Shown here: positions 1 to 64,000 of the stretch, piece by piece
How positions within the stretch are numbered: position 1 is the stretch's first letter
How the letters are laid out: the number at the start of each line of letters is the position of its first letter
Source: Methanomassiliicoccaceae archaeon
GTDB taxonomy: Archaea; Thermoplasmatota; Thermoplasmata; Methanomassiliicoccales; Methanomethylophilaceae
Length of the DNA: 64,000 bases
Reading direction: 5' to 3'
NCBI GenBank assembly: GCA_003550345.1
Contig: PUJZ01000027.1
Location: 15,134 to 79,133, forward strand
Translations under genes and position numbers: made by a program
The notes under the pieces: generated by a model
The model's input: only the letters and a program-made list of their open reading frames with translations
Database searches by the model: none
Told to the model about the DNA's origin: nothing

Positions 1-283
1 GCACCTCCTTCACGTCTATGCCCCTGAGGATGCCGTACTCACGGGCCACCTCCGGCCCGTCGGCTATCTCTCCGGTGTAACGGTATTCCTCCACATGCTC
101 GCCCATCTGCTCCAGCACCGTCATCGGCGTACGCTCGGGGACGGTGGCCACATAGACGGTCGCGTCCATCATCTCAGCGATGTCCATGGCCTTCTTGGTG
201 GCGGCGAGGGCGGGCATCGATCCGTCCGATGCGAGTAGGATCCGCCTTTCAGGCAGATCCCCCTGCTCTCGTTCAGTTGTCAT
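1..283 (-). CDS. universal stress protein family (UspA-like), C-terminal part cut by window edge
   Basis: Manual reverse translation from ATG at 281-283 gives MTTEREQGDLPERRILLASDGSMPALAATKKAMDIAEMMDATVYVATVPE..., which matches the Usp N-terminal ILxASDGS pattern. GC3-rich codons. Absent from the ORF track because no stop lies in the window. Confidence 0.55.
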   Translation of the reverse strand, partial: MTTEREQGDLPERRILLASDGSMPALAATKKAMDIAEMMDATVYVATVPERTPMTVLEQMGEHVEEYRYTGEIADGPEVAREYGILRGIDVKEV

Positions 284-446
284 ATATCAGCTCCGTTCCG
301 TTGTCACCCTGCCCTGGTTCCGCGGCGAGTGCATCCCCCCGGCGGACAGGGTGCTCCGAACGGAACCTACAAAAAGGATATTATTTAAACTTAGCGTGGT
401 TTTAAATTATATTCTCTACGATATAGTGTAGAAAACAATAGTTTAA

Positions 447-460
447 CTCAGATATCTGAG
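447..460. repeat. 14-bp perfect palindrome CTCAGATATCTGAG in an AT-rich spacer
   Basis: Read directly from the sequence. Lies between the usp-like start (283) and tRNA-Val. Confidence 0.5.
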
Positions 461-592
461 CCTAAACCGGCATTTTATCCCGTTCTTATTACGTTATTCG
501 TAGAAAATCATCATAAACGGTGATAGGCCCCCGTCCTCGGGCGCGCCCGCCCGGGGGGACGCGGCATCCAGCATGGGCCGTGTTGCAGTATG

Positions 593-600
593 TTTTAATA
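593..600 (+). promoter_or_regulatory. candidate TATA box for tRNA-Val
   Basis: TTTTAATA about 30 nt upstream of the tRNA 5' end, a spacing typical of archaeal promoters. Confidence 0.35.
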
Positions 601-628
601 CCTCATCTCGATTTAAGCGCATCCCTCG

Positions 629-704
629 GGGCTCGTGGTCTAGGGGTCATGACGACGCCCTTACAAGGCGTAGGTCGCCGGTTCAAATCCGGCCGAGCCC
701 ACCA
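629..704 (+). tRNA. tRNA-Val (anticodon UAC), CCA encoded
   Basis: Hand-folded cloverleaf: acceptor GGGCTCG/CGAGCCC, anticodon stem ACGCC/GGCGT with loop CTTACAA, T-arm GCCGG-TTCAAAT-CCGGC, discriminator A followed by CCA. Confidence 0.9.
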
Positions 705-791
705 TAAAACACCTATCAGCGCTGGTTCCACCCACGCATCCCATTCGAACACTATTTATCCCGCCGAATTTCTTCTTATTAAACGATTGAC

Positions 792-1496
792 ATGTCATAC
801 AGCAAGTATTCGAAGACCTTGGTCGAGGCGTTGGGCCTATCTGGGGAGCCGGTGGGGGTGGGCCTGATCGAAAGCGGGGGCAAGATGCCCTCCTGGTGCG
901 ATGCCCCGGAGAAACCGGTCAGGCACTGCCAGTCCATTATGAGGGCCCGGCGCGGTGAGTCGATGGCCATTCCGGCGGAGAAGCATATGTGCGGCATCGG
1001 CGCCGCCGCCCTGGGGATGGCCGAGCTGGGGGATGAGGTAAGGTCGGGGGAGTTCCACACCAAGATGGGCCTATACGGCGCCAAAGAGGCCGCCGGGGTC
1101 ACCATGGAGCTGAACCCCTCGCTTCCCCCCGGGAGCACGATGGGGACGGTGGTGGCCCCCCTCTCCCGCTACGAGGGGGAGCCGGACGTGGTCGTGGTGG
1201 TAGCCCAGCCGGAGCAGGTGTATTGGCTCCTTCCCGTGGCCCTCACCTACCGGGCGGGGGGCCGCAGCATGATGGACCTCGCATCCGTACAGGCCGCATG
1301 CGCGGACGCTACTGCGGTGCCGTATCTATGCCAGCATTGCAACCTCTCATTGGGCTGCTTCGGATGCCGCAAGTCCACGGACATGGAGCCGCAGGAGATG
1401 CTGCTGGGCATACCGGCGGCGCTCTTCCCGGAGATGGTGGAGGCGGTCGAGGAGCTGGCGGAGGGGCCGATACCGAAATCCCGCGTGAAGGGCTGA
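792..1496 (+). CDS. DUF169 family protein
   Basis: 234-aa ORF with good GC3 bias. Overall pattern (VGVGL..., HCQSI, C-terminal CNLSLGCFGCR) resembles DUF169/COG2043 as I remember it. Confidence 0.55.
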   Translation: MSYSKYSKTLVEALGLSGEPVGVGLIESGGKMPSWCDAPEKPVRHCQSIMRARRGESMAIPAEKHMCGIGAAALGMAELGDEVRSGEFHTKMGLYGAKEAAGVTMELNPSLPPGSTMGTVVAPLSRYEGEPDVVVVVAQPEQVYWLLPVALTYRAGGRSMMDLASVQAACADATAVPYLCQHCNLSLGCFGCRKSTDMEPQEMLLGIPAALFPEMVEAVEELAEGPIPKSRVKG

Positions 1497-1510
1497 GGCC
1501 GTCAGGGTTG

Positions 1511-2173
1511 ATGATCATGGAGGAAAAGAAGGACCAGAGGGATCAGTGGGAGAAGGCGTACCGCAACAACGAGGACTTCTTCGGGGAGGAGCCCAGCGAG
1601 CTCGCCCTATCTGTCATCGGCACATTGGAGGAGGAGGGTGCCAAGAGCATTCTGGAGATGGGCTGCGGCCAGGGCAGGGACACGTTCTTCTTCGCCCGGA
1701 AGGGATTCGACGTCCACGCCCTAGACTATTCCGCGGAGGGCATCGAGCGGATAAGGGCCAAGGCCGAGGAGGACGGTCTCGAACTTGGCCTGGCGGTGCA
1801 TGACGTCCGTGACCCGCTGCCCTTCCCCGACGAGAGCTTCGATGCGGTCTACTCGCACATGCTCCTCACCATGGAGCTGACCGAGGAGGAGATCGGCTAC
1901 GTCCTCCAGGAATGCCTCAGGGTGCTGAGGCCGGGAGGCCTGAACATCTATTCGGTGAGGAACGACCACGACCCCCACTACGGCCAGTTCCTCCATGTGG
2001 GCGAGGACATGTACCAGAACCCCATGGGCTTCGTGGTGCATTTCTTCCCCGAGGAGAAGGTGCGGCGCCTGTCCGAGGGCTACCTTCTCGAGGGCATCAA
2101 GGAGTTCGAGGACACTTCCCCTCCCTTCGTCAAGAAGCTCTACGAGGTCGTTCTGAGGAAGCCTGAGCGCTAG
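1511..2173 (+). CDS. class I SAM-dependent methyltransferase
   Basis: Motif I ILEMGCGQGRD, then DAVYSHMLL and LRPGG. The ORF track starts at 1223, but that extension overlaps the DUF169 gene, so I trimmed to ATG 1511 (MIMEEKK). Confidence 0.75.
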   Translation: MIMEEKKDQRDQWEKAYRNNEDFFGEEPSELALSVIGTLEEEGAKSILEMGCGQGRDTFFFARKGFDVHALDYSAEGIERIRAKAEEDGLELGLAVHDVRDPLPFPDESFDAVYSHMLLTMELTEEEIGYVLQECLRVLRPGGLNIYSVRNDHDPHYGQFLHVGEDMYQNPMGFVVHFFPEEKVRRLSEGYLLEGIKEFEDTSPPFVKKLYEVVLRKPER

Positions 2174-2178
2174 CGCCG

Positions 2179-3225
2179 ATGCATCTCGACCGACGCCAGG
2201 AGAAGGACCTCTCCGCGGAGAACGGCGAGCCTAGGCGCTGGGCCATGGAGACGCTGTGCCGGTTGGGCGATGAGGCCGGCTCCTCCCGGATGCTGAGGGC
2301 CGCATCCGCCCATGTCCCCGCCTGGGACAACCCTGAGGGGCGGCCACTGCTGGAGCTAGCCAGCGGCGCCTTGGAGTCACGGTGCAGCCTCAACCCCGCC
2401 TGCGCCGCGACGGACGGGACGGAGCTGCCCCCCGGGTTCACAGGCATTCGCAGCTGCGCGCCCCACCTCTGCGGCCAGAGGGCGGCGCCCGGGGAGATCG
2501 TCGCCTGGGGCGGCAGGGCGGCATGCGCCTTCGTGAACTCGGCGGTCGGCGCCCGCAGCGAGCCGGAGGGCACCGCGTCGGCGCTGGCGGCGGCGATCTG
2601 CGGGCTCACCCCGGAGAGGGGCCTGCATCTGGATGAGAACCGGGAGCCCACGGTGGCGGTGGTGCTGGAGCGGGGCTGCGGGGACCTGGAGGGCATAGGT
2701 CATGCGCTGTCCAAGCTGCTGAAGGGGGAGGTGCCCGTCCTCTGCGGCGTCAGGCCCGACATGGGCGCCTTCAAGCGTTTGGCCCTGGCCATTAACAGAA
2801 AGGGCGACATGCCCCTGTTCCATGTAAGGAGCGGTGGGCCCCCCGGCGGCCTGGAGCGCATCGACGCCAACGGCCTGAGCTGCCAGGAGCCGGAGGAGCC
2901 GGACCTGCTGCTCATAGGATGCCCGCATCTCTCCGAGCAGGAGGTCAACCGCTGGGCCAGGGCGATCTGCGACCGCCCCCCGGGGGTGGAGGCATGGTTC
3001 TTCATGTCGCAGCTCTGCAGCGACAAGTCCCCCAAGACCGGCGAGGTGCTGCGGAGGGCGGGCAGGGTCATAAGCGACCTCTGCCCCCTCTCCCTCGCGG
3101 AGGAGATGAGGGGGCGGAGAGTGGGCTGCAGCAGCCCGGCGCTGGCAGAGATGCTCTCGGAGCTCGGCCTCTGCTCTTTCCATATGGGCGAGGAGGCGAT
3201 GCTGCGGGCCTTGGCCCGCCTTTGA
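2179..3225 (+). CDS. aconitase X catalytic domain (DUF521/AcnX large subunit-like) protein
   Basis: IVAWGGRAACAFVNSAVGARSEPEGTASALAAAICGLTPERGLHLDENREP matches the conserved AcnX core (SES..FANSVLGARTNREG..ALAAAITG.TP..GLHL.ENR). LLLIGCPHLS also matches. Confidence 0.65.
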   Translation: MHLDRRQEKDLSAENGEPRRWAMETLCRLGDEAGSSRMLRAASAHVPAWDNPEGRPLLELASGALESRCSLNPACAATDGTELPPGFTGIRSCAPHLCGQRAAPGEIVAWGGRAACAFVNSAVGARSEPEGTASALAAAICGLTPERGLHLDENREPTVAVVLERGCGDLEGIGHALSKLLKGEVPVLCGVRPDMGAFKRLALAINRKGDMPLFHVRSGGPPGGLERIDANGLSCQEPEEPDLLLIGCPHLSEQEVNRWARAICDRPPGVEAWFFMSQLCSDKSPKTGEVLRRAGRVISDLCPLSLAEEMRGRRVGCSSPALAEMLSELGLCSFHMGEEAMLRALARL

Positions 3226-3243
3226 CGGCCTAACGCCCGGAGC

Positions 3244-4032
3244 TCATATCCGCTGCATGGTCTTCACATCGCCCTGGCGGGTGAGCACGATGTGGGTGGC
3301 GGGGAACTTCCTCCGGGAAAGGTCGCGCGCCTGCTGCACCAGGCGCACAAGGCCCTGGCAGCAGGGGACCTCCATGGTCACCACCGTTACCCCTGTGGCC
3401 CCTCCGCCGTCGACCATCTCGGCGATCTTCTGCGCGTAGACGGGAACATCGCGGTCGAGCTTGGGGCAGGCGGTGACGAGGGCGGCGGCGTCGCCGTATA
3501 TGTCCTTGAGGCCGGAGCGCACGAAGCCGGCGCAGTTCGCCGCCAGCAAAAGCTCCTTGCCTTTCAGGTAGGGGGCCCTGGCAGGGACCAGATGCAGCTG
3601 TATGGGCCATTGCGTCTCCGCGGAGGCGGCGGGGGGCGAGAGCGTCAGGCCGTCGCATTCGCCGGCGCACTCATCCCAGCCCTTCGGGAGGGGCTGCCCC
3701 TTCTCCTCCAGGTAATCCAGGGCCTCCTGCAGCCATTCATCGGCGCCATGCTCCTTCAGGTGCTGGAGGTGGAGCCTGACCATCTCCTCCCCCTGGGAGA
3801 CGATGGTGTCCATGACCTTCCGCTCGTCGTAGGGCTCGCTCTCCCGCCGCTCCACGGAGATCGCCCCTTGCGGGCACTCGCCCACGCAGGCGCCGAGTCC
3901 GTCGCAGTAGTCGTCAGCGACCAGCCTCGCCTTGCCGTCCACCAGCTGTATCGCCCCCTCCGGGCAGGCGCGGACGCAGTCGCCGCAGCCGTCGCATAGC
4001 CCTTCGTCTATCTCGATTATGTCCCTGATCAT
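3244..4032 (-). CDS. 4Fe-4S dicluster domain protein, hcp-associated
   Basis: [12 protein letters not shown] and [12 protein letters not shown] motifs at the N-terminus. 4-nt overlap with the hcp stop suggests translational coupling. Confidence 0.8.
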
Positions 4033-5633
4033 GGCCCTTCCTCAGGCAGCAGGAGGCGCATGTCGCCCTCCACATCGCTGTTCTTGCGGATGTTGAACTT
4101 GTCGACCAGAACGTCCAGCACCCCCGGGGACACGAAAGCGGGCAGCCTCGGCCCCAGGGTGATGTCCTTGATGCCGAGGCTGAGCAGCGAGAGCAGGACC
4201 AGGACGGCCTTCTGCTCGTACCAGGCGATGTTGTAGGATATGGGCAGCTCGTTGACGTCGACCCCCAGCGCCTCCGCCAAGGCCAGCGCCGTGGCCGCCA
4301 GGGAGTAGGAGTCGTTGCACTGCCCGGCGTCGACAACCCGTGGTATCCCGTCTATGTCGCCCAGGGGGAGCTTGTTGTAGCGGTACTTGGCGCAGCCGGC
4401 GGTCAGGATCATCACGTCCTCGGGGAGGGCCTTTGCGAACTCGGTGTAATACTCCCGGTCCTTGCGGCGGCCGTCGCAGCCGGCCATGACCATGAAGCGC
4501 CTCAGCCTTCCTTGGGAGACCAGCTCCAGCAGCTTTCCGGCGCTCTCGGCGAGGGTCTTCCTCGCCAGGCCGATGGTGATCTCCCCCTCCTCCAGCGGCT
4601 GGGGGGGGTCGCAGCTCAGTGCCATCTCCACCAAGGGGGTGAAGTCCTTGCGGCCCTCAGCGTCGGCCTCGATCCTCTTCAGGCCGGGGAATCCCACCGC
4701 GCCGGTCATGAATATGCGGTCAGCGTAGGATTCGCTGGGGGGCACTAGGCAGTTGGTGGTGAGCAGTACGGGGCCGTTGAAGCTGTCGAACTCCTCCTTC
4801 TGGCGCCACCAAGAGCCGCCGTAGTTGCCGGCCAGGTGCTCGTACCCCTTCAGCACCGGATAGGCGTTGCAGGGCAGCATCTCGCCGTGCGTGTAGACGT
4901 CCACCCCGGTCCCCTCGGTCTGCTGCAGAAGCATCTCCAGGTCCTTGAGGTCGTGGCCGCTGACCAGGATACCGGGCCGGTCGCGCACTCCGATGCTCAC
5001 CGCGCTGACCTCCGGGTCCCCGTAGGTGGAGGTGTTGGCCTTGTCCAGCAGCGCCATGGTGTCGACGCCCATGCGCCCGCAGTCCAATGCCCATCCGACC
5101 ATCGTTTCGGCGTCGAGGTCCTCGAGGGTCGAGGCCAGGCCCCTGCGCATGAACTCCGTGATGGCCGGGTCCTCGAATCCCAGGGCCTGGGCGTGGCTGT
5201 AGTAGGCGGCCATCCCCTTCAGGCCGTAGACCAGCAGCTCGCGCAGCGAACGCACGTCCTCGTCCTCGGTGGCCAGGACCCCGGCCTCCTTGGCCTTGGC
5301 CCTCAGCTCCTCGTCGTCCGCGGGCCTCCAGACGGCGGCCTCGGGGGCGCCGTCAGGCAATGGCAATGAGTCCCTCAGGTCCAAGGCCTCCCAGATCCTG
5401 GCGGTGAAGTGGTCGGCATCGAAATTGACGTTGGTTATGGTGGAGAAGAGGGACTCGACGATGAAGTCCTCCACATCCCGGTCTCGCTCCGCGGACAGGC
5501 TGCGGAAGGACATCCCCTTGAGAACATGGATCAGCAGGTCCTGCAGCTCGGCGACCTCCGCCGGCTTGCCGCAGACCCCGCCCTTGGTGCAGCCTTTGCC
5601 GCCCGCGGTCTCTTCGCATTGGTAACAGAACAT
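4029..5633 (-). CDS. hcp: hybrid cluster protein (hydroxylamine reductase)
   Basis: N-terminal [23 protein letters not shown] is the classic Hcp cluster motif. 534 aa. Confidence 0.93.
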
Positions 5634-5650
5634 ATATTGCGCCTCCTTTT

Positions 5651-5685
5651 GGTATCCTTTTGATACAAGATATCAAATGTATACC
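5651..5685. promoter_or_regulatory. 35-bp near-palindromic operator candidate in the hcp / hxlR divergent spacer
   Basis: Perfect core TTTGATA-N5-TATCAAA at 5659-5677. The arms extend to GGTATCC (5651-5657) and GTATACC (5679-5685), with 13 of 15 arm positions complementary. Confidence 0.5.
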
Positions 5686-5721
5686 TAAATATAAATACCT
5701 TGGAGTTTCTAGCCGGTAACC

Positions 5722-6078
5722 GTGAAGCAGGGATGCACCGTCAACATGACGCTCGAGTATCTGGGCCGCAAATGGGCCATGCTCATACTGCTGGAGATAT
5801 ACAAGGGCGGCGGCAGGCGGCGCTTCGGCGAGCTCCGTGAAAGGCTGGAGGGGATCACCTCCAAGGTGCTCACCACCAGGCTGAAGGAGCTGGAGGAGCG
5901 GGGCCTGGTCACAAGGGAGGTGGACGCCTCCGCGGTGCCGCTGAAGGTCGAGTACGCGCTCACCGCCCCCGGCGAGGACGTCGTCCGCATCATCAAGGAG
6001 CTCAAGCAATGGGCGCTCACATGGATGCTGGAGAACCTGGACTGCCAGGGCCAGGACTGCTCCTCCTGCGAGCTGTGA
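5722..6078 (+). CDS. HxlR family winged-helix transcriptional regulator
   Basis: LEYLGRKWAMLILLEI...FGELRERLEGITSKVLTTRLKELEERGLV...VEYALT is the HxlR signature. GTG start. An A/T-rich TATA-like element (TAAATATAAATA, 5686-5697) lies about 25-30 nt upstream. Confidence 0.85.
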   Translation: MKQGCTVNMTLEYLGRKWAMLILLEIYKGGGRRRFGELRERLEGITSKVLTTRLKELEERGLVTREVDASAVPLKVEYALTAPGEDVVRIIKELKQWALTWMLENLDCQGQDCSSCEL

Positions 6079-7203
6079 TCATTCAATGATGGCGATGTTG
6101 CCGCCCCGCACCACGTTGTCGTAGTTCCTGTAGCCGAGGATGGCCTCTATCCTGTTGCTGTGCGCCCCCATCACCTTGCGCAGCTCATCGTGGTCGTAGT
6201 CGGTGATGCCCTTGGCGAAGACCTCGCCGTCGCAGCGGATGTCGACCACGTCCCCCCTCCGGAACCCCCCATGGACTCCCTTCACGCCGCTGGGCAGCAG
6301 GCCCATGTGCCTTTCGATGAGCGCCCTACGGGCGCCATCGTCGACATCGATGGTGCCGTTGGAGTGGGCCAGCAGTATCCAGCGGGTGCGTATACGCCGA
6401 ACCGAGCCGTCAGCGACGAAGAGGGTCCCTATGTCCTCGCCCTGCAGCACGCGGATGATGACGTCCTCCACCGCATGGTTGGCTATGACCATGTGGCAGC
6501 CGGCCATGTTGCATATCCGCGCCGCTTGGATCTTGGTCCTCATCCCGCCCACGCCGCGGGTGTTGCTGGGCTTGCCAGCGAAGGACTCGATGGTCTCGTC
6601 TATGGAGTGCACCTCCGATATGAGCTCGGCGTCGGCATGGACCTTGGGGTTGCGGTCGTAGAGGCCGTCCACGTCCGATAGGATTATGAGTATGTCGCTG
6701 TCCAGCTTGCTGGCCACCATAGCGGATAGGGTGTCGTTGTCCCCGAAGACCGCCTCTATCTCCTTTATGCAGACCGCGTCGTTCTCATTTATCACCGGGA
6801 TCACGCCGTGCTCGAGCAGGGTGTTGAGGGTGTTCCTAACGTTGAGGTAGCGGACCCGGTCCGAGTAGAAGTCGTAGGTCAGCAGGACCTGCGCTATCTT
6901 GAGGTCGACCTTGGCGAAGCTCTCCGCCCATCTCTGCATCAGTATGCTCTGCCCCACCGAGGCCGCGGCCTGGCGTATGGGCACCTCCCGGGGCTTGGGG
7001 ACCACGTTCATGGCGTCGAGGCCGATGCCTATCGCCCCCGAAGTGACGAGGATGGCCTGCATGCCGCGGGAGCGTATCCACTTGACCTGCCGGGCCACCG
7101 AGTCCATGAACTCGGCGTCCACCTGGAGGTCGTCCTTGGTTATGGAGGTGGTCCCCACCTTTATGACCACGCCCCTGACATCGCCCAGCTTCTCGCTACG
7201 CAT
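6079..7203 (-). CDS. proB: glutamate 5-kinase with PUA domain
   Basis: VVIKVGTTSIT, ILVTSGAIGIG, and a C-terminal PUA-like segment LLPSGVKGVHGGFRRGDVV. Confidence 0.92.
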   Translation of the reverse strand: MRSEKLGDVRGVVIKVGTTSITKDDLQVDAEFMDSVARQVKWIRSRGMQAILVTSGAIGIGLDAMNVVPKPREVPIRQAAASVGQSILMQRWAESFAKVDLKIAQVLLTYDFYSDRVRYLNVRNTLNTLLEHGVIPVINENDAVCIKEIEAVFGDNDTLSAMVASKLDSDILIILSDVDGLYDRNPKVHADAELISEVHSIDETIESFAGKPSNTRGVGGMRTKIQAARICNMAGCHMVIANHAVEDVIIRVLQGEDIGTLFVADGSVRRIRTRWILLAHSNGTIDVDDGARRALIERHMGLLPSGVKGVHGGFRRGDVVDIRCDGEVFAKGITDYDHDELRKVMGAHSNRIEAILGYRNYDNVVRGGNIAIIE

Positions 7204-7209
7204 CCTTCC

Positions 7210-8547
7210 TCACCTTATCTCCAGCTGCCTGGAGAGCGGCATGTGCTTGAAGGCCCTCGCCCCCTTGCCCGCATAGTCCTTGACGACGTGCCCCCCGCCC
7301 AAGAGCACGTACTTGTAGATCATGAGGCCTTCCATCCCCACCGGGCCGCGGGCATGTATCTTGTTGGTGCTGATGCCCACCTCCGCCCCTTTGCCGTAGC
7401 GGAACCCGTCGGCGAAGCGGGTGGAGGCGTTCACCATCACCGAGGACGAGTCCACCATGGCCACGAACCGCTCCGCCCGGGCGCGGTCCTCGGTTACGAT
7501 GGCGTCGGTGTGCCCGGAGCCGTGGGCGTTGATGTGGCCCACCGCCTCCTCCATGCCCTCCACCACCTTTATCGAAAGGATGAGGTCGTTGTACTCGGTG
7601 TCCCAGTCCTCTTCCGTGGCGTCCAGGGCCTCAGTCCCCGAATCCAGCAGGATCCGTTTGGAGGCGGCGTCGCAGCGGAGCTCGACGCCCTTGGAGGCCA
7701 GCGCCTCCGCCAGCGGCGGGAGCAGGGAGGGGGCCGCCGCCGCATGCACCAGCAGGGTCTCGGCGGCGTTGCAGACCGCGGCGTACTGCACCTTGGAGTC
7801 CAGCGCCACCTCCAAGGCCTTCGCGGCTTCGGCATGCTCGTCCAGGTAGACATGGCATATGCCGTCGGCATGGCCGAGCACCGGTATGCGGGTGTTGTCC
7901 TGTATGTAGCGGACGAACTCGTTGGAGCCGCGGGGTATGATCAGGTCTATGTGCTCATCCAGGTCCAGCATGGCGGCGACATCGTCACGGGTCTCCATCA
8001 GCTGGAAGGCGTCCGAAGGCATTCCGTCCACCGATGCTATGGCCCCGGTGAGCAGGTCGAAGAGTGCGCGGTTGGACCGCCGCGCCTCGCTTCCGCCCTT
8101 GAATATGGTGGCGTTGCCGCTCTTGAGGCAGAGGGCCATTATCTGCGGCACCACGTCCGGTCGCGATTCGAATATCACTCCGATGAGGCCGATGGGCGTG
8201 CTCACCTGGTAGAGCTCCAGGCCGTCGTCGAGCTCCAGGGCGCTGAGCGTCCTGCCCACCGGGTCCGGCAGGCCGCTGACGTCCCTGATGCCGGCTATCA
8301 TCTCGTCTATCTTCGCGTCATCGACCTTGAGCCTCTTCAGCAGGGCCGGCGTCAGCTTCCCGTCGGCGAGCAAGCCCTCCGCCGCCTCCATGTCCTGGGC
8401 GTTGGCCTCCATTATCTGCGCCCTGCCGGAGTCCAAGGCCGCCGCCATGGCCGCGAGGGCCTCGTTCTTGCGGGTGCTGCTCTCGGACATCAGGGCGATG
8501 TACGCCTCCTTGGCCTTCCTTACCCTCTCTCTCACGTCTGCGGACAT
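7210..8547 (-). CDS. proA: gamma-glutamyl phosphate reductase
   Basis: GHTDAIVTED, VNASTRFADGFRYGKGAEVGISTNKIHARGPVG. I prefer ATG at 8547, which has GGTGA 6 nt upstream. The ORF track GTG at 8556 is the alternative. Confidence 0.92.
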   Translation of the reverse strand: MSADVRERVRKAKEAYIALMSESSTRKNEALAAMAAALDSGRAQIMEANAQDMEAAEGLLADGKLTPALLKRLKVDDAKIDEMIAGIRDVSGLPDPVGRTLSALELDDGLELYQVSTPIGLIGVIFESRPDVVPQIMALCLKSGNATIFKGGSEARRSNRALFDLLTGAIASVDGMPSDAFQLMETRDDVAAMLDLDEHIDLIIPRGSNEFVRYIQDNTRIPVLGHADGICHVYLDEHAEAAKALEVALDSKVQYAAVCNAAETLLVHAAAAPSLLPPLAEALASKGVELRCDAASKRILLDSGTEALDATEEDWDTEYNDLILSIKVVEGMEEAVGHINAHGSGHTDAIVTEDRARAERFVAMVDSSSVMVNASTRFADGFRYGKGAEVGISTNKIHARGPVGMEGLMIYKYVLLGGGHVVKDYAGKGARAFKHMPLSRQLEIR

Positions 8548-8618
8548 CGGACTCACCTGAGACAGGGAATCCTTAGCGGGTTCATTACCTTTATCATTAT
8601 CTCGCGCGTTGCTGGAGC

Positions 8619-9071
8619 ATGGTTCGCTACCTCGAGAGCGAGGATGACGGCCTGGACTCCGTCAGCGGGCTGTGGGAGATGCTGAGAGGCCTGGTGGCCG
8701 AGAGGGCTCTGACCTTCCAGGAGCGCTACCGCGGCGTCAGCTTCGAGGACTACATCGCCAAGCTCAGGGAGCAGTCCGACGGCCGGCTGCATCTGGTCAA
8801 GGCGGTCGAGGGGGATGTGCCGCTGGGATTCTCCCTCAGCACCGTGCGCAAGGACGGCGCCGGCTGGGTGGAGGCGTTCTACGTCCTGCCGTCCCAGCGG
8901 GGAAGGGGGCTGGGCGCCGGCCTGCTGGAGCGCTCCGTGGCCTGGTTAAGGTCGCAGGGGGCGGAGGCGGTGCGCCTGACGGTCACCCCCGGGAACGAGG
9001 AGGTGATGGACTTCTACCGCTCCCAGGGCTTCCAGCTCTGGAAATACGTACTGGAGCTGGAGGGTGAATAA
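8619..9071 (+). CDS. GNAT family N-acetyltransferase
   Basis: VLPSQRGRGLGAGLLERSVAWL is the acetyl-CoA binding motif A (Q/RxxGxG/A). Confidence 0.8.
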   Translation: MVRYLESEDDGLDSVSGLWEMLRGLVAERALTFQERYRGVSFEDYIAKLREQSDGRLHLVKAVEGDVPLGFSLSTVRKDGAGWVEAFYVLPSQRGRGLGAGLLERSVAWLRSQGAEAVRLTVTPGNEEVMDFYRSQGFQLWKYVLELEGE

Positions 9072-9114
9072 TTCGAGTGAAAAATTTATTAATCCATCGC
9101 CCCGTGTCACCGCC

Positions 9115-9744
9115 ATGGAAAGCTGCCGCATGGAGATCGTCTTCCTGGACCCCGTGACCTACACCTCCATATCCGACCATGGCATGAGGCAGGACATCCT
9201 GGTGGAGCTCTTCCGCTCGGCGTACCATTCGCCGGTGACCAAGCAGTCCATCGCGGACTCGCTGGGCATCAAGTACCCTCAGCTCGTCTACCAGCTGAAC
9301 AACCACCTGCGCGAGTTCTGGGAGGTCAAGGGGGAGGAGAAGGTGCGCGGCACCCGCATGGAGTACATCGGGCCCAGGAACCGCAACGCCGTCTACCTGG
9401 CCATCGGCGCCGGCGGCAAGGCCTTCGTGGTGGACCCGTTGGCGAAGCTCTTCGGCCCGGTGGAGGAGGCGGGCCTGCGCTGCGACTCCTGCAGCCAGGA
9501 CGAGGCGGCATCGTGCATGCTCTCCCTCGGCGAAGGGATGAGGGAGGAGGCGGACGAGGGTGAGGGTCAGACGCTGGAGAGGAACGCCCGCTCGCCGCCG
9601 TGGAGGCCGTTGGACATGGCGCTGATCGCCGCCATGCGCCAGATGGCGGCCGGAGGGGTATGCTCGTTGTCGATCCCCTGCGAAAGCTGCCATTTCCTGC
9701 GCCGCCGCCGCATCCTCGTCCCCGAGGGCACGGGAAAGGAATAA
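9115..9744 (+). CDS. hypothetical protein, putative winged-helix DNA-binding N-terminus and Cys-rich C-terminus
   Basis: The ORF track starts at GTG 9064 inside the GNAT gene. ATG 9115 sits about 28 nt downstream of a TATA-like AAAATTTATTAAT (9081-9093), which fits a leaderless start. VTKQSIADSLGIKYPQLVYQLNNHL looks like an HTH. C-terminal CDSC...C...C..C. Confidence 0.45.
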   Translation: MESCRMEIVFLDPVTYTSISDHGMRQDILVELFRSAYHSPVTKQSIADSLGIKYPQLVYQLNNHLREFWEVKGEEKVRGTRMEYIGPRNRNAVYLAIGAGGKAFVVDPLAKLFGPVEEAGLRCDSCSQDEAASCMLSLGEGMREEADEGEGQTLERNARSPPWRPLDMALIAAMRQMAAGGVCSLSIPCESCHFLRRRRILVPEGTGKE

Positions 9745-9770
9745 TAGCACATTCCGCTCTCACCCTCCTC

Positions 9771-10859
9771 ATGAGCGTCAACGGAGCAGCGACGCGCTTC
9801 CTGATCCTCGGCGGGTTCCTGGGAGCGGGGAAGACCACATTGGCCGTGAACCTGGCCAAGGCCATGAAGGAGGCCCACGGCAAGTCTGTCGCCATCATCA
9901 CCAACGACCAGGGCGACGTGCTGGTGGACACCGAGTACACCAAGGACTCCGGCTTCGACGTGCAGGAGGTCCTGGGGGGCTGCTTCTGCGCCAACTTCGA
10001 CGAGTTCGTGCACAACGCCCGCTCCCTGGTCTCCATGGGCAGGCCGGACGTGATCATCGCCGAGCCCATCGGGACCTCCACCAACATACTCGCCTCGGTG
10101 GTGGCTCCGCTTAAGACCCTCTACCCGGAAGAGTTCGACGTGGCGCCGCTCTGCGTGGTGGTCGACTGCCTTCGGGCGCTTCAGAACATCGAGGAGGGCG
10201 GCAGGGAGGGGATGATCCCCTCCCATCAGATGCGGGAGGCGGAGGTGGTCATCCTCTCCAAGGCCGACAGGGTGAGGGGCGACCAGCTGGAGCGGATCAA
10301 GGAGGAGCTTATGAGGCAGGTCCCGGAGGCGGAGCTCATCGACACCTCGTCGCTCGACCTGCGTAACCTGCCGTCGTTGATCGGCATGGTGCTCTCCGAG
10401 CGCCGCAGCGAGAAGCTGCCCGTCAACGACCCCAACCAGAACTTCGCCTTCGAGAAGGCCAGGCTGGGATGGTATTCCAGCACATATCTGGTCTCCAGCG
10501 AGGACAGGGTCGACATGTACGCCCTCATCACCGAGACCATAAGGGCGGTGGCCGCCGAGTACGACCCCCGTTCGATCGCCCACGTGAAGATGGTGCTGAG
10601 CTCAGAGGAGGCCGCCGCCAAGATGTCCCTTGTCCAGGACTCCATGCAGGTGGACGGCATACATGGGTCGCGCTACTTCCGCGGGCAGGGGAGGCTGGTG
10701 CTGAACGCGCGGGTGGAGTCGCCGCCGGTGCGCTTGGAGAGCGTTATGAGGAAGGTCGTGTCGGAGGCCGCGGGACGGCACTCGCTGCGCCTGGAGAGGG
10801 AGAGCGAGTCCTGCTTCTCCCCCCGCCCGGAGTCCCCCAGCCATTACCTGTTCGAATGA
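9771..10859 (+). CDS. G3E-family P-loop GTPase (CobW/HypB/UreG-like metallochaperone family)
   Basis: Walker A GGFLGAGKTT, GGCFC metal-motif position, EPIGTS, SKAD (NKxD-like). Trimmed from ORF 9600 to ATG 9771 (MSVNGAATRF). Confidence 0.7.
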   Translation: MSVNGAATRFLILGGFLGAGKTTLAVNLAKAMKEAHGKSVAIITNDQGDVLVDTEYTKDSGFDVQEVLGGCFCANFDEFVHNARSLVSMGRPDVIIAEPIGTSTNILASVVAPLKTLYPEEFDVAPLCVVVDCLRALQNIEEGGREGMIPSHQMREAEVVILSKADRVRGDQLERIKEELMRQVPEAELIDTSSLDLRNLPSLIGMVLSERRSEKLPVNDPNQNFAFEKARLGWYSSTYLVSSEDRVDMYALITETIRAVAAEYDPRSIAHVKMVLSSEEAAAKMSLVQDSMQVDGIHGSRYFRGQGRLVLNARVESPPVRLESVMRKVVSEAAGRHSLRLERESESCFSPRPESPSHYLFE

Positions 10860-10999
10860 TCGGGCGCACCGTCCTTTTGTCCAGTCAAACCCCTAATATC
10901 TGGGCAAATGTCGCCCCCCCTTATCTAAGCTAGCAAAAAAAAGCACTATTCTTAATATATGCTTTTTACAATCACCCATGCGATATTCGGAGGGCAGAC

Positions 11000-12604
11000 A
11001 TGTTTTGCATTGAGAATTCTAGATCGACCACCGGTACCAGCACCAGGGTCAAGGATATAGCGTCAATAAACGGGATGTGCCCCCTCTGCCTGGAGAGGTG
11101 CAACGTCCTCTGCGAGGTGGGCAAGTCCGCTTTCCGCGGCAGGGAGGTGCTCTATCCCAGCCCCGAGCACTTCGGCCGCAGCACGGCGGGCTCCAACAAG
11201 AACTACTACCTCGACTGGTCGCATTTCCAGATAATGGCAGAGCTGATGGAGGCCAAGGGCATCGAGTCCGACCCCGACCTGGCCTTCTTCGAGAACGCCG
11301 ACGTGTCCACCGTGGTGGGGGGGCGCTCGAAGAGGCCCATCAAGATGAAGCTGCCGGTGCACATCGCCGGCATGGGCTCCACCGCTGTCGCCAAGCGGCA
11401 CTGGGAGGGCATGGCCAAAGGCGCCGCCATCAGCGGCGTCATACACGTCATCGGCGAGAACATCTGCGGCATGGACAAGGACGCGGTCTACTCCAACGGA
11501 GATGTGCAGCGCTCCCCGGACCTCGAGTTCCGCGTCAACTCTTTCAACGAGCTTTGGGACGGCGAGCACGGACGGATCGTACTCCAGACCAACATCGAGG
11601 ACGGACGCGCCAACGTGGAGGACTACGCCATGTCCAAGCTGGAGGTGGACGCTCTGGAGAGGAAATGGGGCCAGGGCGCCAAGGCCATCGGCGGCGAGGT
11701 GCGCATTAGCAGCCTGGAGAGGGCCTTGGAGCTCAAGGGCCGCGGCTACCTGGTGCTCCCCGACCCCGAGGACCCCAAGGTGCAGCAGGCCTTCAACGAC
11801 GGCCTGTTCCGCAGCTTCGAGCGTCACAGCCGGGTGGGCTTCCCCACCATGGAGGGCTTCCTGGAGGAGTGCGACACCTTCCGCCAGAAGGGGGCCAAGA
11901 ACATATTCCTCAAGACCGGGGCCTACCGCCCCGAGGTGGTGGCCTTCACCATGGCCGCCGCCTCCGAGGCCAAGATAGACCTGCTGACCTTCGACGGTGC
12001 CGGCGGCGGCACAGGCATGAGCCCGGTGCCGATGATGAACGAGATGGGCACCCCCACGATCCACCTGATCGCCGAGGTCATGAAGTGCGCCGAGATCCTG
12101 AAGGCGAAGGGGAGGTTCGTCCCCGACCTGTCGTTCGCGGGCGGCTTCCTCAACGAGGCGCAGATGTACAAGGCGATGGCCTGGAGCGATCTGGGCGACG
12201 GCCCGTTGGTAAAGTCGATAGCCATGGCGCGCAGCCCGCTGCTGGCGGTGATGAAGAGCCGTTTCTTCACCGAGCTGGCGGAGCAGAACAAGCTCCCCAC
12301 CGGGTTCCAGGCGCTCTACGGCAGCGACCCCCATCAGTTCTTCATCGCCCAGGAGGAGCTTCAGGACCGCTTCCCCGACCACAAGGTGGGCGAGGACATC
12401 CCCTGGGGCGCGGTGGGACTCTACACCTACTTCAGCGAGCGCACCGTGGAGGGGCTCAAGCAGCTGATGGCGGGGACGCGCAAGTTCCGCCTGGACTGCA
12501 TCGAGAGGGGAGACCTCAACACCCTGACCGAGTACGCGGCCAAGGTCAGCGGCATCGAGACCATCGACCAGCGCGCGGCGCGGGTGATGGAGAGCCTGCT
12601 TTAA
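11000..12604 (+). CDS. glutamate synthase-related FMN-binding (GltB domain 2-like) protein, stand-alone
   Basis: KWGQGAKAIGGEV and DLLTFDGAGGGTGMSP match the GltS FMN-domain motifs. It has an N-terminal CPLCLERCNVLC cluster and lacks the C-terminal CxxCxxC(x4)C seen in the operon copy. Confidence 0.7.
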   Translation: MFCIENSRSTTGTSTRVKDIASINGMCPLCLERCNVLCEVGKSAFRGREVLYPSPEHFGRSTAGSNKNYYLDWSHFQIMAELMEAKGIESDPDLAFFENADVSTVVGGRSKRPIKMKLPVHIAGMGSTAVAKRHWEGMAKGAAISGVIHVIGENICGMDKDAVYSNGDVQRSPDLEFRVNSFNELWDGEHGRIVLQTNIEDGRANVEDYAMSKLEVDALERKWGQGAKAIGGEVRISSLERALELKGRGYLVLPDPEDPKVQQAFNDGLFRSFERHSRVGFPTMEGFLEECDTFRQKGAKNIFLKTGAYRPEVVAFTMAAASEAKIDLLTFDGAGGGTGMSPVPMMNEMGTPTIHLIAEVMKCAEILKAKGRFVPDLSFAGGFLNEAQMYKAMAWSDLGDGPLVKSIAMARSPLLAVMKSRFFTELAEQNKLPTGFQALYGSDPHQFFIAQEELQDRFPDHKVGEDIPWGAVGLYTYFSERTVEGLKQLMAGTRKFRLDCIERGDLNTLTEYAAKVSGIETIDQRAARVMESLL

Positions 12605-12634
12605 GGGGCGCCGCCCCACCCTTACCTTTTATTT
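12605..12634 (+). terminator. candidate terminator (short GC hairpin plus TTTTATTT)
   Basis: GGGGCGCCGCCCC followed by CTTACCTTTTATTT directly after the stop at 12604. Oligo-T tracts act as archaeal terminators. Confidence 0.3.
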
Positions 12635-12648
12635 CCCTGGCAGCGCGC

Positions 12649-13425
12649 TCAGATGGTGGTGCTGTCGTAATGGCCGCGGAACGGCCGGCTGTCCAGGGGC
12701 ATCACCTTGCGCAGCGGCACGGTGCGGTCGACGGTGGCGGCGAAGGCCGCCTCGTACTGGGAAATCAGGTCCTCCGCCGCGGCGGCGTCCCTTTCGTCCA
12801 GCTCGGCCAGGCAGGCGCCGGGCCCCAGCTGGTGCCCCTCCAGCCCCCCCCGCACGAAGATCCTCCCCCCGTGCATGCCGGCGCCCACGTTCAGCCCCAC
12901 CGGGGATTCCGGGCAGTTAATCCCCATCACCAGTATGGTCCCTCCCGCCATGTACTCGCCCAGATAGTCGTTGACGAATCCGCCGATGACCAGTGACGGG
13001 CCGCTGCCCTCGAACTCCTTGATGTGTATGCCCACCCGGTAGCCGCTGTTGCCCTTCACCAGCAGGGTGCCGCCCCGCGCCGCCAGGCCGGTGATGTCCC
13101 CGGAGTTGCCGTGGACCACTATCCTGCCTTCGTTCATGGTGTTGGCGGTGACGTCCTGGGCGTTGCCGAAGACCTCCAAGGTGCCGCCGTTCAGGAAGGC
13201 CCCCAGGTCGTTGCCGGGGGTGCCGTGGATCTCGATGCGCATCCCCGGGCTCCCGGTGGCGGAGGCGATGTAGCGCTGGCCCATCACATTCATCAGCACG
13301 ATGCGTTCCTGGCCCTCGCTCAGCGCCTTGCGTATCCGGCGGTTGAGCTCACGGTAGTCCAGCGGGTGGCCCAGCTGGTTGCGCTCGCCGGCGTCGATGA
13401 CCACGGTGCTGTTGTCGTCCTTCAT
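12649..13425 (-). CDS. glutamate synthase, C-terminal GXGXG (domain 3) subunit
   Basis: Repeated beta-helix GxxGxxxG pattern (HGTPGNDLGAFLNGGTLEVFGNAQD...VHGNSGD...VKGNSGYRVG). ATG 13425 overlaps the upstream stop (ATGA). Confidence 0.85.
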   Translation of the reverse strand: MKDDNSTVVIDAGERNQLGHPLDYRELNRRIRKALSEGQERIVLMNVMGQRYIASATGSPGMRIEIHGTPGNDLGAFLNGGTLEVFGNAQDVTANTMNEGRIVVHGNSGDITGLAARGGTLLVKGNSGYRVGIHIKEFEGSGPSLVIGGFVNDYLGEYMAGGTILVMGINCPESPVGLNVGAGMHGGRIFVRGGLEGHQLGPGACLAELDERDAAAAEDLISQYEAAFAATVDRTVPLRKVMPLDSRPFRGHYDSTTI

Positions 13426-14936
13426 CCCCATCCCTCCCCGGAGTGCTTGACGTCGAGTATCTCGGCGATGCGGGGGTTGGGGCCGATGTAGCGCAGCCGG
13501 TCCCGGTTCCCCACCAGGCTCTCCACCGAGTCGATGCCCATGGCCCCCATTATCTCCTTCAGCTCCTCGTTCCAGGCGTGGAACATGTTGATCACCCGCT
13601 GGGCGGCAACCTCGGTGTCCAGACGGTTCGCCAGCTCCGGTATCTGGGTGGCTATCCCCCAGCTGCAGGCGCCGCGGTGGCACTGCTGGCAGACGGTGCA
13701 TCCCATGGCGACCATCGCCGAGGTGCAGACCCCGACCACGTCCGCGCCGAGGGCGATGCACTTGATCATGTCGGCGGCGGTGCGTATGCTGCCGGAGGCG
13801 CAGAGGGTCACCTTGTCCCTCAGCCCCTCCTCCTGCAAGCGCTGGTCAACGGCGGACACCGCTATCTCTATCGGCATCCCCGCATGGTCCCTGATGACCC
13901 GCGGGGCGGATCCGGTGCCGCCGCGCAGCCCGTCGATGGTGAGGAAGTCCGCGCCGGCGCGGACGATGCCCGAGGCGATGGCGCCGACGTTGTGGACCGC
14001 GGCTATCTTCACGCCCACCGGCACTCGGTACTCGGTGGACTCCTTCAGCACCGATATCAGCTGCTGCAGGTCCTCGATGCTGTAGATGTCGTGATGGGGG
14101 TAGGGGGAGAGGGCGTCCGTCCCCAGGGGGATCATGCGCGTCTCCGATATCAGCTTCTGGACCTTCTCCCCGGGCAGGTGGCCGCCATGGCCGGGCTTGG
14201 CGCCCTGGCCTATCTTGATGTCCACGCAGGAGACCTCCTTCAGGTATTGGCTGGTGACGCCGAACCTGCCGCTGGCCACCTCGGCGCAGAGGTTCTTCGA
14301 ATGGCAATAGAAATCGTTGTGGAGGCCGCCCTCGCCGGTGCCGGCGAGTATGTTGAGCTCGGTGGCGGCGCGGAACAGCGCCGCCTGGGCGTTGTAGCTA
14401 ATCGAGCCCAGCGATATGTGCCCGATCATTATCGGCATGTCCATGACCACAATGGGCGTCTCGCTGGCATCGAGGTCTATCTTCCCGTCCTCATCGACCA
14501 CCACCTTGCCGGGCCTCCGGCCCAGATAGGTCTTGGTCTCCACCGGCTCCCGCAGCGGATCGATGGAGGGGTTGGTGACCTGGGCCGCGTCGAGCAGTAT
14601 GTCGTTGAATATGTCCATGTACTCGGCGTTGGCCCCGCAGGAGGAGAGCAGCACCCCGCCGGAGTTGGCCTGGGCCATGATGCTCCGCCGAATCTCGGGG
14701 CTGAATACCGCATGGGGGGCGTAGGAGCTGGGCCTCTCCACCACGGTGATGGCGGACGTGGGGCAGTCGATGACGCAGCGCAGGCAGGAGACGCAGCCAT
14801 CCTTCACCCTCACCTTGTCGTCCTTGAACTCCAGCGCGTTGTACGAGCATGACTTGATGCAGCGCTTGCAGCGGATGCAGGCCTCCCGGTCTATCAGGGG
14901 GAGGTACTTCTCGGGCACCTTGATGACGGTCCTCAT
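13422..14936 (-). CDS. glutamate synthase FMN/[Fe-S] subunit with N-terminal ferredoxin domain (archaeal type)
   Basis: CIRCKRCIKSC and CVSCLRCVIDCP at the N-terminus. IKIGQGAKPGHGGHLPG, TIDGLRGGTGSAP, CTVCQQCHRGAC. Trimmed to ATG 14936 (MRTVIKV), overlapping the upstream stop by 1 nt. Confidence 0.9.
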   Translation of the reverse strand: MRTVIKVPEKYLPLIDREACIRCKRCIKSCSYNALEFKDDKVRVKDGCVSCLRCVIDCPTSAITVVERPSSYAPHAVFSPEIRRSIMAQANSGGVLLSSCGANAEYMDIFNDILLDAAQVTNPSIDPLREPVETKTYLGRRPGKVVVDEDGKIDLDASETPIVVMDMPIMIGHISLGSISYNAQAALFRAATELNILAGTGEGGLHNDFYCHSKNLCAEVASGRFGVTSQYLKEVSCVDIKIGQGAKPGHGGHLPGEKVQKLISETRMIPLGTDALSPYPHHDIYSIEDLQQLISVLKESTEYRVPVGVKIAAVHNVGAIASGIVRAGADFLTIDGLRGGTGSAPRVIRDHAGMPIEIAVSAVDQRLQEEGLRDKVTLCASGSIRTAADMIKCIALGADVVGVCTSAMVAMGCTVCQQCHRGACSWGIATQIPELANRLDTEVAAQRVINMFHAWNEELKEIMGAMGIDSVESLVGNRDRLRYIGPNPRIAEILDVKHSGEGWG

Positions 14937-16162
14937 CAGATCGCCCCCAGGAACGGCGCTTCGGTGCCGCGTCTGACTATCCCCTCGCCCAACTTGACCA
15001 CCGCCGGGTTGCCCGCTCGGGTGGCCCATATCTGCGCGTCGTACTGAACCGACTTGATGGCGCACTCCTCGCTGGCGGCGTAGACCGAGTTCCCGTCCTC
15101 CGACTCCCCCATCACCAGGGGGCGGAGCTTCTTGCGGTCCGCCAGCGCTATCATCGTGACCGGGTCGCTCCTTCCCACCAGTATGCTGAACGGGCCGTTG
15201 AGGAAGGCCTCCTTGTAGGTTATGCGCAGCTGGTTGGCCAGCCGGCGCTCGTCCTCGGGCAGCCTCTCGATGTCCCGGTAGTACCAGGGGGCCATGGCGA
15301 AGGCGGTGGCGGTCACAGGCAGCCGGTGGCGGCGCACCATGAGGTCCCAGAGGTAGGTGACCACCTCGGAGTCGGTGAGCAGGGTGCACTTGTAGCCGGC
15401 CATCTCCACCAGCTTGCGGTTGACGCCGTAGGAGGTTATCTCGCCATTGTGGCAGACGCTCCAGTCCAATATGCTGATGGGGTGCGAGCCCGCCCACCAG
15501 CCGGGGGAGTTGGTGGGGAAGCGGGAGTGGGACAGCCACATGCAGCCCTTGTAGCGCGAGATGTTGTAGAACTTGGCTATCTCGCGCGCATAGCCGGAGC
15601 CCTTGAACACCGCCATGTCCTTGCCGCTGGAGACGCAGTAAGAGCCGGGCACCGATTCGTTTATGGACATCACCAGGCGGACCATGTAGTCCTCCTCGCT
15701 CAGTCCGGTGCGCACATAGGCCTCGGTGCCGGTCTTGGGGCGCACGAAGTAACGCCAAACCAGAGGGAAAGGCGGGCTCATCCCCGACTGGGGGAAGGTG
15801 GGCACCTTCTCGTCCTTGATCATGTAGACCCATTCGGAGAGCGTCTCCTCGGTGAGGGCCTGGGACTCCTCGTTCTCGAAGAGGAACTGCATGCAGTACT
15901 CATCGGCGAAGTCGGGGAAGAGGCCGTATGCCACGAAGCCGGAGCCCAGGCCGTTCTCCCTCTCCGACATGGTGGTTATCATCTTCTCTATCTTGGACCC
16001 GGAGATCAGCGAGCCGTCGATGTTCATGCACCCGGCGATGCCGCAGCTCCCGTGACGGGGCTTGTGCCTTTCAGGTATGTCGACGAGGTAGCTGCGCTCG
16101 GAGAAGCTGCGGGGGGCCGCGGGTCCGCGTGGCGACGCCGTTCGCGTATCGTGTTGGTACAT
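14936..16162 (-). CDS. glutamate synthase glutamine amidotransferase (class II, domain 1) subunit
   Basis: HGSCGIAGCMN carries the Ntn-type catalytic Cys. HSRFPTNSPGWWAGSHP and CHNGEITSYGVN match class II GATase motifs. Confidence 0.88.
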   Translation of the reverse strand: MYQHDTRTASPRGPAAPRSFSERSYLVDIPERHKPRHGSCGIAGCMNIDGSLISGSKIEKMITTMSERENGLGSGFVAYGLFPDFADEYCMQFLFENEESQALTEETLSEWVYMIKDEKVPTFPQSGMSPPFPLVWRYFVRPKTGTEAYVRTGLSEEDYMVRLVMSINESVPGSYCVSSGKDMAVFKGSGYAREIAKFYNISRYKGCMWLSHSRFPTNSPGWWAGSHPISILDWSVCHNGEITSYGVNRKLVEMAGYKCTLLTDSEVVTYLWDLMVRRHRLPVTATAFAMAPWYYRDIERLPEDERRLANQLRITYKEAFLNGPFSILVGRSDPVTMIALADRKKLRPLVMGESEDGNSVYAASEECAIKSVQYDAQIWATRAGNPAVVKLGEGIVRRGTEAPFLGAI

Positions 16163-16190
16163 GTGATCGAGACCTCACTGCCGGGCGGGA

Positions 16191-16202
16191 ACGTGTACAC
16201 GT
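16191..16202. promoter_or_regulatory. 12-bp perfect palindrome ACGTGTACACGT in the glutamate synthase leader/promoter
   Basis: Read directly. Lies 29-40 nt upstream of the GATase ATG (16162) and downstream of TATA-like GTTTAAAC / TTGATATA elements on the minus strand (16233-16258). Confidence 0.5.
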
Positions 16203-16265
16203 GCCGCTCGGTTCATGAGCACGAAACTTATGTCAGTATATCAAGTTTTTGTTTAAACATCTAAT

Positions 16266-16327
16266 ATTGATTCAATAATTAGACATATTGATAATTTATT
16301 GGAAAAAACAAGACATAGATTAGACAT
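16266..16327. promoter_or_regulatory. AT-rich block with inverted repeat ATTGA-T-TCAAT and three AGACAT direct repeats
   Basis: ATTGATTCAAT at 16266-16276. AGACAT at 16281, 16311 and 16322. Divergent spacer between the glutamate synthase operon and the METTL5-like gene. Confidence 0.4.
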
Positions 16328-16415
16328 TCGTGAAAGGCGCGATGCCATCGGGGCCCCGCAACACCGATAAGCCTTGAATATATGGGGGAGCATGGTATTT
16401 CATGGTGACTGAGGC

Positions 16416-17009
16416 ATGAGGCTGAGAGACCTGGAGATGGAGCTGCAGAGGGTCCCGCCGATAGCGGACCCCGACGCGGGGCTGGAGCAGTACTCCACCC
16501 CCGCCCCCATAGCGGCCGACATGCTCTACACCGCCCTGGGCCACGGGGCCATAGCCGGCAGGAGGGTCATAGACCTGGGCTGCGGCAGCGGCATACTCTC
16601 CATCGGCGCCTGGCTCCTGGGCGCGGAGAGCGTCCTCGGCATCGACTCGTCCCCGGCGGCGCTGTCGCAGGCGCAGAGGGCCTGCGAGAGTGCGGGGGCG
16701 GAGGTCGAGCTGCGCCTCGCGGACGTGGAGGAGGTCGACGCCGAGGGCGACACCGTGGTCATGAACCCGCCCTTCGGCTGTCAGAGCAGGAACGCCGACC
16801 GCGCCTTCCTCCGCAAGGCGATGGAGGTGGCGGACGTCTCCTACTCGCTGCACATGCAGAGCACCCTGCCGTTCCTGGAGGATTACGCGGCCAGCATGGG
16901 CCGGGAGCTGTGGTTCCACAAAGCATATAAATACGATATCCCTCACTTGTTCACGTTCCACAGCCGGTCCAAGAGGACCGTCGACATAGTCATGATATCC
17001 ATAAGGTGA
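16416..17009 (+). CDS. METTL5-family N6-adenine RNA methyltransferase (COG2263)
   Basis: LEQYSTP, VIDLGCGSGILSIG, VVMNPPFG (NPPF motif IV). Confidence 0.8.
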   Translation: MRLRDLEMELQRVPPIADPDAGLEQYSTPAPIAADMLYTALGHGAIAGRRVIDLGCGSGILSIGAWLLGAESVLGIDSSPAALSQAQRACESAGAEVELRLADVEEVDAEGDTVVMNPPFGCQSRNADRAFLRKAMEVADVSYSLHMQSTLPFLEDYAASMGRELWFHKAYKYDIPHLFTFHSRSKRTVDIVMISIR

Positions 17010-17015
17010 TTTGTT

Positions 17016-17576
17016 ATGAAGGAGAGCAGAATAGTGCTTCCGGGCGAAGAGGTCGCTGTCGAGGAGGAGTACCTCGCCGCCGAGGGCACGTACAACCAGG
17101 ACGGTGTGATCTACGCTTCCCAGTATGGGGAGTTGGTGCTCAACCGTGAGGAGATGACCGCCAAGGTGGTCTCCCCCAACCCCCCCAACATACTGAGGCC
17201 GGGGGACACCGTGTTCGCGGTGATAGCCGACACCAAGCCCACCATGGCCACCTGCGACGTGGTCGCCAAGGAGGGCGTGAAGAGGAACGTGGGCGGGGAG
17301 ACATACGGCACCATCCACGTCTCCAAGATATCGCCGGGATACACCGAGGATGTGAGCAAGGAGTTCCGCAAGGGCGACATAATCAGGGGCAAGGTCACAC
17401 AGACCAAGCCCTCGCTGCAGATAGTGACCGTCGACCCTCATCTGGGCGTGATACTGGCCCGTTGCGGCAAGTGCCGCGGGCCGTTGCAGCCCAAGGGCAA
17501 GGGGCTCTACTGCGACAGCTGCGAGCTGAACGTCAGCAGGAAGACGGCCGACGATTACGGCAAGGTCGTCGTCTGA
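17016..17576 (+). CDS. csl4: exosome complex RNA-binding protein Csl4
   Basis: VLPGEEV...EEY N-terminal domain, S1-like core (GDIIRGKV) and C-terminal zinc ribbon CGKC...CDSC. Confidence 0.82.
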   Translation: MKESRIVLPGEEVAVEEEYLAAEGTYNQDGVIYASQYGELVLNREEMTAKVVSPNPPNILRPGDTVFAVIADTKPTMATCDVVAKEGVKRNVGGETYGTIHVSKISPGYTEDVSKEFRKGDIIRGKVTQTKPSLQIVTVDPHLGVILARCGKCRGPLQPKGKGLYCDSCELNVSRKTADDYGKVVV

Positions 17577-17595
17577 GGGCAGGCGCGGAATCGAT

Positions 17596-17769
17596 ATGAC
17601 ATCGAACGAAGAGCTGATCAAGCAATTGAACGATCTCAGAGCGGAGATGCAGCAGATGAAGGAGATGGTCAGCATGCTCCTCTCCATGGTGGTGGAGATG
17701 GACGAGGACGATGAGGAGTACTGCGGCCCCACCATCGGCGGCATAGACGTGAGCCGGTTCAACAACTGA
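17596..17769 (+). CDS. small hypothetical protein (57 aa), predicted coiled coil with acidic tail
   Basis: Not in the ORF track (under 60 aa). Manual translation gives MTSNEELIKQLNDLRAEMQQMKEMVSMLLSMVVEMDEDDEEYCGPTIGGIDVSRFNN. GC3-rich codons. It exactly fills the csl4 / thiI-like gap. Confidence 0.4.
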   Translation: MTSNEELIKQLNDLRAEMQQMKEMVSMLLSMVVEMDEDDEEYCGPTIGGIDVSRFNN

Positions 17770-17775
17770 GGTGCG

Positions 17776-18405
17776 ATGATGAGGATGGTGGCCCTGCTTT
17801 CCGGCGGGATCGACTCCCCGGTGGCCGCCCATCTCATGGCACGCCGCGGCGCGGAGGTCCTCCTGCTGCACATGGACAACCGTCCCTACAGCGACGGTCG
17901 CAGCGTGGAGAAGGTGGAGCGGGTCGCCTCCCGGCTCCGTGAGCTCCACGGGGGGATGCCTCTGCATCTGGCCGACCACGGCTCCAACCAGGACGACATC
18001 GCCCGCGGCTGTGACCGCGCCTACCAGTGCGTACTGTGCAAGAGGCTCATGCTCGCCAGCGCCGAGGCCTTCGCCGAGAGCGTGGGCGCCGAGGCGCTGG
18101 TGATGGGGGACTCGTTGGGGCAGGTGGCCTCGCAGACTCTGCACAACATAAAGGCGTCCACGGCGGGCGTGAGCATGCCGGTGCTGAGGCCCCTCATCGG
18201 CCTGGACAAGCTGGAGATAGAGGCCGTCGCCAAAGAGATAGGCACCTACGGGCTCTCCATCGGCCCCGAGGCGTCCTGCCGCGCGGTGCCGCCCAAGCCG
18301 GTGACGGCCGCCGACCCTGAGAAGATGAGGGCCATGGAGTCCCGCCTCGACCTCGAGGCAATGGTGGCCAGGACGCTGGGCTCGATCAGGGTCAGTACTG
18401 CCTGA
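17776..18405 (+). CDS. thiI: ThiI-like PP-loop ATP pyrophosphatase, lacking the THUMP/NFLD domains
   Basis: LLSGGIDSPVAAHLM PP-loop, MGDSLGQVASQT, RPLIGLDKLEI. Only 209 aa, so it covers the adenylation domain only. Contains CVLC. Confidence 0.7.
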   Translation: MMRMVALLSGGIDSPVAAHLMARRGAEVLLLHMDNRPYSDGRSVEKVERVASRLRELHGGMPLHLADHGSNQDDIARGCDRAYQCVLCKRLMLASAEAFAESVGAEALVMGDSLGQVASQTLHNIKASTAGVSMPVLRPLIGLDKLEIEAVAKEIGTYGLSIGPEASCRAVPPKPVTAADPEKMRAMESRLDLEAMVARTLGSIRVSTA

Positions 18406-18658
18406 TGGCCGGGCAGGCGTTCAGGTACTCGGGCTCGTAGAGCATGTCCATGGACACCCTGCTGATGTACATGGCCTGCACCCGGGATACGAAGAGGGTG
18501 TTGCCGCCGATCTCGATCCTTAGGTCGGAGCTCTTGGGCGGTTTCATCTCCACCGGCACCATCGCTGGCCCGTAGCAGGAGGTGCAGACACGGTAGTCCT
18601 TGCCGGCGGCCTCCATGTGGTCCTTCACCTCATCGTCCACGGCGATCTTCCTCAACAT
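18392..18658 (-). CDS. hypothetical protein (88 aa) with CxxC
   Basis: GC3-biased ORF with CTSCYGP. Converges on the thiI-like gene with a 14-nt overlap. Confidence 0.45.
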   Translation of the reverse strand: MLRKIAVDDEVKDHMEAAGKDYRVCTSCYGPAMVPVEMKPPKSSDLRIEIGGNTLFVSRVQAMYISRVSMDMLYEPEYLNACPAIRQY

Positions 18659-18729
18659 CGGCGTCGGATTCTGTTAATCATATATAATATGTTCACAAAA
18701 ACTAATAATCCAAGGATGGATTCCTCCGC

Positions 18730-19191
18730 ATGACCCTGGTGCTGGACAGTTCGGCCTTGTTCTCCATGCAGGACCTCCCCGGCGAGGACTGCGTCACCGT
18801 GCCGGGCGTCTGGGACGAGCTCCGCCGCCACAAGGACCCCCGCGCCGCCTATTGGGGGGGGCTTCTGCGCACCGCATCGCCCAGCGATGAGGCGCTGGCG
18901 GTGGTCCGCGGGGCGGCGGAGGACAGCGGCGACCAGGGGAGGATCTCCAGCACCGACTCCGAGCTTCTGGCCCTGGCCTGGGAGCTGAAGGCCCCGCTGC
19001 TCACCGATGACTACTCCATGCAGAACGTCGCGCGGGCCATAGGGGTGCGTTGCATCGCCGTCGGCGCCGAAGGCATCAGGAAGGTCTGGCGCTGGAGATA
19101 TCGTTGCCAGGGCTGCGGACGCAGCGAGGAGAGCGACCTGGGGGACTGCCCGGTCTGCGGCTCGCGGATGAGGAGCGTCCGCAAGCGCTGA
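18730..19191 (+). CDS. nob1: PIN-domain endonuclease Nob1 with C-terminal zinc ribbon
   Basis: VLDSSALF and LTDDYSMQNVA are PIN acidic motifs. CQGCG...CPVCG forms the zinc ribbon. Confidence 0.78.
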   Translation: MTLVLDSSALFSMQDLPGEDCVTVPGVWDELRRHKDPRAAYWGGLLRTASPSDEALAVVRGAAEDSGDQGRISSTDSELLALAWELKAPLLTDDYSMQNVARAIGVRCIAVGAEGIRKVWRWRYRCQGCGRSEESDLGDCPVCGSRMRSVRKR

Positions 19192-20283
19192 TCAGGGGAA
19201 GGGGAAGCGGCAGCGGAGCATCTTCGCCATGCGGCGCCGTCCGAGGGAGAGCATGCACCATTCGGTGCGCAGGTCGGAGCCGAAGGCGAAGGTGTCCGCC
19301 AGCAGCTTGGTCCAGGCGGCGCTGCGCAGCCGGGGGAAGAGCACCCGCCGGCAGGCGTCCTCATAAAGGGAGAGGGGCTCCCCGCGATGCAGGTGCCCGG
19401 CGATGGCCTCGGCGGCGAGTCGGCCACCGATCATCGCCAGCGGCACCCCCCCGCCGTTGACCGCCATCACATGGCCGGCGGCATCGCCCACGGTCAGAAC
19501 GCCCTCGCCGTGTATGGGGGACATCGGGCCCTGGGCGGGGACGTGCTTCCCCCCCAGCCCGCCCCGCAGGTTGAACCCTTGGTCCGCAGCGAAACGGCGG
19601 AAGTACTCCGAGGTGCTGCGCTCCGCCAGGCGGGGGTTGTGGCCCACGCCGACGTTGGCGCCGCCGTCCTTGGGTATTATCCACCCGTAGGCCCCCGGCG
19701 CTATCCCCCCGAAGAACATGGTCAGCACCGGCTCGAAATCCCCCTCCGCCTGGGCGGTGACGGCGGGATACGGGCTCTTGGGCAGGGGAAGCCCCATCTC
19801 CCTCGCCACCCGTGAGCCGGGGCCGTCGGCGCCCACGAGCACCTTGGCCTCGATGGGGCCCTCGGAGGTCTGGAAGAGGCCCCCCTCGCGCCTTTGGAAG
19901 GCGCAGGAGGTGATGAGCTCAGCGCCGGCGGAGACCGCCAGCGATGCCAGGTGCTGGTCGAAGCGGTCCCGGTCGGTGCTGTATCCTTGGAAGGGGATGT
20001 CGTAAGCCCGTCCCTTGGGAGTGACCAGGCGTATGGCCTCGATCTCCCGGCGCCGGAGGCCGGAGGGGGTGTCGAACAGCTCCTCCAGGTCCGCGGAGGC
20101 GGGGAACATGTCGCGGATCTCCTCGATGCTGGGCATGAACTCGCCGCAGCGCACGGGGACGCCCACCCGCGACCTCCTCTCTACCATGGTGACATCCAGC
20201 CCCTGCAGCGCCGCGTAGCGGGCCACGGTGCTGCCCGCGGGTCCGGCGCCGACGACGAGCACATCGGTCTTCAATGCCGACAT
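19192..20283 (-). CDS. geranylgeranyl reductase family FAD-dependent oxidoreductase
   Basis: DVLVVGAGPAGSTVARYAA, VRCGEF, LVGADGPGSRVA, GDAAGHV. Trimmed to ATG 20283 (MSALKTD). Confidence 0.85.
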   Translation of the reverse strand: MSALKTDVLVVGAGPAGSTVARYAALQGLDVTMVERRSRVGVPVRCGEFMPSIEEIRDMFPASADLEELFDTPSGLRRREIEAIRLVTPKGRAYDIPFQGYSTDRDRFDQHLASLAVSAGAELITSCAFQRREGGLFQTSEGPIEAKVLVGADGPGSRVAREMGLPLPKSPYPAVTAQAEGDFEPVLTMFFGGIAPGAYGWIIPKDGGANVGVGHNPRLAERSTSEYFRRFAADQGFNLRGGLGGKHVPAQGPMSPIHGEGVLTVGDAAGHVMAVNGGGVPLAMIGGRLAAEAIAGHLHRGEPLSLYEDACRRVLFPRLRSAAWTKLLADTFAFGSDLRTEWCMLSLGRRRMAKMLRCRFPFP

Positions 20284-20291
20284 GGTGCCAC

Positions 20292-21260
20292 CTACAGCTT
20301 CCTCTCCAGAACGTAGTCCGCCAATGCCGTCAGGGAGTCCCGGAACCGGGAGGGCGGCACCCCCTCGAGGTACTCCTTGGCCTCGTGGACGAACTCGCGG
20401 GCGTGCTCGCGGCACAGCTCCAGCACGTCAGTGGAGCGGATGAGGTCCAGGGCCTCGGCCACATCAGCGTCGCTCTTATGCTTGAGCGCGAATATCTCCT
20501 GGACCCTCGGGCCCGCATCATCGTCCCGCATGGCCATTATTATGGGCAGCGTCGGCTTGCCCTCGTAGATGTCGATGCCGGAGACCTTGCCGGTCCTCGA
20601 CTCGTCGCCCTCGATGTCGAGGATGTCGTCGGCTATCTGGAACGCGAGGCCGATGTTGAGGCCGTAGCCCCCCATGGCCTCGATCATCGGCGAGTCGGCT
20701 CCGGCCAGGTAGGCGCCCACCCTCGCCCCGGCGGCGATGGGCTTGGCGGTCTTGCCCTCGATTATCCGCCGGTAGACCTCCATCGAGGTCTCGGAGCGGC
20801 GCTCGTGGTCCGATTGGATGAACTCCCCCTCCGCCATGGCGTTGCATGCGTCGGCGATGGCGTTGACCACCTCCTCGTCCAACGTGCCGCCGAGACGGAA
20901 GCCCTGCACGAAGAGGAAGTCGCCGGCGATTATCGCCTTGGGGACGGTGAAGCGCCGGTGGGCGGTGAGCTGGCCGCGGCGCAGCTCGCTGTCGTCGTTG
21001 ATGTCGTCGTGCAGGAGGGTGGCGCTGTGGATGAGCTCGAAGGCGGTTGCCGTCCTGATGATCTTGCTGGGGTCCTCGCCTCCGGAGGCGAGGAAGGCCA
21101 ATATGCAAACCCCCGGGCGCAGCCTTTTGCCGCCGGAGTCCAATATGTGGCGGCATATCTCCGTCAGCTCCGGCTGGCTGGAGGCGATGCTCTCCTCCAT
21201 CAGCTCGTCCACCCGGCGGAGCTGGTCCTTGATGGCCGCGTCCCAGGTCTGACCCATCAT
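20292..21260 (-). CDS. idsA: polyprenyl (geranylgeranyl) diphosphate synthase
   Basis: FARM LLHDDINDDSELRRG and SARM FQIADDILD. I prefer ATG 21260 (MMGQTW) over the TTG at 21305 in the ORF track. Confidence 0.88.
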   Translation of the reverse strand: MMGQTWDAAIKDQLRRVDELMEESIASSQPELTEICRHILDSGGKRLRPGVCILAFLASGGEDPSKIIRTATAFELIHSATLLHDDINDDSELRRGQLTAHRRFTVPKAIIAGDFLFVQGFRLGGTLDEEVVNAIADACNAMAEGEFIQSDHERRSETSMEVYRRIIEGKTAKPIAAGARVGAYLAGADSPMIEAMGGYGLNIGLAFQIADDILDIEGDESRTGKVSGIDIYEGKPTLPIIMAMRDDDAGPRVQEIFALKHKSDADVAEALDLIRSTDVLELCREHAREFVHEAKEYLEGVPPSRFRDSLTALADYVLERKL

Positions 21261-21302
21261 CGGCTGATAATGATACGGCCTACTTAAGGCTTGCTGGATG
21301 TA

Positions 21303-21316
21303 CAATAAAATGGAAA
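21303..21316 (-). terminator. candidate oligo-T terminator after nuoN
   Basis: The minus strand reads TTTCCATTTTATTG about 30 nt after the nuoN stop. Confidence 0.25.
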
Positions 21317-21345
21317 GGGGTTGGGTTTGGTTAAGGTGTTTCCTC

Positions 21346-22803
21346 TCAGCCCATCAGGGCGGTGGCGGCATTCTCGCACAGGGTGATCACCGGCTCGGGG
21401 AACACGCCTATGGCGATGACGGCGACGAGGCATATCAGTATGGCCGCCATGAAGGGCATGGGGACCTTGATGGGCTCGATGCTCTCGCCCTCGTCGACGT
21501 ACATGAACTTCACCACCCTCGCGTAGTAGTACAGCGAGATGGCGCTGTTTATGACCGCCACGAAGACCAGCCATATCCACTGCGTCTCCACCAGCTCGCC
21601 GGGGAAGCCCACCGCGCTGGAGAACAGCACGAACTTGCTGACGAAACCGGCCAGCGGCGGAACCCCCGCCAGGGCGAAGAGGAATATCAGCATGGCGAAC
21701 GCCAGCACCGGAGCCCTCTTGGCCAGGCCCTTGTAGTCGCTGAGCTTCTCCCCCATGGAGAGGTAGCAGAGCGCGGCCACGATGATGAAGGCGCCCCCCT
21801 TCATGAACACATGGGTGATCATGTGGAACAGGCCTCCGGTCAGCGCGTAGGGCGTCATTATGGCCAGGACCATCATCAGATAGCCCCCCTGGGCGATGCT
21901 GGAGTAGGCCAGCAGCCTCTTCATGTTCGTCTGCGACAGGGCCACGACGTTGCCCACGGTCATGGTGATGGCCGCGAGTACGGCGAAGGCGTACTGCACG
22001 TCGCTGACCAGGGTTGCCTGGGCGGCGATGAAGCCGACGAGGAATATCTTGAAGAACGCCACGAAGCCCATCTTCTTGGAGCCCACCGCCAGGAAGGTGG
22101 TGACCGGAGCGGTCGCGCCTTCGTAGACGTCGGGGGCCCACATGTGGAAGGGGACGGTGGTTATCTTGAATCCCAGACCGGCTATGATCATCGCCACCGA
22201 TATCAGCAGGCCGCCGGTGGGGGCGGCGCCGATGGCGAGGGCTATGGCCTCCAGGTTGGTGGTCTGCGTCACGCCGTAGAGCAGCGAGAAGCCGTAGAGG
22301 GTCAATGCGGTGGACAGGCCGCCGATGACCAGGTACTTCACCGCCGCCTCAGCGGCGCGGGGGTCGTTCTTGCGGAACGCCACCAGCGCGTACGAGGATA
22401 TGCTCGTCAGCTCGACACCGACGAATATCCCGATGAGGTCCTCGGCGCAGGCCACGAACATCATACCGGCGGTGGCCGCCAGCAACAGCGCGTAGTACTC
22501 GCCGTGGTGGCGGTCGCGCTCCACGCTCTTCAGGGAGGCGAGCAGCACCAGCAGCGCCACCATTAGGAACATCCCGGTGAGCAGCAGCGAGAACTCGTCC
22601 ACCGCGTAGACGTCGAGGAAGCTCCCTGTGACGCCCTCCATCATCATCCAGCCCAGGTAAAGGCCGGCCGCAAGCACCGAGACGATCGAGAACATCCCGA
22701 CCAGCTTGTCGTTCCTGGTGAGGAAGTACAGTCCCGGTACCAGCAGCGCCGCCGCCAGCACTATCAGCTGCGGGGCTATCAGGGTGAAGTCAGGCATCGT
22801 CAC
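21346..22803 (-). CDS. nuoN: NADH-quinone oxidoreductase / Fpo-like complex subunit N
   Basis: 485-aa polytopic antiporter-like protein, last gene of the nuo cluster. Overlaps the nuoM stop. Confidence 0.88.
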   Translation of the reverse strand: MTMPDFTLIAPQLIVLAAALLVPGLYFLTRNDKLVGMFSIVSVLAAGLYLGWMMMEGVTGSFLDVYAVDEFSLLLTGMFLMVALLVLLASLKSVERDRHHGEYYALLLAATAGMMFVACAEDLIGIFVGVELTSISSYALVAFRKNDPRAAEAAVKYLVIGGLSTALTLYGFSLLYGVTQTTNLEAIALAIGAAPTGGLLISVAMIIAGLGFKITTVPFHMWAPDVYEGATAPVTTFLAVGSKKMGFVAFFKIFLVGFIAAQATLVSDVQYAFAVLAAITMTVGNVVALSQTNMKRLLAYSSIAQGGYLMMVLAIMTPYALTGGLFHMITHVFMKGGAFIIVAALCYLSMGEKLSDYKGLAKRAPVLAFAMLIFLFALAGVPPLAGFVSKFVLFSSAVGFPGELVETQWIWLVFVAVINSAISLYYYARVVKFMYVDEGESIEPIKVPMPFMAAILICLVAVIAIGVFPEPVITLCENAATALMG

Positions 22804-24317
22804 AGGAACACCTCCAGAACGGCGGCCAGATCACTGGCGTAGGGGAATATGAAGTCCCATGCCAGGGCAGGGAATATCCCGAACAGCGCGATCAGCCCGC
22901 ATAGCGCGGCGAGGGAGACCCCCTCGTAGACGCTGACGTCGTGCACCTTGCTGGTGTCGATCTTGTCCGTCAGGGGGCCGAATATGCTCCTCTGCATCGC
23001 CCACAGGTAGTAACCGGCGGTGAGAAGCAGGGATGCCAGCGCTATGATTATGGTCCAGACGACGCCCTCGCTGAGGCCCCAGTTGTAGAAGGCCACCAGG
23101 ATGTTGAACTCCGCCACGAAGCCCACCAGGCTGGGGAGCCCGAGGGACGCCATGAAGCCTATCATCATGAAGGCTGCGTAGTTGGGCATCTTCTCGGCCA
23201 GGCCGCCCAGGAGCGGTATCTGCCGGGTGCCGACGTTGTGGCCCGCAATGCCGCAGACCATGAAGAGCACCGCGGTGATCAGACCGTGGGCGAACATCTG
23301 GAAGGCGCCGGCGGCGATCCCGATGTCGCTCAGGGTGGCGATGCCGAGGAGGACCATGCCCATGTGGCTGATGGACGAGAACGCCACCAGCTTCTTCAGG
23401 TCGCGCTGCGCGATGCACGCCAGCGCGCCGTAGACGATGGCCACCAAGGCTATCACGATCATCGGCACCTGCCAGGCCACGGCCCCTTCGGGGAGCACCT
23501 CCAGGCATATCCTGATTATGCCGTACGTACCCATCTTCAGCATCACACCGGCCAGCAGCACGCTGCCGGCGGTGGGCGCCTCGACGTGGGCGTCCGGCAA
23601 CCAGGTGTGGAAGGGCACGATGGGCATCTTCACGGCGAAGCCGAAGAAGAGCATGCCGAACACCAGGACCTGGAAGCCCTGGGTGAACAGCGCCGCCGCC
23701 GCGCTGACGTCCGCGAACGCGAACGAGAGCTGGCCGGTGCCGGCCACCGCGGCCGACTCGATGACCAGCGCGAATATGCCGATCATCATGACCAGGCTCG
23801 ACACGTGCGTGTAGATGAAGAACTTGATCGCCGCGTAGTGCCTCTTCGGACCTCCCCATATGTTGATGAGGAAGTACATGGGGACCAGCGCCACCTCCCA
23901 GAATATGAAGAAGAGGAAGTAGTCCATCGCCATGAAGACGCCCAGCAGGCCGACCTGCATCCCCAGCAGGAGTGCGAAGAAGAAGTTGGGCCTCTCCTTC
24001 TCCTCCCAGGAGAACAGCACGACCAGGAACATCAGCACATTGGTGAGCAGGACCATTATCAGGCTCAGGCCGTCGAGTCCCACTATGTACTGGATGCTCA
24101 GGAACGATGTCTCTATCCACGCGTACTGGTCCACGAACTGGTATCCTGACGACGCGTCGAAGGCGGTCACCAGGTACAGCGTCACCGCCAGCGGCAGGGC
24201 GGTGAACGCCAGTGCCACGTAGCGGGCGTACTTGGCCAGGTCGCCGGCCATCGCCAGCGCCAGCACCGCTCCCACCAGAGGGGTGAAGAGCACCAATGAA
24301 AGAATCATGTCGGTCAT
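22800..24317 (-). CDS. nuoM: Nuo/Fpo-like complex subunit M
   Basis: 505-aa antiporter-like protein with WLPDAHVEAPTAGSVLLAG. Confidence 0.9.
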   Translation of the reverse strand: MTDMILSLVLFTPLVGAVLALAMAGDLAKYARYVALAFTALPLAVTLYLVTAFDASSGYQFVDQYAWIETSFLSIQYIVGLDGLSLIMVLLTNVLMFLVVLFSWEEKERPNFFFALLLGMQVGLLGVFMAMDYFLFFIFWEVALVPMYFLINIWGGPKRHYAAIKFFIYTHVSSLVMMIGIFALVIESAAVAGTGQLSFAFADVSAAAALFTQGFQVLVFGMLFFGFAVKMPIVPFHTWLPDAHVEAPTAGSVLLAGVMLKMGTYGIIRICLEVLPEGAVAWQVPMIVIALVAIVYGALACIAQRDLKKLVAFSSISHMGMVLLGIATLSDIGIAAGAFQMFAHGLITAVLFMVCGIAGHNVGTRQIPLLGGLAEKMPNYAAFMMIGFMASLGLPSLVGFVAEFNILVAFYNWGLSEGVVWTIIIALASLLLTAGYYLWAMQRSIFGPLTDKIDTSKVHDVSVYEGVSLAALCGLIALFGIFPALAWDFIFPYASDLAAVLEVFL

Positions 24318-24318
24318 C

Positions 24319-26355
24319 TCAGGCCCCTCCTGTGATCCAGCCGATGATGTAGATCAGGGCGATCAGCACCACCACGCCTCCCACCACGAAGGCGGCGTAG
24401 GTCTGCAGGAAGCCGGTCTGTATCCGGCGCAGCATCTGCGAGCCTCCGGTGAGGGAGTTGGCTATGCCGTCGACGCTGCCGTCGACGGCCTTTCGGTCGA
24501 CCTCCTCGACGGCCATGGCCGCCGGGTATGCCATCTTCAGCGCTATGCCGTCATAGAACTGCGGGAAGTAGTACCTCCTCTGCAGCAGCTGGTACAGGGC
24601 CGACTGCCCGTCGCGGTTGAAGCGGCCGGGGTCGAGGTCCCTGACGTAGTACATGCGGTACGCCGCATAGATGCCGAGCAGGGCTATGACGATCGCCAGA
24701 TAGGCGTAGGGGCTGGTGAATATCTTCTCCAGCACATCGAGCATCGCGTAGCCTCCGCCTCCGACGACGAACTCCCCGGCGACGTATTGGAACGTCATCG
24801 TGGTGTTGAAGCCGAAGAGGATGGCGAAGCCCGAGAGGGCGGCGAAGACGGAGAGCGCTATCAGCGGATAGCTCATCACCGGCGGCGACTCGCCGTGGCA
24901 ATGCTTGCTCGCCTCGCCCTCCTCGCCGCAGAAGGTCATGAACCAGAGACGGAACATGTAGAAGGCGGTCATGAACGCGGTGGCCAGCGCCAGCAGGTAC
25001 AGCAGCAGGAATATCATCGCCGCTGGCTCGCTGCTCTCGGCGACGACGAGCACCGACTCAAGGACGAAGTCCTTGGACCAGAACCCGGCGAAGACCGGTA
25101 TGCCGGCGATGGACAGCGTTCCTATCAGCATTGTGATGGAGGTGATGCCCATCCGCTTGCGCAGCCCGCCCATCTGCCGCATGTCCTCGGAGCCGACGGC
25201 GTGTATCACCGATCCAGCGCCGAGGAAGAGCAGGGCCTTGAAGAAGGCGTGGTTCATCATGTGGAAGACTCCAGCGGTGTAGCCGAACGCCTTGGCGCCG
25301 GAGACGTCCACGCCGCCGGCGACGCCGGTGGCGACCACGTAGCCCCCCGCCCCCAGCGCCAGGATCATGAATCCCAGCTGGGAAAGGGTGGAGTAGGCCA
25401 GTACCCTCTTTATGTTCATGTTGTTGAGAGCCATGGTGGCCGCGTAGAACGCGGTCACGCCGCCGATGATGGCCACGAAGAGCATCACGTCGGCGCTCTG
25501 GACGAAGAGCGGGAAGGAGCGGGCGGTGAGGTAGACACCGGCCTTGACCATCGTCGCCGCGTGTATAAGGGCGGAGACGGTGGTGGGCCCCTCCATCGCG
25601 TCCGGCAACCAGTCGTGCAGCGGGAACTGCGCGCTCTTGCCGATGACGCCGCCGAATATCAGCACCGAGCCCAAGGCCACGGCCGAGCTGTCAGCGGCTG
25701 CGAGCGTGGCGGCCGAGAACAGCTCCGCGTAGTTGAGGGTGCCGAACTCGTTGAGCAGGACGAAGAGACCTGCCAACAGGGCGACGTCGCCCATCCTGGT
25801 CACCAGGAAGGCCTTCTTGGCCGCCGAGGCGGCGGCCGCCGATGCCTTCTCCCCCTTGGGGTGCTTGAAGCCCCAGAAGCCGATGAGCAGGTAGGAGCAG
25901 AGACCGACGATCTCCCAGAAGATGAACATCTGCAGGAAGTTGCTGGCCATGACCAGGCCGAGCATCGCCGTCAGGAAGAGGGAGACCTTGGTGTAGTACC
26001 TCCTCTTCTTCTCGCCCTCATCGTGCATATAGCCGATGGAGTAGATGAATATCAGAGTGCTGATGAGGGACGCGAAGACCATCATCAGCACCGCAAGGTT
26101 GTCCAGGTAGAGGCCGAAGTCCAGGGTTATCCCCTGGGAGATCTGCAGCCACAGCACCTGGTCCACGTAGGGGGCGGTTACCCTCCCCGTAAGTACCTCA
26201 TACGCCACCAGGGCGGAGAGCACGAAGGCCAGGCCGGCGGCGCCGACCGCGATGTACCCCCCTCCCTCCGGGGTCCGGTGTCCGAAGAAACCGATGACCA
26301 GGAAGGCCACCAGCGGTATGATGGGTATCAGCCATGCGTATTCAGTGAACATCAT
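24319..26355 (-). CDS. nuoL: Nuo/Fpo-like complex subunit L
   Basis: 678 aa. WLPDAMEGPTTVSALIHAATMV, plus the long C-terminal extension typical of NuoL. Confidence 0.9.
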   Translation of the reverse strand: MMFTEYAWLIPIIPLVAFLVIGFFGHRTPEGGGYIAVGAAGLAFVLSALVAYEVLTGRVTAPYVDQVLWLQISQGITLDFGLYLDNLAVLMMVFASLISTLIFIYSIGYMHDEGEKKRRYYTKVSLFLTAMLGLVMASNFLQMFIFWEIVGLCSYLLIGFWGFKHPKGEKASAAAASAAKKAFLVTRMGDVALLAGLFVLLNEFGTLNYAELFSAATLAAADSSAVALGSVLIFGGVIGKSAQFPLHDWLPDAMEGPTTVSALIHAATMVKAGVYLTARSFPLFVQSADVMLFVAIIGGVTAFYAATMALNNMNIKRVLAYSTLSQLGFMILALGAGGYVVATGVAGGVDVSGAKAFGYTAGVFHMMNHAFFKALLFLGAGSVIHAVGSEDMRQMGGLRKRMGITSITMLIGTLSIAGIPVFAGFWSKDFVLESVLVVAESSEPAAMIFLLLYLLALATAFMTAFYMFRLWFMTFCGEEGEASKHCHGESPPVMSYPLIALSVFAALSGFAILFGFNTTMTFQYVAGEFVVGGGGYAMLDVLEKIFTSPYAYLAIVIALLGIYAAYRMYYVRDLDPGRFNRDGQSALYQLLQRRYYFPQFYDGIALKMAYPAAMAVEEVDRKAVDGSVDGIANSLTGGSQMLRRIQTGFLQTYAAFVVGGVVVLIALIYIIGWITGGA

Positions 26356-26359
26356 GTCT

Positions 26360-26662
26360 TTACCACCTCAGGATGTTGATTTCTTCGAGGTCGGTCGTCC
26401 CGCTGGTCTTGTAGAGGTTCAGCAGTATGGCTATGCCCACCGCGACCTCCGCCGCCGCCACCGATATCGCCATTATGACGAACACCTGCCCGGCGACGTC
26501 GTTGAAGAACGCCGCGAAGGCGATGAAGTTGATGTTGGCGGCGTTGAGCATCATCTCGATGCACATCAGCACGACAAGGCCGTTCTTCTTGGTCAGCACC
26601 CCGTAGGCGCCGACGGCGAAGAGGACCGCTGAGAGCCCCAGGAACATCTCTATGGGTATCAT
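26360..26662 (-). CDS. nuoK: Nuo/Fpo-like complex subunit K
   Basis: 100 aa with three TM helices. IEMMLNAANINF matches the NuoK motif. Confidence 0.88.
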   Translation of the reverse strand: MIPIEMFLGLSAVLFAVGAYGVLTKKNGLVVLMCIEMMLNAANINFIAFAAFFNDVAGQVFVIMAISVAAAEVAVGIAILLNLYKTSGTTDLEEINILRW

Positions 26663-26919
26663 GGCGCATCCTCCTTGGCCAGATAGACGCCGCCCAGGAT
26701 GGCGGCGAACATGAGCACCCCCATCACTATGACCACCGCGCCGTACTCCTCGAAGAGCGCGTGGTTGAGGTCGCCGGGCGACATCTCGCCCTCGGCGGGG
26801 TCGAACGGTATGCCGTGTATGGTCTCGCCAGCGTCCCAGTCGACGGTGGCGGCGGTACCGAGAAGCAGCGCCCCCAGGGCTATCGCCAGGATCAGCGCCG
26901 CGGCCGTCTTCCTACTCAT
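26659..26919 (-). CDS. nuoJ: Nuo/Fpo-like complex subunit J, C-terminal piece (J2)
   Basis: LFEEYGAVVIVMGVLMFAAILGGVYLA matches the NuoJ C-terminal helix. ATG 26919 (alternative GTG 26928) overlaps the J1 stop. Confidence 0.65.
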   Translation of the reverse strand: MSRKTAAALILAIALGALLLGTAATVDWDAGETIHGIPFDPAEGEMSPGDLNHALFEEYGAVVIVMGVLMFAAILGGVYLAKEDAP

Positions 26920-27226
26920 TGAGGTCACCCCCGATTATGTTCCTCCTGGTCAGCATGATGCTGAAGGCGAAGAGGATGGTGATGGCGCCGACGTAGACCA
27001 TGAGCTGAATGACGGCTATGTACTCCGCATTCAGGAAGAAGTAAACGGCGTCCACCCCCACGAAGGTCAGTGCCAGGTAGAACGCGCTGTGCACCACCTC
27101 CTTCGAGATTACCACGTATATCGCCGCGGCAACGGTTATGGCCGCCGCCACCAGGAAGAAGAAGGTGTCCAGGCCGATCCAGCTGAGGTCCATGCCCAGC
27201 AGGTCGCTTGTGTCAATTCCGAACAT
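26912..27226 (-). CDS. nuoJ: Nuo/Fpo-like complex subunit J, N-terminal piece (J1)
   Basis: AAIYVVISKEVVHSAFYLALTFVGVDAVYFFLNAEYIAVIQLMVYVGAITILFAF is the conserved NuoJ core. ATG 27226 overlaps the nuoI stop by 1 nt. Confidence 0.75.
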   Translation of the reverse strand: MFGIDTSDLLGMDLSWIGLDTFFFLVAAAITVAAAIYVVISKEVVHSAFYLALTFVGVDAVYFFLNAEYIAVIQLMVYVGAITILFAFSIMLTRRNIIGGDLNE

Positions 27227-27966
27227 CAGAGCACCTCGTTGATTTCCAGGGCGTCCTTGGGGCAGATGATTATGCACTGCTCGCAGAAGACGCACTTCGA
27301 TTCGTCTATCTTGGGATGCTTGATCGGCTTCCCCTTCTCGTTCTCGCCGACCACCACCATCTCGATCGCGTCCACCGGGCAGGTCTTGGCGCAGCGGTTG
27401 CAGCTTATGCATTTCTCGCCGATGAGCTTGGGCCGGTCCAGCTCATAGAAGGCCGAGGGCTGGTCGAGTATCCCCTTCTCCAGGTTGGAGATGAGGTGCT
27501 CCTCCATCTTGACCTCCATGCCCTTGGTGGTGTTCTCCCACTTCAGCCTATAGGGGTCGTAGATGAGCTCCTCGCGGGTGAAGGCCGCCAGCTCGTAATC
27601 GGGCGTGACCGTCATCGCATCCACCGGGCAGTACTCGGCGCAATAGCCGCACATCATGCACCTGCCCAGGTTCACCTGGGGCCGCTTGACGGCGCCCATC
27701 TTCTCATCCTCAATGTCCACCAGCTCGATGCAGGTGGTGGGGCATATGCGGGCGCATATGCCGCAGCCGATGCACTTCTCGAAAACGAGTCCGGGGCGCC
27801 CGCGGTAGTTGTCGGGGATCCACTCCTTCTCGTACGGGTAGAGTATGGTGACCGGCCGGCGGATCGTCGTCTTCACCAGGTTCTTGAACGTGGTGAAGAA
27901 CGGCTTCAGTATCCATCCGCGCAGGGCGACGTTCTTCGGGTACTTGTCAAGGTATTTCAGCGCCAT
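27226..27966 (-). CDS. nuoI: Nuo/Fpo-like complex subunit I with an additional C-terminal 2x[4Fe-4S] ferredoxin module
   Basis: Four CxxCxxCxxxCP motifs: CIGCGICARICP and CMMCGYCAEYCP (canonical NuoI), plus CISCNRCAKTCP and CVFCEQCIIICP in the extra roughly 100 residues. Trimmed to ATG 27966 (MALKYLDKY). Confidence 0.88.
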   Translation of the reverse strand: MALKYLDKYPKNVALRGWILKPFFTTFKNLVKTTIRRPVTILYPYEKEWIPDNYRGRPGLVFEKCIGCGICARICPTTCIELVDIEDEKMGAVKRPQVNLGRCMMCGYCAEYCPVDAMTVTPDYELAAFTREELIYDPYRLKWENTTKGMEVKMEEHLISNLEKGILDQPSAFYELDRPKLIGEKCISCNRCAKTCPVDAIEMVVVGENEKGKPIKHPKIDESKCVFCEQCIIICPKDALEINEVL

Positions 27967-29120
27967 CAGTAGACACCTCCTATCTTGAGCAGCACCACGA
28001 TGAACAGGTTTATCACCGCCAGCGGCAGCAGGACCTTCCATCCTATGTTGAGGATCTGGTCCGTCCTTATCCGGGCGAAGGTGCCCCGGGCCCAGACCAT
28101 GATGAAGAACAGCAGCACGACCTTGAGCAGGAACACTATCTCCGGGAGCACCAAAGTGTCCATGAACGGTATCGCCCACCCGCCCAGGAACATTATCGCC
28201 CCCAGGGCGCAGGCCACATAGCCGCGGAAGTAGTCGGAGAGCATGATGAGCCCCCACTTCATCCCGCCGTACTCGGTCTGCCATCCCTCCACCAGCTCGG
28301 CCTCGGCCTCAGGCAGGTCGAAGGGTATCCTCTCGGCCTCCGCAGTGGCGGCGACCATGAAGACCACGAAGCCGATTATCTGCGGCACGATGAACCAGGT
28401 GTTGTCCATCTGGAACTGCACTATCTCGTTGATGTTGAGGCTTCCCGCCATCAGGACGACGGAGGCGAAGACCAGCAGCATCGGTATCTCGTAGCTGATC
28501 ATCTGGGCCGCGGCCCTCATGCCGCCGATGAGCGAGTACTTGTTGTTCTGCGCCCAGCCGGCGACCAGGATCATGAACGGCGACACGGCGAATATGCCGA
28601 ATATCAGCAGCAGGCCGGTGCCGTAGTCCGCCAGGAACCAGCGGGGGCTCAGCGGTATCATCCCCGCGATGAGGACGGCGCTGCCGATGACGATGCTCAC
28701 CGCCCACATGTAGCCCTTCTTGTCCGCCTTCTCCGGCATTATGTGCTCCTTGAGGAATGTCTTCAGACCGTCGGCGAGGTTCTGCAGGTAGCCCAGCGGG
28801 CCTATCCTGGTGGCGCGGCGGTCCATTATCCTTCCGAGCGTCTTCCTCTCTATCCATATCATCGTCAGGTTGACGATGAATATCACTGCGAAGAAGACCA
28901 CCACCATGATGAACAGGCCCATCATGTTGGTGACGAAGTCGCCGATCAGGAACGGCGAGAGCCGGTTCCCGGGCGCGATTATGTTTATCAGCCAGGCGAT
29001 GACGCCGCCGATTATCTCCCACAGCCCGTGCCCGATGGCGTAGGGCAGGTTGTAGACCTCGTAGGGGGAGACCTTGTTGGCGGTGGAGTCGCTTATGCTT
29101 ACCCAATCAGAGACGCTCAT
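27966..29120 (-). CDS. nuoH: Nuo/Fpo-like complex subunit H
   Basis: 384 aa polytopic. ERKTLGRIMDRRATRIGPLGYLQNLADGLK and PFDLPEAEAELVEG are NuoH signatures. Confidence 0.9.
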   Translation of the reverse strand: MSVSDWVSISDSTANKVSPYEVYNLPYAIGHGLWEIIGGVIAWLINIIAPGNRLSPFLIGDFVTNMMGLFIMVVVFFAVIFIVNLTMIWIERKTLGRIMDRRATRIGPLGYLQNLADGLKTFLKEHIMPEKADKKGYMWAVSIVIGSAVLIAGMIPLSPRWFLADYGTGLLLIFGIFAVSPFMILVAGWAQNNKYSLIGGMRAAAQMISYEIPMLLVFASVVLMAGSLNINEIVQFQMDNTWFIVPQIIGFVVFMVAATAEAERIPFDLPEAEAELVEGWQTEYGGMKWGLIMLSDYFRGYVACALGAIMFLGGWAIPFMDTLVLPEIVFLLKVVLLFFIMVWARGTFARIRTDQILNIGWKVLLPLAVINLFIVVLLKIGGVY

Positions 29121-29124
29121 GCGA

Positions 29125-30210
29125 TCACCTGTCCGTCTCCCCTAGACACATGTCTATGGTGCCCATCACCGCGGGCACATCGGCCATCCTCGCTCCCAGC
29201 ACCAGCCTCTTGGAGGCGGACACGTTGACGAATATCGGGCTCCTCACCTTGAGGCGGTAGGGGCGGTCGGTGCCGTCCGATATCAGGTACATCAGCCCTT
29301 CGCCGCGGGGGTCCTCGAGGCGGGCGAAATGCTTGCCCGCGGGGACGTTGCGCGGCGCCTTGACCCTGACCGGCCCGTCGGGCATCCCCGCCATGGCCTG
29401 CCTGATTATCTCGCAGCTCTGGAACATCTCCTCGATGCGGACCGCGTAGCGCCCGTAGGCGTCCCCGTCCTGGGAGACCGGCACCTCGAAGTCGAACAGG
29501 TCGTAGACCTCGTAGGGGTCGTCGCGGCGGACGTCGAAGTCCACGCCGCAGCCCCTCATGGTCGGCCCGGTGAGGCCGAGGTTGGCCGCCTCCTTGCGGG
29601 TGACATGGCCGACGCCCTGCATCCTGGAGAGGAATATGGCGGAGTCGTCCATGAGCGCGATGATGTCCCACAGCTTCTTCTCGAAGCGCTCGACGGCGCG
29701 CATGCAGTCCCTCTCGAAGAGGTAGGGCATGTCGTTGCGCACGCCGCCGATGCGGGGGTAGTTGGTGGTGAGCCTCTGTCCGCAGAGCTTGACGAAGAGG
29801 TCGAGGAATATCTCCCTCTCACGGAGGGACCAGAGGAACACCGTCAGGTTGCCCAGGTCGGTGCCCATGGCCGCCAGCCACATCAGGTGGGACTGTATGC
29901 GGCATATCTCATCGGCGACGACCCTCAGGTACTGGGCCCTCTCGGGGACCTCCAGGTCCAGGCCCTCCTCGACCGCCATCACGTATAGATGGGACCAGGT
30001 CATGGACGCGGAGTAGCACAGGCGGTCCGCCATCGGAATGATCTGCGGATAGGTGCGGTGCTCGCACTCCTTCTCCCAGCCCCGGTGGAGGTAGCCTATT
30101 ATCGGCGTTGCGTCGGTTATGACCTCCCCGTCCACTCTGACCTTCAGGGTCCACAGCCCGTGCGAGAACGGGTGCTGCGGGCCCATGGTAACCCACATTT
30201 TCGAGGTCAT
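29125..30210 (-). CDS. nuoD: Nuo/Fpo-like complex subunit D
   Basis: MGPQHPFSHG, IGYLHRGWEK, C-terminal MADVPAVMGTIDMCLGETDR. ATG 30210 overlaps the nuoC stop by 1 nt. Confidence 0.9.
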   Translation of the reverse strand: MTSKMWVTMGPQHPFSHGLWTLKVRVDGEVITDATPIIGYLHRGWEKECEHRTYPQIIPMADRLCYSASMTWSHLYVMAVEEGLDLEVPERAQYLRVVADEICRIQSHLMWLAAMGTDLGNLTVFLWSLREREIFLDLFVKLCGQRLTTNYPRIGGVRNDMPYLFERDCMRAVERFEKKLWDIIALMDDSAIFLSRMQGVGHVTRKEAANLGLTGPTMRGCGVDFDVRRDDPYEVYDLFDFEVPVSQDGDAYGRYAVRIEEMFQSCEIIRQAMAGMPDGPVRVKAPRNVPAGKHFARLEDPRGEGLMYLISDGTDRPYRLKVRSPIFVNVSASKRLVLGARMADVPAVMGTIDMCLGETDR

Positions 30211-30686
30211 CAATCAGCCCTCCTTAGCTTGTACGATTTGCGGAAGGGGAAGAACTGGTAGTCGCAGGGCGTGAGCAGCCTCTCCAGATGGGGATGGTTG
30301 TTGAACACTATCCCGAAGAGCTCGTAGGTCTCCCTCTCATGCCAGTTGGCGCCCTCCCATATGGGCGTCACCGAGTCGACGCGGAGGTCATCCAGGGGGA
30401 TGTCCGTCTCGATCTCGATCATCACGCCGTTGAAGTAGTTGGAGAGGTGGTAGACCACCTGCATGTGCGTCTCCCAGTCCACCCCGCCCACCGAGGAGGC
30501 CTGCTCGAAGTTCAACACGTCGTGGATGTACTCGCACAGCTCGTAGATCCTCTCCCTCTTGGCGCTGAGGTAGACGCGGCGGGCCTTGCTGCCGCGCAAT
30601 TTCACGTCGTCGCCGAACTTGGCGCTCAGCAGCTCTATGACCTGCTCCACCGTGGGAGCCTCGTAAAAATCATCGTTGCCGGCCAT
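30210..30686 (-). CDS. nuoC: Nuo/Fpo-like complex subunit C
   Basis: SVTPIWEGANWHERETYELFGIVFNNHPHLERLL is the NuoC signature. Confidence 0.9.
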   Translation of the reverse strand: MAGNDDFYEAPTVEQVIELLSAKFGDDVKLRGSKARRVYLSAKRERIYELCEYIHDVLNFEQASSVGGVDWETHMQVVYHLSNYFNGVMIEIETDIPLDDLRVDSVTPIWEGANWHERETYELFGIVFNNHPHLERLLTPCDYQFFPFRKSYKLRRAD

Positions 30687-30690
30687 GCTA

Positions 30691-31254
30691 TCATCCCTCC
30701 AGGAACACGCCCCGCGCGAAGTACTTCTCTATCTTCTTCTGCAGGAGAAGGAAACCGTCTATCATCGCGTCAGGCTTGACCGGGCACCCCGGTATGTAGA
30801 TGTCCACTGGAACAATCTGGTCGGTGCCCTGGATCACGTTGTATGAATCGTACCAGGGACCGCCGGAGATGGCGCACTCCCCCATGGCCACCACCCACTT
30901 GGGCGAGGGCATCTGCTCGTAGAGGCGCCTGATGTCCGGGCGGACCTTCTTGGATATCCAGCCGTTTATTATCAGCACATCGGTCTGACGGGGCGAGGAT
31001 CGGTAGATCATGCCCAGCCTCTCCGCGTCGTACTTGGTGTTGGACGCGGCCGCCATCTCCAGGGCGCAGCATGCGAGCCCGAAGTGCAGGGGGTGGATGG
31101 AGTTCTTCATCGCCCATGCCCATATCGGGCCTGTCAGCCTGTCCACCTGCCTCTTCATGCCGCTGCTCAGCAGCCCGTCGATCATGGCCGTCGACCAGGA
31201 CATGTATTCAGAGGCGCTCATAGCGATCGCGTGCGGGTACAGGCTCATATCCAT
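30691..31254 (-). CDS. nuoB: Nuo/Fpo-like complex subunit B
   Basis: FGLACCALEM, MGECAISGG and IPGCP are the N2-cluster ligand motifs. Confidence 0.9.
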   Translation of the reverse strand: MDMSLYPHAIAMSASEYMSWSTAMIDGLLSSGMKRQVDRLTGPIWAWAMKNSIHPLHFGLACCALEMAAASNTKYDAERLGMIYRSSPRQTDVLIINGWISKKVRPDIRRLYEQMPSPKWVVAMGECAISGGPWYDSYNVIQGTDQIVPVDIYIPGCPVKPDAMIDGFLLLQKKIEKYFARGVFLEG

Positions 31255-31607
31255 ACTGACTCCTCCTTCTTCAAAGCGTAAGTCACTCCCAAAAGAAGAA
31301 TTCCGAGGAAGGCCACCGCCCAGATCTTACCCATGGCGGTGAGGTCGGCGAAGGCAACGGCCCAAAGCATCAAAAAGACGATAACAAGGTCGAAGACCAC
31401 GAAGATAATGCCGAACATATAGTACTGGAATTTGAACTGGACCTGCGCCTCGCCGATTGGCACCGAGCCGCACTCATAGGTCGTGTTCCTCCACTCAGAA
31501 GGCTTCTCGGGACGGAAGAACCTGGAGGCCCACCAGGCCAAGGGGGCGAACCCCAGGGCCAATACAGCGAACAACGCTACTGGTAAGTATTCCTCCACGA
31601 GCATCAT
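31245..31607 (-). CDS. nuoA: Nuo/Fpo-like complex subunit A
   Basis: TYECG motif and three TM segments. Trimmed to ATG 31607 (MMLVEEY). Confidence 0.85.
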   Translation of the reverse strand: MMLVEEYLPVALFAVLALGFAPLAWWASRFFRPEKPSEWRNTTYECGSVPIGEAQVQFKFQYYMFGIIFVVFDLVIVFLMLWAVAFADLTAMGKIWAVAFLGILLLGVTYALKKEESVWI

Positions 31608-31630
31608 TGCGACACGGTAAAGAATATAAT

Positions 31631-31638
31631 TATTTAAA
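31631..31638 (-). promoter_or_regulatory. TATA box (TTTAAATA) for the nuo operon
   Basis: The minus strand reads TTTAAATA, 24-31 nt upstream of the nuoA ATG. That geometry predicts a leaderless or near-leaderless transcript. Confidence 0.5.
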
Positions 31639-31744
31639 GATTCTAGGGATTTTAATTTTATCTGACTGGCATATAGAAACCCCGCTGCAGGGCCTCCCGC
31701 AGTCATTAATAAGCAGCTCTCAGATACGCTGATAGGGATCGCGA

Positions 31745-32554
31745 ATGCAAGGCAAGATCGGATTCATAGGCGCCGGCAACATGGCCGAGGCCCTCATGAG
31801 GGGCCTCTTGGACCAGGAGGTGTGCTGCAAGGAGGACGTCATCGCCGGCGAGGTCTTCGAGCCCCGCCGCGAGTACATCGCCAAGACCCTGGGCGTGTCC
31901 ACGACCGCCAGCAACCAAGAGGTGGTGAGCTCCGCCCAGGTGGTCTTCCTGGCGGTCAAGCCGCAGCACCTGCGCCAGGTGCTGGGCGAGCTGGAGGGGT
32001 CCTTCAGCGAGGACCATCTGGTGGTGTCCATCGTCGCAGGCGTGACCCTCGCTTCGCTGGAGGGCATGGTCCCCGAGGCCCGGGTGGTGAGGGTCATGCC
32101 CAACCAGCCCTGCATGGTGATGGCCAGCGCCTCCGCGTATTCGCTGGGCAGCAAGGCCACATCTGAGGACGGCGAGACGGTCAGGTCCTTCCTCGAATCG
32201 GTGGGCGTCGCCTACCAGGTGGAGGAGCGCCTCATGGACGCGGTCACCGGCCTCAGCGGCAGCGGCCCCGCCTACGCTTACCTTATGATGGAGGCCCTCT
32301 CCGACGGAGGGGTGCTCATGGGCCTGCCGCGGGACGTGTCCACCATGCTGGCGGCGCAGACCCTGCTGGGGGCGGCCAAGACCGTCCTGGAGACGGGGGT
32401 GCACCCCGGCCAGATGAAGGACGTGGTGAGCTCCCCCGGGGGCACCACCATCGCCGCCCTGCAGGTCCTGGAGGATGCGGGCGTCAGGGGCGCCCTCATG
32501 GGCGCGGTGCAGGCCTCGGCGGAGAGGTCCAAGGAGCTGGGGCGGGACCCCTAG
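31745..32554 (+). CDS. proC: pyrroline-5-carboxylate reductase
   Basis: [40 protein letters not shown]. Confidence 0.92.
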
Positions 32555-34299
32555 GCCCGACGGGCGAGCGCCGAGCGCAATGACGACTTGACCAGGCCGG
32601 AGGCCACGCGGGGGGCGTTGCGCCATATCGACCCGCTGTCCCAGTCCAGGTCCCTCTTGTCGCATATGGTGGAGGCCATTATGCGCTGGCCCTCGTCCTT
32701 GACCTCCCAGAGCAGGGACTCCCTCCGCTCGGGGTCGGGGATGGCCATGATCTCATCGATGCGGTGCATGAGGCCGCGGGCGGTCTCGGTGCGCAGGTCG
32801 CGGGACTCCTTCTCCTCCGCCGTTATCTGCCCGCAGTCGAGCATCGCCCGGTTCAGGCCGAGGGCCACATCGTACGATGTGTCGGCGATCTCGTCCCGGC
32901 TCATCCATTCCGTCTCGTAGGAGAGCACGTACTTCCACGAGGGGCTGTCCAGGAGCCGGCGGTGCTCCTCCAGGGTGCGGGCGAAGAACCGGTAGCCATG
33001 CTTCTCCGGCTCCTCGAAGCCCTTGCTGCCAGGGTCCACGAACGGCGCGAACGGCGCCGAGTAGACGAAGAGGCGCCGGTCGTTGTCGAGACGGGTCCAC
33101 AGGCTGCGCGAGTAGTCGGCGGTGGCGAGGGCGGACTCGCGGGTCTGCTCCGGCAGGCCCACCATGAAGAAGAGGTCGAAGCGCTGGCATCCGTTCTCCA
33201 GCGCCTTCCTGATGGTGCCCTCCATCACCGAGTCGTCGAAATCCCCCAGAGGGCTGAGCTTGCTGCGCACCGACTGGTCGTGGGACTCGGGGGAGAACTC
33301 CAGGGTGTACTCGCCCAGGGCCGAGGCCGCCATGCGGTAGAACTCGCGGTCGGCGGGGCGGAACATCTCCATGGCGATGTGGTTGTCCACGCCGCGCTCC
33401 TTGATGCCGTTGAAGAGCCTCTCCGCGTAGTCCTTCCCCCCCTGCCGGACGTCCCCGATGATGAAGACCGGCGAGTCCAGGTAGTCCCCGATGCGCTCTA
33501 TGTCCTCGGCCAGCCTCTCCGGGCTGCGGAAGGCGGGGCGGCGGCGGCAGAGGAAGCCCCTGCCGGCGTAGGCGGAGCCGCCGCACTCGGTGCAGCTGTG
33601 GCAGCAGCCGCGCACGGTGAAGACCGAGGTGAGCGGGAGCTTGTCCCAGCCCAGCCAAGGGAGCGCCCCCTTGATGTCGCGGTGCCTCATGGTGTTCTTG
33701 ATCATGGTGCCGTAGTCGAACTCCACATAGTCCAATGACTCGGGCACGAAGCTCAGCGGGTTGACCCTCACCTTGCCGTCGGAGTCCTTCCAGCACAGGT
33801 TCTGCACCTTGGAGAAGTCCCCGTCCCCGGTGACGGCGTCCATGAACTCCACCTGCGGCAGCTCGGTGGAGTCCCCCCGCATGACGAAGTCCACCTCGTC
33901 CCGCTGCATCAGCTCCTGATGGTAGTAGGTGGCGGAGAAGCCCCCCAGCTGCACCTTGGCGTGGGGATGTATCGACTTCACCAGCTTGGCCACCTCCAGG
34001 GCGCCGTGGGCGTGCGGCAGCCAATGGAGGTCGATGGCGAAGACGTCCGCGTCAAGGGAGCGGATCCTCCGCTCCACGTCGAAGCGCTCGTCGGCGAGCA
34101 TCTGCACCGCCAGGTTGACGATGCGGGTGCGGTAGCCGGCCTTCTCCAGATGGCTGGAGATGGTCATGAAGCCGATGGGGTACATCTCGAAGACCGGCGA
34201 CGACGGCACAACGTCGCTCACCGGGCCGTAGAATATCGGCTTCTTGCGGAAGTCGTAAACGCTCGGTGCGTGCAGGAATACAATATCAGACCTGGGCAC
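32551..34299 (-). CDS. B12-binding domain / radical SAM protein (candidate archaeal lipid-modifying enzyme)
   Basis: N-terminal Rossmann-like B12 domain ([13 protein letters not shown]...DVFAIDLHW), radical SAM motif CCHSCTEC (CxxxCxxC), 582 aa. GTG start. Confidence 0.75.
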
Positions 34300-34351
34300 T
34301 GGGGTTCCCTCGCGCCGCTCTAAGCCGAGAGGGTACTTAAAGGTTCTTCGC

Positions 34352-35140
34352 TCACTTCCCGTAGCGCCTCTTGCGCTGCTGGTAGGCGCGCACGGCGCGC
34401 ATGAAATCGATGCGCCTGAAACCCGGCCAGTACACGTCGGTGAAATAGAGCTCGGAGTACGCCATCTGCCAGAGCAGGAAGTTGGAGATCCTCACCTCGC
34501 CGCTGGTGCGGAGCACCAGGTCGGGGTCGGGCACGTGGGCGGTGTACATGTGCTGGGAGATCATGTCCTCGTCGATCTCCTCCGCCTTTATGCATCCCTC
34601 CTCCACCTTGGCGGCGATGCGGCGGAAGGCGTGCACCAGCTCCTCCCTGCCCCCGTAGGCGATGGCCACGTTGTAGAAGTAAGCGTCGTAGTCGGCGGTG
34701 GCCGCCTCCAGCTCCTCGATGGCGTCCTGGATGTTCTGGGGCAGCAGCTCGCGGTTGCCGAGGATCTTGATCCTTATGCGGTTCTGATGGATCCGCTCCT
34801 CCTCCATCAGGGAGCGGAGGCTCTCCTCGAAGAGCTCCATCAGCAGCTCCACCTCCTCGCTGTTGCGGTTGAAGTTCTCGGTCGAGAACGCGTACACGGT
34901 CAGAATCCTGATGCCCAGCTCATGGCACCATTCCATGACCTCCTCCAGCTTCTCCCTGCCGCGGAGGTGGCCGTCGCCGCCGCCCATCCCCATCTCCTTG
35001 GCGAAGCGGCGGTTGCCGTCCATTATTATCGCCACATGCTCCGGGGGCGGATGGCTGAGGACCTCCTTCTCCAGCTTGGCCTCGTAGGTGCTGTAGGCGG
35101 TGTTCGAGATTATCTTGGATATGCCTTTCTGCACTGTCAT
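34352..35140 (-). CDS. uppS: cis-prenyltransferase (undecaprenyl diphosphate synthase family)
   Basis: HVAIIMDGNRRFA, YAFSTENFNR, DLVLRTSGEVRISNFLLWQMAYSELYF. Confidence 0.92.
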   Translation of the reverse strand: MTVQKGISKIISNTAYSTYEAKLEKEVLSHPPPEHVAIIMDGNRRFAKEMGMGGGDGHLRGREKLEEVMEWCHELGIRILTVYAFSTENFNRNSEEVELLMELFEESLRSLMEEERIHQNRIRIKILGNRELLPQNIQDAIEELEAATADYDAYFYNVAIAYGGREELVHAFRRIAAKVEEGCIKAEEIDEDMISQHMYTAHVPDPDLVLRTSGEVRISNFLLWQMAYSELYFTDVYWPGFRRIDFMRAVRAYQQRKRRYGK

Positions 35141-35147
35141 GTCCGCA

Positions 35148-36098
35148 TCACTTGAAGTCCTGGGGCAGGCCGGCGGAGCGCAGGCCCATGTCGAAGCAGC
35201 CGATGGCGGCCACGGCGCCGATGGTCCCCTTGGGGCCGGTCACCTCGCGCACCTCCACCGAGTTGGCGGCAGCGGCGGCGAGGGCGTCATCGATGGTGAA
35301 TATCTCGCTCTTGCAGCGCCAGCCGAAATCGGCCAGCGCCGGGGGCACCTTCAGCCCCGTGAATGATGTCATCACGGTGTCCTCGGAGTAGGTGTTCTCC
35401 TGCAGGTAGTCCTGGGCGAAGCGCAGCAGCTCCTCCAACTTCCTCTCCTCCACCGCGAAGGAGACCGCGGTGGAGCAGCAGTTGGTGGTCTTGTTCGGCA
35501 CCAGCGGGTTCAATTGGATTATCTTGTGCTCCAGGAAGCGTCCCACCGGGCATTCCTGGGCGAGGTTCATCATCAGCGCCCATGAGGCGCCCTTGTCCTT
35601 GGTGTCGGTGTCATCGGCGCCGATGATCGCCCTCAGCATCTTGGGGCTGCGCACCTGGAGCTCGGCGCGGTGGGCCCCGCCGATGCGGAATCCCTCCGGA
35701 TAGATGGCCTCGATGACCTCCGGGGCCTGCGGGATGCAGGCCCCCACGCCCACCGAGGCGCCGGCCAGGCCCACCCAGGTGGTGAGCACGGTGTCGCCGT
35801 CCAGCACCAGGGACTTGAGCCCCTGGCCTCCCAGATCCTCGCTGACGGGGCCGAAGGAGAGCTCCCCCTCGCCGATGAGGGTGTCCATGACCAGGCTGTG
35901 GCCGTCGACGCGGACGTCCTTGACCACCCCGCCGGCCCGTTTGCGGTTGACCGCGTCCCATTCCGGGGGCCCGCGGGCTATGCATTGCTCGATGACCTGG
36001 GCGATGCCGTTGCTCTCGTCCACGATGGTGAAGAATCCCTTGCAGAACAGCTTGCCGTATCTGTCCCGGACCTGGTCTGGCCTGAGTATCTCTGTCAT
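35148..36098 (-). CDS. hypothetical protein with a C-terminal TiaS-kinase-like (DUF1743-like) domain
   Basis: IIGADDTDTKDKG...IIQLNPLVPNKTTN...AVSF...GPKGTIGAVAAIG parallels the TiaS N-terminal pattern GIDDTDS...LIRLNPNIPYKTRGNGA...KGRGLIGALAAVG (from memory). The first roughly 150 aa are unassigned. Confidence 0.5.
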   Translation of the reverse strand: MTEILRPDQVRDRYGKLFCKGFFTIVDESNGIAQVIEQCIARGPPEWDAVNRKRAGGVVKDVRVDGHSLVMDTLIGEGELSFGPVSEDLGGQGLKSLVLDGDTVLTTWVGLAGASVGVGACIPQAPEVIEAIYPEGFRIGGAHRAELQVRSPKMLRAIIGADDTDTKDKGASWALMMNLAQECPVGRFLEHKIIQLNPLVPNKTTNCCSTAVSFAVEERKLEELLRFAQDYLQENTYSEDTVMTSFTGLKVPPALADFGWRCKSEIFTIDDALAAAAANSVEVREVTGPKGTIGAVAAIGCFDMGLRSAGLPQDFK

Positions 36099-36159
36099 TG
36101 GAGCACACCGGTTCCGTCCCTGGTTAATGCCCTCAACGTTTTTAATCCTTTTAGGGGAC

Positions 36160-36999
36160 TCAGAACAGCGTGGACTGGGCGCAGGCCGACGGGGAGGTGC
36201 CGACGAAGCGCGCGACCAGGTCCTTCAGGTCTAGCGCCTTGAGCATTCCCAGCTCGTCGCGGTAGACGGCGAGCCTGCCCTTGGCGCCCAGCAGCTCCCC
36301 GCGGTGCTTGCCGGCGGTGGGCATCACCCGCGGCGCCGTGGCCAGGCCGCGGAGGGGATAGCCGTCAAGAACCTGCGGCCGCCCCGCGGCCGGGAACGAG
36401 GGGGACATGCCTTCCCAGATGCGGACCGCCTCTTCCAAGGAGCCGTCGACCGCGCTCTCCGCCAGCGACTGCAGGGACGTGGCCTGCGGCAGGCCCCTCT
36501 CCCGGGAGATCCTCTGCTCGGCCTCCCGGGCCTCGTAGCGGCTGCGCTGCCTCTCCAGCTCCACGATCAGGTCGGCGCCCTGTTCGATGCCCCTCTCCCG
36601 CAGCCGGGAGCTGCGGGTCATTCCCACCTTCGCCCGGGGGCCGAAGAGGGCCAGGTACACGGTGTGCTCCTCGCCGCAGACCGTGCCCTCGCAGAGCGTG
36701 CCGCGGCAGCGCGGCTGGAAGCGGCACTCCTGCACCGGGAAGCTGTCGCAGGCGCGGCATCGGCCCAGCCCGGGCGTCAACGTCTCCAGGCAGGGGGCGC
36801 CGTCCCGCTCTCCGGTGCAGAGGCGGGCCTCCGACACGAAGAGGTCCAACGGCTCGAGGGAGAGGGGGCGCAGCTCGCCGCTGTCGTTCATCCTCTCCCA
36901 GAGCTCGGGGGTGAAGCCCCTCCAGCGGAAGGCGACGACCTGGGAGCGGTGGCATCTCAGCGGGTCGGACCCCATGATCTCGGCGGCGTCGCGGAACAT
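36160..36999 (-). CDS. hypothetical protein, DUF2797-like
   Basis: Cys-rich segment CRAC...C...C...C...C followed by VYLALFGPRAKVGMTRSSRLRERGIEQGA, which resembles DUF2797 as I remember it. Confidence 0.4.
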   Translation of the reverse strand: MFRDAAEIMGSDPLRCHRSQVVAFRWRGFTPELWERMNDSGELRPLSLEPLDLFVSEARLCTGERDGAPCLETLTPGLGRCRACDSFPVQECRFQPRCRGTLCEGTVCGEEHTVYLALFGPRAKVGMTRSSRLRERGIEQGADLIVELERQRSRYEAREAEQRISRERGLPQATSLQSLAESAVDGSLEEAVRIWEGMSPSFPAAGRPQVLDGYPLRGLATAPRVMPTAGKHRGELLGAKGRLAVYRDELGMLKALDLKDLVARFVGTSPSACAQSTLF

Positions 37000-37000
37000 T

Positions 37001-37636
37001 TCAGCGCTGTCGGACGCTGAGGTACTGCGGCGGCACCTCTTTGCATAGGTAGACCGTGCGGGCGGCGCGGCCGATGGCCACGCCGTCGGCGGTGGCGGCG
37101 GCGGTGTCCACCGCCAGTATGACCGGCTCGTCCACCCTCACCGATCCGGCGGAGTGGGCGTCCTCATAGGTCTTGGACAGGTGCACCATGCGGCGGTCGG
37201 AGGGGATTATCCCCATCTCCAGGATTATCTCCGCCTCCTCGGGCGTGGCGGGGTAGAACAGCTCCGCGGGGATGTTGTCGCTGGGGTGCATTAGGTCGAG
37301 GTCCAAGGTGTGGCCGTAGGTCGCGCGCACCTTGTCGTTGCTCACCTGGTAGCGCCCCTTGGGGTCGCTCTCCACCAGGGCCACGATGTGGTGGCTTCGC
37401 AGCCAGTGCATGCGGCGGCTGCGGTCCCTCAGCGCGGATACCAGGTCGCGCAGGTCCACATAGCCCTGCTCGTCCATCTCCAGCTCGAAGCGCTCGGGGA
37501 AGGGGCGCAGCACGCCGGCCATGGTGCGGCCCACCTTGTCCATCTCCTCGGCGCTCATGAGGAACTTGCCCTCCTCTTCGCAGACTGGGCAGGTCTCGTC
37601 ACGGAAATACCCATGGTCCTCGCATTCCCTCAGCAT
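37001..37636 (-). CDS. kptA: RNA 2'-phosphotransferase (Tpt1/KptA)
   Basis: CEDHGYFRDETCPVC archaeal N-terminus, VLRPFPERF...DEQGYVDL, RATYGHT, VHLS. I prefer ATG 37636 over the TTG at 37663. Confidence 0.82.
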   Translation of the reverse strand: MLRECEDHGYFRDETCPVCEEEGKFLMSAEEMDKVGRTMAGVLRPFPERFELEMDEQGYVDLRDLVSALRDRSRRMHWLRSHHIVALVESDPKGRYQVSNDKVRATYGHTLDLDLMHPSDNIPAELFYPATPEEAEIILEMGIIPSDRRMVHLSKTYEDAHSAGSVRVDEPVILAVDTAAATADGVAIGRAARTVYLCKEVPPQYLSVRQR

Positions 37637-37659
37637 GTTCACCTCTGAAGGCTGTACAG

Positions 37660-38556
37660 TCAAGAAATACCTTTCGATGCGGCGGCGAGCTCGGCCGCCT
37701 TCACCGTGTTCTGCATCAGCATGGCGATGGTCATCGGGCCCACCCCCCCGGGCGAGGGCGATATCGCCGACGCCCTCTGCTTTACGTTCTCGAAGTCCAC
37801 ATCGCCCACCAGGCGGTAGCCCTTCTCGCTGCCGGGGTCCTCGACGCGGTTGGTGCCCACGTCCACCACCGCCGCCCCCTCCTTCACCATGTCGGCGGTC
37901 ACGAAGAGGGGCTGGCCGATGGCGGCGATGAGCACGTCGGCCCGCCTCGTCACCTGGGCCAGCGCCGGGGTGCGGGAATGGGCCACGGTGACGGTGGCGT
38001 CCGCGCCCGCGCCCTTCTGCATGAGCATGGCGGCGATGGGCTTGCCCACGATGTTGCTGCGGCCGAGCACCACCACCTCCTTGCCCTCGATGGCCACCCC
38101 GCTGCGCAGCAGGAGCTGCTGTATGCCCGCCGGGGTGGCCGGGAGGAAGAGGGGGTCGCCGATGAGCATGCGGCCGACGTTCAGCGGATGGAAGGCGTCG
38201 ACGTCCTTGAGCGGGTCTATGCGCTCGATGACCTTCCTCTCGTCCACATGCGGCGGAAGCGGCAGCTGGCAGAGCACCCCGTGCACGCCAGGGTCGCTGT
38301 TCAGGCCGTCGAGCACGGCCAGGAGCTCCTCCTCGGAGGCGTCGGCGGGCAGGGCGCGGGTCAAGGAGTCTATCCCCAGGCGCTCGCAGGCCTTGCCCTT
38401 CATGCGCACATAGACATGGGATGCGGGGTCGTCCCCCATGATGACCACCGCCAGGCAGGGGTTCGTACCCTTTCCGCGCAGCTCGGCGAGCCTCTGCTCC
38501 AGCCCCGCGGTGACCTGGGCGGCCACCTCCTTGCCGTTCATCAGACGGTAGCTCAT
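37660..38556 (-). CDS. folD: bifunctional methylenetetrahydrofolate dehydrogenase / methenyltetrahydrofolate cyclohydrolase
   Basis: PCLAVVIMGDDPASHVYVRMK, LCQLPLP, GRSNIVGKP, PSPGGVGPMTIAML. Confidence 0.93.
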   Translation of the reverse strand: MSYRLMNGKEVAAQVTAGLEQRLAELRGKGTNPCLAVVIMGDDPASHVYVRMKGKACERLGIDSLTRALPADASEEELLAVLDGLNSDPGVHGVLCQLPLPPHVDERKVIERIDPLKDVDAFHPLNVGRMLIGDPLFLPATPAGIQQLLLRSGVAIEGKEVVVLGRSNIVGKPIAAMLMQKGAGADATVTVAHSRTPALAQVTRRADVLIAAIGQPLFVTADMVKEGAAVVDVGTNRVEDPGSEKGYRLVGDVDFENVKQRASAISPSPGGVGPMTIAMLMQNTVKAAELAAASKGIS

Positions 38557-38582
38557 CTTACCCTGCTCGACTATGCTAGGTC

Positions 38583-38620
38583 GCTATTTATGCTTTTCAG
38601 CCGGAGAAATCTAATTTAAA
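38583..38620. promoter_or_regulatory. divergent TATA elements for folD and fhs
   Basis: The minus strand reads GCATAAATAGC (38582-38592), about 30 nt upstream of the folD ATG. The plus strand has TAATTTAAA (38612-38620), about 24 nt upstream of the fhs ATG. Both imply very short leaders. Confidence 0.4.
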
Positions 38621-38640
38621 GGTAAGGGAATCACCCCCCG

Positions 38641-40311
38641 ATGAACGGCCGCATCGGCAGCACGGAACCGGGCCTCCGCCCCATCGAGGAGGTGGCGGAG
38701 TCCCTCGGCCTCGACCGCGAGGATCTTGTACTCTACGGCCGGGAGACCGCCAAGGTCCCCCTGTCGTCCCTGGAGGGCCTGAGGGGTCGCCCCGACGGCA
38801 AGCTGGTGGTCACCACCGCCATAACCGCCACCCCGGCAGGGGAGGGGAAGACCGTCACCACCATCGGCCTGGTGCAGGGACTGGGAAGGCTGGGCGTCAA
38901 GGCCATGGGCACGCTGCGCGAGCCTTCGCTGGGGCCCACGTTCGGCATCAAGGGGGGCGCCACCGGCGGCGGCCGGGCGCAGGTGCACCCCATGGTGGAC
39001 ATCAACCTCCATTTCACCGGCGACATCCACGCGGTGGGCGCCGCCCACAACCTGCTCTCGGCGGTGCTGGAGAACCACATCGCCAAAGGCAACGAGCTCG
39101 ACATCGATCCCGTGCGCATCATGCTGGGCAAGGCCATGGACATCGGCTCGCGGGAGCTGAGGCACATCGTCATCGGCCTGGGGGGCAAGGCCCGGGGCGG
39201 CGTCCCCCATGAGAGCTCGTTCATGATCACCCCCGCCTCGGAGATCAGCGCCATCCTCGCCCTCGCCAACGACCTGGGCGACCTGAGGCGCCGCCTGGAG
39301 GAGATGACGGTGGCCTACGACAACCAGGGCCGGCCGGTGCTGGCCCGGCAGCTGGGCTGCGTAGGGTCGCTGATGGCGCTGCTGAAGGACGCGGTGAACC
39401 CCAACCTGGTGCAGACCGTCGAGGGGCAGCCGGTCTTCGTGCACGGCTTCCCCTTCGCCAACATCGCCCACGGCACCAACTCGGTGATAGCCACGCGCTA
39501 CGCCCTCAAGCTCGCCGACGTGGTGGTCACGGAGACCGGCTTCGCCGCCGACCTGGGGGCGGAGAAGTTCTTCAACATCGTCTGCCGGCAGTCGGGCCTC
39601 AGGCCCGACTGCGTGGTGATGGTGGCCTCGCTGCGGGCGCTTAAGATGCACGGCGGCAAGGCGGTGGAGGAATGCCACCTCCCTGACGCGGACGCCCTGG
39701 AGGAGGGGATGGGCAACCTCTACCGCCACCTCTCCAACGTCGGCCTCTTCGGCCTCCCGGCGGTGGTGGCCCTGAACCGTTTCCCCGGCGACGCGGACGA
39801 TGAGCTGGAGATGGTGCTAGAGCGGCTGCGGGGCATGGGCGTGGAGGCGGCGGTCTCCACCGTCTTCGAGGACGGCGGGGCCGGGGGCGTGGAGCTCGCC
39901 CAGAAGGTCCAAGCGGTGCTCGAGAGGGGGGAGAGCGATTTCCGCAGCCTCTACGAATGCTCGCTGGACATCAGGGAGAAGGTGGAGACGGTGGCCAAGA
40001 AGGTCTACGGCGCGGGGCAGGTTATTTTCCTCAGCGCCGCCGAGAAGGCCATCGACGCCGCCGAGGGGCACGGCTACGGACGCCTGCCGGTGTGCATGGC
40101 CAAGACCCAGGCCTCGCTCAGCGATGACCCGCGCAAGCGCGGGGCCCCCGAGGGCTGGAAGCTCACCGTAAGGGAGGTCTTCATATCCAGCGGCGCGGGA
40201 TTCGTGGTCCCGGTCTGCGGCCAGATGAACCTGATGCCAGGGCTGCCCAAGCGCCCCTCGGCGCTCGACATCGACCTGGACGAGAACGGCCAGGTCACCG
40301 GTCTGCGCTGA
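38641..40311 (+). CDS. fhs: formate-tetrahydrofolate ligase
   Basis: TPAGEGKTTTTIGL, PSLGPTFGIKGGA, FVHGFPFANIAHG, CMAKTQASLSDDP. Confidence 0.95.
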   Translation: MNGRIGSTEPGLRPIEEVAESLGLDREDLVLYGRETAKVPLSSLEGLRGRPDGKLVVTTAITATPAGEGKTVTTIGLVQGLGRLGVKAMGTLREPSLGPTFGIKGGATGGGRAQVHPMVDINLHFTGDIHAVGAAHNLLSAVLENHIAKGNELDIDPVRIMLGKAMDIGSRELRHIVIGLGGKARGGVPHESSFMITPASEISAILALANDLGDLRRRLEEMTVAYDNQGRPVLARQLGCVGSLMALLKDAVNPNLVQTVEGQPVFVHGFPFANIAHGTNSVIATRYALKLADVVVTETGFAADLGAEKFFNIVCRQSGLRPDCVVMVASLRALKMHGGKAVEECHLPDADALEEGMGNLYRHLSNVGLFGLPAVVALNRFPGDADDELEMVLERLRGMGVEAAVSTVFEDGGAGGVELAQKVQAVLERGESDFRSLYECSLDIREKVETVAKKVYGAGQVIFLSAAEKAIDAAEGHGYGRLPVCMAKTQASLSDDPRKRGAPEGWKLTVREVFISSGAGFVVPVCGQMNLMPGLPKRPSALDIDLDENGQVTGLR

Positions 40312-41119
40312 ACCGGCGCTCCAGCTCCTCGAGGGTGAGGACCTCGAAGCCGAGGTCCTTGGCGCGGCCGAGCACCTGGGCCAGGGCCTCCGTCTGCGCC
40401 GCCGCCTCCGCCTTGCCGCGGCGCCCGTCGCGGACGCCCTCCGCCACATGCCAGCTGTGAGTCGCCATCACCAAGGCCCCCGCCCGGAAGCGCTCCAGCA
40501 TGCCGAAGTAGTCCTCCACCGGCCGGCGGCCCTCGTGCATCGCCCACAGGTAGGAGTCCATGATTCGCCCCTCGGCGTCCCTGTCCCTCGCCAACGGGAT
40601 CTCCAGCATGCCGTTGTCCAGCCTCCATGGCGTCACCGACCCCTCCTCCGCGGCCGCCGTCATCGACGAGTCGTAGGAGAAGCCCTCCTCCCCCAGATGG
40701 GAGAGGACGCGCGGGTCGATGTTCAGGTAGGGCGCGCGGAAGCCGCGGGGGACGATGCCGCAGCGGGAGGACAGCGCCTCCTTGGAGCGGCGTATTATGG
40801 CGCGCAGCTCCCCGTCGTCGGGGACGAGGCCGCTGCTCTCGCCGGTGAGGTCCTCATGGCCCATGCCGTGGCAGGCGAGCTCGTGCCCCCTCAGCACCGA
40901 GGCGTCGGGGAGGCTGAGCAGGGTCTCCCCCTCGGCGAAGACCGTGGCCGGCAGCGACAGGGAGCGAAGCATGTCGGCGATGGCCTCCATGCCCTCGGCC
41001 GAGGCGGAGTGGCGCGGCGGGACGCCCCGCCCCCGGTCGCGGGACGCCGCCGCCATCTCGCCTGGGACGGCGACGTTGCAGTCCCGGTCGAGGTCAACGG
41101 TGAACGCCAAGACCCTCAT
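40295..41119 (-). CDS. polysaccharide deacetylase (NodB homology domain) family protein
   Basis: FTVDLDRD and CHGMGHED are NodB-type motifs. The start is uncertain (ATG at 41119, 41146 or 41172). The 3' end overlaps fhs by 17 nt. Confidence 0.65.
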   Translation of the reverse strand: MRVLAFTVDLDRDCNVAVPGEMAAASRDRGRGVPPRHSASAEGMEAIADMLRSLSLPATVFAEGETLLSLPDASVLRGHELACHGMGHEDLTGESSGLVPDDGELRAIIRRSKEALSSRCGIVPRGFRAPYLNIDPRVLSHLGEEGFSYDSSMTAAAEEGSVTPWRLDNGMLEIPLARDRDAEGRIMDSYLWAMHEGRRPVEDYFGMLERFRAGALVMATHSWHVAEGVRDGRRGKAEAAAQTEALAQVLGRAKDLGFEVLTLEELERRFSADR

Positions 41120-41238
41120 GCCCTGCGGAGCGCGTTGCGGCTGCATCAATGTGACAAGGCCGCCGGCGGACATAAAGGTTATATCCGCCCTGCCCTTGAA
41201 TGAAGATGCGCCCCCCGGGGGCGGGCGGAGGTCAGGCA

Positions 41239-41916
41239 ATGATAATCGGCGAGCAGAAAGCGTTGGATGAGATCGTCGCCATGGTGGAGAAGGAGGGCGG
41301 GGGCCGCATACTGGTGGCCGGCTGCCGGTCCTGCGTGGCGGTATGCCTCGCCGGCGGCGAGGACGAGGTCGAGCAGCTCGCCGGCTCCCTCCGCGAACAC
41401 TCCGAGGAGCGCTCGTTGGGGTGGGAGCTGCGCACGGTGACCCTGCAGAGGCAGTGCGAGCGCTCCTTCGACGAGGCCATAGCCGATCTGGTGGAATGGT
41501 CCGACGTGCTGGTATCCCTGGGCTGCGGCGTCGGCGCCCAGGTCCTCAGCGAGGTCTACCCGGACAGGGTGGTGCTGCCCGGAATCGACACCTCGTCGAT
41601 GGGCGCCCCGGACGGGAGGGGGAAATGGAAGGAGCGTTGCGCCGGATGCGGGGACTGCACCGTCCATCTCAGCGGCGGCATATGCCCCATCGCCCGCTGC
41701 TCGAAGATGCTGCAGAACGGCCCCTGCGGCGGGTCGCAGGGGGGCAAGTGCGAGACCTCCCCGGACCGGGACTGCGCCTGGCAGCTGATATACGACCATC
41801 TGCGCGCCAAGGGCAGGCTCGACCTCCTGGAGACCCCGCTGCCGCCCAAGGACTGGTCCAGGTCGCGCGACGGCGGCCCCCGCACGGTGGTCAAGGGCGG
41901 GGGGTCGGGGCGTTGA
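41239..41916 (+). CDS. metV: methylenetetrahydrofolate reductase C-terminal-domain protein (MetV-like)
   Basis: CSKMLQNGPCGGSQGGKCE and CAGCGDC. ATG 41239 has GGAGGT 8 nt upstream. The ORF track start at 41200 is the alternative. Confidence 0.8.
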   Translation: MIIGEQKALDEIVAMVEKEGGGRILVAGCRSCVAVCLAGGEDEVEQLAGSLREHSEERSLGWELRTVTLQRQCERSFDEAIADLVEWSDVLVSLGCGVGAQVLSEVYPDRVVLPGIDTSSMGAPDGRGKWKERCAGCGDCTVHLSGGICPIARCSKMLQNGPCGGSQGGKCETSPDRDCAWQLIYDHLRAKGRLDLLETPLPPKDWSRSRDGGPRTVVKGGGSGR

Positions 41917-42836
41917 AGTCCGACGGTTCCCTGGAGCGCCTGCTCGCCGACGGGGAGTTCGTCGTCACCTCGGAGATAGGGCCGCCCAAGTCCGCCGACG
42001 GCGAGAGTGTGCGGCGCAAGGCCCGTCTCATGAAGGGGCATGCCGATGCTTTCAACGTCACCGACAACCAGACCGCCATCGTGAGGATGTCCTCGCTGGC
42101 GGCCAGCCTCTTCTGCATACAGGAGGGCGTGGAGCCCATCATGCAGATGACCTGCAGGGACCGCAACCGCCTCGCCATGCAGTCGGAGGTCCTCGGGGCC
42201 GCCGCGCTGGGCGTCAAGAACCTGCTGTGCATAACCGGCGACCACCAGAAGTTCGGGAACCAGCCCCAGTCGCGCAACGTCTTCGACCTCGACTCCTCCC
42301 AGCAGCTGATGGTCTTCAAACGGATGCGGGACGAGGGGGAGATGTGGTGCGGGGACCCCATCGAAACGCCCCCCCGCATGTTCCTGGGGGCGGCGGCCAA
42401 CCCGTTCGCCGACCCCGTGGAGCTGGGAGTGGTGAGGCTGGCCAAGAAGGTGCAGGCGGGCGCGGACTTCATCCAGACCCAGGCCATCTTCGACCTGCAG
42501 CGTTTCGAGGAATGGATGGGCATGGTGCGCTCCCGCGGGGTCGACAAGGACGTGCACATCCTGGCGGGGATCATCCCCCTGCGTTCGGCCAAGGCGGCCA
42601 GGTTCATGGCCACCAAGGTCCCGGGGATGCGCGTCCCCGAAGAGGTGCTGGAGCGGATGGAGGGGGCCTCCGATGAGAGGGCCGAGGGAATGAGGATTTG
42701 CCTGGAGACCATCGAGGAGCTGCGCGGCCGCCCGGGCATCGCCGGCATCCATCTGATGCCGGTGAACTGGGAGAGCGCCCTTCCTGAGATAGTGGAGAGG
42801 GCGGGGCTGCTGCCCCGGCCTCAGGCGCGCAGGTAG
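41913..42836 (+). CDS. metF: methylenetetrahydrofolate reductase
   Basis: FVVTSEIGPPKS, NVTDNQTAIVRMSS, QMTCRDRNR, LCITGD, FIQTQAIFD. The only in-frame start upstream of the conserved N-terminus is TTG 41913, which overlaps the metV stop (TTGA). Confidence 0.85.
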   Translation: MKSDGSLERLLADGEFVVTSEIGPPKSADGESVRRKARLMKGHADAFNVTDNQTAIVRMSSLAASLFCIQEGVEPIMQMTCRDRNRLAMQSEVLGAAALGVKNLLCITGDHQKFGNQPQSRNVFDLDSSQQLMVFKRMRDEGEMWCGDPIETPPRMFLGAAANPFADPVELGVVRLAKKVQAGADFIQTQAIFDLQRFEEWMGMVRSRGVDKDVHILAGIIPLRSAKAARFMATKVPGMRVPEEVLERMEGASDERAEGMRICLETIEELRGRPGIAGIHLMPVNWESALPEIVERAGLLPRPQARR

Positions 42837-43609
42837 TCCTCGCAGTAGAGCTTCTGGTCGAGGAGGACCTGCGCCGTCTTGACGGTGTCCATGGTCATCC
42901 TGTCCTCGGGGTCCAGTATGGCGGCGCTCAGGCCGGCCCCCATCAGCATCGCCAGGTAGGTGCTGTTGAGCAGGCTGCGGTCGCGGCATCCGTTGGACAC
43001 GTTGCTCAGCCCAACCACCGTGCGGGGGGCGGGGTCGTTGAGCATGCGGAACGCCCGCAGCGCCTCTATGACCTTCCAGCCCTGGTCCTGGGCGGCGACC
43101 ACCGGGAGGACCAGCGGGTCGAGGAGTATGCGTTCGGGCATCACATCGTGCTCCATGGCGGTGGTCATCATGAGCATGGCCATCTCCGCGCGGCTGTCCG
43201 CGTCGTTGGGGACCCCGCGCTCGTCCATGGTCAGGCAGATTATGTCAGCGTCGTGCTCCCTCGCCAGAGGGAAGAGGGCCAGCATCTTCTCCGCCTCGGC
43301 GGTGCTGGAGTTGATTATCGCCGGGTTCTCGCAGGCCTCCAGGCCGGCGGCCATCGTCTTCAGCCCGGGGGTGTCGATGCACAGGGGCAGATCGCTCGCC
43401 TCCTGCACCGTCCTCACCAGCCAGCGCATTGCCTCCGGGCCCTCGGCGCCCCGGCCCGGCCCGATGTTCACGTCCAGCGCCCCCGCGCCCGCCTGCACCT
43501 GACGGAGGGTCAGCTCCTGGATGAAGTCCGAGTCCCTCTCGTCGATGGCCTTGCCCACGGAGCGGAAAAGGCCGTTTATCCTCTCGCTGATGACCATCAT
43601 GTCCTTCAT
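42821..43609 (-). CDS. pterin-binding methyltetrahydrofolate:corrinoid methyltransferase (AcsE/MeTr-like)
   Basis: VISERINGLFRSVGKAIDERD, ALDVNIGP, LCIDTP, INSSTAE, DPLVLP, GLSNVSNGC and YCEDY align along the whole length with my recollection of Moorella MeTr (IIGERINGMF...LDLNVGP...LCLDST...INSTNAE...DPLILP...GLSNVSQNC...YCDSF). Start is ATG 43609 or 43600; the ORF track gives 43627. Confidence 0.8.
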   Translation of the reverse strand: MKDMMVISERINGLFRSVGKAIDERDSDFIQELTLRQVQAGAGALDVNIGPGRGAEGPEAMRWLVRTVQEASDLPLCIDTPGLKTMAAGLEACENPAIINSSTAEAEKMLALFPLAREHDADIICLTMDERGVPNDADSRAEMAMLMMTTAMEHDVMPERILLDPLVLPVVAAQDQGWKVIEALRAFRMLNDPAPRTVVGLSNVSNGCRDRSLLNSTYLAMLMGAGLSAAILDPEDRMTMDTVKTAQVLLDQKLYCEDYLRA

Positions 43610-43627
43610 TGGTTGATATCGCATCAT

Positions 43628-43670
43628 TATAAAAAAGATGACCCGCAGGGGGAATCCATTACATTTATGA
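43628..43670. promoter_or_regulatory. divergent TATA elements for the methyltransferase and purH
   Basis: The minus strand reads CTTTTTTATA (43628-43637). The plus strand has CATTTATGA (43662-43670), about 24 nt upstream of the purH ATG at 43690. Confidence 0.4.
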
Positions 43671-43689
43671 TTGACCTAGCGATATAGGC

Positions 43690-45288
43690 ATGGCATACCC
43701 CGGTATGCCCGCATCGGGAGGAATCTCACTGGTAAGAATCGAGAGGGCGCTTCTGAGTGTTTCTGACAAGGAGGGAGTGGTCGAGTTCGCGCGGGAGCTG
43801 GACTCCATGGGGGTGGAGCTGGTGTCCACCGGAGGCACGGCCAAGCTGCTGGCGGAGGCCGGTCTGGATGTGATCGAGGTATCCGAGATAACCGGATTCC
43901 CGGAGATGCTCGACGGCAGGGTCAAGACCCTGCACCCCCGCATACATGCCGGCATACTCGCCCGCCGCGACTCCCCGGAGCACATGGAGGCCATCGAGGC
44001 GATGGGGATAGGCCCCATAGACATGGTCGTCATCGACCTCTACCCCTTCAAGAGGACGGTGGCGGAGGCCCCGGACGACATGGAGGCCATCATCGAGAAC
44101 ATAGACATCGGCGGGCCCAGCATGCTGAGGGCGGCCGCCAAGAACCACCGCTCGGTGGCGGTGGTCAGCTCGCCGCAGCAGTACCCCATGGTTCTTGAAG
44201 AGATGCGGGGCGGCGGGACCGTGAGCGAGGAGACCCGGAGCTGGCTCATGGCGGATGCCTTCATAAGGAGCGCCAACTACGATGCGATGGTCGCGGACGT
44301 CATGAGGAGGCGGCACCAGCCTGATGTCTTCCCCGCCTCCCTGCCCTTCCCCAACGAGAAGGTGATGGGCCTGCGCTACGGCGAGAACCCCGACCAGAAG
44401 GCGGCCTTCTACGCCGACCCCTTCACCGAGGGACCGACCGTGGCCAAGGCGGAGCAGCTGCACGGCAAGCAGCTGTCGTTCAACAACATACTCGACCTCG
44501 ACAAGGCGCTGGACATAGCCATGGACTTCGAGCGCCCCACCGCGGTCATCATGAAGCACACCAACCCCTGCGGCCTCGCCAGCGCCGATGACGTGCACCG
44601 GGCCTTCGTGGACGCCTATGCGGTGGACCCGAAGTCGGCCTTCGGCTGCGTCATATGCCTGAACCGCGTCTGCCCCGCGTCGGTGGCGGAGGAGATACGC
44701 GACAACAAGTACTTCGTGGAGGCCATCATCGCCCCCGATTTCGAGCAGGGCGCCTTGGACATACTCCTGCAGAGGAAGAACGTCCGCCTGCTGAGGACCG
44801 GCTGCCCCATCGGGCCCTCCGTCCGCAGCCGCGAGCTGAAGATGAAGAAGGTGCAGGGCGGCATCCTGGTGCAGACCGATGAGGAGCTGAGGATCTCCCC
44901 CGAGGACCTCAAGGTGGTCACCAAACGGGCGCCCAGCGAGGAGGAGATGCGGGCGCTGCTCTTCGCCTGGAAGCTGGTTAAGCACGTCTGGTCCAATTCG
45001 GTGGTCTATGTGAAGGGGGAGAGGGCCGTGGGCATCGGCGCGGGGCAGATGAGCCGGGTGGACTCAGCGATGATTGCCAGTGTTAAAGGTGGGGATGACA
45101 CCGAGGGCAGCGTGATGGCCTCGGACGCGTTCTTCCCCTTCCGCGACGGCGTGGACGAGGCCGCCAAGGCGGGGGTGACCGCCATCATCCAGCCGGGCGG
45201 CTCGATAAGGGACCAGGAGTCGATAGACGCCGCCGACGAGCACGGCATGGCCATGGTCTTCACCGGCTGCCGCGTCTTCCGCCACTGA
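43690..45288 (+). CDS. purH: bifunctional AICAR formyltransferase / IMP cyclohydrolase
   Basis: [69 protein letters not shown]. Confidence 0.95.
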
Positions 45289-45474
45289 TCACTCCTCATC
45301 GTCGAAGATTATCATCGGCCTGCCCTCGGCCTTCCTCTTCATATGGCCCCCGGGCCCGCCCCTCTCCTTGCGCGCCGCGTCGATGCATTCCTCCGACTCG
45401 CAGGTGAAGGCGGCGAAGACGAAGTTCTTCGCGGTCCTGCCGCAGAACTGGCATACGTAGTCCTCGATGTTCAT
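45289..45474 (-). CDS. small hypothetical protein (61 aa), Cys-containing with acidic C-terminus
   Basis: [18 protein letters not shown]...TCESEEC. Strong GC3 bias. Its stop abuts the purH stop. Confidence 0.45.
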
Positions 45475-45549
45475 GCCCGGGAATCGCCCCCTACGGATAT
45501 GCTTTTTGCGGGGGAAAATTCCTTAACCGGAATCCCGATAAAGCAGGGG

Positions 45550-46011
45550 ATGGATGATTTCGACCTCGATGACATCTCCGACCAGCGTCTCACGGAGATG
45601 TTCTCCCTCGCCGGCTGCCAGGACTGCGGCGCCTGCGCCCGGGCCTGCCCCAGCGCCAGGCACGGGGGCATCGACCCCCACGAACTGGTCCAGGGGATGC
45701 TCGGCGGGGGGAGCGAGGAGAACGTGTGGGACTGCCTCCTCTGCTACATCTGCGATGACGTCTGCCCGGCGGACATCGGGATCGCCCTGCTGATAACCCA
45801 TCTCCGCTACCGCTCCGCCCTGGAGGGTGATGCCCCTGGGCGCTTCAAAAGGGGCGCGGCCTCCTTCCTCAAGGAGGGCCGCGGCTTCCCCAAGGGGCCG
45901 CGGACGGCCCGGTCCCGCGAGGACCTCGGCCTGCCCGAGATGGGGAACGGGGACCGGGCCATGCGGGAGCTGGGCAAGATAGTCTCGCGAACGAGGTTCT
46001 CCCATGAATGA
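45550..46011 (+). CDS. hdrC: heterodisulfide reductase subunit C-like 2x[4Fe-4S] protein
   Basis: CQDCGACARACP and CLLCYICDDVCP. Trimmed to ATG 45550 (MDDFDLDD). Confidence 0.7.
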   Translation: MDDFDLDDISDQRLTEMFSLAGCQDCGACARACPSARHGGIDPHELVQGMLGGGSEENVWDCLLCYICDDVCPADIGIALLITHLRYRSALEGDAPGRFKRGAASFLKEGRGFPKGPRTARSREDLGLPEMGNGDRAMRELGKIVSRTRFSHE

Positions 46012-46786
46012 TCCCTACCTCTATCCTGGCTGCGCTATACCCGCGAAGCTCCCCTTCGTTGAGGCCGCCGCCCGCTTCCTGCTCGACGCCCTTGGGATCG
46101 CCCATGAGGACTTCCCGGACTTCACCTGCTGCGTCGAGCCGGTGGGCCTGAGGTCGCTGGGGCTGGAGACCTGGCTCGTCAGCGGGGCCCGGCTGCATGC
46201 CATCGCCGGCCGCGGCGGGCGCTCGGTCCTGACGCTCTGCGACGGCTGCACCCTGTCATTGAAGGAATCGGGAGAGCTGCTGGACGCCAGCGGCAAGGGG
46301 ATCGCCGCCCCCGTGCTGAGGGAGCTGGGGATGGAGTACCGCGGCCAGGCCGAGGTGCTGGGCCTGATGGAGCTCCTGCACTCCCGCCTCGAGGACCTCA
46401 AGGGATTGAGGAGCGGCGACTGCAAGCTCCGCCTGGGCATACACCCGGGCTGCCATGCCGAGCACCTCTCGGAGAACTCCGGCGGCGCCAGCGCCATGCT
46501 CGCGGAGATCGTCGAGGCCCTGGGCTGCGAGGCGGTGCGGGCGAGGGAGCGGGTATGCTGCGGAGGCTCGCTGACATCGGTCAACGACGAGGTCTCGAGG
46601 AAAGTGAGCGAGGAGGCCGTCTCCTCCTACCCGGGCGTGGACGCGCTGGTAACATCATGCCCGTTCTGCTTCCTGCAGTTCGACACGGTCACCAGAAGAA
46701 TCCCGGTCATCCACGTGGCGGAGCTGGCGGCCGGCTGCCTCGGCTGGGAGCTGGACTGCCTCTCCCATCATCGCACCCGCCTCTAG
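46004..46786 (+). CDS. hdrB: heterodisulfide reductase subunit B-like protein (two CCG domains)
   Basis: CCVEP, CDGC, CCGG and CPFC follow the CCG-domain pattern. 8-nt overlap with the hdrC-like gene. Confidence 0.7.
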   Translation: MNDPYLYPGCAIPAKLPFVEAAARFLLDALGIAHEDFPDFTCCVEPVGLRSLGLETWLVSGARLHAIAGRGGRSVLTLCDGCTLSLKESGELLDASGKGIAAPVLRELGMEYRGQAEVLGLMELLHSRLEDLKGLRSGDCKLRLGIHPGCHAEHLSENSGGASAMLAEIVEALGCEAVRARERVCCGGSLTSVNDEVSRKVSEEAVSSYPGVDALVTSCPFCFLQFDTVTRRIPVIHVAELAAGCLGWELDCLSHHRTRL

Positions 46787-47595
46787 AGCAGGTGCAGGGA
46801 GAACTGCAGCGACGGGGCGGAGTGGGTGAGGAAGCCCATCGACACCCGGTCGGCGGCCGCGGCGTACAGGGGGGCCTCCGCGGGGCCGATGCCGCCGGAC
46901 GCCTCGACCATCACGCCGGGGTGCTCCTCCTTTATCCTGAGGTAGCAGCGGCGGGCCTCCGCGGGGCTCATGTTGTCGAGAAGCACCACGTCCGCCCCCC
47001 AGGAGGCGGCGGCGAGGGCGGCGGCCAAATCCTCGGCCTCAACGACCACCGTGCCTGGCCCCCTGCCCTCGAGGAGCGCGAGGGCCTTGTCCATCCCCCC
47101 GGCGGCGTCGATGTGGTTGTCCTTGACCATGATATGGTCCGAGAGGCTCATGCGGTGGGGCTCGCCCCCGCCCAGCTCCACCGCCTTCTTCTGCAATGCG
47201 CGGAGCCCCGGCAGGGTCTTGCGGGTGGCGGCCACGGTGACCGCCGGGTTCACGGCGCGGCAGCCCTCCAGGACCTCCCGCGTGACGGTGGCGACCCCGG
47301 ACATCATCATCATGATGTTGAGGCAGGTCCTCTCCCGCAGCAGTATCTGGCGCAGGTCCCCCTCCACCCTCATCACCTCGTCGCCGGCGGCGAGGTGGGA
47401 GCCGTCCTTCATGACAGCGATGACCTCCAGGCCGCCGTCGCGGAACAGCCATGCCGCCTCCTCCGCCCCGGCGAGCACCCCGGGGGCGCCGCTGCTCACC
47501 GTGGCGCGCGCCTCGGCGCCCGCGGGCACGAGCAGCTCGCTGGTGACGTCGCCCGCGGGGGCGTCCTCCTCCAGGAAGAGCCTCAGTCGCTCCAT
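46783..47595 (-). CDS. nadC: nicotinate-nucleotide pyrophosphorylase (carboxylating)
   Basis: EDAPAGDVTS, RERTCLNIMMMMSGVAT, TRKTLPGLR, VKDNHI, LLDNM. Confidence 0.9.
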   Translation of the reverse strand: MERLRLFLEEDAPAGDVTSELLVPAGAEARATVSSGAPGVLAGAEEAAWLFRDGGLEVIAVMKDGSHLAAGDEVMRVEGDLRQILLRERTCLNIMMMMSGVATVTREVLEGCRAVNPAVTVAATRKTLPGLRALQKKAVELGGGEPHRMSLSDHIMVKDNHIDAAGGMDKALALLEGRGPGTVVVEAEDLAAALAAASWGADVVLLDNMSPAEARRCYLRIKEEHPGVMVEASGGIGPAEAPLYAAAADRVSMGFLTHSAPSLQFSLHLL

Positions 47596-47599
47596 ATGC

Positions 47600-48847
47600 C
47601 TACTCCAGCTCGTAAGTCTTCTCCAGCTCCGGGAGTATCACGTTGTACCTGCCGTTCAGCTCCTCGTAGAGGGGCTCGCGGCTCTCGGAATGCATTATCA
47701 CTATGTTCTGCGGGTCGCAGCCCTTCACGAATGAGACCAGCTGGTCATGGTCGGCGTGGGCGGAGAAGTCGTACCTCTGCACCTCGCAGTTGATCTTCTC
47801 CATGCTGCCGTCGATGTTCACATAGCCCTTCTCCAGCAGCATCCTGCCGTTGGTGTCCTCGGCCTGGAAGCCGGTGATGAGGATCGCCGACAGGGGGTCG
47901 TCCTTGACGCTCTTCATGTAATTGAGCACCGGGCCGCCGTCGAGCATCCCGCCGGTGGTCACGATTACCTCGCCCTTGCGCGCCTTCCCGCGCATCTGGG
48001 CGTTCTTCACCTCCTTGAAGGCCCTCCGGGACGCCCGCAGGGCCTTGGGGTTGATCAGGTACTCGGGGTACTGCATGTACATCCTGGCGATGGAGCGGCC
48101 CATGCCGTCCAGCCACTTGTCGTAATGCGTGCCGTTGAGCAGCATCATGACCTCTTGGGTCCTGCCCACCGCGAAACAGGGAATCAGGACCTTGCCGCCG
48201 CGGTTGACGACCTCCTCTATCTTGTCGAGGAAGGCCTTCTCGCTCTGCTTGCGGTCGGGGTGCAGCCTTCCGCCGTATGTCCCCTCGATTATGAGGTTGT
48301 CGCACTTCACCGGCTCGGCCGCCTCGACCAGCCTGGTGTTGATGGTGTGGATGTCGCCGGTGTAGAGGGTGCTGCTCCCGTTGAATACCTGGAACATCAT
48401 CGCCCCCGGCACGTGGCCGGCGCGGTGCATCTCCACCTCCAGGTCGCCCACCTCGATGACGTCGCCGAACTCCAGCGGTATGACGTTCCTCATCGTCCTC
48501 TCTATGTCGTCCTCGTTGTAGGGCTCGGGGTACCCCTCGGCCTTGGCTATCTTCAGCGAGTCGTACATCATCATCTCCGCTATCTCCGCGGTGAGCGGGG
48601 CGGTGAAGATGTCGTTGTCGTACCTGCTGGTGAGCCAGGGTATCATGCCGCAGTGGTCGAGGTGGCAGTGGGTAAGGAAGGCGTGGTCCACCTTCGGCGC
48701 GGGCAGGGGGTAGCTCGGCGGCTTCGTCGGGCTCATTCCGTACTCGAACATCATGCTACGGCCGCCGGCCTCCATGAGCATGCCCATGCGGCCCACCATG
48801 TCCGCCCCTCCCAGGAATTTAATCTTCGTTGTCATTGGGTCATTCAC
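47600..48847 (-). CDS. MBL-fold beta-CASP ribonuclease (aCPSF2-like)
   Basis: LTHCHLDHCG (HxHxDH), beta-CASP segment, C-terminal FSAHADH...IMHSE. 415 aa, no KH domains. Confidence 0.8.
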   Translation of the reverse strand: MNDPMTTKIKFLGGADMVGRMGMLMEAGGRSMMFEYGMSPTKPPSYPLPAPKVDHAFLTHCHLDHCGMIPWLTSRYDNDIFTAPLTAEIAEMMMYDSLKIAKAEGYPEPYNEDDIERTMRNVIPLEFGDVIEVGDLEVEMHRAGHVPGAMMFQVFNGSSTLYTGDIHTINTRLVEAAEPVKCDNLIIEGTYGGRLHPDRKQSEKAFLDKIEEVVNRGGKVLIPCFAVGRTQEVMMLLNGTHYDKWLDGMGRSIARMYMQYPEYLINPKALRASRRAFKEVKNAQMRGKARKGEVIVTTGGMLDGGPVLNYMKSVKDDPLSAILITGFQAEDTNGRMLLEKGYVNIDGSMEKINCEVQRYDFSAHADHDQLVSFVKGCDPQNIVIMHSESREPLYEELNGRYNVILPELEKTYELE

Positions 48848-49256
48848 CTACTATCTGTATGATGAGTTCGCGGCGGCGGTCCCTGACGTCGTTCTCCACC
48901 AGGGCGACCTGCTGCCATCGGCCCAGGTCCATCTCGCCGTCCGTGAACGGGATCGTGATCGTTCCGCCCAGCACGCTGGCGCGGATATGCGAATGGCCGT
49001 TGCCGTCTCCCCAGACGCGGTCGTGCCGGTACTCGGCGTTCCGCGGGGCCATCCGCTCCAGGGCGTCCGACAGGTCCGGCTCGAGCCCGGCGTCCCTCTC
49101 CATGAACACCAGCGAGGCGGTCGAGCCCTTGGCGAAGATGCAGAGCAGGCCCTCCTTCAGGCCGCTCTCCTTCAACGCGTCGCGGGCGTCGCCGCAGACG
49201 TAGAGCGCATCGCCGCTCCTGGTGTCGTAGCTCAGGACCTTCCTGTAGACCCCCAT
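48840..49256 (-). CDS. yjbQ: YjbQ/UPF0047 family (secondary thiamine-phosphate synthase) protein
   Basis: GDGNGHSHIRASVLGGTITIPFTDGEMDLGRWQQVALVE matches the YjbQ signature. Confidence 0.8.
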   Translation of the reverse strand: MGVYRKVLSYDTRSGDALYVCGDARDALKESGLKEGLLCIFAKGSTASLVFMERDAGLEPDLSDALERMAPRNAEYRHDRVWGDGNGHSHIRASVLGGTITIPFTDGEMDLGRWQQVALVENDVRDRRRELIIQIVGE

Positions 49257-49448
49257 CGCTGAAGCCTAACAACAACACCTTTATTTAATTTCCCCCGGAA
49301 CGCCGATGCCATGGAATGCTGTCCAGCCACGCTCCGCCGGCCTTCGCGGCCGCTCCGAGCTTATAAAGAACGCCCTGATAGGCGAGTGATAAACATTAAA
49401 TAATCATGGCAATAATACAAAGAATGTCGGACTCATGTCTGACAAGGG

Positions 49449-50237
49449 ATGCACATGAAGACAGGGTTTGGGATGACCAGCCGTGGCTATCGTAACCGGG
49501 GCTCGGACGGCAGGGGCGACGGCGCCCCTGGCCGTGGACCGAGGCCGGGAAGGTCCGCCGACAGGCCATACAGCTTCCTGGCCGCCGTCAAGTACACCTT
49601 CGTCCTGTCCCTTCTCCTGTGGTGGCTCCCCATATTCGGCCAGATGATCTCCGGCTACGTCGGCGGCAGGAAGGCGGGCTCGCCCAACATGGGCATGCTC
49701 GCCGCCCTCATACCGGTGGGGGCCTTCACCGCCCTGATCTACGCCATCGAGACGGGGACCATCGCCCCCATCGATTTCATAAACGGCAGCAACGCCGCCC
49801 TCCTGGACGCCTTCAGCGCCGAGCTGCCCGCCCTGGGGGCGATGATGGGCGCCACGGTCGCTTACATGGACTCGTTCATGGCGGCGGTCGGCTCCACCAC
49901 CTCCCTCAACATCAACAGCTACATCATCACCATCGTCTTCGCCTACGTGGGCGGCATCCTCTCCGAGCAGGGGCGCCGCGAGATGGACTACGTGCGTCAG
50001 CACGCCCCTCCCGCTTCCAAGGCCCAGGGCAGGCCCTCCTTCGAAAGCTTCGACGAGTGCACACCGGTCAAGGGGAAGGCGGTGCGCCAGACCCCCAAGG
50101 CGGAGCCGCGGCGAAGACCGGCCCCCGTCGTGGCCGCCAACGCGTTCAACGGCCTCCTCCACCGCGCCGAGGTCAACGACCCCAACCGGGACAGGGGGCA
50201 GGGCCGCAAGGGCCGCGAGGATTTCGAGTACGTTTGA
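49449..50237 (+). CDS. hypothetical membrane protein with Arg/Gly-rich N- and basic C-terminal tails
   Basis: Hydrophobic segments FVLSLLLWWLPIFGQMISGY, MLAALIPVGAFTALIYAI and IITIVFAYVGGIL. The antisense ORF 49404..50255 has no motif support. Confidence 0.45.
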   Translation: MHMKTGFGMTSRGYRNRGSDGRGDGAPGRGPRPGRSADRPYSFLAAVKYTFVLSLLLWWLPIFGQMISGYVGGRKAGSPNMGMLAALIPVGAFTALIYAIETGTIAPIDFINGSNAALLDAFSAELPALGAMMGATVAYMDSFMAAVGSTTSLNINSYIITIVFAYVGGILSEQGRREMDYVRQHAPPASKAQGRPSFESFDECTPVKGKAVRQTPKAEPRRRPAPVVAANAFNGLLHRAEVNDPNRDRGQGRKGREDFEYV

Positions 50238-50297
50238 GCCCGGCAAGGCTAACAATTTTTATACGTCGATTTGTTGGGGTAGAAGGAGGATTGACGC

Positions 50298-50597
50298 ATG
50301 TTCTGCCCTGACTGTGGTTCCCTTATGTTCCGCAGCGGAACGACGTTCCGCTGCAGCCGCTGCGACCTGGAGACGAGCCAAGGAGACGGGTCACAGAGTT
50401 TCGTGACCAGCTCCAGGGACAAGGAGACCACCGTGATAGAGGAGGCCTCGGCCACGCTCCCCAAGACCCGGGCCCCCTGCCCGGACTGCGGGCACAGCGA
50501 GGCCTTCTTCGTGATAAGGCAGCCCCGGGCCGCGGACGAGCCGGAGACGCGCATCTACCGCTGCTGCAAGTGCAGCCACTCCTGGCGCGAGTACTGA
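50298..50597 (+). CDS. tfs: transcription factor S (TFS) / RpoM-like zinc-ribbon protein
   Basis: N-terminal ribbon CPDCG...CSRC. C-terminal ribbon CPDCG...ADEPETRIYRCCKC with the acidic DE loop. Confidence 0.85.
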   Translation: MFCPDCGSLMFRSGTTFRCSRCDLETSQGDGSQSFVTSSRDKETTVIEEASATLPKTRAPCPDCGHSEAFFVIRQPRAADEPETRIYRCCKCSHSWREY

Positions 50598-50649
50598 AAG
50601 GTCAACCTTTATTATCTAAAACGACTGTGTCAGCAAAGGAAGGGGAAAC

Positions 50650-51387
50650 ATGTTTCAGGCAAAGATCAGGTCGGACACACTCAAGGGCATAGTGAACATA
50701 ATCTCCACCCTCGTGGACGAGGCCAAGTTCAACATCGGGCCGGAGGGCCTGAACCTCAAGGCGGTGGACCCCGCCCATGTGGCGATGATCGACCTCGACC
50801 TCAAGAAGGAGGCCTTCGAGGAGTACGCCGCCGACGAGACCAAGATCGGCGTGGACCTCGACAAGGTCAAGGACGTTCTGAAGCTGGCCTCGTCCGGCGA
50901 CATCGTGGAGATGGAGCAGGACGAGGAGAAGAGCCGCCTGGTCATGAAGGTGGGCAACATCGTCAGGCGCATGAACCTGGTGGACACCTCGAGCATGAGC
51001 GACCCCCGCGTCCCCGAGCTCAACCTGCCCGCCCTGGTCGAGCTCTCCGTCAGTGAGATACAGAAGGGCATCAAGGCCGCGGAGAGCGTCTCCGACCACA
51101 TAGCCCTGACCGCGGAGCCGGACTACTTCGAGCTCTACTCCGAGGGCGACACCGACTCCGTGAACCTGAGGCTGGAGAAGTCCCAGCTCATCTCGGTGAG
51201 CGCTGATGAGAAGGCGCGGTCCCTGTTCCCGTTGGACTACTTCTCCAACCTGGTGAAGGCGGTGCCTTCCGACACCAGCGTGCGGATCAATCTGGGCAAC
51301 AACTTCCCGGTGAGGATCATGTTCAGCCTCGCCGACGGCAACGGCAGCGTTGGATACCTCTTGGCGCCCCGCATCGAGAGCGACTGA
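50650..51387 (+). CDS. pcn: DNA polymerase sliding clamp (PCNA)
   Basis: 245 aa. MFQAKI...LKGIVNIISTLVDEAKFNIGPEGLNLKAVDPAHVAM and a C-terminal GYLLAPRIE tail are typical of archaeal PCNA. Confidence 0.9.
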   Translation: MFQAKIRSDTLKGIVNIISTLVDEAKFNIGPEGLNLKAVDPAHVAMIDLDLKKEAFEEYAADETKIGVDLDKVKDVLKLASSGDIVEMEQDEEKSRLVMKVGNIVRRMNLVDTSSMSDPRVPELNLPALVELSVSEIQKGIKAAESVSDHIALTAEPDYFELYSEGDTDSVNLRLEKSQLISVSADEKARSLFPLDYFSNLVKAVPSDTSVRINLGNNFPVRIMFSLADGNGSVGYLLAPRIESD

Positions 51388-51494
51388 GGCGCATATGAAA
51401 TCATACGCGAGCAAACCCCTTCCCTCCCCCATAACTAAGGACAAATGTTTTTTACGGCGTCCCCATACTTCCGGTCTCCCGGTTCCGAAGAGGT

Positions 51495-52337
51495 GTGTCC
51501 CAATTGCCCCGTGAAGACAGTTCCATCGAATCAATGAAGGAGAAGGCCCGCCTGGTGCGTAGGCACATCGTCGAGATGACCTGCGCGGCGGGATCCGGCC
51601 ACCCTGGAGGGTCGCTATCGTCCGCCGAGATCCTCACCGCCCTCTACTTCCGCGTGTTGAAGCACGACCCCAAGCGCCCGGACTGGGAGGGGCGGGACCG
51701 CTTCGTGCTCTCCAAGGGCCACGTGGCCCCGGCGCTCTACGCCGTTCTGGCCGAGGCGGGCTATTTCCCCACCGAGGAGCTGCTCACCCTCCGTGAGCTG
51801 GGCAGCCGGCTGCAGGGCCACCCTTCCAAGGGGAAGCTGCCGGGCATAGAGATGTCCACCGGCTCCCTGGGCCAGGGGATAAGCGTCAGCAACGGGATGG
51901 CGCTCGCCGCCCGCCTCGATTCCTCCGACCACCGCATATACTGCCTCTGCGGGGACGGGGAGCTGCAGAGCGGCCAGAACTGGGAGGCGGCGATGTTCGC
52001 CTCCCATTACGGCCTGGACAACATCACCGTCTTCGTGGACCGCAACCGCCTGCAGATCATGGGCGACACCGAGGACGTCCTCTCCCTGGAGCCTTTGGAG
52101 GAGAAGTGGACGGGCTTCGGATGGAACGTCATCGTCATCGACGGCCATGACCTGGAGCGCATAATCGAGGCCTGCGAGGAGGCGCGGCGCTGCAAGGGCC
52201 GCCCCACCGTCATCATCGCCAACACCGTCAAGGGCCGGGGGGTCTCCTTCATGGAGAACAACCCCGACTTCCATGGTAAGTGCTGCAGCGAGGAGCAGAA
52301 GGACCTGGCCATGAGCGACCTGGAGGGATGCCTGTGA
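51495..52337 (+). CDS. transketolase, N-terminal (TPP-binding) subunit
   Basis: GSGHPGGSLSSAEIL, DRFVLSKGH, GSLGQG, GDGELQSGQNWEA. Start is GTG 51495 or ATG 51534. Confidence 0.9.
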   Translation: MSQLPREDSSIESMKEKARLVRRHIVEMTCAAGSGHPGGSLSSAEILTALYFRVLKHDPKRPDWEGRDRFVLSKGHVAPALYAVLAEAGYFPTEELLTLRELGSRLQGHPSKGKLPGIEMSTGSLGQGISVSNGMALAARLDSSDHRIYCLCGDGELQSGQNWEAAMFASHYGLDNITVFVDRNRLQIMGDTEDVLSLEPLEEKWTGFGWNVIVIDGHDLERIIEACEEARRCKGRPTVIIANTVKGRGVSFMENNPDFHGKCCSEEQKDLAMSDLEGCL

Positions 52338-53299
52338 AGAAGGCCAGCCAGCGCTCGTTCTTCGGCAAGGCCCTCGCGGAGCTGGGCGAGGCCGACGAGA
52401 GCATCGTCGCCCTCGACGCCGACCTGGGCAGCAGCACCAAGACCAGCGATTTCGCCAAGGTGTTCCCGGACCGTTTCTTCCAGTGCGGCATCGCCGAGCA
52501 GAACATGATGGGCACCGCCGCCGGCCTCGCCGCCGCCGGTAAGACGGTCTTCGCCTCCACCTTCGCGGTCTTCGCCACCGGACGCTGCTGGGACCAGATC
52601 AGGCAGTCCATAGCGTACCCGCAGCTGAATGTGAAGATCGCCGCCACCCATTGCGGCATCAGCGTAGGCGGCGACGGGGCATCCCATCAGGCCCTGGAGG
52701 ACGTGGCCCTGATGAGGGCGATGCCCAACATGACCGTCATTTGCCCGGCGGACGCCAACGAGGCCTACAAGGCCACCATCGCCGTGGCATCGATGCCCGG
52801 CCCCTGCTACATCAGGATGGGCCGGGCCGACTTCCCCCTGATAACCGATGAGGACGCCCCCTTCGAGGTCGGCAAGGCCAGCATACTGAGGAAGGGCAAG
52901 GACGTCACCCTGGTGGGCAGCGGCCAGATGGTATCGCTGTGCCTGGAGGCGGCCGAGATGCTGAAGGAGGAGGGGGTCGCCGCCGAGGTGCTGAACATGG
53001 CCACCGTCAAGCCCTTGGACGCCGAGGCCCTCATCGAATCGGTGGAGCGCACCCGCTGCGTGGTGACCGCCGAGGAGCACAGCGTCATCGGCGGCCTCGG
53101 CTCGGCGGTGGCGGAGTTCCTGGGCGAGAACGGCAACCAGCCCATGGTCCGCGTCGGCGTCCGGGACAGCTTCGGGGAGTCCGGGGACCCCGAGGAGCTG
53201 ATGGTGAAGTACGGCCTCACCAAGGAGGACATAGTCCACGCGGCCCGCAAGGCCATCGCCCGCAAGCAGAAGAAGAAGGGATTCCTATGGAGGAAATGA
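52328..53299 (+). CDS. transketolase, C-terminal (pyrimidine-binding) subunit
   Basis: [52 protein letters not shown] 52328 follows GGAGGG. 10-nt overlap with the N-terminal subunit gene. Confidence 0.9.
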
Positions 53300-53300
53300 C

Positions 53301-53948
53301 ATGAGGATTTTCATAGACACCGCCAACATCGAACAGATCAAGGAGATCCACAGCTGGGGGATACTCGACGGAGTCACCACCAACCCCAGCCTCATAGCGA
53401 AGGAGGGCAAGGACCTCAGGACGGTTGTGGAGGAGATCGCCGAGCTGGTCGACGGCCCGATATCGGCGGAGGCGGTGAGCCTCGACGCCGAGGCGATGTT
53501 CGAGGAGGGCATGGAGCTCTCCTCCATACACCACAACGTGAACATCAAGCTGCCGATGTCCATCGAAGGGCTGAAGGCTACCAAGGCCCTCTACAACGAG
53601 GGCGTGGACGTCAACATGACCCTGGTGTTCTCGCCGCAGCAGGCGCTGCTCGCCGCCAAGGCGGGCGCCCGCTACGTCTCGCCGTTCGTTGGCCGCCTCG
53701 ACGACATCGGCCACACCGGGATGGACGTGGTGGCGGAGATACTGGACATCTTCGACAACTACGACTTCGACACCGAGGTCATCGCCGCCAGCATCAGGCA
53801 CCCCCTGCATGTGTCCCAGGCGGCCTCCGTCGGCGCCCACATCGCCACCATACCGCATTCGATACTGCGGAAGATGGTCTCCCACCCCAAGACCGACGAG
53901 GGCATAGAGGCCTTCCTCGCCGACTGGGAGAAAGTGAAGAACCTCTGA
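53301..53948 (+). CDS. tal: transaldolase (short, fructose-6-phosphate aldolase-type)
   Basis: [38 protein letters not shown]. Confidence 0.92.
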
Positions 53949-53952
53949 GCGC

Positions 53953-55116
53953 ATGGCACGAGACGTGGCTGTGGTCGGGGGCGGGCCCGCCGGAAGCAGG
54001 GCGGCCGCCCTGCTCGCCAAGGACTGGGACGTGGCGGTGCTGGAGGAGCACCAGGAGAGCGGGCGTCCGGTCCAGTGCACCGGACTGGTCTCGCCGAGGG
54101 TCCTGGAGATGGCCGGGGTGAGGCAGACGCCCCTCAACGTCCTGCACGGGGCGGAGATAGAGTTCCCCGGCGGCAGGAGGATCGCCGTCAGCTCGCCCGA
54201 GCCGAAGGCGGTGGTCATCGACCGCGCCGACTTCGACCGCCAGCTGGCGGAGCGGGCCATGGACGCGGGGGCGGAGTTCTTCTACGGCCGCCGCTACCTG
54301 TCCCGGCGCTGGGAGGGCCGCAGCCGCATCCATTACCGGGAGGACGGCCAGGTGGGCGAGGAATGCGCCCGCCTCCTGGTGGGCGCCGACGGCCACGGCT
54401 CGAAGGTGGCGATGGAGGCCGGAGACCCCCGGCCCCGGGAATGGGTGCGGGGGCTGCAGGTGGACCTGCCCATCGCCGACGGCTCCGACACGGTGGAGAT
54501 ACATGTGGGCAGCGAGACCGCGCCTGGCTTCTTCGCTTGGCGTCTTCCCTGCGGCGATTTCACCCGCGTCGGCCTCTGTGTCGGATGGGACCATGGGCCG
54601 CCGGCGGACTACCTGAGGGCGTTCCTCAAGAAGCTCTCCCTGGAGGACGTCAAGCCGCTGGACAAGCATTGCGGCAAGATACCTCTGGGAGGTAGGGGGA
54701 GGACCTACGGGGACGGCGTCCTGCTGGTGGGGGACGCCGCCGGCCAGGTCAAGCCCGTGTCCGGGGGCGGCCTTTTCCCCGGGCTGACATCGGCCCGATG
54801 CCTCGCCGCGGTGGCCGGCGAGGCCCTGCGCGAGGACCGCTGCGACGCCGCCTCCCTCAAGGCCTACGAGAGGATGTGGAGGAAGGAGCTGGGCAAGGAG
54901 CTCGCCCGCGGCTACCGGCTCCGCCGCGTGTTCCTCCGGATGTCCGACGAGGACATGGCCAAAGCGTCGGCGATGGTGGACCGGCCCGATGTGCAGCGCC
55001 TGTTGAACTCGGGCGACATAGACCGGCCCAGCGACCTCGCCGCGCCCTTGCTGCGGAAGGTGCCCGGGCTGCTGCGCTTCTCACCCCGGCTGGTCTCGGC
55101 CATGGTGATGAGGTGA
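53953..55116 (+). CDS. geranylgeranyl reductase family FAD-dependent oxidoreductase (second paralogue)
   Basis: DVAVVGGGPAGSRAAALLA, VQCTGLVS, LVGADGHGSKVA, LLVGDAAGQVKPVSGGG. Confidence 0.82.
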   Translation: MARDVAVVGGGPAGSRAAALLAKDWDVAVLEEHQESGRPVQCTGLVSPRVLEMAGVRQTPLNVLHGAEIEFPGGRRIAVSSPEPKAVVIDRADFDRQLAERAMDAGAEFFYGRRYLSRRWEGRSRIHYREDGQVGEECARLLVGADGHGSKVAMEAGDPRPREWVRGLQVDLPIADGSDTVEIHVGSETAPGFFAWRLPCGDFTRVGLCVGWDHGPPADYLRAFLKKLSLEDVKPLDKHCGKIPLGGRGRTYGDGVLLVGDAAGQVKPVSGGGLFPGLTSARCLAAVAGEALREDRCDAASLKAYERMWRKELGKELARGYRLRRVFLRMSDEDMAKASAMVDRPDVQRLLNSGDIDRPSDLAAPLLRKVPGLLRFSPRLVSAMVMR

Positions 55117-55118
55117 GG

Positions 55119-56135
55119 ATGCGCCTGGCGGTGGTCCCCCGGGAGCGGGCGGGCGTCACTGTGTCCGAGCTGTTGGAGCGGGACATGGTGGTGCGCTCGG
55201 CGAAGATATCCAAGCGCGACGGCGATGTCCTGGTGCCGGTCAACGCCGCCGGCGAGGAGCATGCCGCAAACCTCGGCCTCACAGTGGTCGAGGGCGAGGT
55301 GCACGGCCGCAAGGATGAAAGCCCCCAGCGCATCGTGGCCCGCCTGCTGTCGCTGCCGGAGGACCGGATGCGCCTGCTGCCTATGAGATGGGAGTTCGTG
55401 GGCGACGTGGCCGTGCTGCGCCTCGATGAGGGCCTTCGGCCCTACGAGGCGGAGATCGGCGAGGCCTACGCCAAGGCCCTGGGGGTCTCATCGGTATGCG
55501 TGGACCGCGGCGGCGTCAGCGGCGAGCTGCGCCGGCCGCGCATAGACCTCATCCATGGGGAGAGCTCGGAGTCGATTCGTCTGGAGAACGGAGTACTCTA
55601 CAAGCTGGACGTCCGCGAGCTGATGTTCGCCTCCGGCAACAACGACGAGAGGGCGCGCATGGGCTCCCTCGATTGCGGAGGCGAGACGGTGGTGGACATG
55701 TTCGCCGGCATCGGGTATTTCAGCATCCCCATCGCCAAGCACGCCGGCGCGGAGAGGGTCTACGCCTGCGAGAAGAACCCGGTGTCGTTCCGGTACCTGA
55801 AGGAGAATCTGGCGCTCAACGGCGTGGAGGGATCGGTCACCCCGGTGCTGGGGGACAACCGCGACCTCCCCATTGCAGGGCTCGCCGACCGCGTGGTCAT
55901 GGGCTATGTGGGGGGCACCCGGGACTTCCTGTGGAAGGGCTTCGAGCTGCTCGCCCCCGAGGGCACCATACATTTCCATGACACCTACCGGGTGAATGAG
56001 ATGCCCCGCGCCCTGGAACGGGACGTCGCCCTCGCCGCTGGCGGCCGGGAGCACGAGGTGGCCTCCGTCCGCGAGGTGAAGTCCTACGCCCCCTCGGTGT
56101 CCCATTACGTGGCCGACATCAGGGTCTACGGCTGA
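55119..56135 (+). CDS. trm5: tRNA (guanine37-N1)-methyltransferase Trm5/Taw22 family
   Basis: WEFVGDVAVL, MFASGN, VVDMFAGIGYFSIPIAK, ACEKNP, VMGYV. Trimmed to ATG 55119. Confidence 0.82.
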   Translation: MRLAVVPRERAGVTVSELLERDMVVRSAKISKRDGDVLVPVNAAGEEHAANLGLTVVEGEVHGRKDESPQRIVARLLSLPEDRMRLLPMRWEFVGDVAVLRLDEGLRPYEAEIGEAYAKALGVSSVCVDRGGVSGELRRPRIDLIHGESSESIRLENGVLYKLDVRELMFASGNNDERARMGSLDCGGETVVDMFAGIGYFSIPIAKHAGAERVYACEKNPVSFRYLKENLALNGVEGSVTPVLGDNRDLPIAGLADRVVMGYVGGTRDFLWKGFELLAPEGTIHFHDTYRVNEMPRALERDVALAAGGREHEVASVREVKSYAPSVSHYVADIRVYG

Positions 56136-57658
56136 GGGGGCTCCTCGCCGGAGCCGGAGGCCACGATCATGTTGGCCAACGCGTCGCGGTAATCGTCGCC
56201 CTTGGCCTCCATCATCTGGAGGGCGAACTGCTCCAGGAAGCTGGCGAAATCGACCTCCTCGTGGTTGAACTGCCAGGCACCCGACTGCTCGCCGCAGGCG
56301 CGCAGGAAGGCCAGGCCGACTGAGCGGTTGCGGTAGCCGCGCGACTCGGACTCCACCGCCTTGCGCACCGAGGGGCCGCCGCCCACCTTGTAGGCCCGCG
56401 CCAGGCGGTCGGCGTAAGCGCCGACCTCCCCGAGGTTGGTGAAGACCGGGATGTCCGCCAGTATGCCTTTCGCCTGCTGGCGCAGCAGGGCCTCCGCCAC
56501 CGCCTTGTTGGGGTTCATCCTCGAGACGTCGCCCATCTCCTCCAGCACCTCCTCCGAGGCCGCCGCCACCACCAGTCGGTCATGGTGCTCCGGCCAGATC
56601 TGGTTGATGGCTTCGCTGCTGCGGTCCCCCTTGACCATGACGGTGACGACCTCCTCCTCGAGGAAGCGGCGCAGCACGTCCTTCTCCTCGTCGGAGCCGC
56701 GCAGGTCCTGCAGGAACGAGTCTATGTCGCGTCCGTAGTTGCGGTCGCCGATCATCAGCACCGCCGCCCCGGAGCGCTTCATCTCCTGGGAACGCCTCTT
56801 CACCACCTCATCGATGAGCTTGCGGTCGCTCAGCTTCCCTTTGGTGTACGACTCCAGAAGGTCCTCGTCCACCCTGAAGTCCTGGAGCGCGGGCTCCTCC
56901 ATCTCGTGGAAGTTGTGCACCACGTGCACGTCCAGCTCCTTGAGGGGCTGGGGCGAGGTCATGCGGGCGATGATATGGTGGAAGAGGTTGATGTCGCCAG
57001 CGCAGTGGCGGCAGACGGTGATGCGCCCCTCGCCGCGGTTGTACGAGAGCACCAGTTTGCCCCGCGACTGCTCATGGCCGCAGGAGCTTCCGTCCAGCTC
57101 ATAGGGCGATGCCTCCAGCCTCTCCTCGATGTAGGCATCGGGCATGCCGGGGAGCTCGCTGCAGAGGACCTCGTCCTCCAGGGAGTACATCCTCAGCTTC
57201 TTCCTCTTGCTCACGTCGGTGTAGGCCAGAAGCCGGAGGTCGGGGTCGTCGTGGTGCTGCACCCCGATGAGCTTGTCGTGCCCCACCTTCCCCCGGGCGG
57301 CGTAGGATATGTCCCCCGAGGGCAGCCTGGCGGTGGCCAGGTAAGGAACCTTGCCCGCCGCCGCCAGCGAGACCGTGCCCGCATAGGCCTTCACCAGGGG
57401 GTCCGACCCGCGGGCGGCGGCCTTGTTCAGCCTCTCGACGTCATCGATTATGCCCGCCATCGAGGCCATCTTGCGCAGGGGCTTGTCGAAGTGGCAGCGC
57501 CGGCATGAGCCGATGCAGACCGGGCGTAGAAGCTCGGGGTCCTTGGCCAGGTCCACCGCCCGTTGCATGAGCTCCTTCTCCTGGCGCTTGGAGGTGTGCT
57601 TGGCGCCCCTTATCCTGACCCCTTTCCTGCCCATGGCGGATGGATATCCGGTCGCCAC
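56126..57658 (-). CDS. hypothetical protein (510 aa), basic N-terminus with CX3CX2C and CxxC motifs
   Basis: Long GC3-biased ORF. GRKGVRIRGAKHTSKRQEKE, CIGSCRRCHF, SSCGHE, VCRHCAGD. I recognise no family. Confidence 0.55.
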   Translation of the reverse strand: MATGYPSAMGRKGVRIRGAKHTSKRQEKELMQRAVDLAKDPELLRPVCIGSCRRCHFDKPLRKMASMAGIIDDVERLNKAAARGSDPLVKAYAGTVSLAAAGKVPYLATARLPSGDISYAARGKVGHDKLIGVQHHDDPDLRLLAYTDVSKRKKLRMYSLEDEVLCSELPGMPDAYIEERLEASPYELDGSSCGHEQSRGKLVLSYNRGEGRITVCRHCAGDINLFHHIIARMTSPQPLKELDVHVVHNFHEMEEPALQDFRVDEDLLESYTKGKLSDRKLIDEVVKRRSQEMKRSGAAVLMIGDRNYGRDIDSFLQDLRGSDEEKDVLRRFLEEEVVTVMVKGDRSSEAINQIWPEHHDRLVVAAASEEVLEEMGDVSRMNPNKAVAEALLRQQAKGILADIPVFTNLGEVGAYADRLARAYKVGGGPSVRKAVESESRGYRNRSVGLAFLRACGEQSGAWQFNHEEVDFASFLEQFALQMMEAKGDDYRDALANMIVASGSGEEPPQP

Positions 57659-57709
57659 CTAATACTTTGCGATGGTAAATGATAACTAGCGCCGCGGCGA
57701 TTCGCCGCC

Positions 57710-58198
57710 ATGTCCTTCCCGCAGAGAAGGGACCGGCTGAGAAGGGCGTTGGCCGCCTGGCCCTTCCTCATTGCCGAGCCCTCGGAAGAGCTCGTCCGCC
57801 TCTGCGATGTCGCCCTGAGGCACGACAGCTACGTCAACGAGAGGATGGCCGCCGACCCGGATGGGGACATGGAGGACAACGAGAGGCTGGAGTTCCTGGG
57901 GGATGCTGTTCTGGAGCTGATCGTCAGGGAGCGGCTCTACCGGTGCGACGGGCTCGACGAGGGGGGCATGACCCGGGCGCTTCAGAGCCTGATATCGAAC
58001 CAGGCCCTTGCTGCCAGGCTCCGTGAGGGGCGTCTCGGCCTGGAGGGCGTGCTGCTCACCGGCGGGGGGCAGAAGGGGCTGAGCGACAGGATGGTGGCCG
58101 GGGCCTTCGAGGCGATGCTGGGGGCGTTGTACCTCACGGCGGGGTTGGACCCCGCGCGCGAGGTCTGCCGCCGCCTCCTGCTTGAGCCCGAGGGCTAG
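57710..58198 (+). CDS. RNase III domain protein without dsRBD (Mini-III-like architecture)
   Basis: [16 protein letters not shown] is a perfect match to the RNase III signature (ERLEFLGD). The second motif reads [13 protein letters not shown]. 162 aa. Confidence 0.7.
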
Positions 58199-58482
58199 GC
58201 CTCGGGCTCCGGGCCGAATAGTACTATCTCTATCGAGGAGACGTTGGTCCGCTCGTCGTCGCTGACGCTGACCTCCTCGGTCATCAGGCGGATGTCCTCA
58301 ATCTCCACCTGGGGGAGGAACCTCCGCTGGGCGATCAGGGCCACGTCCACCGCCCGGCTTATCGCCCGGCCGCGGGCCTTCACGTTCACCCTCTGGTTGC
58401 CGTTGTTGAACTGCGTGACCACGGCCAGGACGTAGTTCATGGTGGGCTTCTTGCCGATGAAGACGGTGTTGTCGGGGGGCAT
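58195..58482 (-). CDS. albA: DNA/RNA-binding protein Alba
   Basis: [21 protein letters not shown]...[15 protein letters not shown] matches the Alba fold signature. Confidence 0.9.
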
Positions 58483-58540
58483 TGCAGCTCGCTGCTATGA
58501 TTGTCAGGGTTTTTATTTATTGATTTTCCGGAGAACGGGG

Positions 58541-58777
58541 CTAGAGGGCGTCCAGGATGGCGTACAGTATCCCCAGGGAGAAAACCCAGAGCAGGGGGAC
58601 GACAACGTAGTACATGCCCTTGACGATGCGGAGCTCGGTCTGCCCGTAGGCGCGGTAGAGCTCCAACGATATCAGCACCAGGATGAGGAACAGGGCGATG
58701 GTGCCTCCGGCGAACCCGTCCGCCGCCTCGGTGACGGCGCCCAAGTCGTCGGAGTGGACGTTGGGTACCCCTATCAT
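58541..58777 (-). CDS. small hypothetical membrane protein (78 aa)
   Basis: Two hydrophobic helices (GGTIALFLILVLISL, YYVVVPLLWVFSLGILYAIL). Confidence 0.4.
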   Translation of the reverse strand: MIGVPNVHSDDLGAVTEAADGFAGGTIALFLILVLISLELYRAYGQTELRIVKGMYYVVVPLLWVFSLGILYAILDAL

Positions 58778-58803
58778 GCGGCCCGTGTAGCATGTGTGAG
58801 TGC

Positions 58804-58811
58804 TTATAAAT
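58804..58811 (+). promoter_or_regulatory. candidate TATA box (TTATAAAT) for the RuBisCO operon
   Basis: A/T-rich octamer about 70 nt upstream of ATG 58881, in an otherwise GC-rich spacer. Confidence 0.35.
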
Positions 58812-58880
58812 TGCGTTCATCGCCGCCGCCGCCCTGAAAAATCCTTTTGTATGCCGCAACCCGATAGGTGGGCGTTGCTT

Positions 58881-59807
58881 ATGGGCGTGCAGGAGACGGC
58901 AGAGGCCATCAGGTCGATGGAGATACGCGGCGCCGGTAGGATCGCCCGCGCCGGAGTGAGGGCGCTGTGCGAGGTGGCCGAGGGCCACCAGGGCGGCAGG
59001 GACGAGCTCCTCCGGGACCTGGAGGAGGCCAAGGAGCATATACTCTCCTCCCGCCCCACCGCCATATCGCTGTGGAACGGGGTGCAGGCCGCCATGCACG
59101 GCGTGGACCGTCTCGAGGACGCCGAGGCGGTCAGGGCGCGGGTGGTGGATAACTCCCGGGCGTTCATCGAGAGGTCGGAGCGGGCCTTGGAGTCCATAGG
59201 GAGGATAGGCGCGAAGCGCATATCCGACGGCGACGTGGTCCTGACGCACTGCAACAGCCACGCCGCCCTCAGCGTCATAAAGGAGGCCCACCGCCAAGGG
59301 AAGAGGCTCGAGGTCATCGCCACCGAGTCCCGGCCCTGGAGGCAGGGCATAATCACCGTCAACGAGCTCGCCGCCGAGGGGATACCGGTCACGATGATAG
59401 TGGACAACGCCGTGCGCAGCATGATGCGCTCGGTGGACCTGGTCCTGGTGGGCGCCGACACCATCACCTCCAGCGGGGTGCTCATCAACAAGATAGGCAC
59501 GTCCCAGATAGCCCTCATTGCCAACGAGGCGAGGGTGCCGTTCCTGGTCTGCAGCGAGACCTACAAGTTCTCCCCCATAACCCTGTTCGGCGAGCTGGTG
59601 GAGATAGAGGAGAGGGGCCGGGCGGAGATCATCGGCGATGCCGACGTGCCCGACAGCGTGACGGTGCGCAACCCGGTCTTCGATGCCACCCCGCCGGAGT
59701 ACATCGACTCTATCGTCACGGAGATCGGCATGATACCGCCGTTCGCCGCCTACGAGGTCATAGTCAAGATATTGGGCCACGATTACATATTCGAGAACAA
59801 GGAGTGA
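58881..59807 (+). CDS. ribose-1,5-bisphosphate isomerase (eIF-2B alpha/beta/delta family)
   Basis: IRSMEIRGAGRIARA, SRPTAISL, VLTHCNS, ESRPWRQG, LVGADTITSSG, INKIGT, NPVFDATP. Trimmed to ATG 58881. Confidence 0.8.
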   Translation: MGVQETAEAIRSMEIRGAGRIARAGVRALCEVAEGHQGGRDELLRDLEEAKEHILSSRPTAISLWNGVQAAMHGVDRLEDAEAVRARVVDNSRAFIERSERALESIGRIGAKRISDGDVVLTHCNSHAALSVIKEAHRQGKRLEVIATESRPWRQGIITVNELAAEGIPVTMIVDNAVRSMMRSVDLVLVGADTITSSGVLINKIGTSQIALIANEARVPFLVCSETYKFSPITLFGELVEIEERGRAEIIGDADVPDSVTVRNPVFDATPPEYIDSIVTEIGMIPPFAAYEVIVKILGHDYIFENKE

Positions 59808-61057
59808 TGAAGATGCAGTATTCGGAGCGCTACCTCCACCTGGGGGAGCGGATCGACCCGGACTCGCATGTGATATGCAAGTACCGCGTGAAGACCAGCG
59901 CCATGTCCATGATGGAGGCGGCCTCGGCCATAGCCACCGAGCAGTCCACCGGCACCTGGACGGACCTGGTGACCCTCGACGAGGATGTGTTCGAGAAGTA
60001 CGGCGCCAAGGTCATGGAGATAGACGGGGACGTGGCCACCGTGGCCTTCCCCGAGGATGATTTCAGCATCGAGGTGGGGGGCGTGCCGCAGATACTCAGC
60101 GTCATCGCGGGCAACCTCTTCGGCCTCGGCGACATCGAAGGGGTGAGGCTGGAGGACGTCTCCTTCCCCAAAGGCATAATCGAGCAGTTCAAAGGGCCGA
60201 AGTACGGCATCGAAGGCCTGAGGCGGAGGCTGAAGCGTCCGGATAAGCCCTTGGTGGGGACCATCGTCAAACCGAAGATAGGCCTCTCGCCCCAGGCCAC
60301 CGCCGAATACATACTGGAGTGCGGCCGCGGGGGCCTGAGCAACAGCAAGGACGACGAGACCCTTGTCGACCAGGTCTTCTGCCCCATCGAGGACCGGACG
60401 GTGGCGATAGCCGAGGCGATAGACACCCTGGAGGAGGAGGGGCGGCACATGGTGCACGCCATAAACGTCACCACCTCCGGCCATCGCATCCTCGAGCTCG
60501 CCGAGCGGGTGCAGGAGCTGGGCGCGTCGCAGATAATGGTGGACGTGCTCACCGCCGGCTTCGCCGCCGTGCAGGCGCTGGCGGAGGACCCGTCCATCAA
60601 GCTGCCGGTGCATGTGCACCGGACCATGCACGGGGCCATCACCCGGAACCCGCAGCACGGCATCGCCATGCTGCCCCTGGCCAAGCTCTCCCGCATGTGC
60701 GGGGGCGATGCGCTGCACATAGGCACCCTGGGGGTGGGCAAGATGAGGGGGACGTGCCAGGAGGACCTGGAGAACCGCGACGCCTGCCTGGACGCCTCGC
60801 TGCCCTACCGGCCGGTGATGCCGGTCTGCTCGGGGGGCCTGCACCCCGGAATGGTGAAGAAGCTGGTGGACATCGCCGGCTTCGACTCCCAGATACAGGC
60901 CGGCGGCGGGGTGGCCGGCCATCCGGGAGGGGTCATGAAAGGGGCCATGGCCATGGCCCAGGCGGTCGACGCAGCCTATATGGGCGTCGAGCTGGAGGAT
61001 CACGCCCGGGACCATCCCGAGCTGGCCGCAGCATTGGAAAAATGGGGATCCCTATGA
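59804..61057 (+). CDS. rbcL: ribulose-1,5-bisphosphate carboxylase large subunit, form III
   Basis: ATEQSTGTW, GTIVKPKIGLSP, KDDE, HVHRTMHGA, GGLHPG, GGGVAGHPGG. 4-nt overlaps with both neighbouring genes. Confidence 0.93.
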   Translation: MMKMQYSERYLHLGERIDPDSHVICKYRVKTSAMSMMEAASAIATEQSTGTWTDLVTLDEDVFEKYGAKVMEIDGDVATVAFPEDDFSIEVGGVPQILSVIAGNLFGLGDIEGVRLEDVSFPKGIIEQFKGPKYGIEGLRRRLKRPDKPLVGTIVKPKIGLSPQATAEYILECGRGGLSNSKDDETLVDQVFCPIEDRTVAIAEAIDTLEEEGRHMVHAINVTTSGHRILELAERVQELGASQIMVDVLTAGFAAVQALAEDPSIKLPVHVHRTMHGAITRNPQHGIAMLPLAKLSRMCGGDALHIGTLGVGKMRGTCQEDLENRDACLDASLPYRPVMPVCSGGLHPGMVKKLVDIAGFDSQIQAGGGVAGHPGGVMKGAMAMAQAVDAAYMGVELEDHARDHPELAAALEKWGSL

Positions 61058-62571
61058 AGCTAAAGGTGAAATTCTTCGACGTCGACACCCTGGAGAACGA
61101 GGTCATACTCCACGAGGACGACTGCATAGAGCTGGGCGTGCAGGAGATGGACAGGGTGAAGATCATGGCGCCCAGCGAGACCATGGTCGCCCTGGTGGAG
61201 AGGAGCGACAGCGTCCTCGAGCGCGGCGAGATCGGCCTGATGAAGGACGCCTACCACGGCCTCAAGGTCAAGCCGGGGGAGGAGGTCGTCGTCACCTTCG
61301 CGCCCAAGCCCGAGTCGGTGCGCTTCGTGCGCAAGAAGATGGACGGGCAGAAGCTCAGCAAGGAGGAGATCCACGCCATCGTCTACGACATAGTCGAGTA
61401 CCGCCTCTCCAACATCGAGGTCTCCGCCTGGTTGACCTCCCTCTACATAAACAGCATGGACCTGGAGGAGATCGCCCACCTCACCGACGCCATGGTGAAG
61501 ACCGGCGACGTGCTCCAGTTCGAGCGGGGGCCGGTCTTCGATTTCCACAGCGTCGGCGGCGTCCCCGGCAACAAGATAACCCCCATCGTGGTGTCGATCG
61601 TCGCCGAGGCCGGCCAGCTCATACCCAAGACCTCGTCGCGGGCGATCAGCAGCGCCGCCGGGACCTCGGACTTCGTCGAGGTCTTCTGCAACGTGGACAT
61701 CGACGCCATGAGCCTGAAGGAGATCGCCGAGACCCATGGCGGCGCCTTCACCTGGGGGGGATCGATAAACCTCGCCCCCGTGGACGACATCGTCATCAAG
61801 GTGGAGTACCCCCTGGCCATCAACCCGCGGGCGCAGATGCTCGCCTCCATCATGAGCAAGAAGAAGGCCATCGGGGCCGACTTCCTGCTCATCGACCTGC
61901 CCACCGGGGAGGGCACCAAGATATCCAACGTGGAGGAGGCCAGGGCCTACGCCCGGGACTTCATGACCCTGGGGGACATGCTGGGGATGCGCGTGGAGTG
62001 CGCCATCACCTACGGGGACCAGCCGGTGGGCGCCAGCATCGGCCCCGCCCTGGAGGCGCGCGAATGCGTGCGCATCCTCGAGGGCGAGGAGCATCCGTCC
62101 AGCGTGGTGGAGAAGGCCTGCGAGCTGGCGGGCATGATACTGGAGATGGGCGGGCATCACAACGGCCCCAAGCTGGCGAGGGAGATACTCTCGTCAGGGA
62201 GGGCGCTGAAGAAGTTCCGTGAAATCGTCGCCGCCCAAGGAGGGGACCCGGGGCTCAAGTCCGAGGACATCGTCCCCGGCGAGTTCACCCATCCCGTGAC
62301 GGCTCCGCGCTTCGGCTATGTGAACGCCATCCGCAACAAGGACCTGGTCGCCGTGGCCCGCGCCGCGGGCTCCCCCCACGACAAGGGCGCCGGGATCCTG
62401 CTGCACAGCAAGAAGGGGCACCGCGTGGAGACCGGCACGCCGCTGTTCACCATTTACGCCGACAACGAGGCCAAGCTCAAGCGGGCGGTGGACACGGCCA
62501 AGAAGCTGCAGCCCATGACCATCGAGGGGATGCTCATAACGAAGGTCCCGGGCGGCGTGCCCCAGCTCTGA
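61054..62571 (+). CDS. deoA: AMP phosphorylase (thymidine phosphorylase family with N-terminal extension)
   Basis: N-terminal MKLKVKFFD...VILHEDD domain, SVGGVPGNKITP, TSSRAISSAAGTSD. ATG 61054 overlaps the rbcL stop (ATGA). Confidence 0.88.
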   Translation: MKLKVKFFDVDTLENEVILHEDDCIELGVQEMDRVKIMAPSETMVALVERSDSVLERGEIGLMKDAYHGLKVKPGEEVVVTFAPKPESVRFVRKKMDGQKLSKEEIHAIVYDIVEYRLSNIEVSAWLTSLYINSMDLEEIAHLTDAMVKTGDVLQFERGPVFDFHSVGGVPGNKITPIVVSIVAEAGQLIPKTSSRAISSAAGTSDFVEVFCNVDIDAMSLKEIAETHGGAFTWGGSINLAPVDDIVIKVEYPLAINPRAQMLASIMSKKKAIGADFLLIDLPTGEGTKISNVEEARAYARDFMTLGDMLGMRVECAITYGDQPVGASIGPALEARECVRILEGEEHPSSVVEKACELAGMILEMGGHHNGPKLAREILSSGRALKKFREIVAAQGGDPGLKSEDIVPGEFTHPVTAPRFGYVNAIRNKDLVAVARAAGSPHDKGAGILLHSKKGHRVETGTPLFTIYADNEAKLKRAVDTAKKLQPMTIEGMLITKVPGGVPQL

Positions 62572-63298
62572 GGCGCTGCCTCTCGATGGCCTCGTCCATG
62601 CTGAGGCCGCCGAGGGCGACCTCCTCCGCCAGCGCCGCCGAGATGGTGATGTCGCCGCTGACCCGCCGGCTCTCGCGCTGCAGGTCGCGCAGCCCGCCGC
62701 GAGTCGAGCTGGGGCGGGGCATGTCCGCCAGGCGGCGGCCTTCGCCGCGGGCGATGGACTCGGCCGCCTGCAGGTGGTCCAACGGGCTCTTGCCGCTGGT
62801 GCGGGCCTCATCGACCACCTGGACCTCGTCCACCAATGGCCAGGCGGCGCGGATGCAGCGGTCCCGGTTGACCGGGTCGCCGTGGCCGATGCGCAGCAGG
62901 ACCCCGGGCGGGGACACCCCCTGCCGGGCGCTGAGCAGCACGGCGGCGATGCCCTCCGGCCCATCGAGGGACCCTTTGGCCAGCGTCCTGCCCTTCATCA
63001 TGAGCGCGTAACCGGGCCGCATCCCCGGGTCCACGCCGGCCACCAATATGGCGTCCTCGCAGTCCTCCCTGAGGCTCAGGGCCTTCAGCAGCGCGGTCTC
63101 CGGATCGGGGTCCTCCACCACGGGCGCGAAGCCGATGAGCCCGCCCTCGCCGGCCGAGCAGACCACCACCGCCACGTTGCTGGGGACCGGGTCCCCCGGC
63201 CGCAGCGATACGAATGGCTCGCCCCTCTCCCGCAGAAGACCGACCAGGTCATGGAAGAGGGAGAAGTCCTCGGTGGCTATGGCGATAAGGCCGTCCAT
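62534..63298 (-). CDS. hypothetical protein, possible RNase H-fold (GVDPG motif)
   Basis: ILVAGVDPGMRPGYALM resembles the first beta-strand/Asp motif of RuvC/YqgF-like nucleases. The rest is unassigned. The 3' end overlaps deoA by 38 nt. Confidence 0.4.
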   Translation of the reverse strand: MDGLIAIATEDFSLFHDLVGLLRERGEPFVSLRPGDPVPSNVAVVVCSAGEGGLIGFAPVVEDPDPETALLKALSLREDCEDAILVAGVDPGMRPGYALMMKGRTLAKGSLDGPEGIAAVLLSARQGVSPPGVLLRIGHGDPVNRDRCIRAAWPLVDEVQVVDEARTSGKSPLDHLQAAESIARGEGRRLADMPRPSSTRGGLRDLQRESRRVSGDITISAALAEEVALGGLSMDEAIERQRLRAGARRPGPSL

Positions 63299-63338
63299 GC
63301 TGATGAAGAGGAAAATGGCGCTTAAAGGGTTTCCCCGC

Positions 63339-64000
63339 TCACTTGCGGAACAGGTTCTCGAAGATGCCGCCCTTGTGGCCTTCCTCGCCGGAGAGCTTGC
63401 GCAGCAGGTCCTTCTCCTTGGCGGAGAGCTTCTTGGGGACCTTGATCTTCACCCGCACGAGCTGGTCGCCGCGCGGGCCGCCGCCCATGCGGGGCAGGCC
63501 GTGGCCCTTCATGCGCAGCACGGTGTCCACCTGGGTGCCGGGCGGGATCTTCAGCTCGGCGGTGCCGCCCTCTATGGTGGGCACCTGCTCCTCCGAGCCC
63601 AGGGCCAGCTTGGGATAGCTGGTGACCAGGTCGAGCCAGAGGTTGGGGCCGTCGCGGCGGAAGACCTCGTGGGGGCGCACGTGGACGATCACGAAGAGGT
63701 CGCCCGGGGGCCCGCCGTGCATGCCGGCGTCCCCGGCCCCGGGCACCCGCAGGCGGGTGCCGTCCTCGACGCCCGGAGGTATGTCCACCGTCACCTTGGA
63801 GCTGCGCTTCTGCCGGCCCACGCCGTCGCAGGAGGGGCAGCGCTCCTTGAAGGTGCGGCCCTCGCCCTGGCACTTGGGGCAGGCGGAGATGGAGACGAAG
63901 CGGCCGAAGCCGGAGTCCCGAATGGACTGCACCTGTCCGGCTCCGCCGCACTCGCCGCAGGTCTGCACGTCGCCCCCTTTGCCGCCGGTGCCGCGGCAGT
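63339..64000 (-). CDS. dnaJ: chaperone DnaJ, C-terminal two thirds (5' end beyond the window)
   Basis: Zinc-finger repeats CRGTG, CGECGGAG, CPKCQGEG, CPSCDG. C-terminal domains follow. The reading frame stays open to position 64000. Confidence 0.88.
   Translation of the reverse strand, partial: CRGTGGKGGDVQTCGECGGAGQVQSIRDSGFGRFVSISACPKCQGEGRTFKERCPSCDGVGRQKRSSKVTVDIPPGVEDGTRLRVPGAGDAGMHGGPPGDLFVIVHVRPHEVFRRDGPNLWLDLVTSYPKLALGSEEQVPTIEGGTAELKIPPGTQVDTVLRMKGHGLPRMGGGPRGDQLVRVKIKVPKKLSAKEKDLLRKLSGEEGHKGGIFENLFRK

Follow-up and report, generated by a model that had tools for sequence, protein, structure and literature searches.

How complex-I-like enzymes without an NADH module are supplied with electrons is a long-standing question, which concerns most archaeal 11-subunit complexes as well as the 'headless' Fpo complexes of Methanothrix and Methanomassiliicoccales. 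The operon described here, contained in a stretch of 64,000 nucleotides (the window), encodes such a complex, and its NuoI subunit carries a second pair of putative [4Fe-4S] ligand motifs on the C-terminal side of the canonical pair.

The nuo operon and its four-motif NuoI

The operon comprises twelve genes for an 11-subunit set, with nuoJ split into one gene for the N-terminal and one for the C-terminal part (Table 1). The original prediction had stated that nuoEFG and fpoF/fpoO are missing, and this was borne out, as none of nuoE, nuoF, nuoG, fpoF and fpoO was found in the operon or among the about 40 open reading frames scanned in the window. The gene set ABCDHIJ(N)J(C)KLMN without F and O is that of the Fpo-like 11-subunit complex of Methanomassiliicoccales, and it agrees with the gene list given for that complex by Borrel et al. 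2014 (PMC4153887). NuoN was assigned from the translated reading frame and from the gene order kept in related loci, and NuoD by its fit to the family models for NuoD and the 49-kDa subunit of complex I. No ferredoxin gene was found linked to the nuo operon within the window. The two genes directly downstream, for a polyprenyl synthetase and a geranylgeranyl-reductase-like flavoprotein, are retained next to the operon in Methanomassiliicoccales, and other Thermoplasmata have them in swapped order.

The nuoI gene is positioned between nuoH and nuoJ, with its ATG overlapping the stop codon of nuoH and its own stop codon (27226–27228, leaving 27229–27966 of the reverse strand as the coding part) overlapping the ATG of nuoJ. 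Because of these overlaps, and of a GGAGGTG sequence just 5' of the nuoI ATG, the three genes are probably translationally coupled. A longer frame of 352 aa starting at 28284 was rejected as nuoI, since its additional part runs out of frame over nuoH and the homologues all begin at the methionine of MxxKYLDKY.

The encoded protein has 17 cysteines, 16 of which are located in four CxxCxxCxxxCP motifs at the residues originally predicted. The assignment of the first two motifs as the canonical N6a/N6b ligands was likewise upheld, as the NuoI model TIGR01971 matches residues 31–140 with 163.1 bits (cutoff 113.05). The FpoI model NF040612, which is 135 positions long, matches residues 28–144 with 119.6 bits and thus stays below its cutoff of 180, while Pfam Fer4_7 recognises residues 185–239 as a separate dicluster domain. 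The added domain had been placed at 27229–27534, which corresponds to residues 145–246, but its ferredoxin fold begins only at about residue 178 and is preceded by a linker (residues 141–177) with the invariant residues M150, L158, S160, G165 and D177. Motifs 3 and 4 are kept apart by a 28-residue segment containing KGKPIKHPK, for which the structure model predicts two β-strands (201–208 and 214–220). At the other end of the protein, the N-terminal arm has a mean net charge of about +6 across homologues. In the 2x[4Fe-4S] fold each cluster is ligated by three cysteines of one motif and the fourth of the other, so that the equation of one motif with one cluster is merely approximate.

Taken by its family model, its N6a/N6b motifs and its gene position between nuoH and nuoJ, the 246-aa protein classifies as a NuoI variant, departing from the canonical two-cluster form (about 120–230 aa) in having four motifs. 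It shares with NuoI/Nqo9/TYKY (NDUFS8) the two canonical motifs and the position of the gene, and its core agrees with the fold of the E. coli, mitochondrial and chloroplast subunits; it differs from them in its C-terminus, which is about 105 residues longer and bears two further [4Fe-4S] motifs, and the complex differs from respiratory complex I in the absence of NuoEFG. The layout with split J and without NuoEFG is the same as in the FpoI-containing complex of Methanosarcina and in the 'headless' Fpo forms of Methanothrix and Methanomassiliicoccales, for the latter of which ferredoxin is the proposed donor. In comparison with the F420H2 dehydrogenase of Methanosarcina, however, the operon lacks fpoF and fpoO, and its NuoI falls short of the cutoff of the FpoI model. 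Neither does the protein fall under the definition of a polyferredoxin, given its N-terminal arm, its YPYEK region, its place in a nuo operon and its two units only.

Table 1. Features of nuoI, of its product and of the surrounding window (positions in the window; residues of the 246-aa protein)
Feature	Residues	Positions	Strand	Remarks
nuoI/fpoI-like CDS	1-246	27226..27966	(-)	246 aa + stop; TIGR01971 163 bits, cutoff 113
N-terminal basic arm	1-54	27805..27966	(-)	low-confidence helix in the model
Canonical NuoI 2x[4Fe-4S] core	55-140	27547..27804	(-)	motifs 1 and 2
Motif 1	65-76	27739-27774	(-)	CxxCxxCxxxCP; N6a/N6b ligands
Motif 2	103-114	27625-27660	(-)	CxxCxxCxxxCP; N6a/N6b ligands
Acidic conserved linker	141-177	27436..27546	(-)	joins core to extra domain
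Extra C-terminal 2x[4Fe-4S] ferredoxin domain (putative)	178-246	27229..27435	(-)	motifs 3 and 4
Motif 3	186-197	27376-27411	(-)	CxxCxxCxxxCP; extra domain
Motif 4	225-236	27259-27294	(-)	CxxCxxCxxxCP; extra domain
Operon nuoA-B-C-D-H-I-J(N)-J(C)-K-L-M-N		21346..31706	(-)	11 subunits; without nuoEFG, fpoF/fpoO
Polyprenyl synthetase		20292-21305	(-)	directly downstream of nuoN
Geranylgeranyl-reductase-like flavoprotein		19192-20415	(-)	downstream of nuoN, after polyprenyl synthetase
Hybrid-cluster protein		4029-5633		gene in the window
FolD		37660-38556		gene in the window
Formate-THF ligase		38641-40311		gene in the window
MTHFR		41343-42836		gene in the window
Pterin-binding protein		42821-43627		gene in the window
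PurH		43690-45288		gene in the window
HdrC-like		45343-46011		gene in the window
HdrB-like		46004-46786		gene in the window

Conservation, distribution and origin of the C-terminal domain

All 16 motif cysteines were found to be invariant in three independent alignments. The eight belonging to the extra domain are invariant, together with several linker residues, in 35 sequences from Methanomassiliicoccales, and they are equally so in 12 from a clade of uncultured Thermoplasmata that was sampled in part from acid mine drainage and in 19 distant sequences that are only 28–44% identical to the reference; the putative [4Fe-4S] ligand motifs of the domain thus appear intact and invariant. Five comparisons of close orthologues with unsaturated dS yielded dN/dS values of 0.03–0.12 for the extra domain, 0.06–0.17 for the NuoI core and 0.06–0.40 for the linker, which evolves faster than both ferredoxin domains. 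Judged by these values, purifying selection constrains the extra domain no less than the catalytic core.

The four-motif form is widespread. The best 120 matches in a collection of 5.8 billion proteins show the full-length four-motif architecture with 54–87% identity to the query, and they are 242–266 aa long and cover at least 94% of it, with the exception of one fragment of 186 aa (P0051). Named sources among them are Methanomethylophilaceae, Methanomassiliicoccaceae, Candidatus Methanoplasma and metagenome-assembled genomes (MAGs) labelled 'Thermoplasmatales'. When GTDB contigs with one genome per species were searched, all of the 80 best of 416 relatives proved full length, one of them being clipped by a contig end; the closest, from a soda-lake sediment MAG, is 92% identical. 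These 80 loci belong to Methanomassiliicoccales by their titles, or by operon content where the title of the bin is bacterial. Tblastn with the subunits from the window located the same 11-subunit operon in essentially every locus of sufficient length, nearly always followed by the polyprenyl synthase and reductase genes. Across the 80 best species loci, the extended NuoI is therefore the standard form in Methanomassiliicoccales.

Unusual length alone could suggest an artefact, in which a separate ferredoxin gene had been joined to nuoI by an error of assembly or gene calling. That explanation has practically no probability left and was ruled out, since the frame is single and uninterrupted, the conserved linker is itself under purifying selection, and length and architecture recur unchanged in the 80 species loci as well as in over 300 distinct sequences that stem from independent assemblies.

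Among the 150 closest NuoI representatives in a set of 1.84 billion clusters at 50% identity, 97 have the two-motif form, whereas about 20 more representatives of 244–359 aa, with 37–48% identity, combine four motifs with the N-terminal signature of NuoI; clusters P0126 and P0129–P0131 are among the metagenomic ones with about 40% identity, and a few variants (P0124, P0125 and P0152) possess even a third dicluster domain. A profile built from the distant extended NuoI sequences led to proteins named 'Thermoplasmata archaeon' or 'Candidatus Thermoplasmatota archaeon' and to proteins from acid mine drainage. Furthermore, six loci from uncultured Thermoplasmata other than Methanomassiliicoccales (L082–L087) contain complete nuoABCDHIJKLMN operons without EFG, three of which (L082–L084) are followed by the reductase and polyprenyl synthase pair. 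Encoded in these operons as well as in those of the methanogens, the extension is therefore an old feature of Thermoplasmata in a wider sense and reaches beyond the methanogenic order. The match lists for the extended NuoI name no cultured Thermoplasmatales (Thermoplasma, Picrophilus, Ferroplasma), which is not to be read as absence from these genera. In the 80 Methanomassiliicoccales loci and in L082–L087 alike, the extended NuoI is found in head-less operons that leave no room for EFG.

As to its origin, a two-sequence comparison revealed 40% identity (E 2e-16) between the extra domain and the protein's own core domain, and the segments between their motifs are nearly equal in length, with 28 residues in the former and 27 in the latter. 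On both grounds the extra domain probably arose by tandem duplication of NuoI's own ferredoxin fold. In the PDB it aligns best with the repeats of two polyferredoxins, FwdF and MvhB, followed by NuoI, NdhI and PsaC; the whole-chain E-values of the FwdF and MvhB matches (1e-25 to 1e-22) are sums over several repeats. The NuoI, TYKY, NdhI and HycF chains in the PDB, which include those of the E. coli, Thermus thermophilus, mitochondrial, chloroplast and cyanobacterial enzymes, align to the core alone (residues ~20–150) and leave residues 150–246 unmatched; the extension is paired solely with polyferredoxins and PsaC. An extension common to the NuoI of NADH-dependent complexes would have contradicted the original prediction, but it is absent from these chains, and the two-motif form prevails among the closest representatives. 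Searches of the PDB by sequence and by fold returned no solved structure of a four-cluster NuoI.

The AlphaFold2 single-chain model is of moderate quality (mean pLDDT 76, pTM 0.63), with values of about 80–88 for both ferredoxin domains. Foldseek identified the first half of the model as complex I subunit I and aligned the whole of it with FwdF over about 210 columns, rigid-body agreement being lacking. With a mean net charge of +0.7 the extra domain is close to neutral, and the segment between its motifs is only weakly basic (+0.8 to +1.1), which gives no clear electrostatic sign of a docking surface for acidic ferredoxins; charge was accordingly discarded as evidence either way.

Proposed electron entry and competing readings

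In complex I, NuoI is located between the N-module and NuoB, and the N-module docks on the NuoI side beside N6a, the cluster that takes electrons from the head; in head-less enzymes this face is exposed. The reading favoured here, with a probability of roughly 0.45, sees in the fused domain an extension of the Fe-S wire that is built into NuoI and serves as an adaptor for electron entry, most likely for ferredoxin. The subunit would then be a four-cluster protein consisting of a normal core with N6a/N6b and a second 2x[4Fe-4S] domain of the NuoI type, the latter being proposed as a permanently attached, ferredoxin-like adaptor because the complex has no NuoEFG or FpoF head. Such a domain would lengthen the wire outward from N6a and receive low-potential electrons, be it by way of reduced ferredoxin in solution or straight from an enzyme that reduces ferredoxin, and the electrons would pass onward through N6a, N6b and N2 to the coupling site of the membrane arm. 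Ferredoxin as the donor, an inward direction of electron flow and a position of the clusters on the main path are the inferred parts of this reading.

Several observations are counted in favour of the entry adaptor: a separate dicluster domain, its invariant cysteines, the purifying selection acting on it, its occurrence in head-less operons and its absence from the NuoI of complexes with a known head. To these is added its likeness to the repeats of FwdF and MvhB, polyferredoxins that serve as electron wires between enzymes, although NuoI differs from them in having two tandem units only, in that the first is a true NuoI domain and in being bound to a membrane complex. A ferredoxin-oxidising 'headless' Fpo complex has also been published as the model for the order. 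It is found for Methanomassiliicoccales in PMC4153887 and in PMC7374477, where the complex oxidises reduced ferredoxin and the electrons reach HdrD; PMC7374477 also cites papers that report ferredoxin-oxidising, HdrD-linked activity for M. luminyensis.

Related solutions exist in other systems. The NDH-1 complexes of cyanobacteria and chloroplasts are likewise an 11-subunit core without an N-module to which ferredoxin delivers electrons at the NdhI side, and in the cyanobacterial enzyme ferredoxin binds beside NdhI. The NDH-1 entries 6L7O, 6KHI and 6KHJ of the PDB are among the fold matches. NDH-1, however, binds ferredoxin by means of cluster-free accessory subunits (NdhS/V/O), whereas the two additional clusters predicted here would be within NuoI itself. 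In Methanothrix, a lysine-rich and cluster-free C-terminal tail of FpoI has been suggested as the contact for ferredoxin; the idea is related, but the tail differs in structure from the present extension in having no clusters.

The confidence in the entry adaptor is limited by the single-chain scope of the structure model with regard to the position of the domain relative to N6a, by the near-neutral charge of the domain and by the existence of head-less complexes without the extension. The head-less 11-subunit complexes of Halobacteria and Thermoproteota are not known to carry it, and this, together with the two-motif form of most of the closest NuoI representatives, implies that the extension is unnecessary for ferredoxin-dependent input in general.

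As the single-chain model is moderate, the extra clusters could lie off the main electron path. The domain might then serve mainly to stabilise the exposed face of the head-less peripheral arm, as an aid to assembly, or as a redox buffer or antioxidant sink. Structurally conserved off-pathway clusters are well known from complex I (in the bacterial enzyme N1a and N7, the latter in NuoG), the face that binds NuoG is uncovered in 11-subunit enzymes, and no partner-specific surface signal was detected in the charge of the domain and its inter-motif segment. An off-pathway role is nevertheless regarded as unlikely: the eight ligands are invariant at 28–44% identity, dN/dS does not exceed that of the catalytic core, and the variants with a third dicluster domain look like an elongated wire rather than a structural plug.

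A different role would be that of a docking site at which electrons leave or branch off to HdrD or an HdrD-like CCG protein, the complex being a ferredoxin:heterodisulfide oxidoreductase whose added clusters lead to the heterodisulfide-reducing partner. In four independent loci of a sister Thermoplasmata clade (L081 and L088–L090), a NuoB and extended-NuoI pair stands alone 2–5 kb upstream of an HdrD-like gene (Fer4_8/Fer4_17 and CCG), and the model published for Methanomassiliicoccales (PMC7374477) has the Fpo-like complex interacting directly with HdrD. The neighbours in these four loci, however, also include FeS_assembly_P and HesB-like genes, together with Suf in L088 and L089, so that the proximity could be a coincidence. 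Flanks of up to 10 kb around the complete operons of the uncultured Thermoplasmata yielded no call of an HdrD-like gene, and no HdrD was found near the operon in the window, where the Hdr genes are the HdrC- and HdrB-like ones about 14 kb away. For energy coupling, moreover, electrons should exit at the N2/Q-site end, where they leave in the mechanism of complex I, and not at the NuoI end. An exit to HdrD is accordingly judged quite improbable. The original prediction had offered the domain as a docking or entry module for ferredoxin or for an Hdr-type partner; the entry role remains plausible, but a role specific to Hdr has become less likely given the wide distribution of the extension, which fits a generic electron input better than a docking site for the HdrD of methanogens.

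Another reading is that the domain receives, in place of free ferredoxin, a dedicated soluble dehydrogenase module whose genes lie elsewhere, much as HycB links FdhF to HycF in formate hydrogenlyase. Candidates for such a module would be a complex of the Mvh/Hdr type, a 2-oxoacid:ferredoxin oxidoreductase and a protein resembling FrhB or FpoF. In formate hydrogenlyase and in the Eha/Ehb hydrogenases, the NuoI homologue is connected to the donor by distinct poly-cluster proteins that prolong the wire, so that HycB with HycF in E. coli and the Eha/Ehb polyferredoxins resemble the present case in the outward extension of a NuoI homologue by [4Fe-4S] clusters; they differ from it in being hydrogenase systems with the extra clusters on separate polypeptides, whereas here these are fused to NuoI. 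In agreement with such a socket, polyferredoxins of the EhaP/EhaQ type are distant matches of the extended-NuoI profile, HycF (chain 7z0s_F) matches the core alone, and a 2-oxoacid:ferredoxin oxidoreductase adjoins the NuoB–NuoI pair in L088. This last neighbour is confined to a single locus, though, and neither the window nor the 80 related loci show a module of the kind beside the operon, which leaves a dedicated socket with a rather small chance of being correct.

The most far-reaching proposal combines two of these roles. The 'head' that the 11-subunit complexes of Thermoplasmatota lack might be supplied by the fused domain itself, which would act in two ways, as the entry for electrons from ferredoxin and as the physical and electronic socket for a disulfide reductase of the CCG type (HdrD or HdrD-like). 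We consider this a speculative and very doubtful idea. If true, gut methanogens would possess in their Fpo-like complex a ferredoxin:heterodisulfide oxidoreductase complete in itself, and the stand-alone pairs of NuoB and extended NuoI beside HdrD-like genes in other Thermoplasmata would represent the same module in soluble or ancestral form.

Significance of the extended NuoI

In the searchable full-text literature no description of a four-cluster NuoI or FpoI was found, although an earlier mention is possible. Borrel et al. 2014 (PMC4153887) list fpoI without commenting on it, and the extensions discussed by Moparthi and Hagerhall 2011 concern NuoC only. The four-motif NuoI is present in hundreds of public genomes, where it is usually annotated just as '4Fe-4S binding protein', a label behind which a structural variant of a core subunit of respiration, present throughout the lineage, goes unnoticed. 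With a four-cluster NuoI, the peripheral arm would be expected to hold five [4Fe-4S] clusters instead of three. In Methanomassiliicoccales, which are major methyl-reducing methanogens in the guts of humans and ruminants, this complex is the sole proposed site of membrane coupling, and the conserved extra pair of putative clusters on NuoI offers a concrete candidate for the site at which electrons may enter, or a partner may dock, in complex-I-like enzymes without an NADH module.

NuoI relatives with further dicluster domains

Among the NuoI relatives matched in the search of 50%-identity representatives, some (P0124, P0125 and P0152) carry a third dicluster domain, with five to six motifs in total. 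The extra domain of the window NuoI is closely matched by the middle domain of P0125 (…IEMIVVGKNEKGRPIKHPK…), and this resemblance suggests that the C-terminal wire of NuoI relatives was lengthened stepwise.

In another Thermoplasmata clade (L081, L088, L089 and L090), the extended four-motif NuoI (248-283 aa) is paired only with a NuoB-like gene, overlapping it in three of the four loci, and no further nuo genes were found near the pair. Its downstream neighbours encode FeS_assembly_P, a ~390-aa HdrD-like protein (Fer4+CCG) and a HesB-like protein; in L088 and L089, Suf genes come next. Either the operon is split in this clade, or NuoB and NuoI form a module of their own.

Features of the window and of related loci and proteins
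Feature	Length (aa)	Position	Remark
NuoI relative P0124	317		third dicluster domain
NuoI relative P0125	514		third dicluster domain
NuoI relative P0152	291		third dicluster domain
NuoB-like + extended NuoI		L081 9367-10813	
NuoB-like + extended NuoI		L088 7376-8813	
NuoB-like + extended NuoI		L089 7376-8852	
NuoB-like + extended NuoI		L090 4210-5659	
Polyprenyl synthetase + geranylgeranyl-reductase-like flavoprotein		window 19192-21305	directly after nuoN
proC		window 31745-32554	divergent, adjoins nuoA
B12-binding radical SAM protein	582	window 32551-34299	between nuo operon region and UPP synthase/TiaS-like genes
ORF	262	window 49449-50237	well supported by codon-position GC
ORF	510	window 56126-57658	well supported by codon-position GC
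ORF	254	window 62534-63298	well supported by codon-position GC

Other redox and C1 genes of the window

A tetrahydrofolate C1 cluster (FolD, formate-THF ligase, MTHFR, a pterin-binding protein and PurH) is followed immediately, on the same strand, by HdrC-like and HdrB-like genes (together 37660-46786). The gene for a 534-aa hybrid-cluster protein of the Prismane family precedes one for a 262-aa protein that has 13 cysteines and whose N-terminal part is a 2x[4Fe-4S] domain (together 3244-5633). Glutamate-synthase-like genes are found twice, once on each strand (11000-12604 and 13422-15833); in the larger protein (803 aa) a ferredoxin dicluster domain precedes the Glu_synthase domain. The three tabulated ORFs had no Pfam match at E<=1e-6.

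Genomic setting of the nuo operon

Typical Methanomassiliicoccales nuo operons were also found in genome records with bacterial titles, including Bacteroides salyersiae, Dialister hominis, Prevotella hominis and Lachnospiraceae (L009, L021, L033, L037, L039, L045, L050, L054, L061, L064, L066, L068). All belong to the '..._cleanbin_...' series, and contamination or wrong labelling of these bins is probable.

In nearly all Methanomassiliicoccales loci (L001-L080, the best 80 of 416 relatives), nuoN is directly followed by the polyprenyl synthetase and geranylgeranyl-reductase-like genes (at ~16.7-18.8 kb of the locus), the order of which is reversed in other Thermoplasmata (L082-L084). Through these genes, the complex may be tied to the synthesis of isoprenoids, either lipid or a membrane electron carrier.
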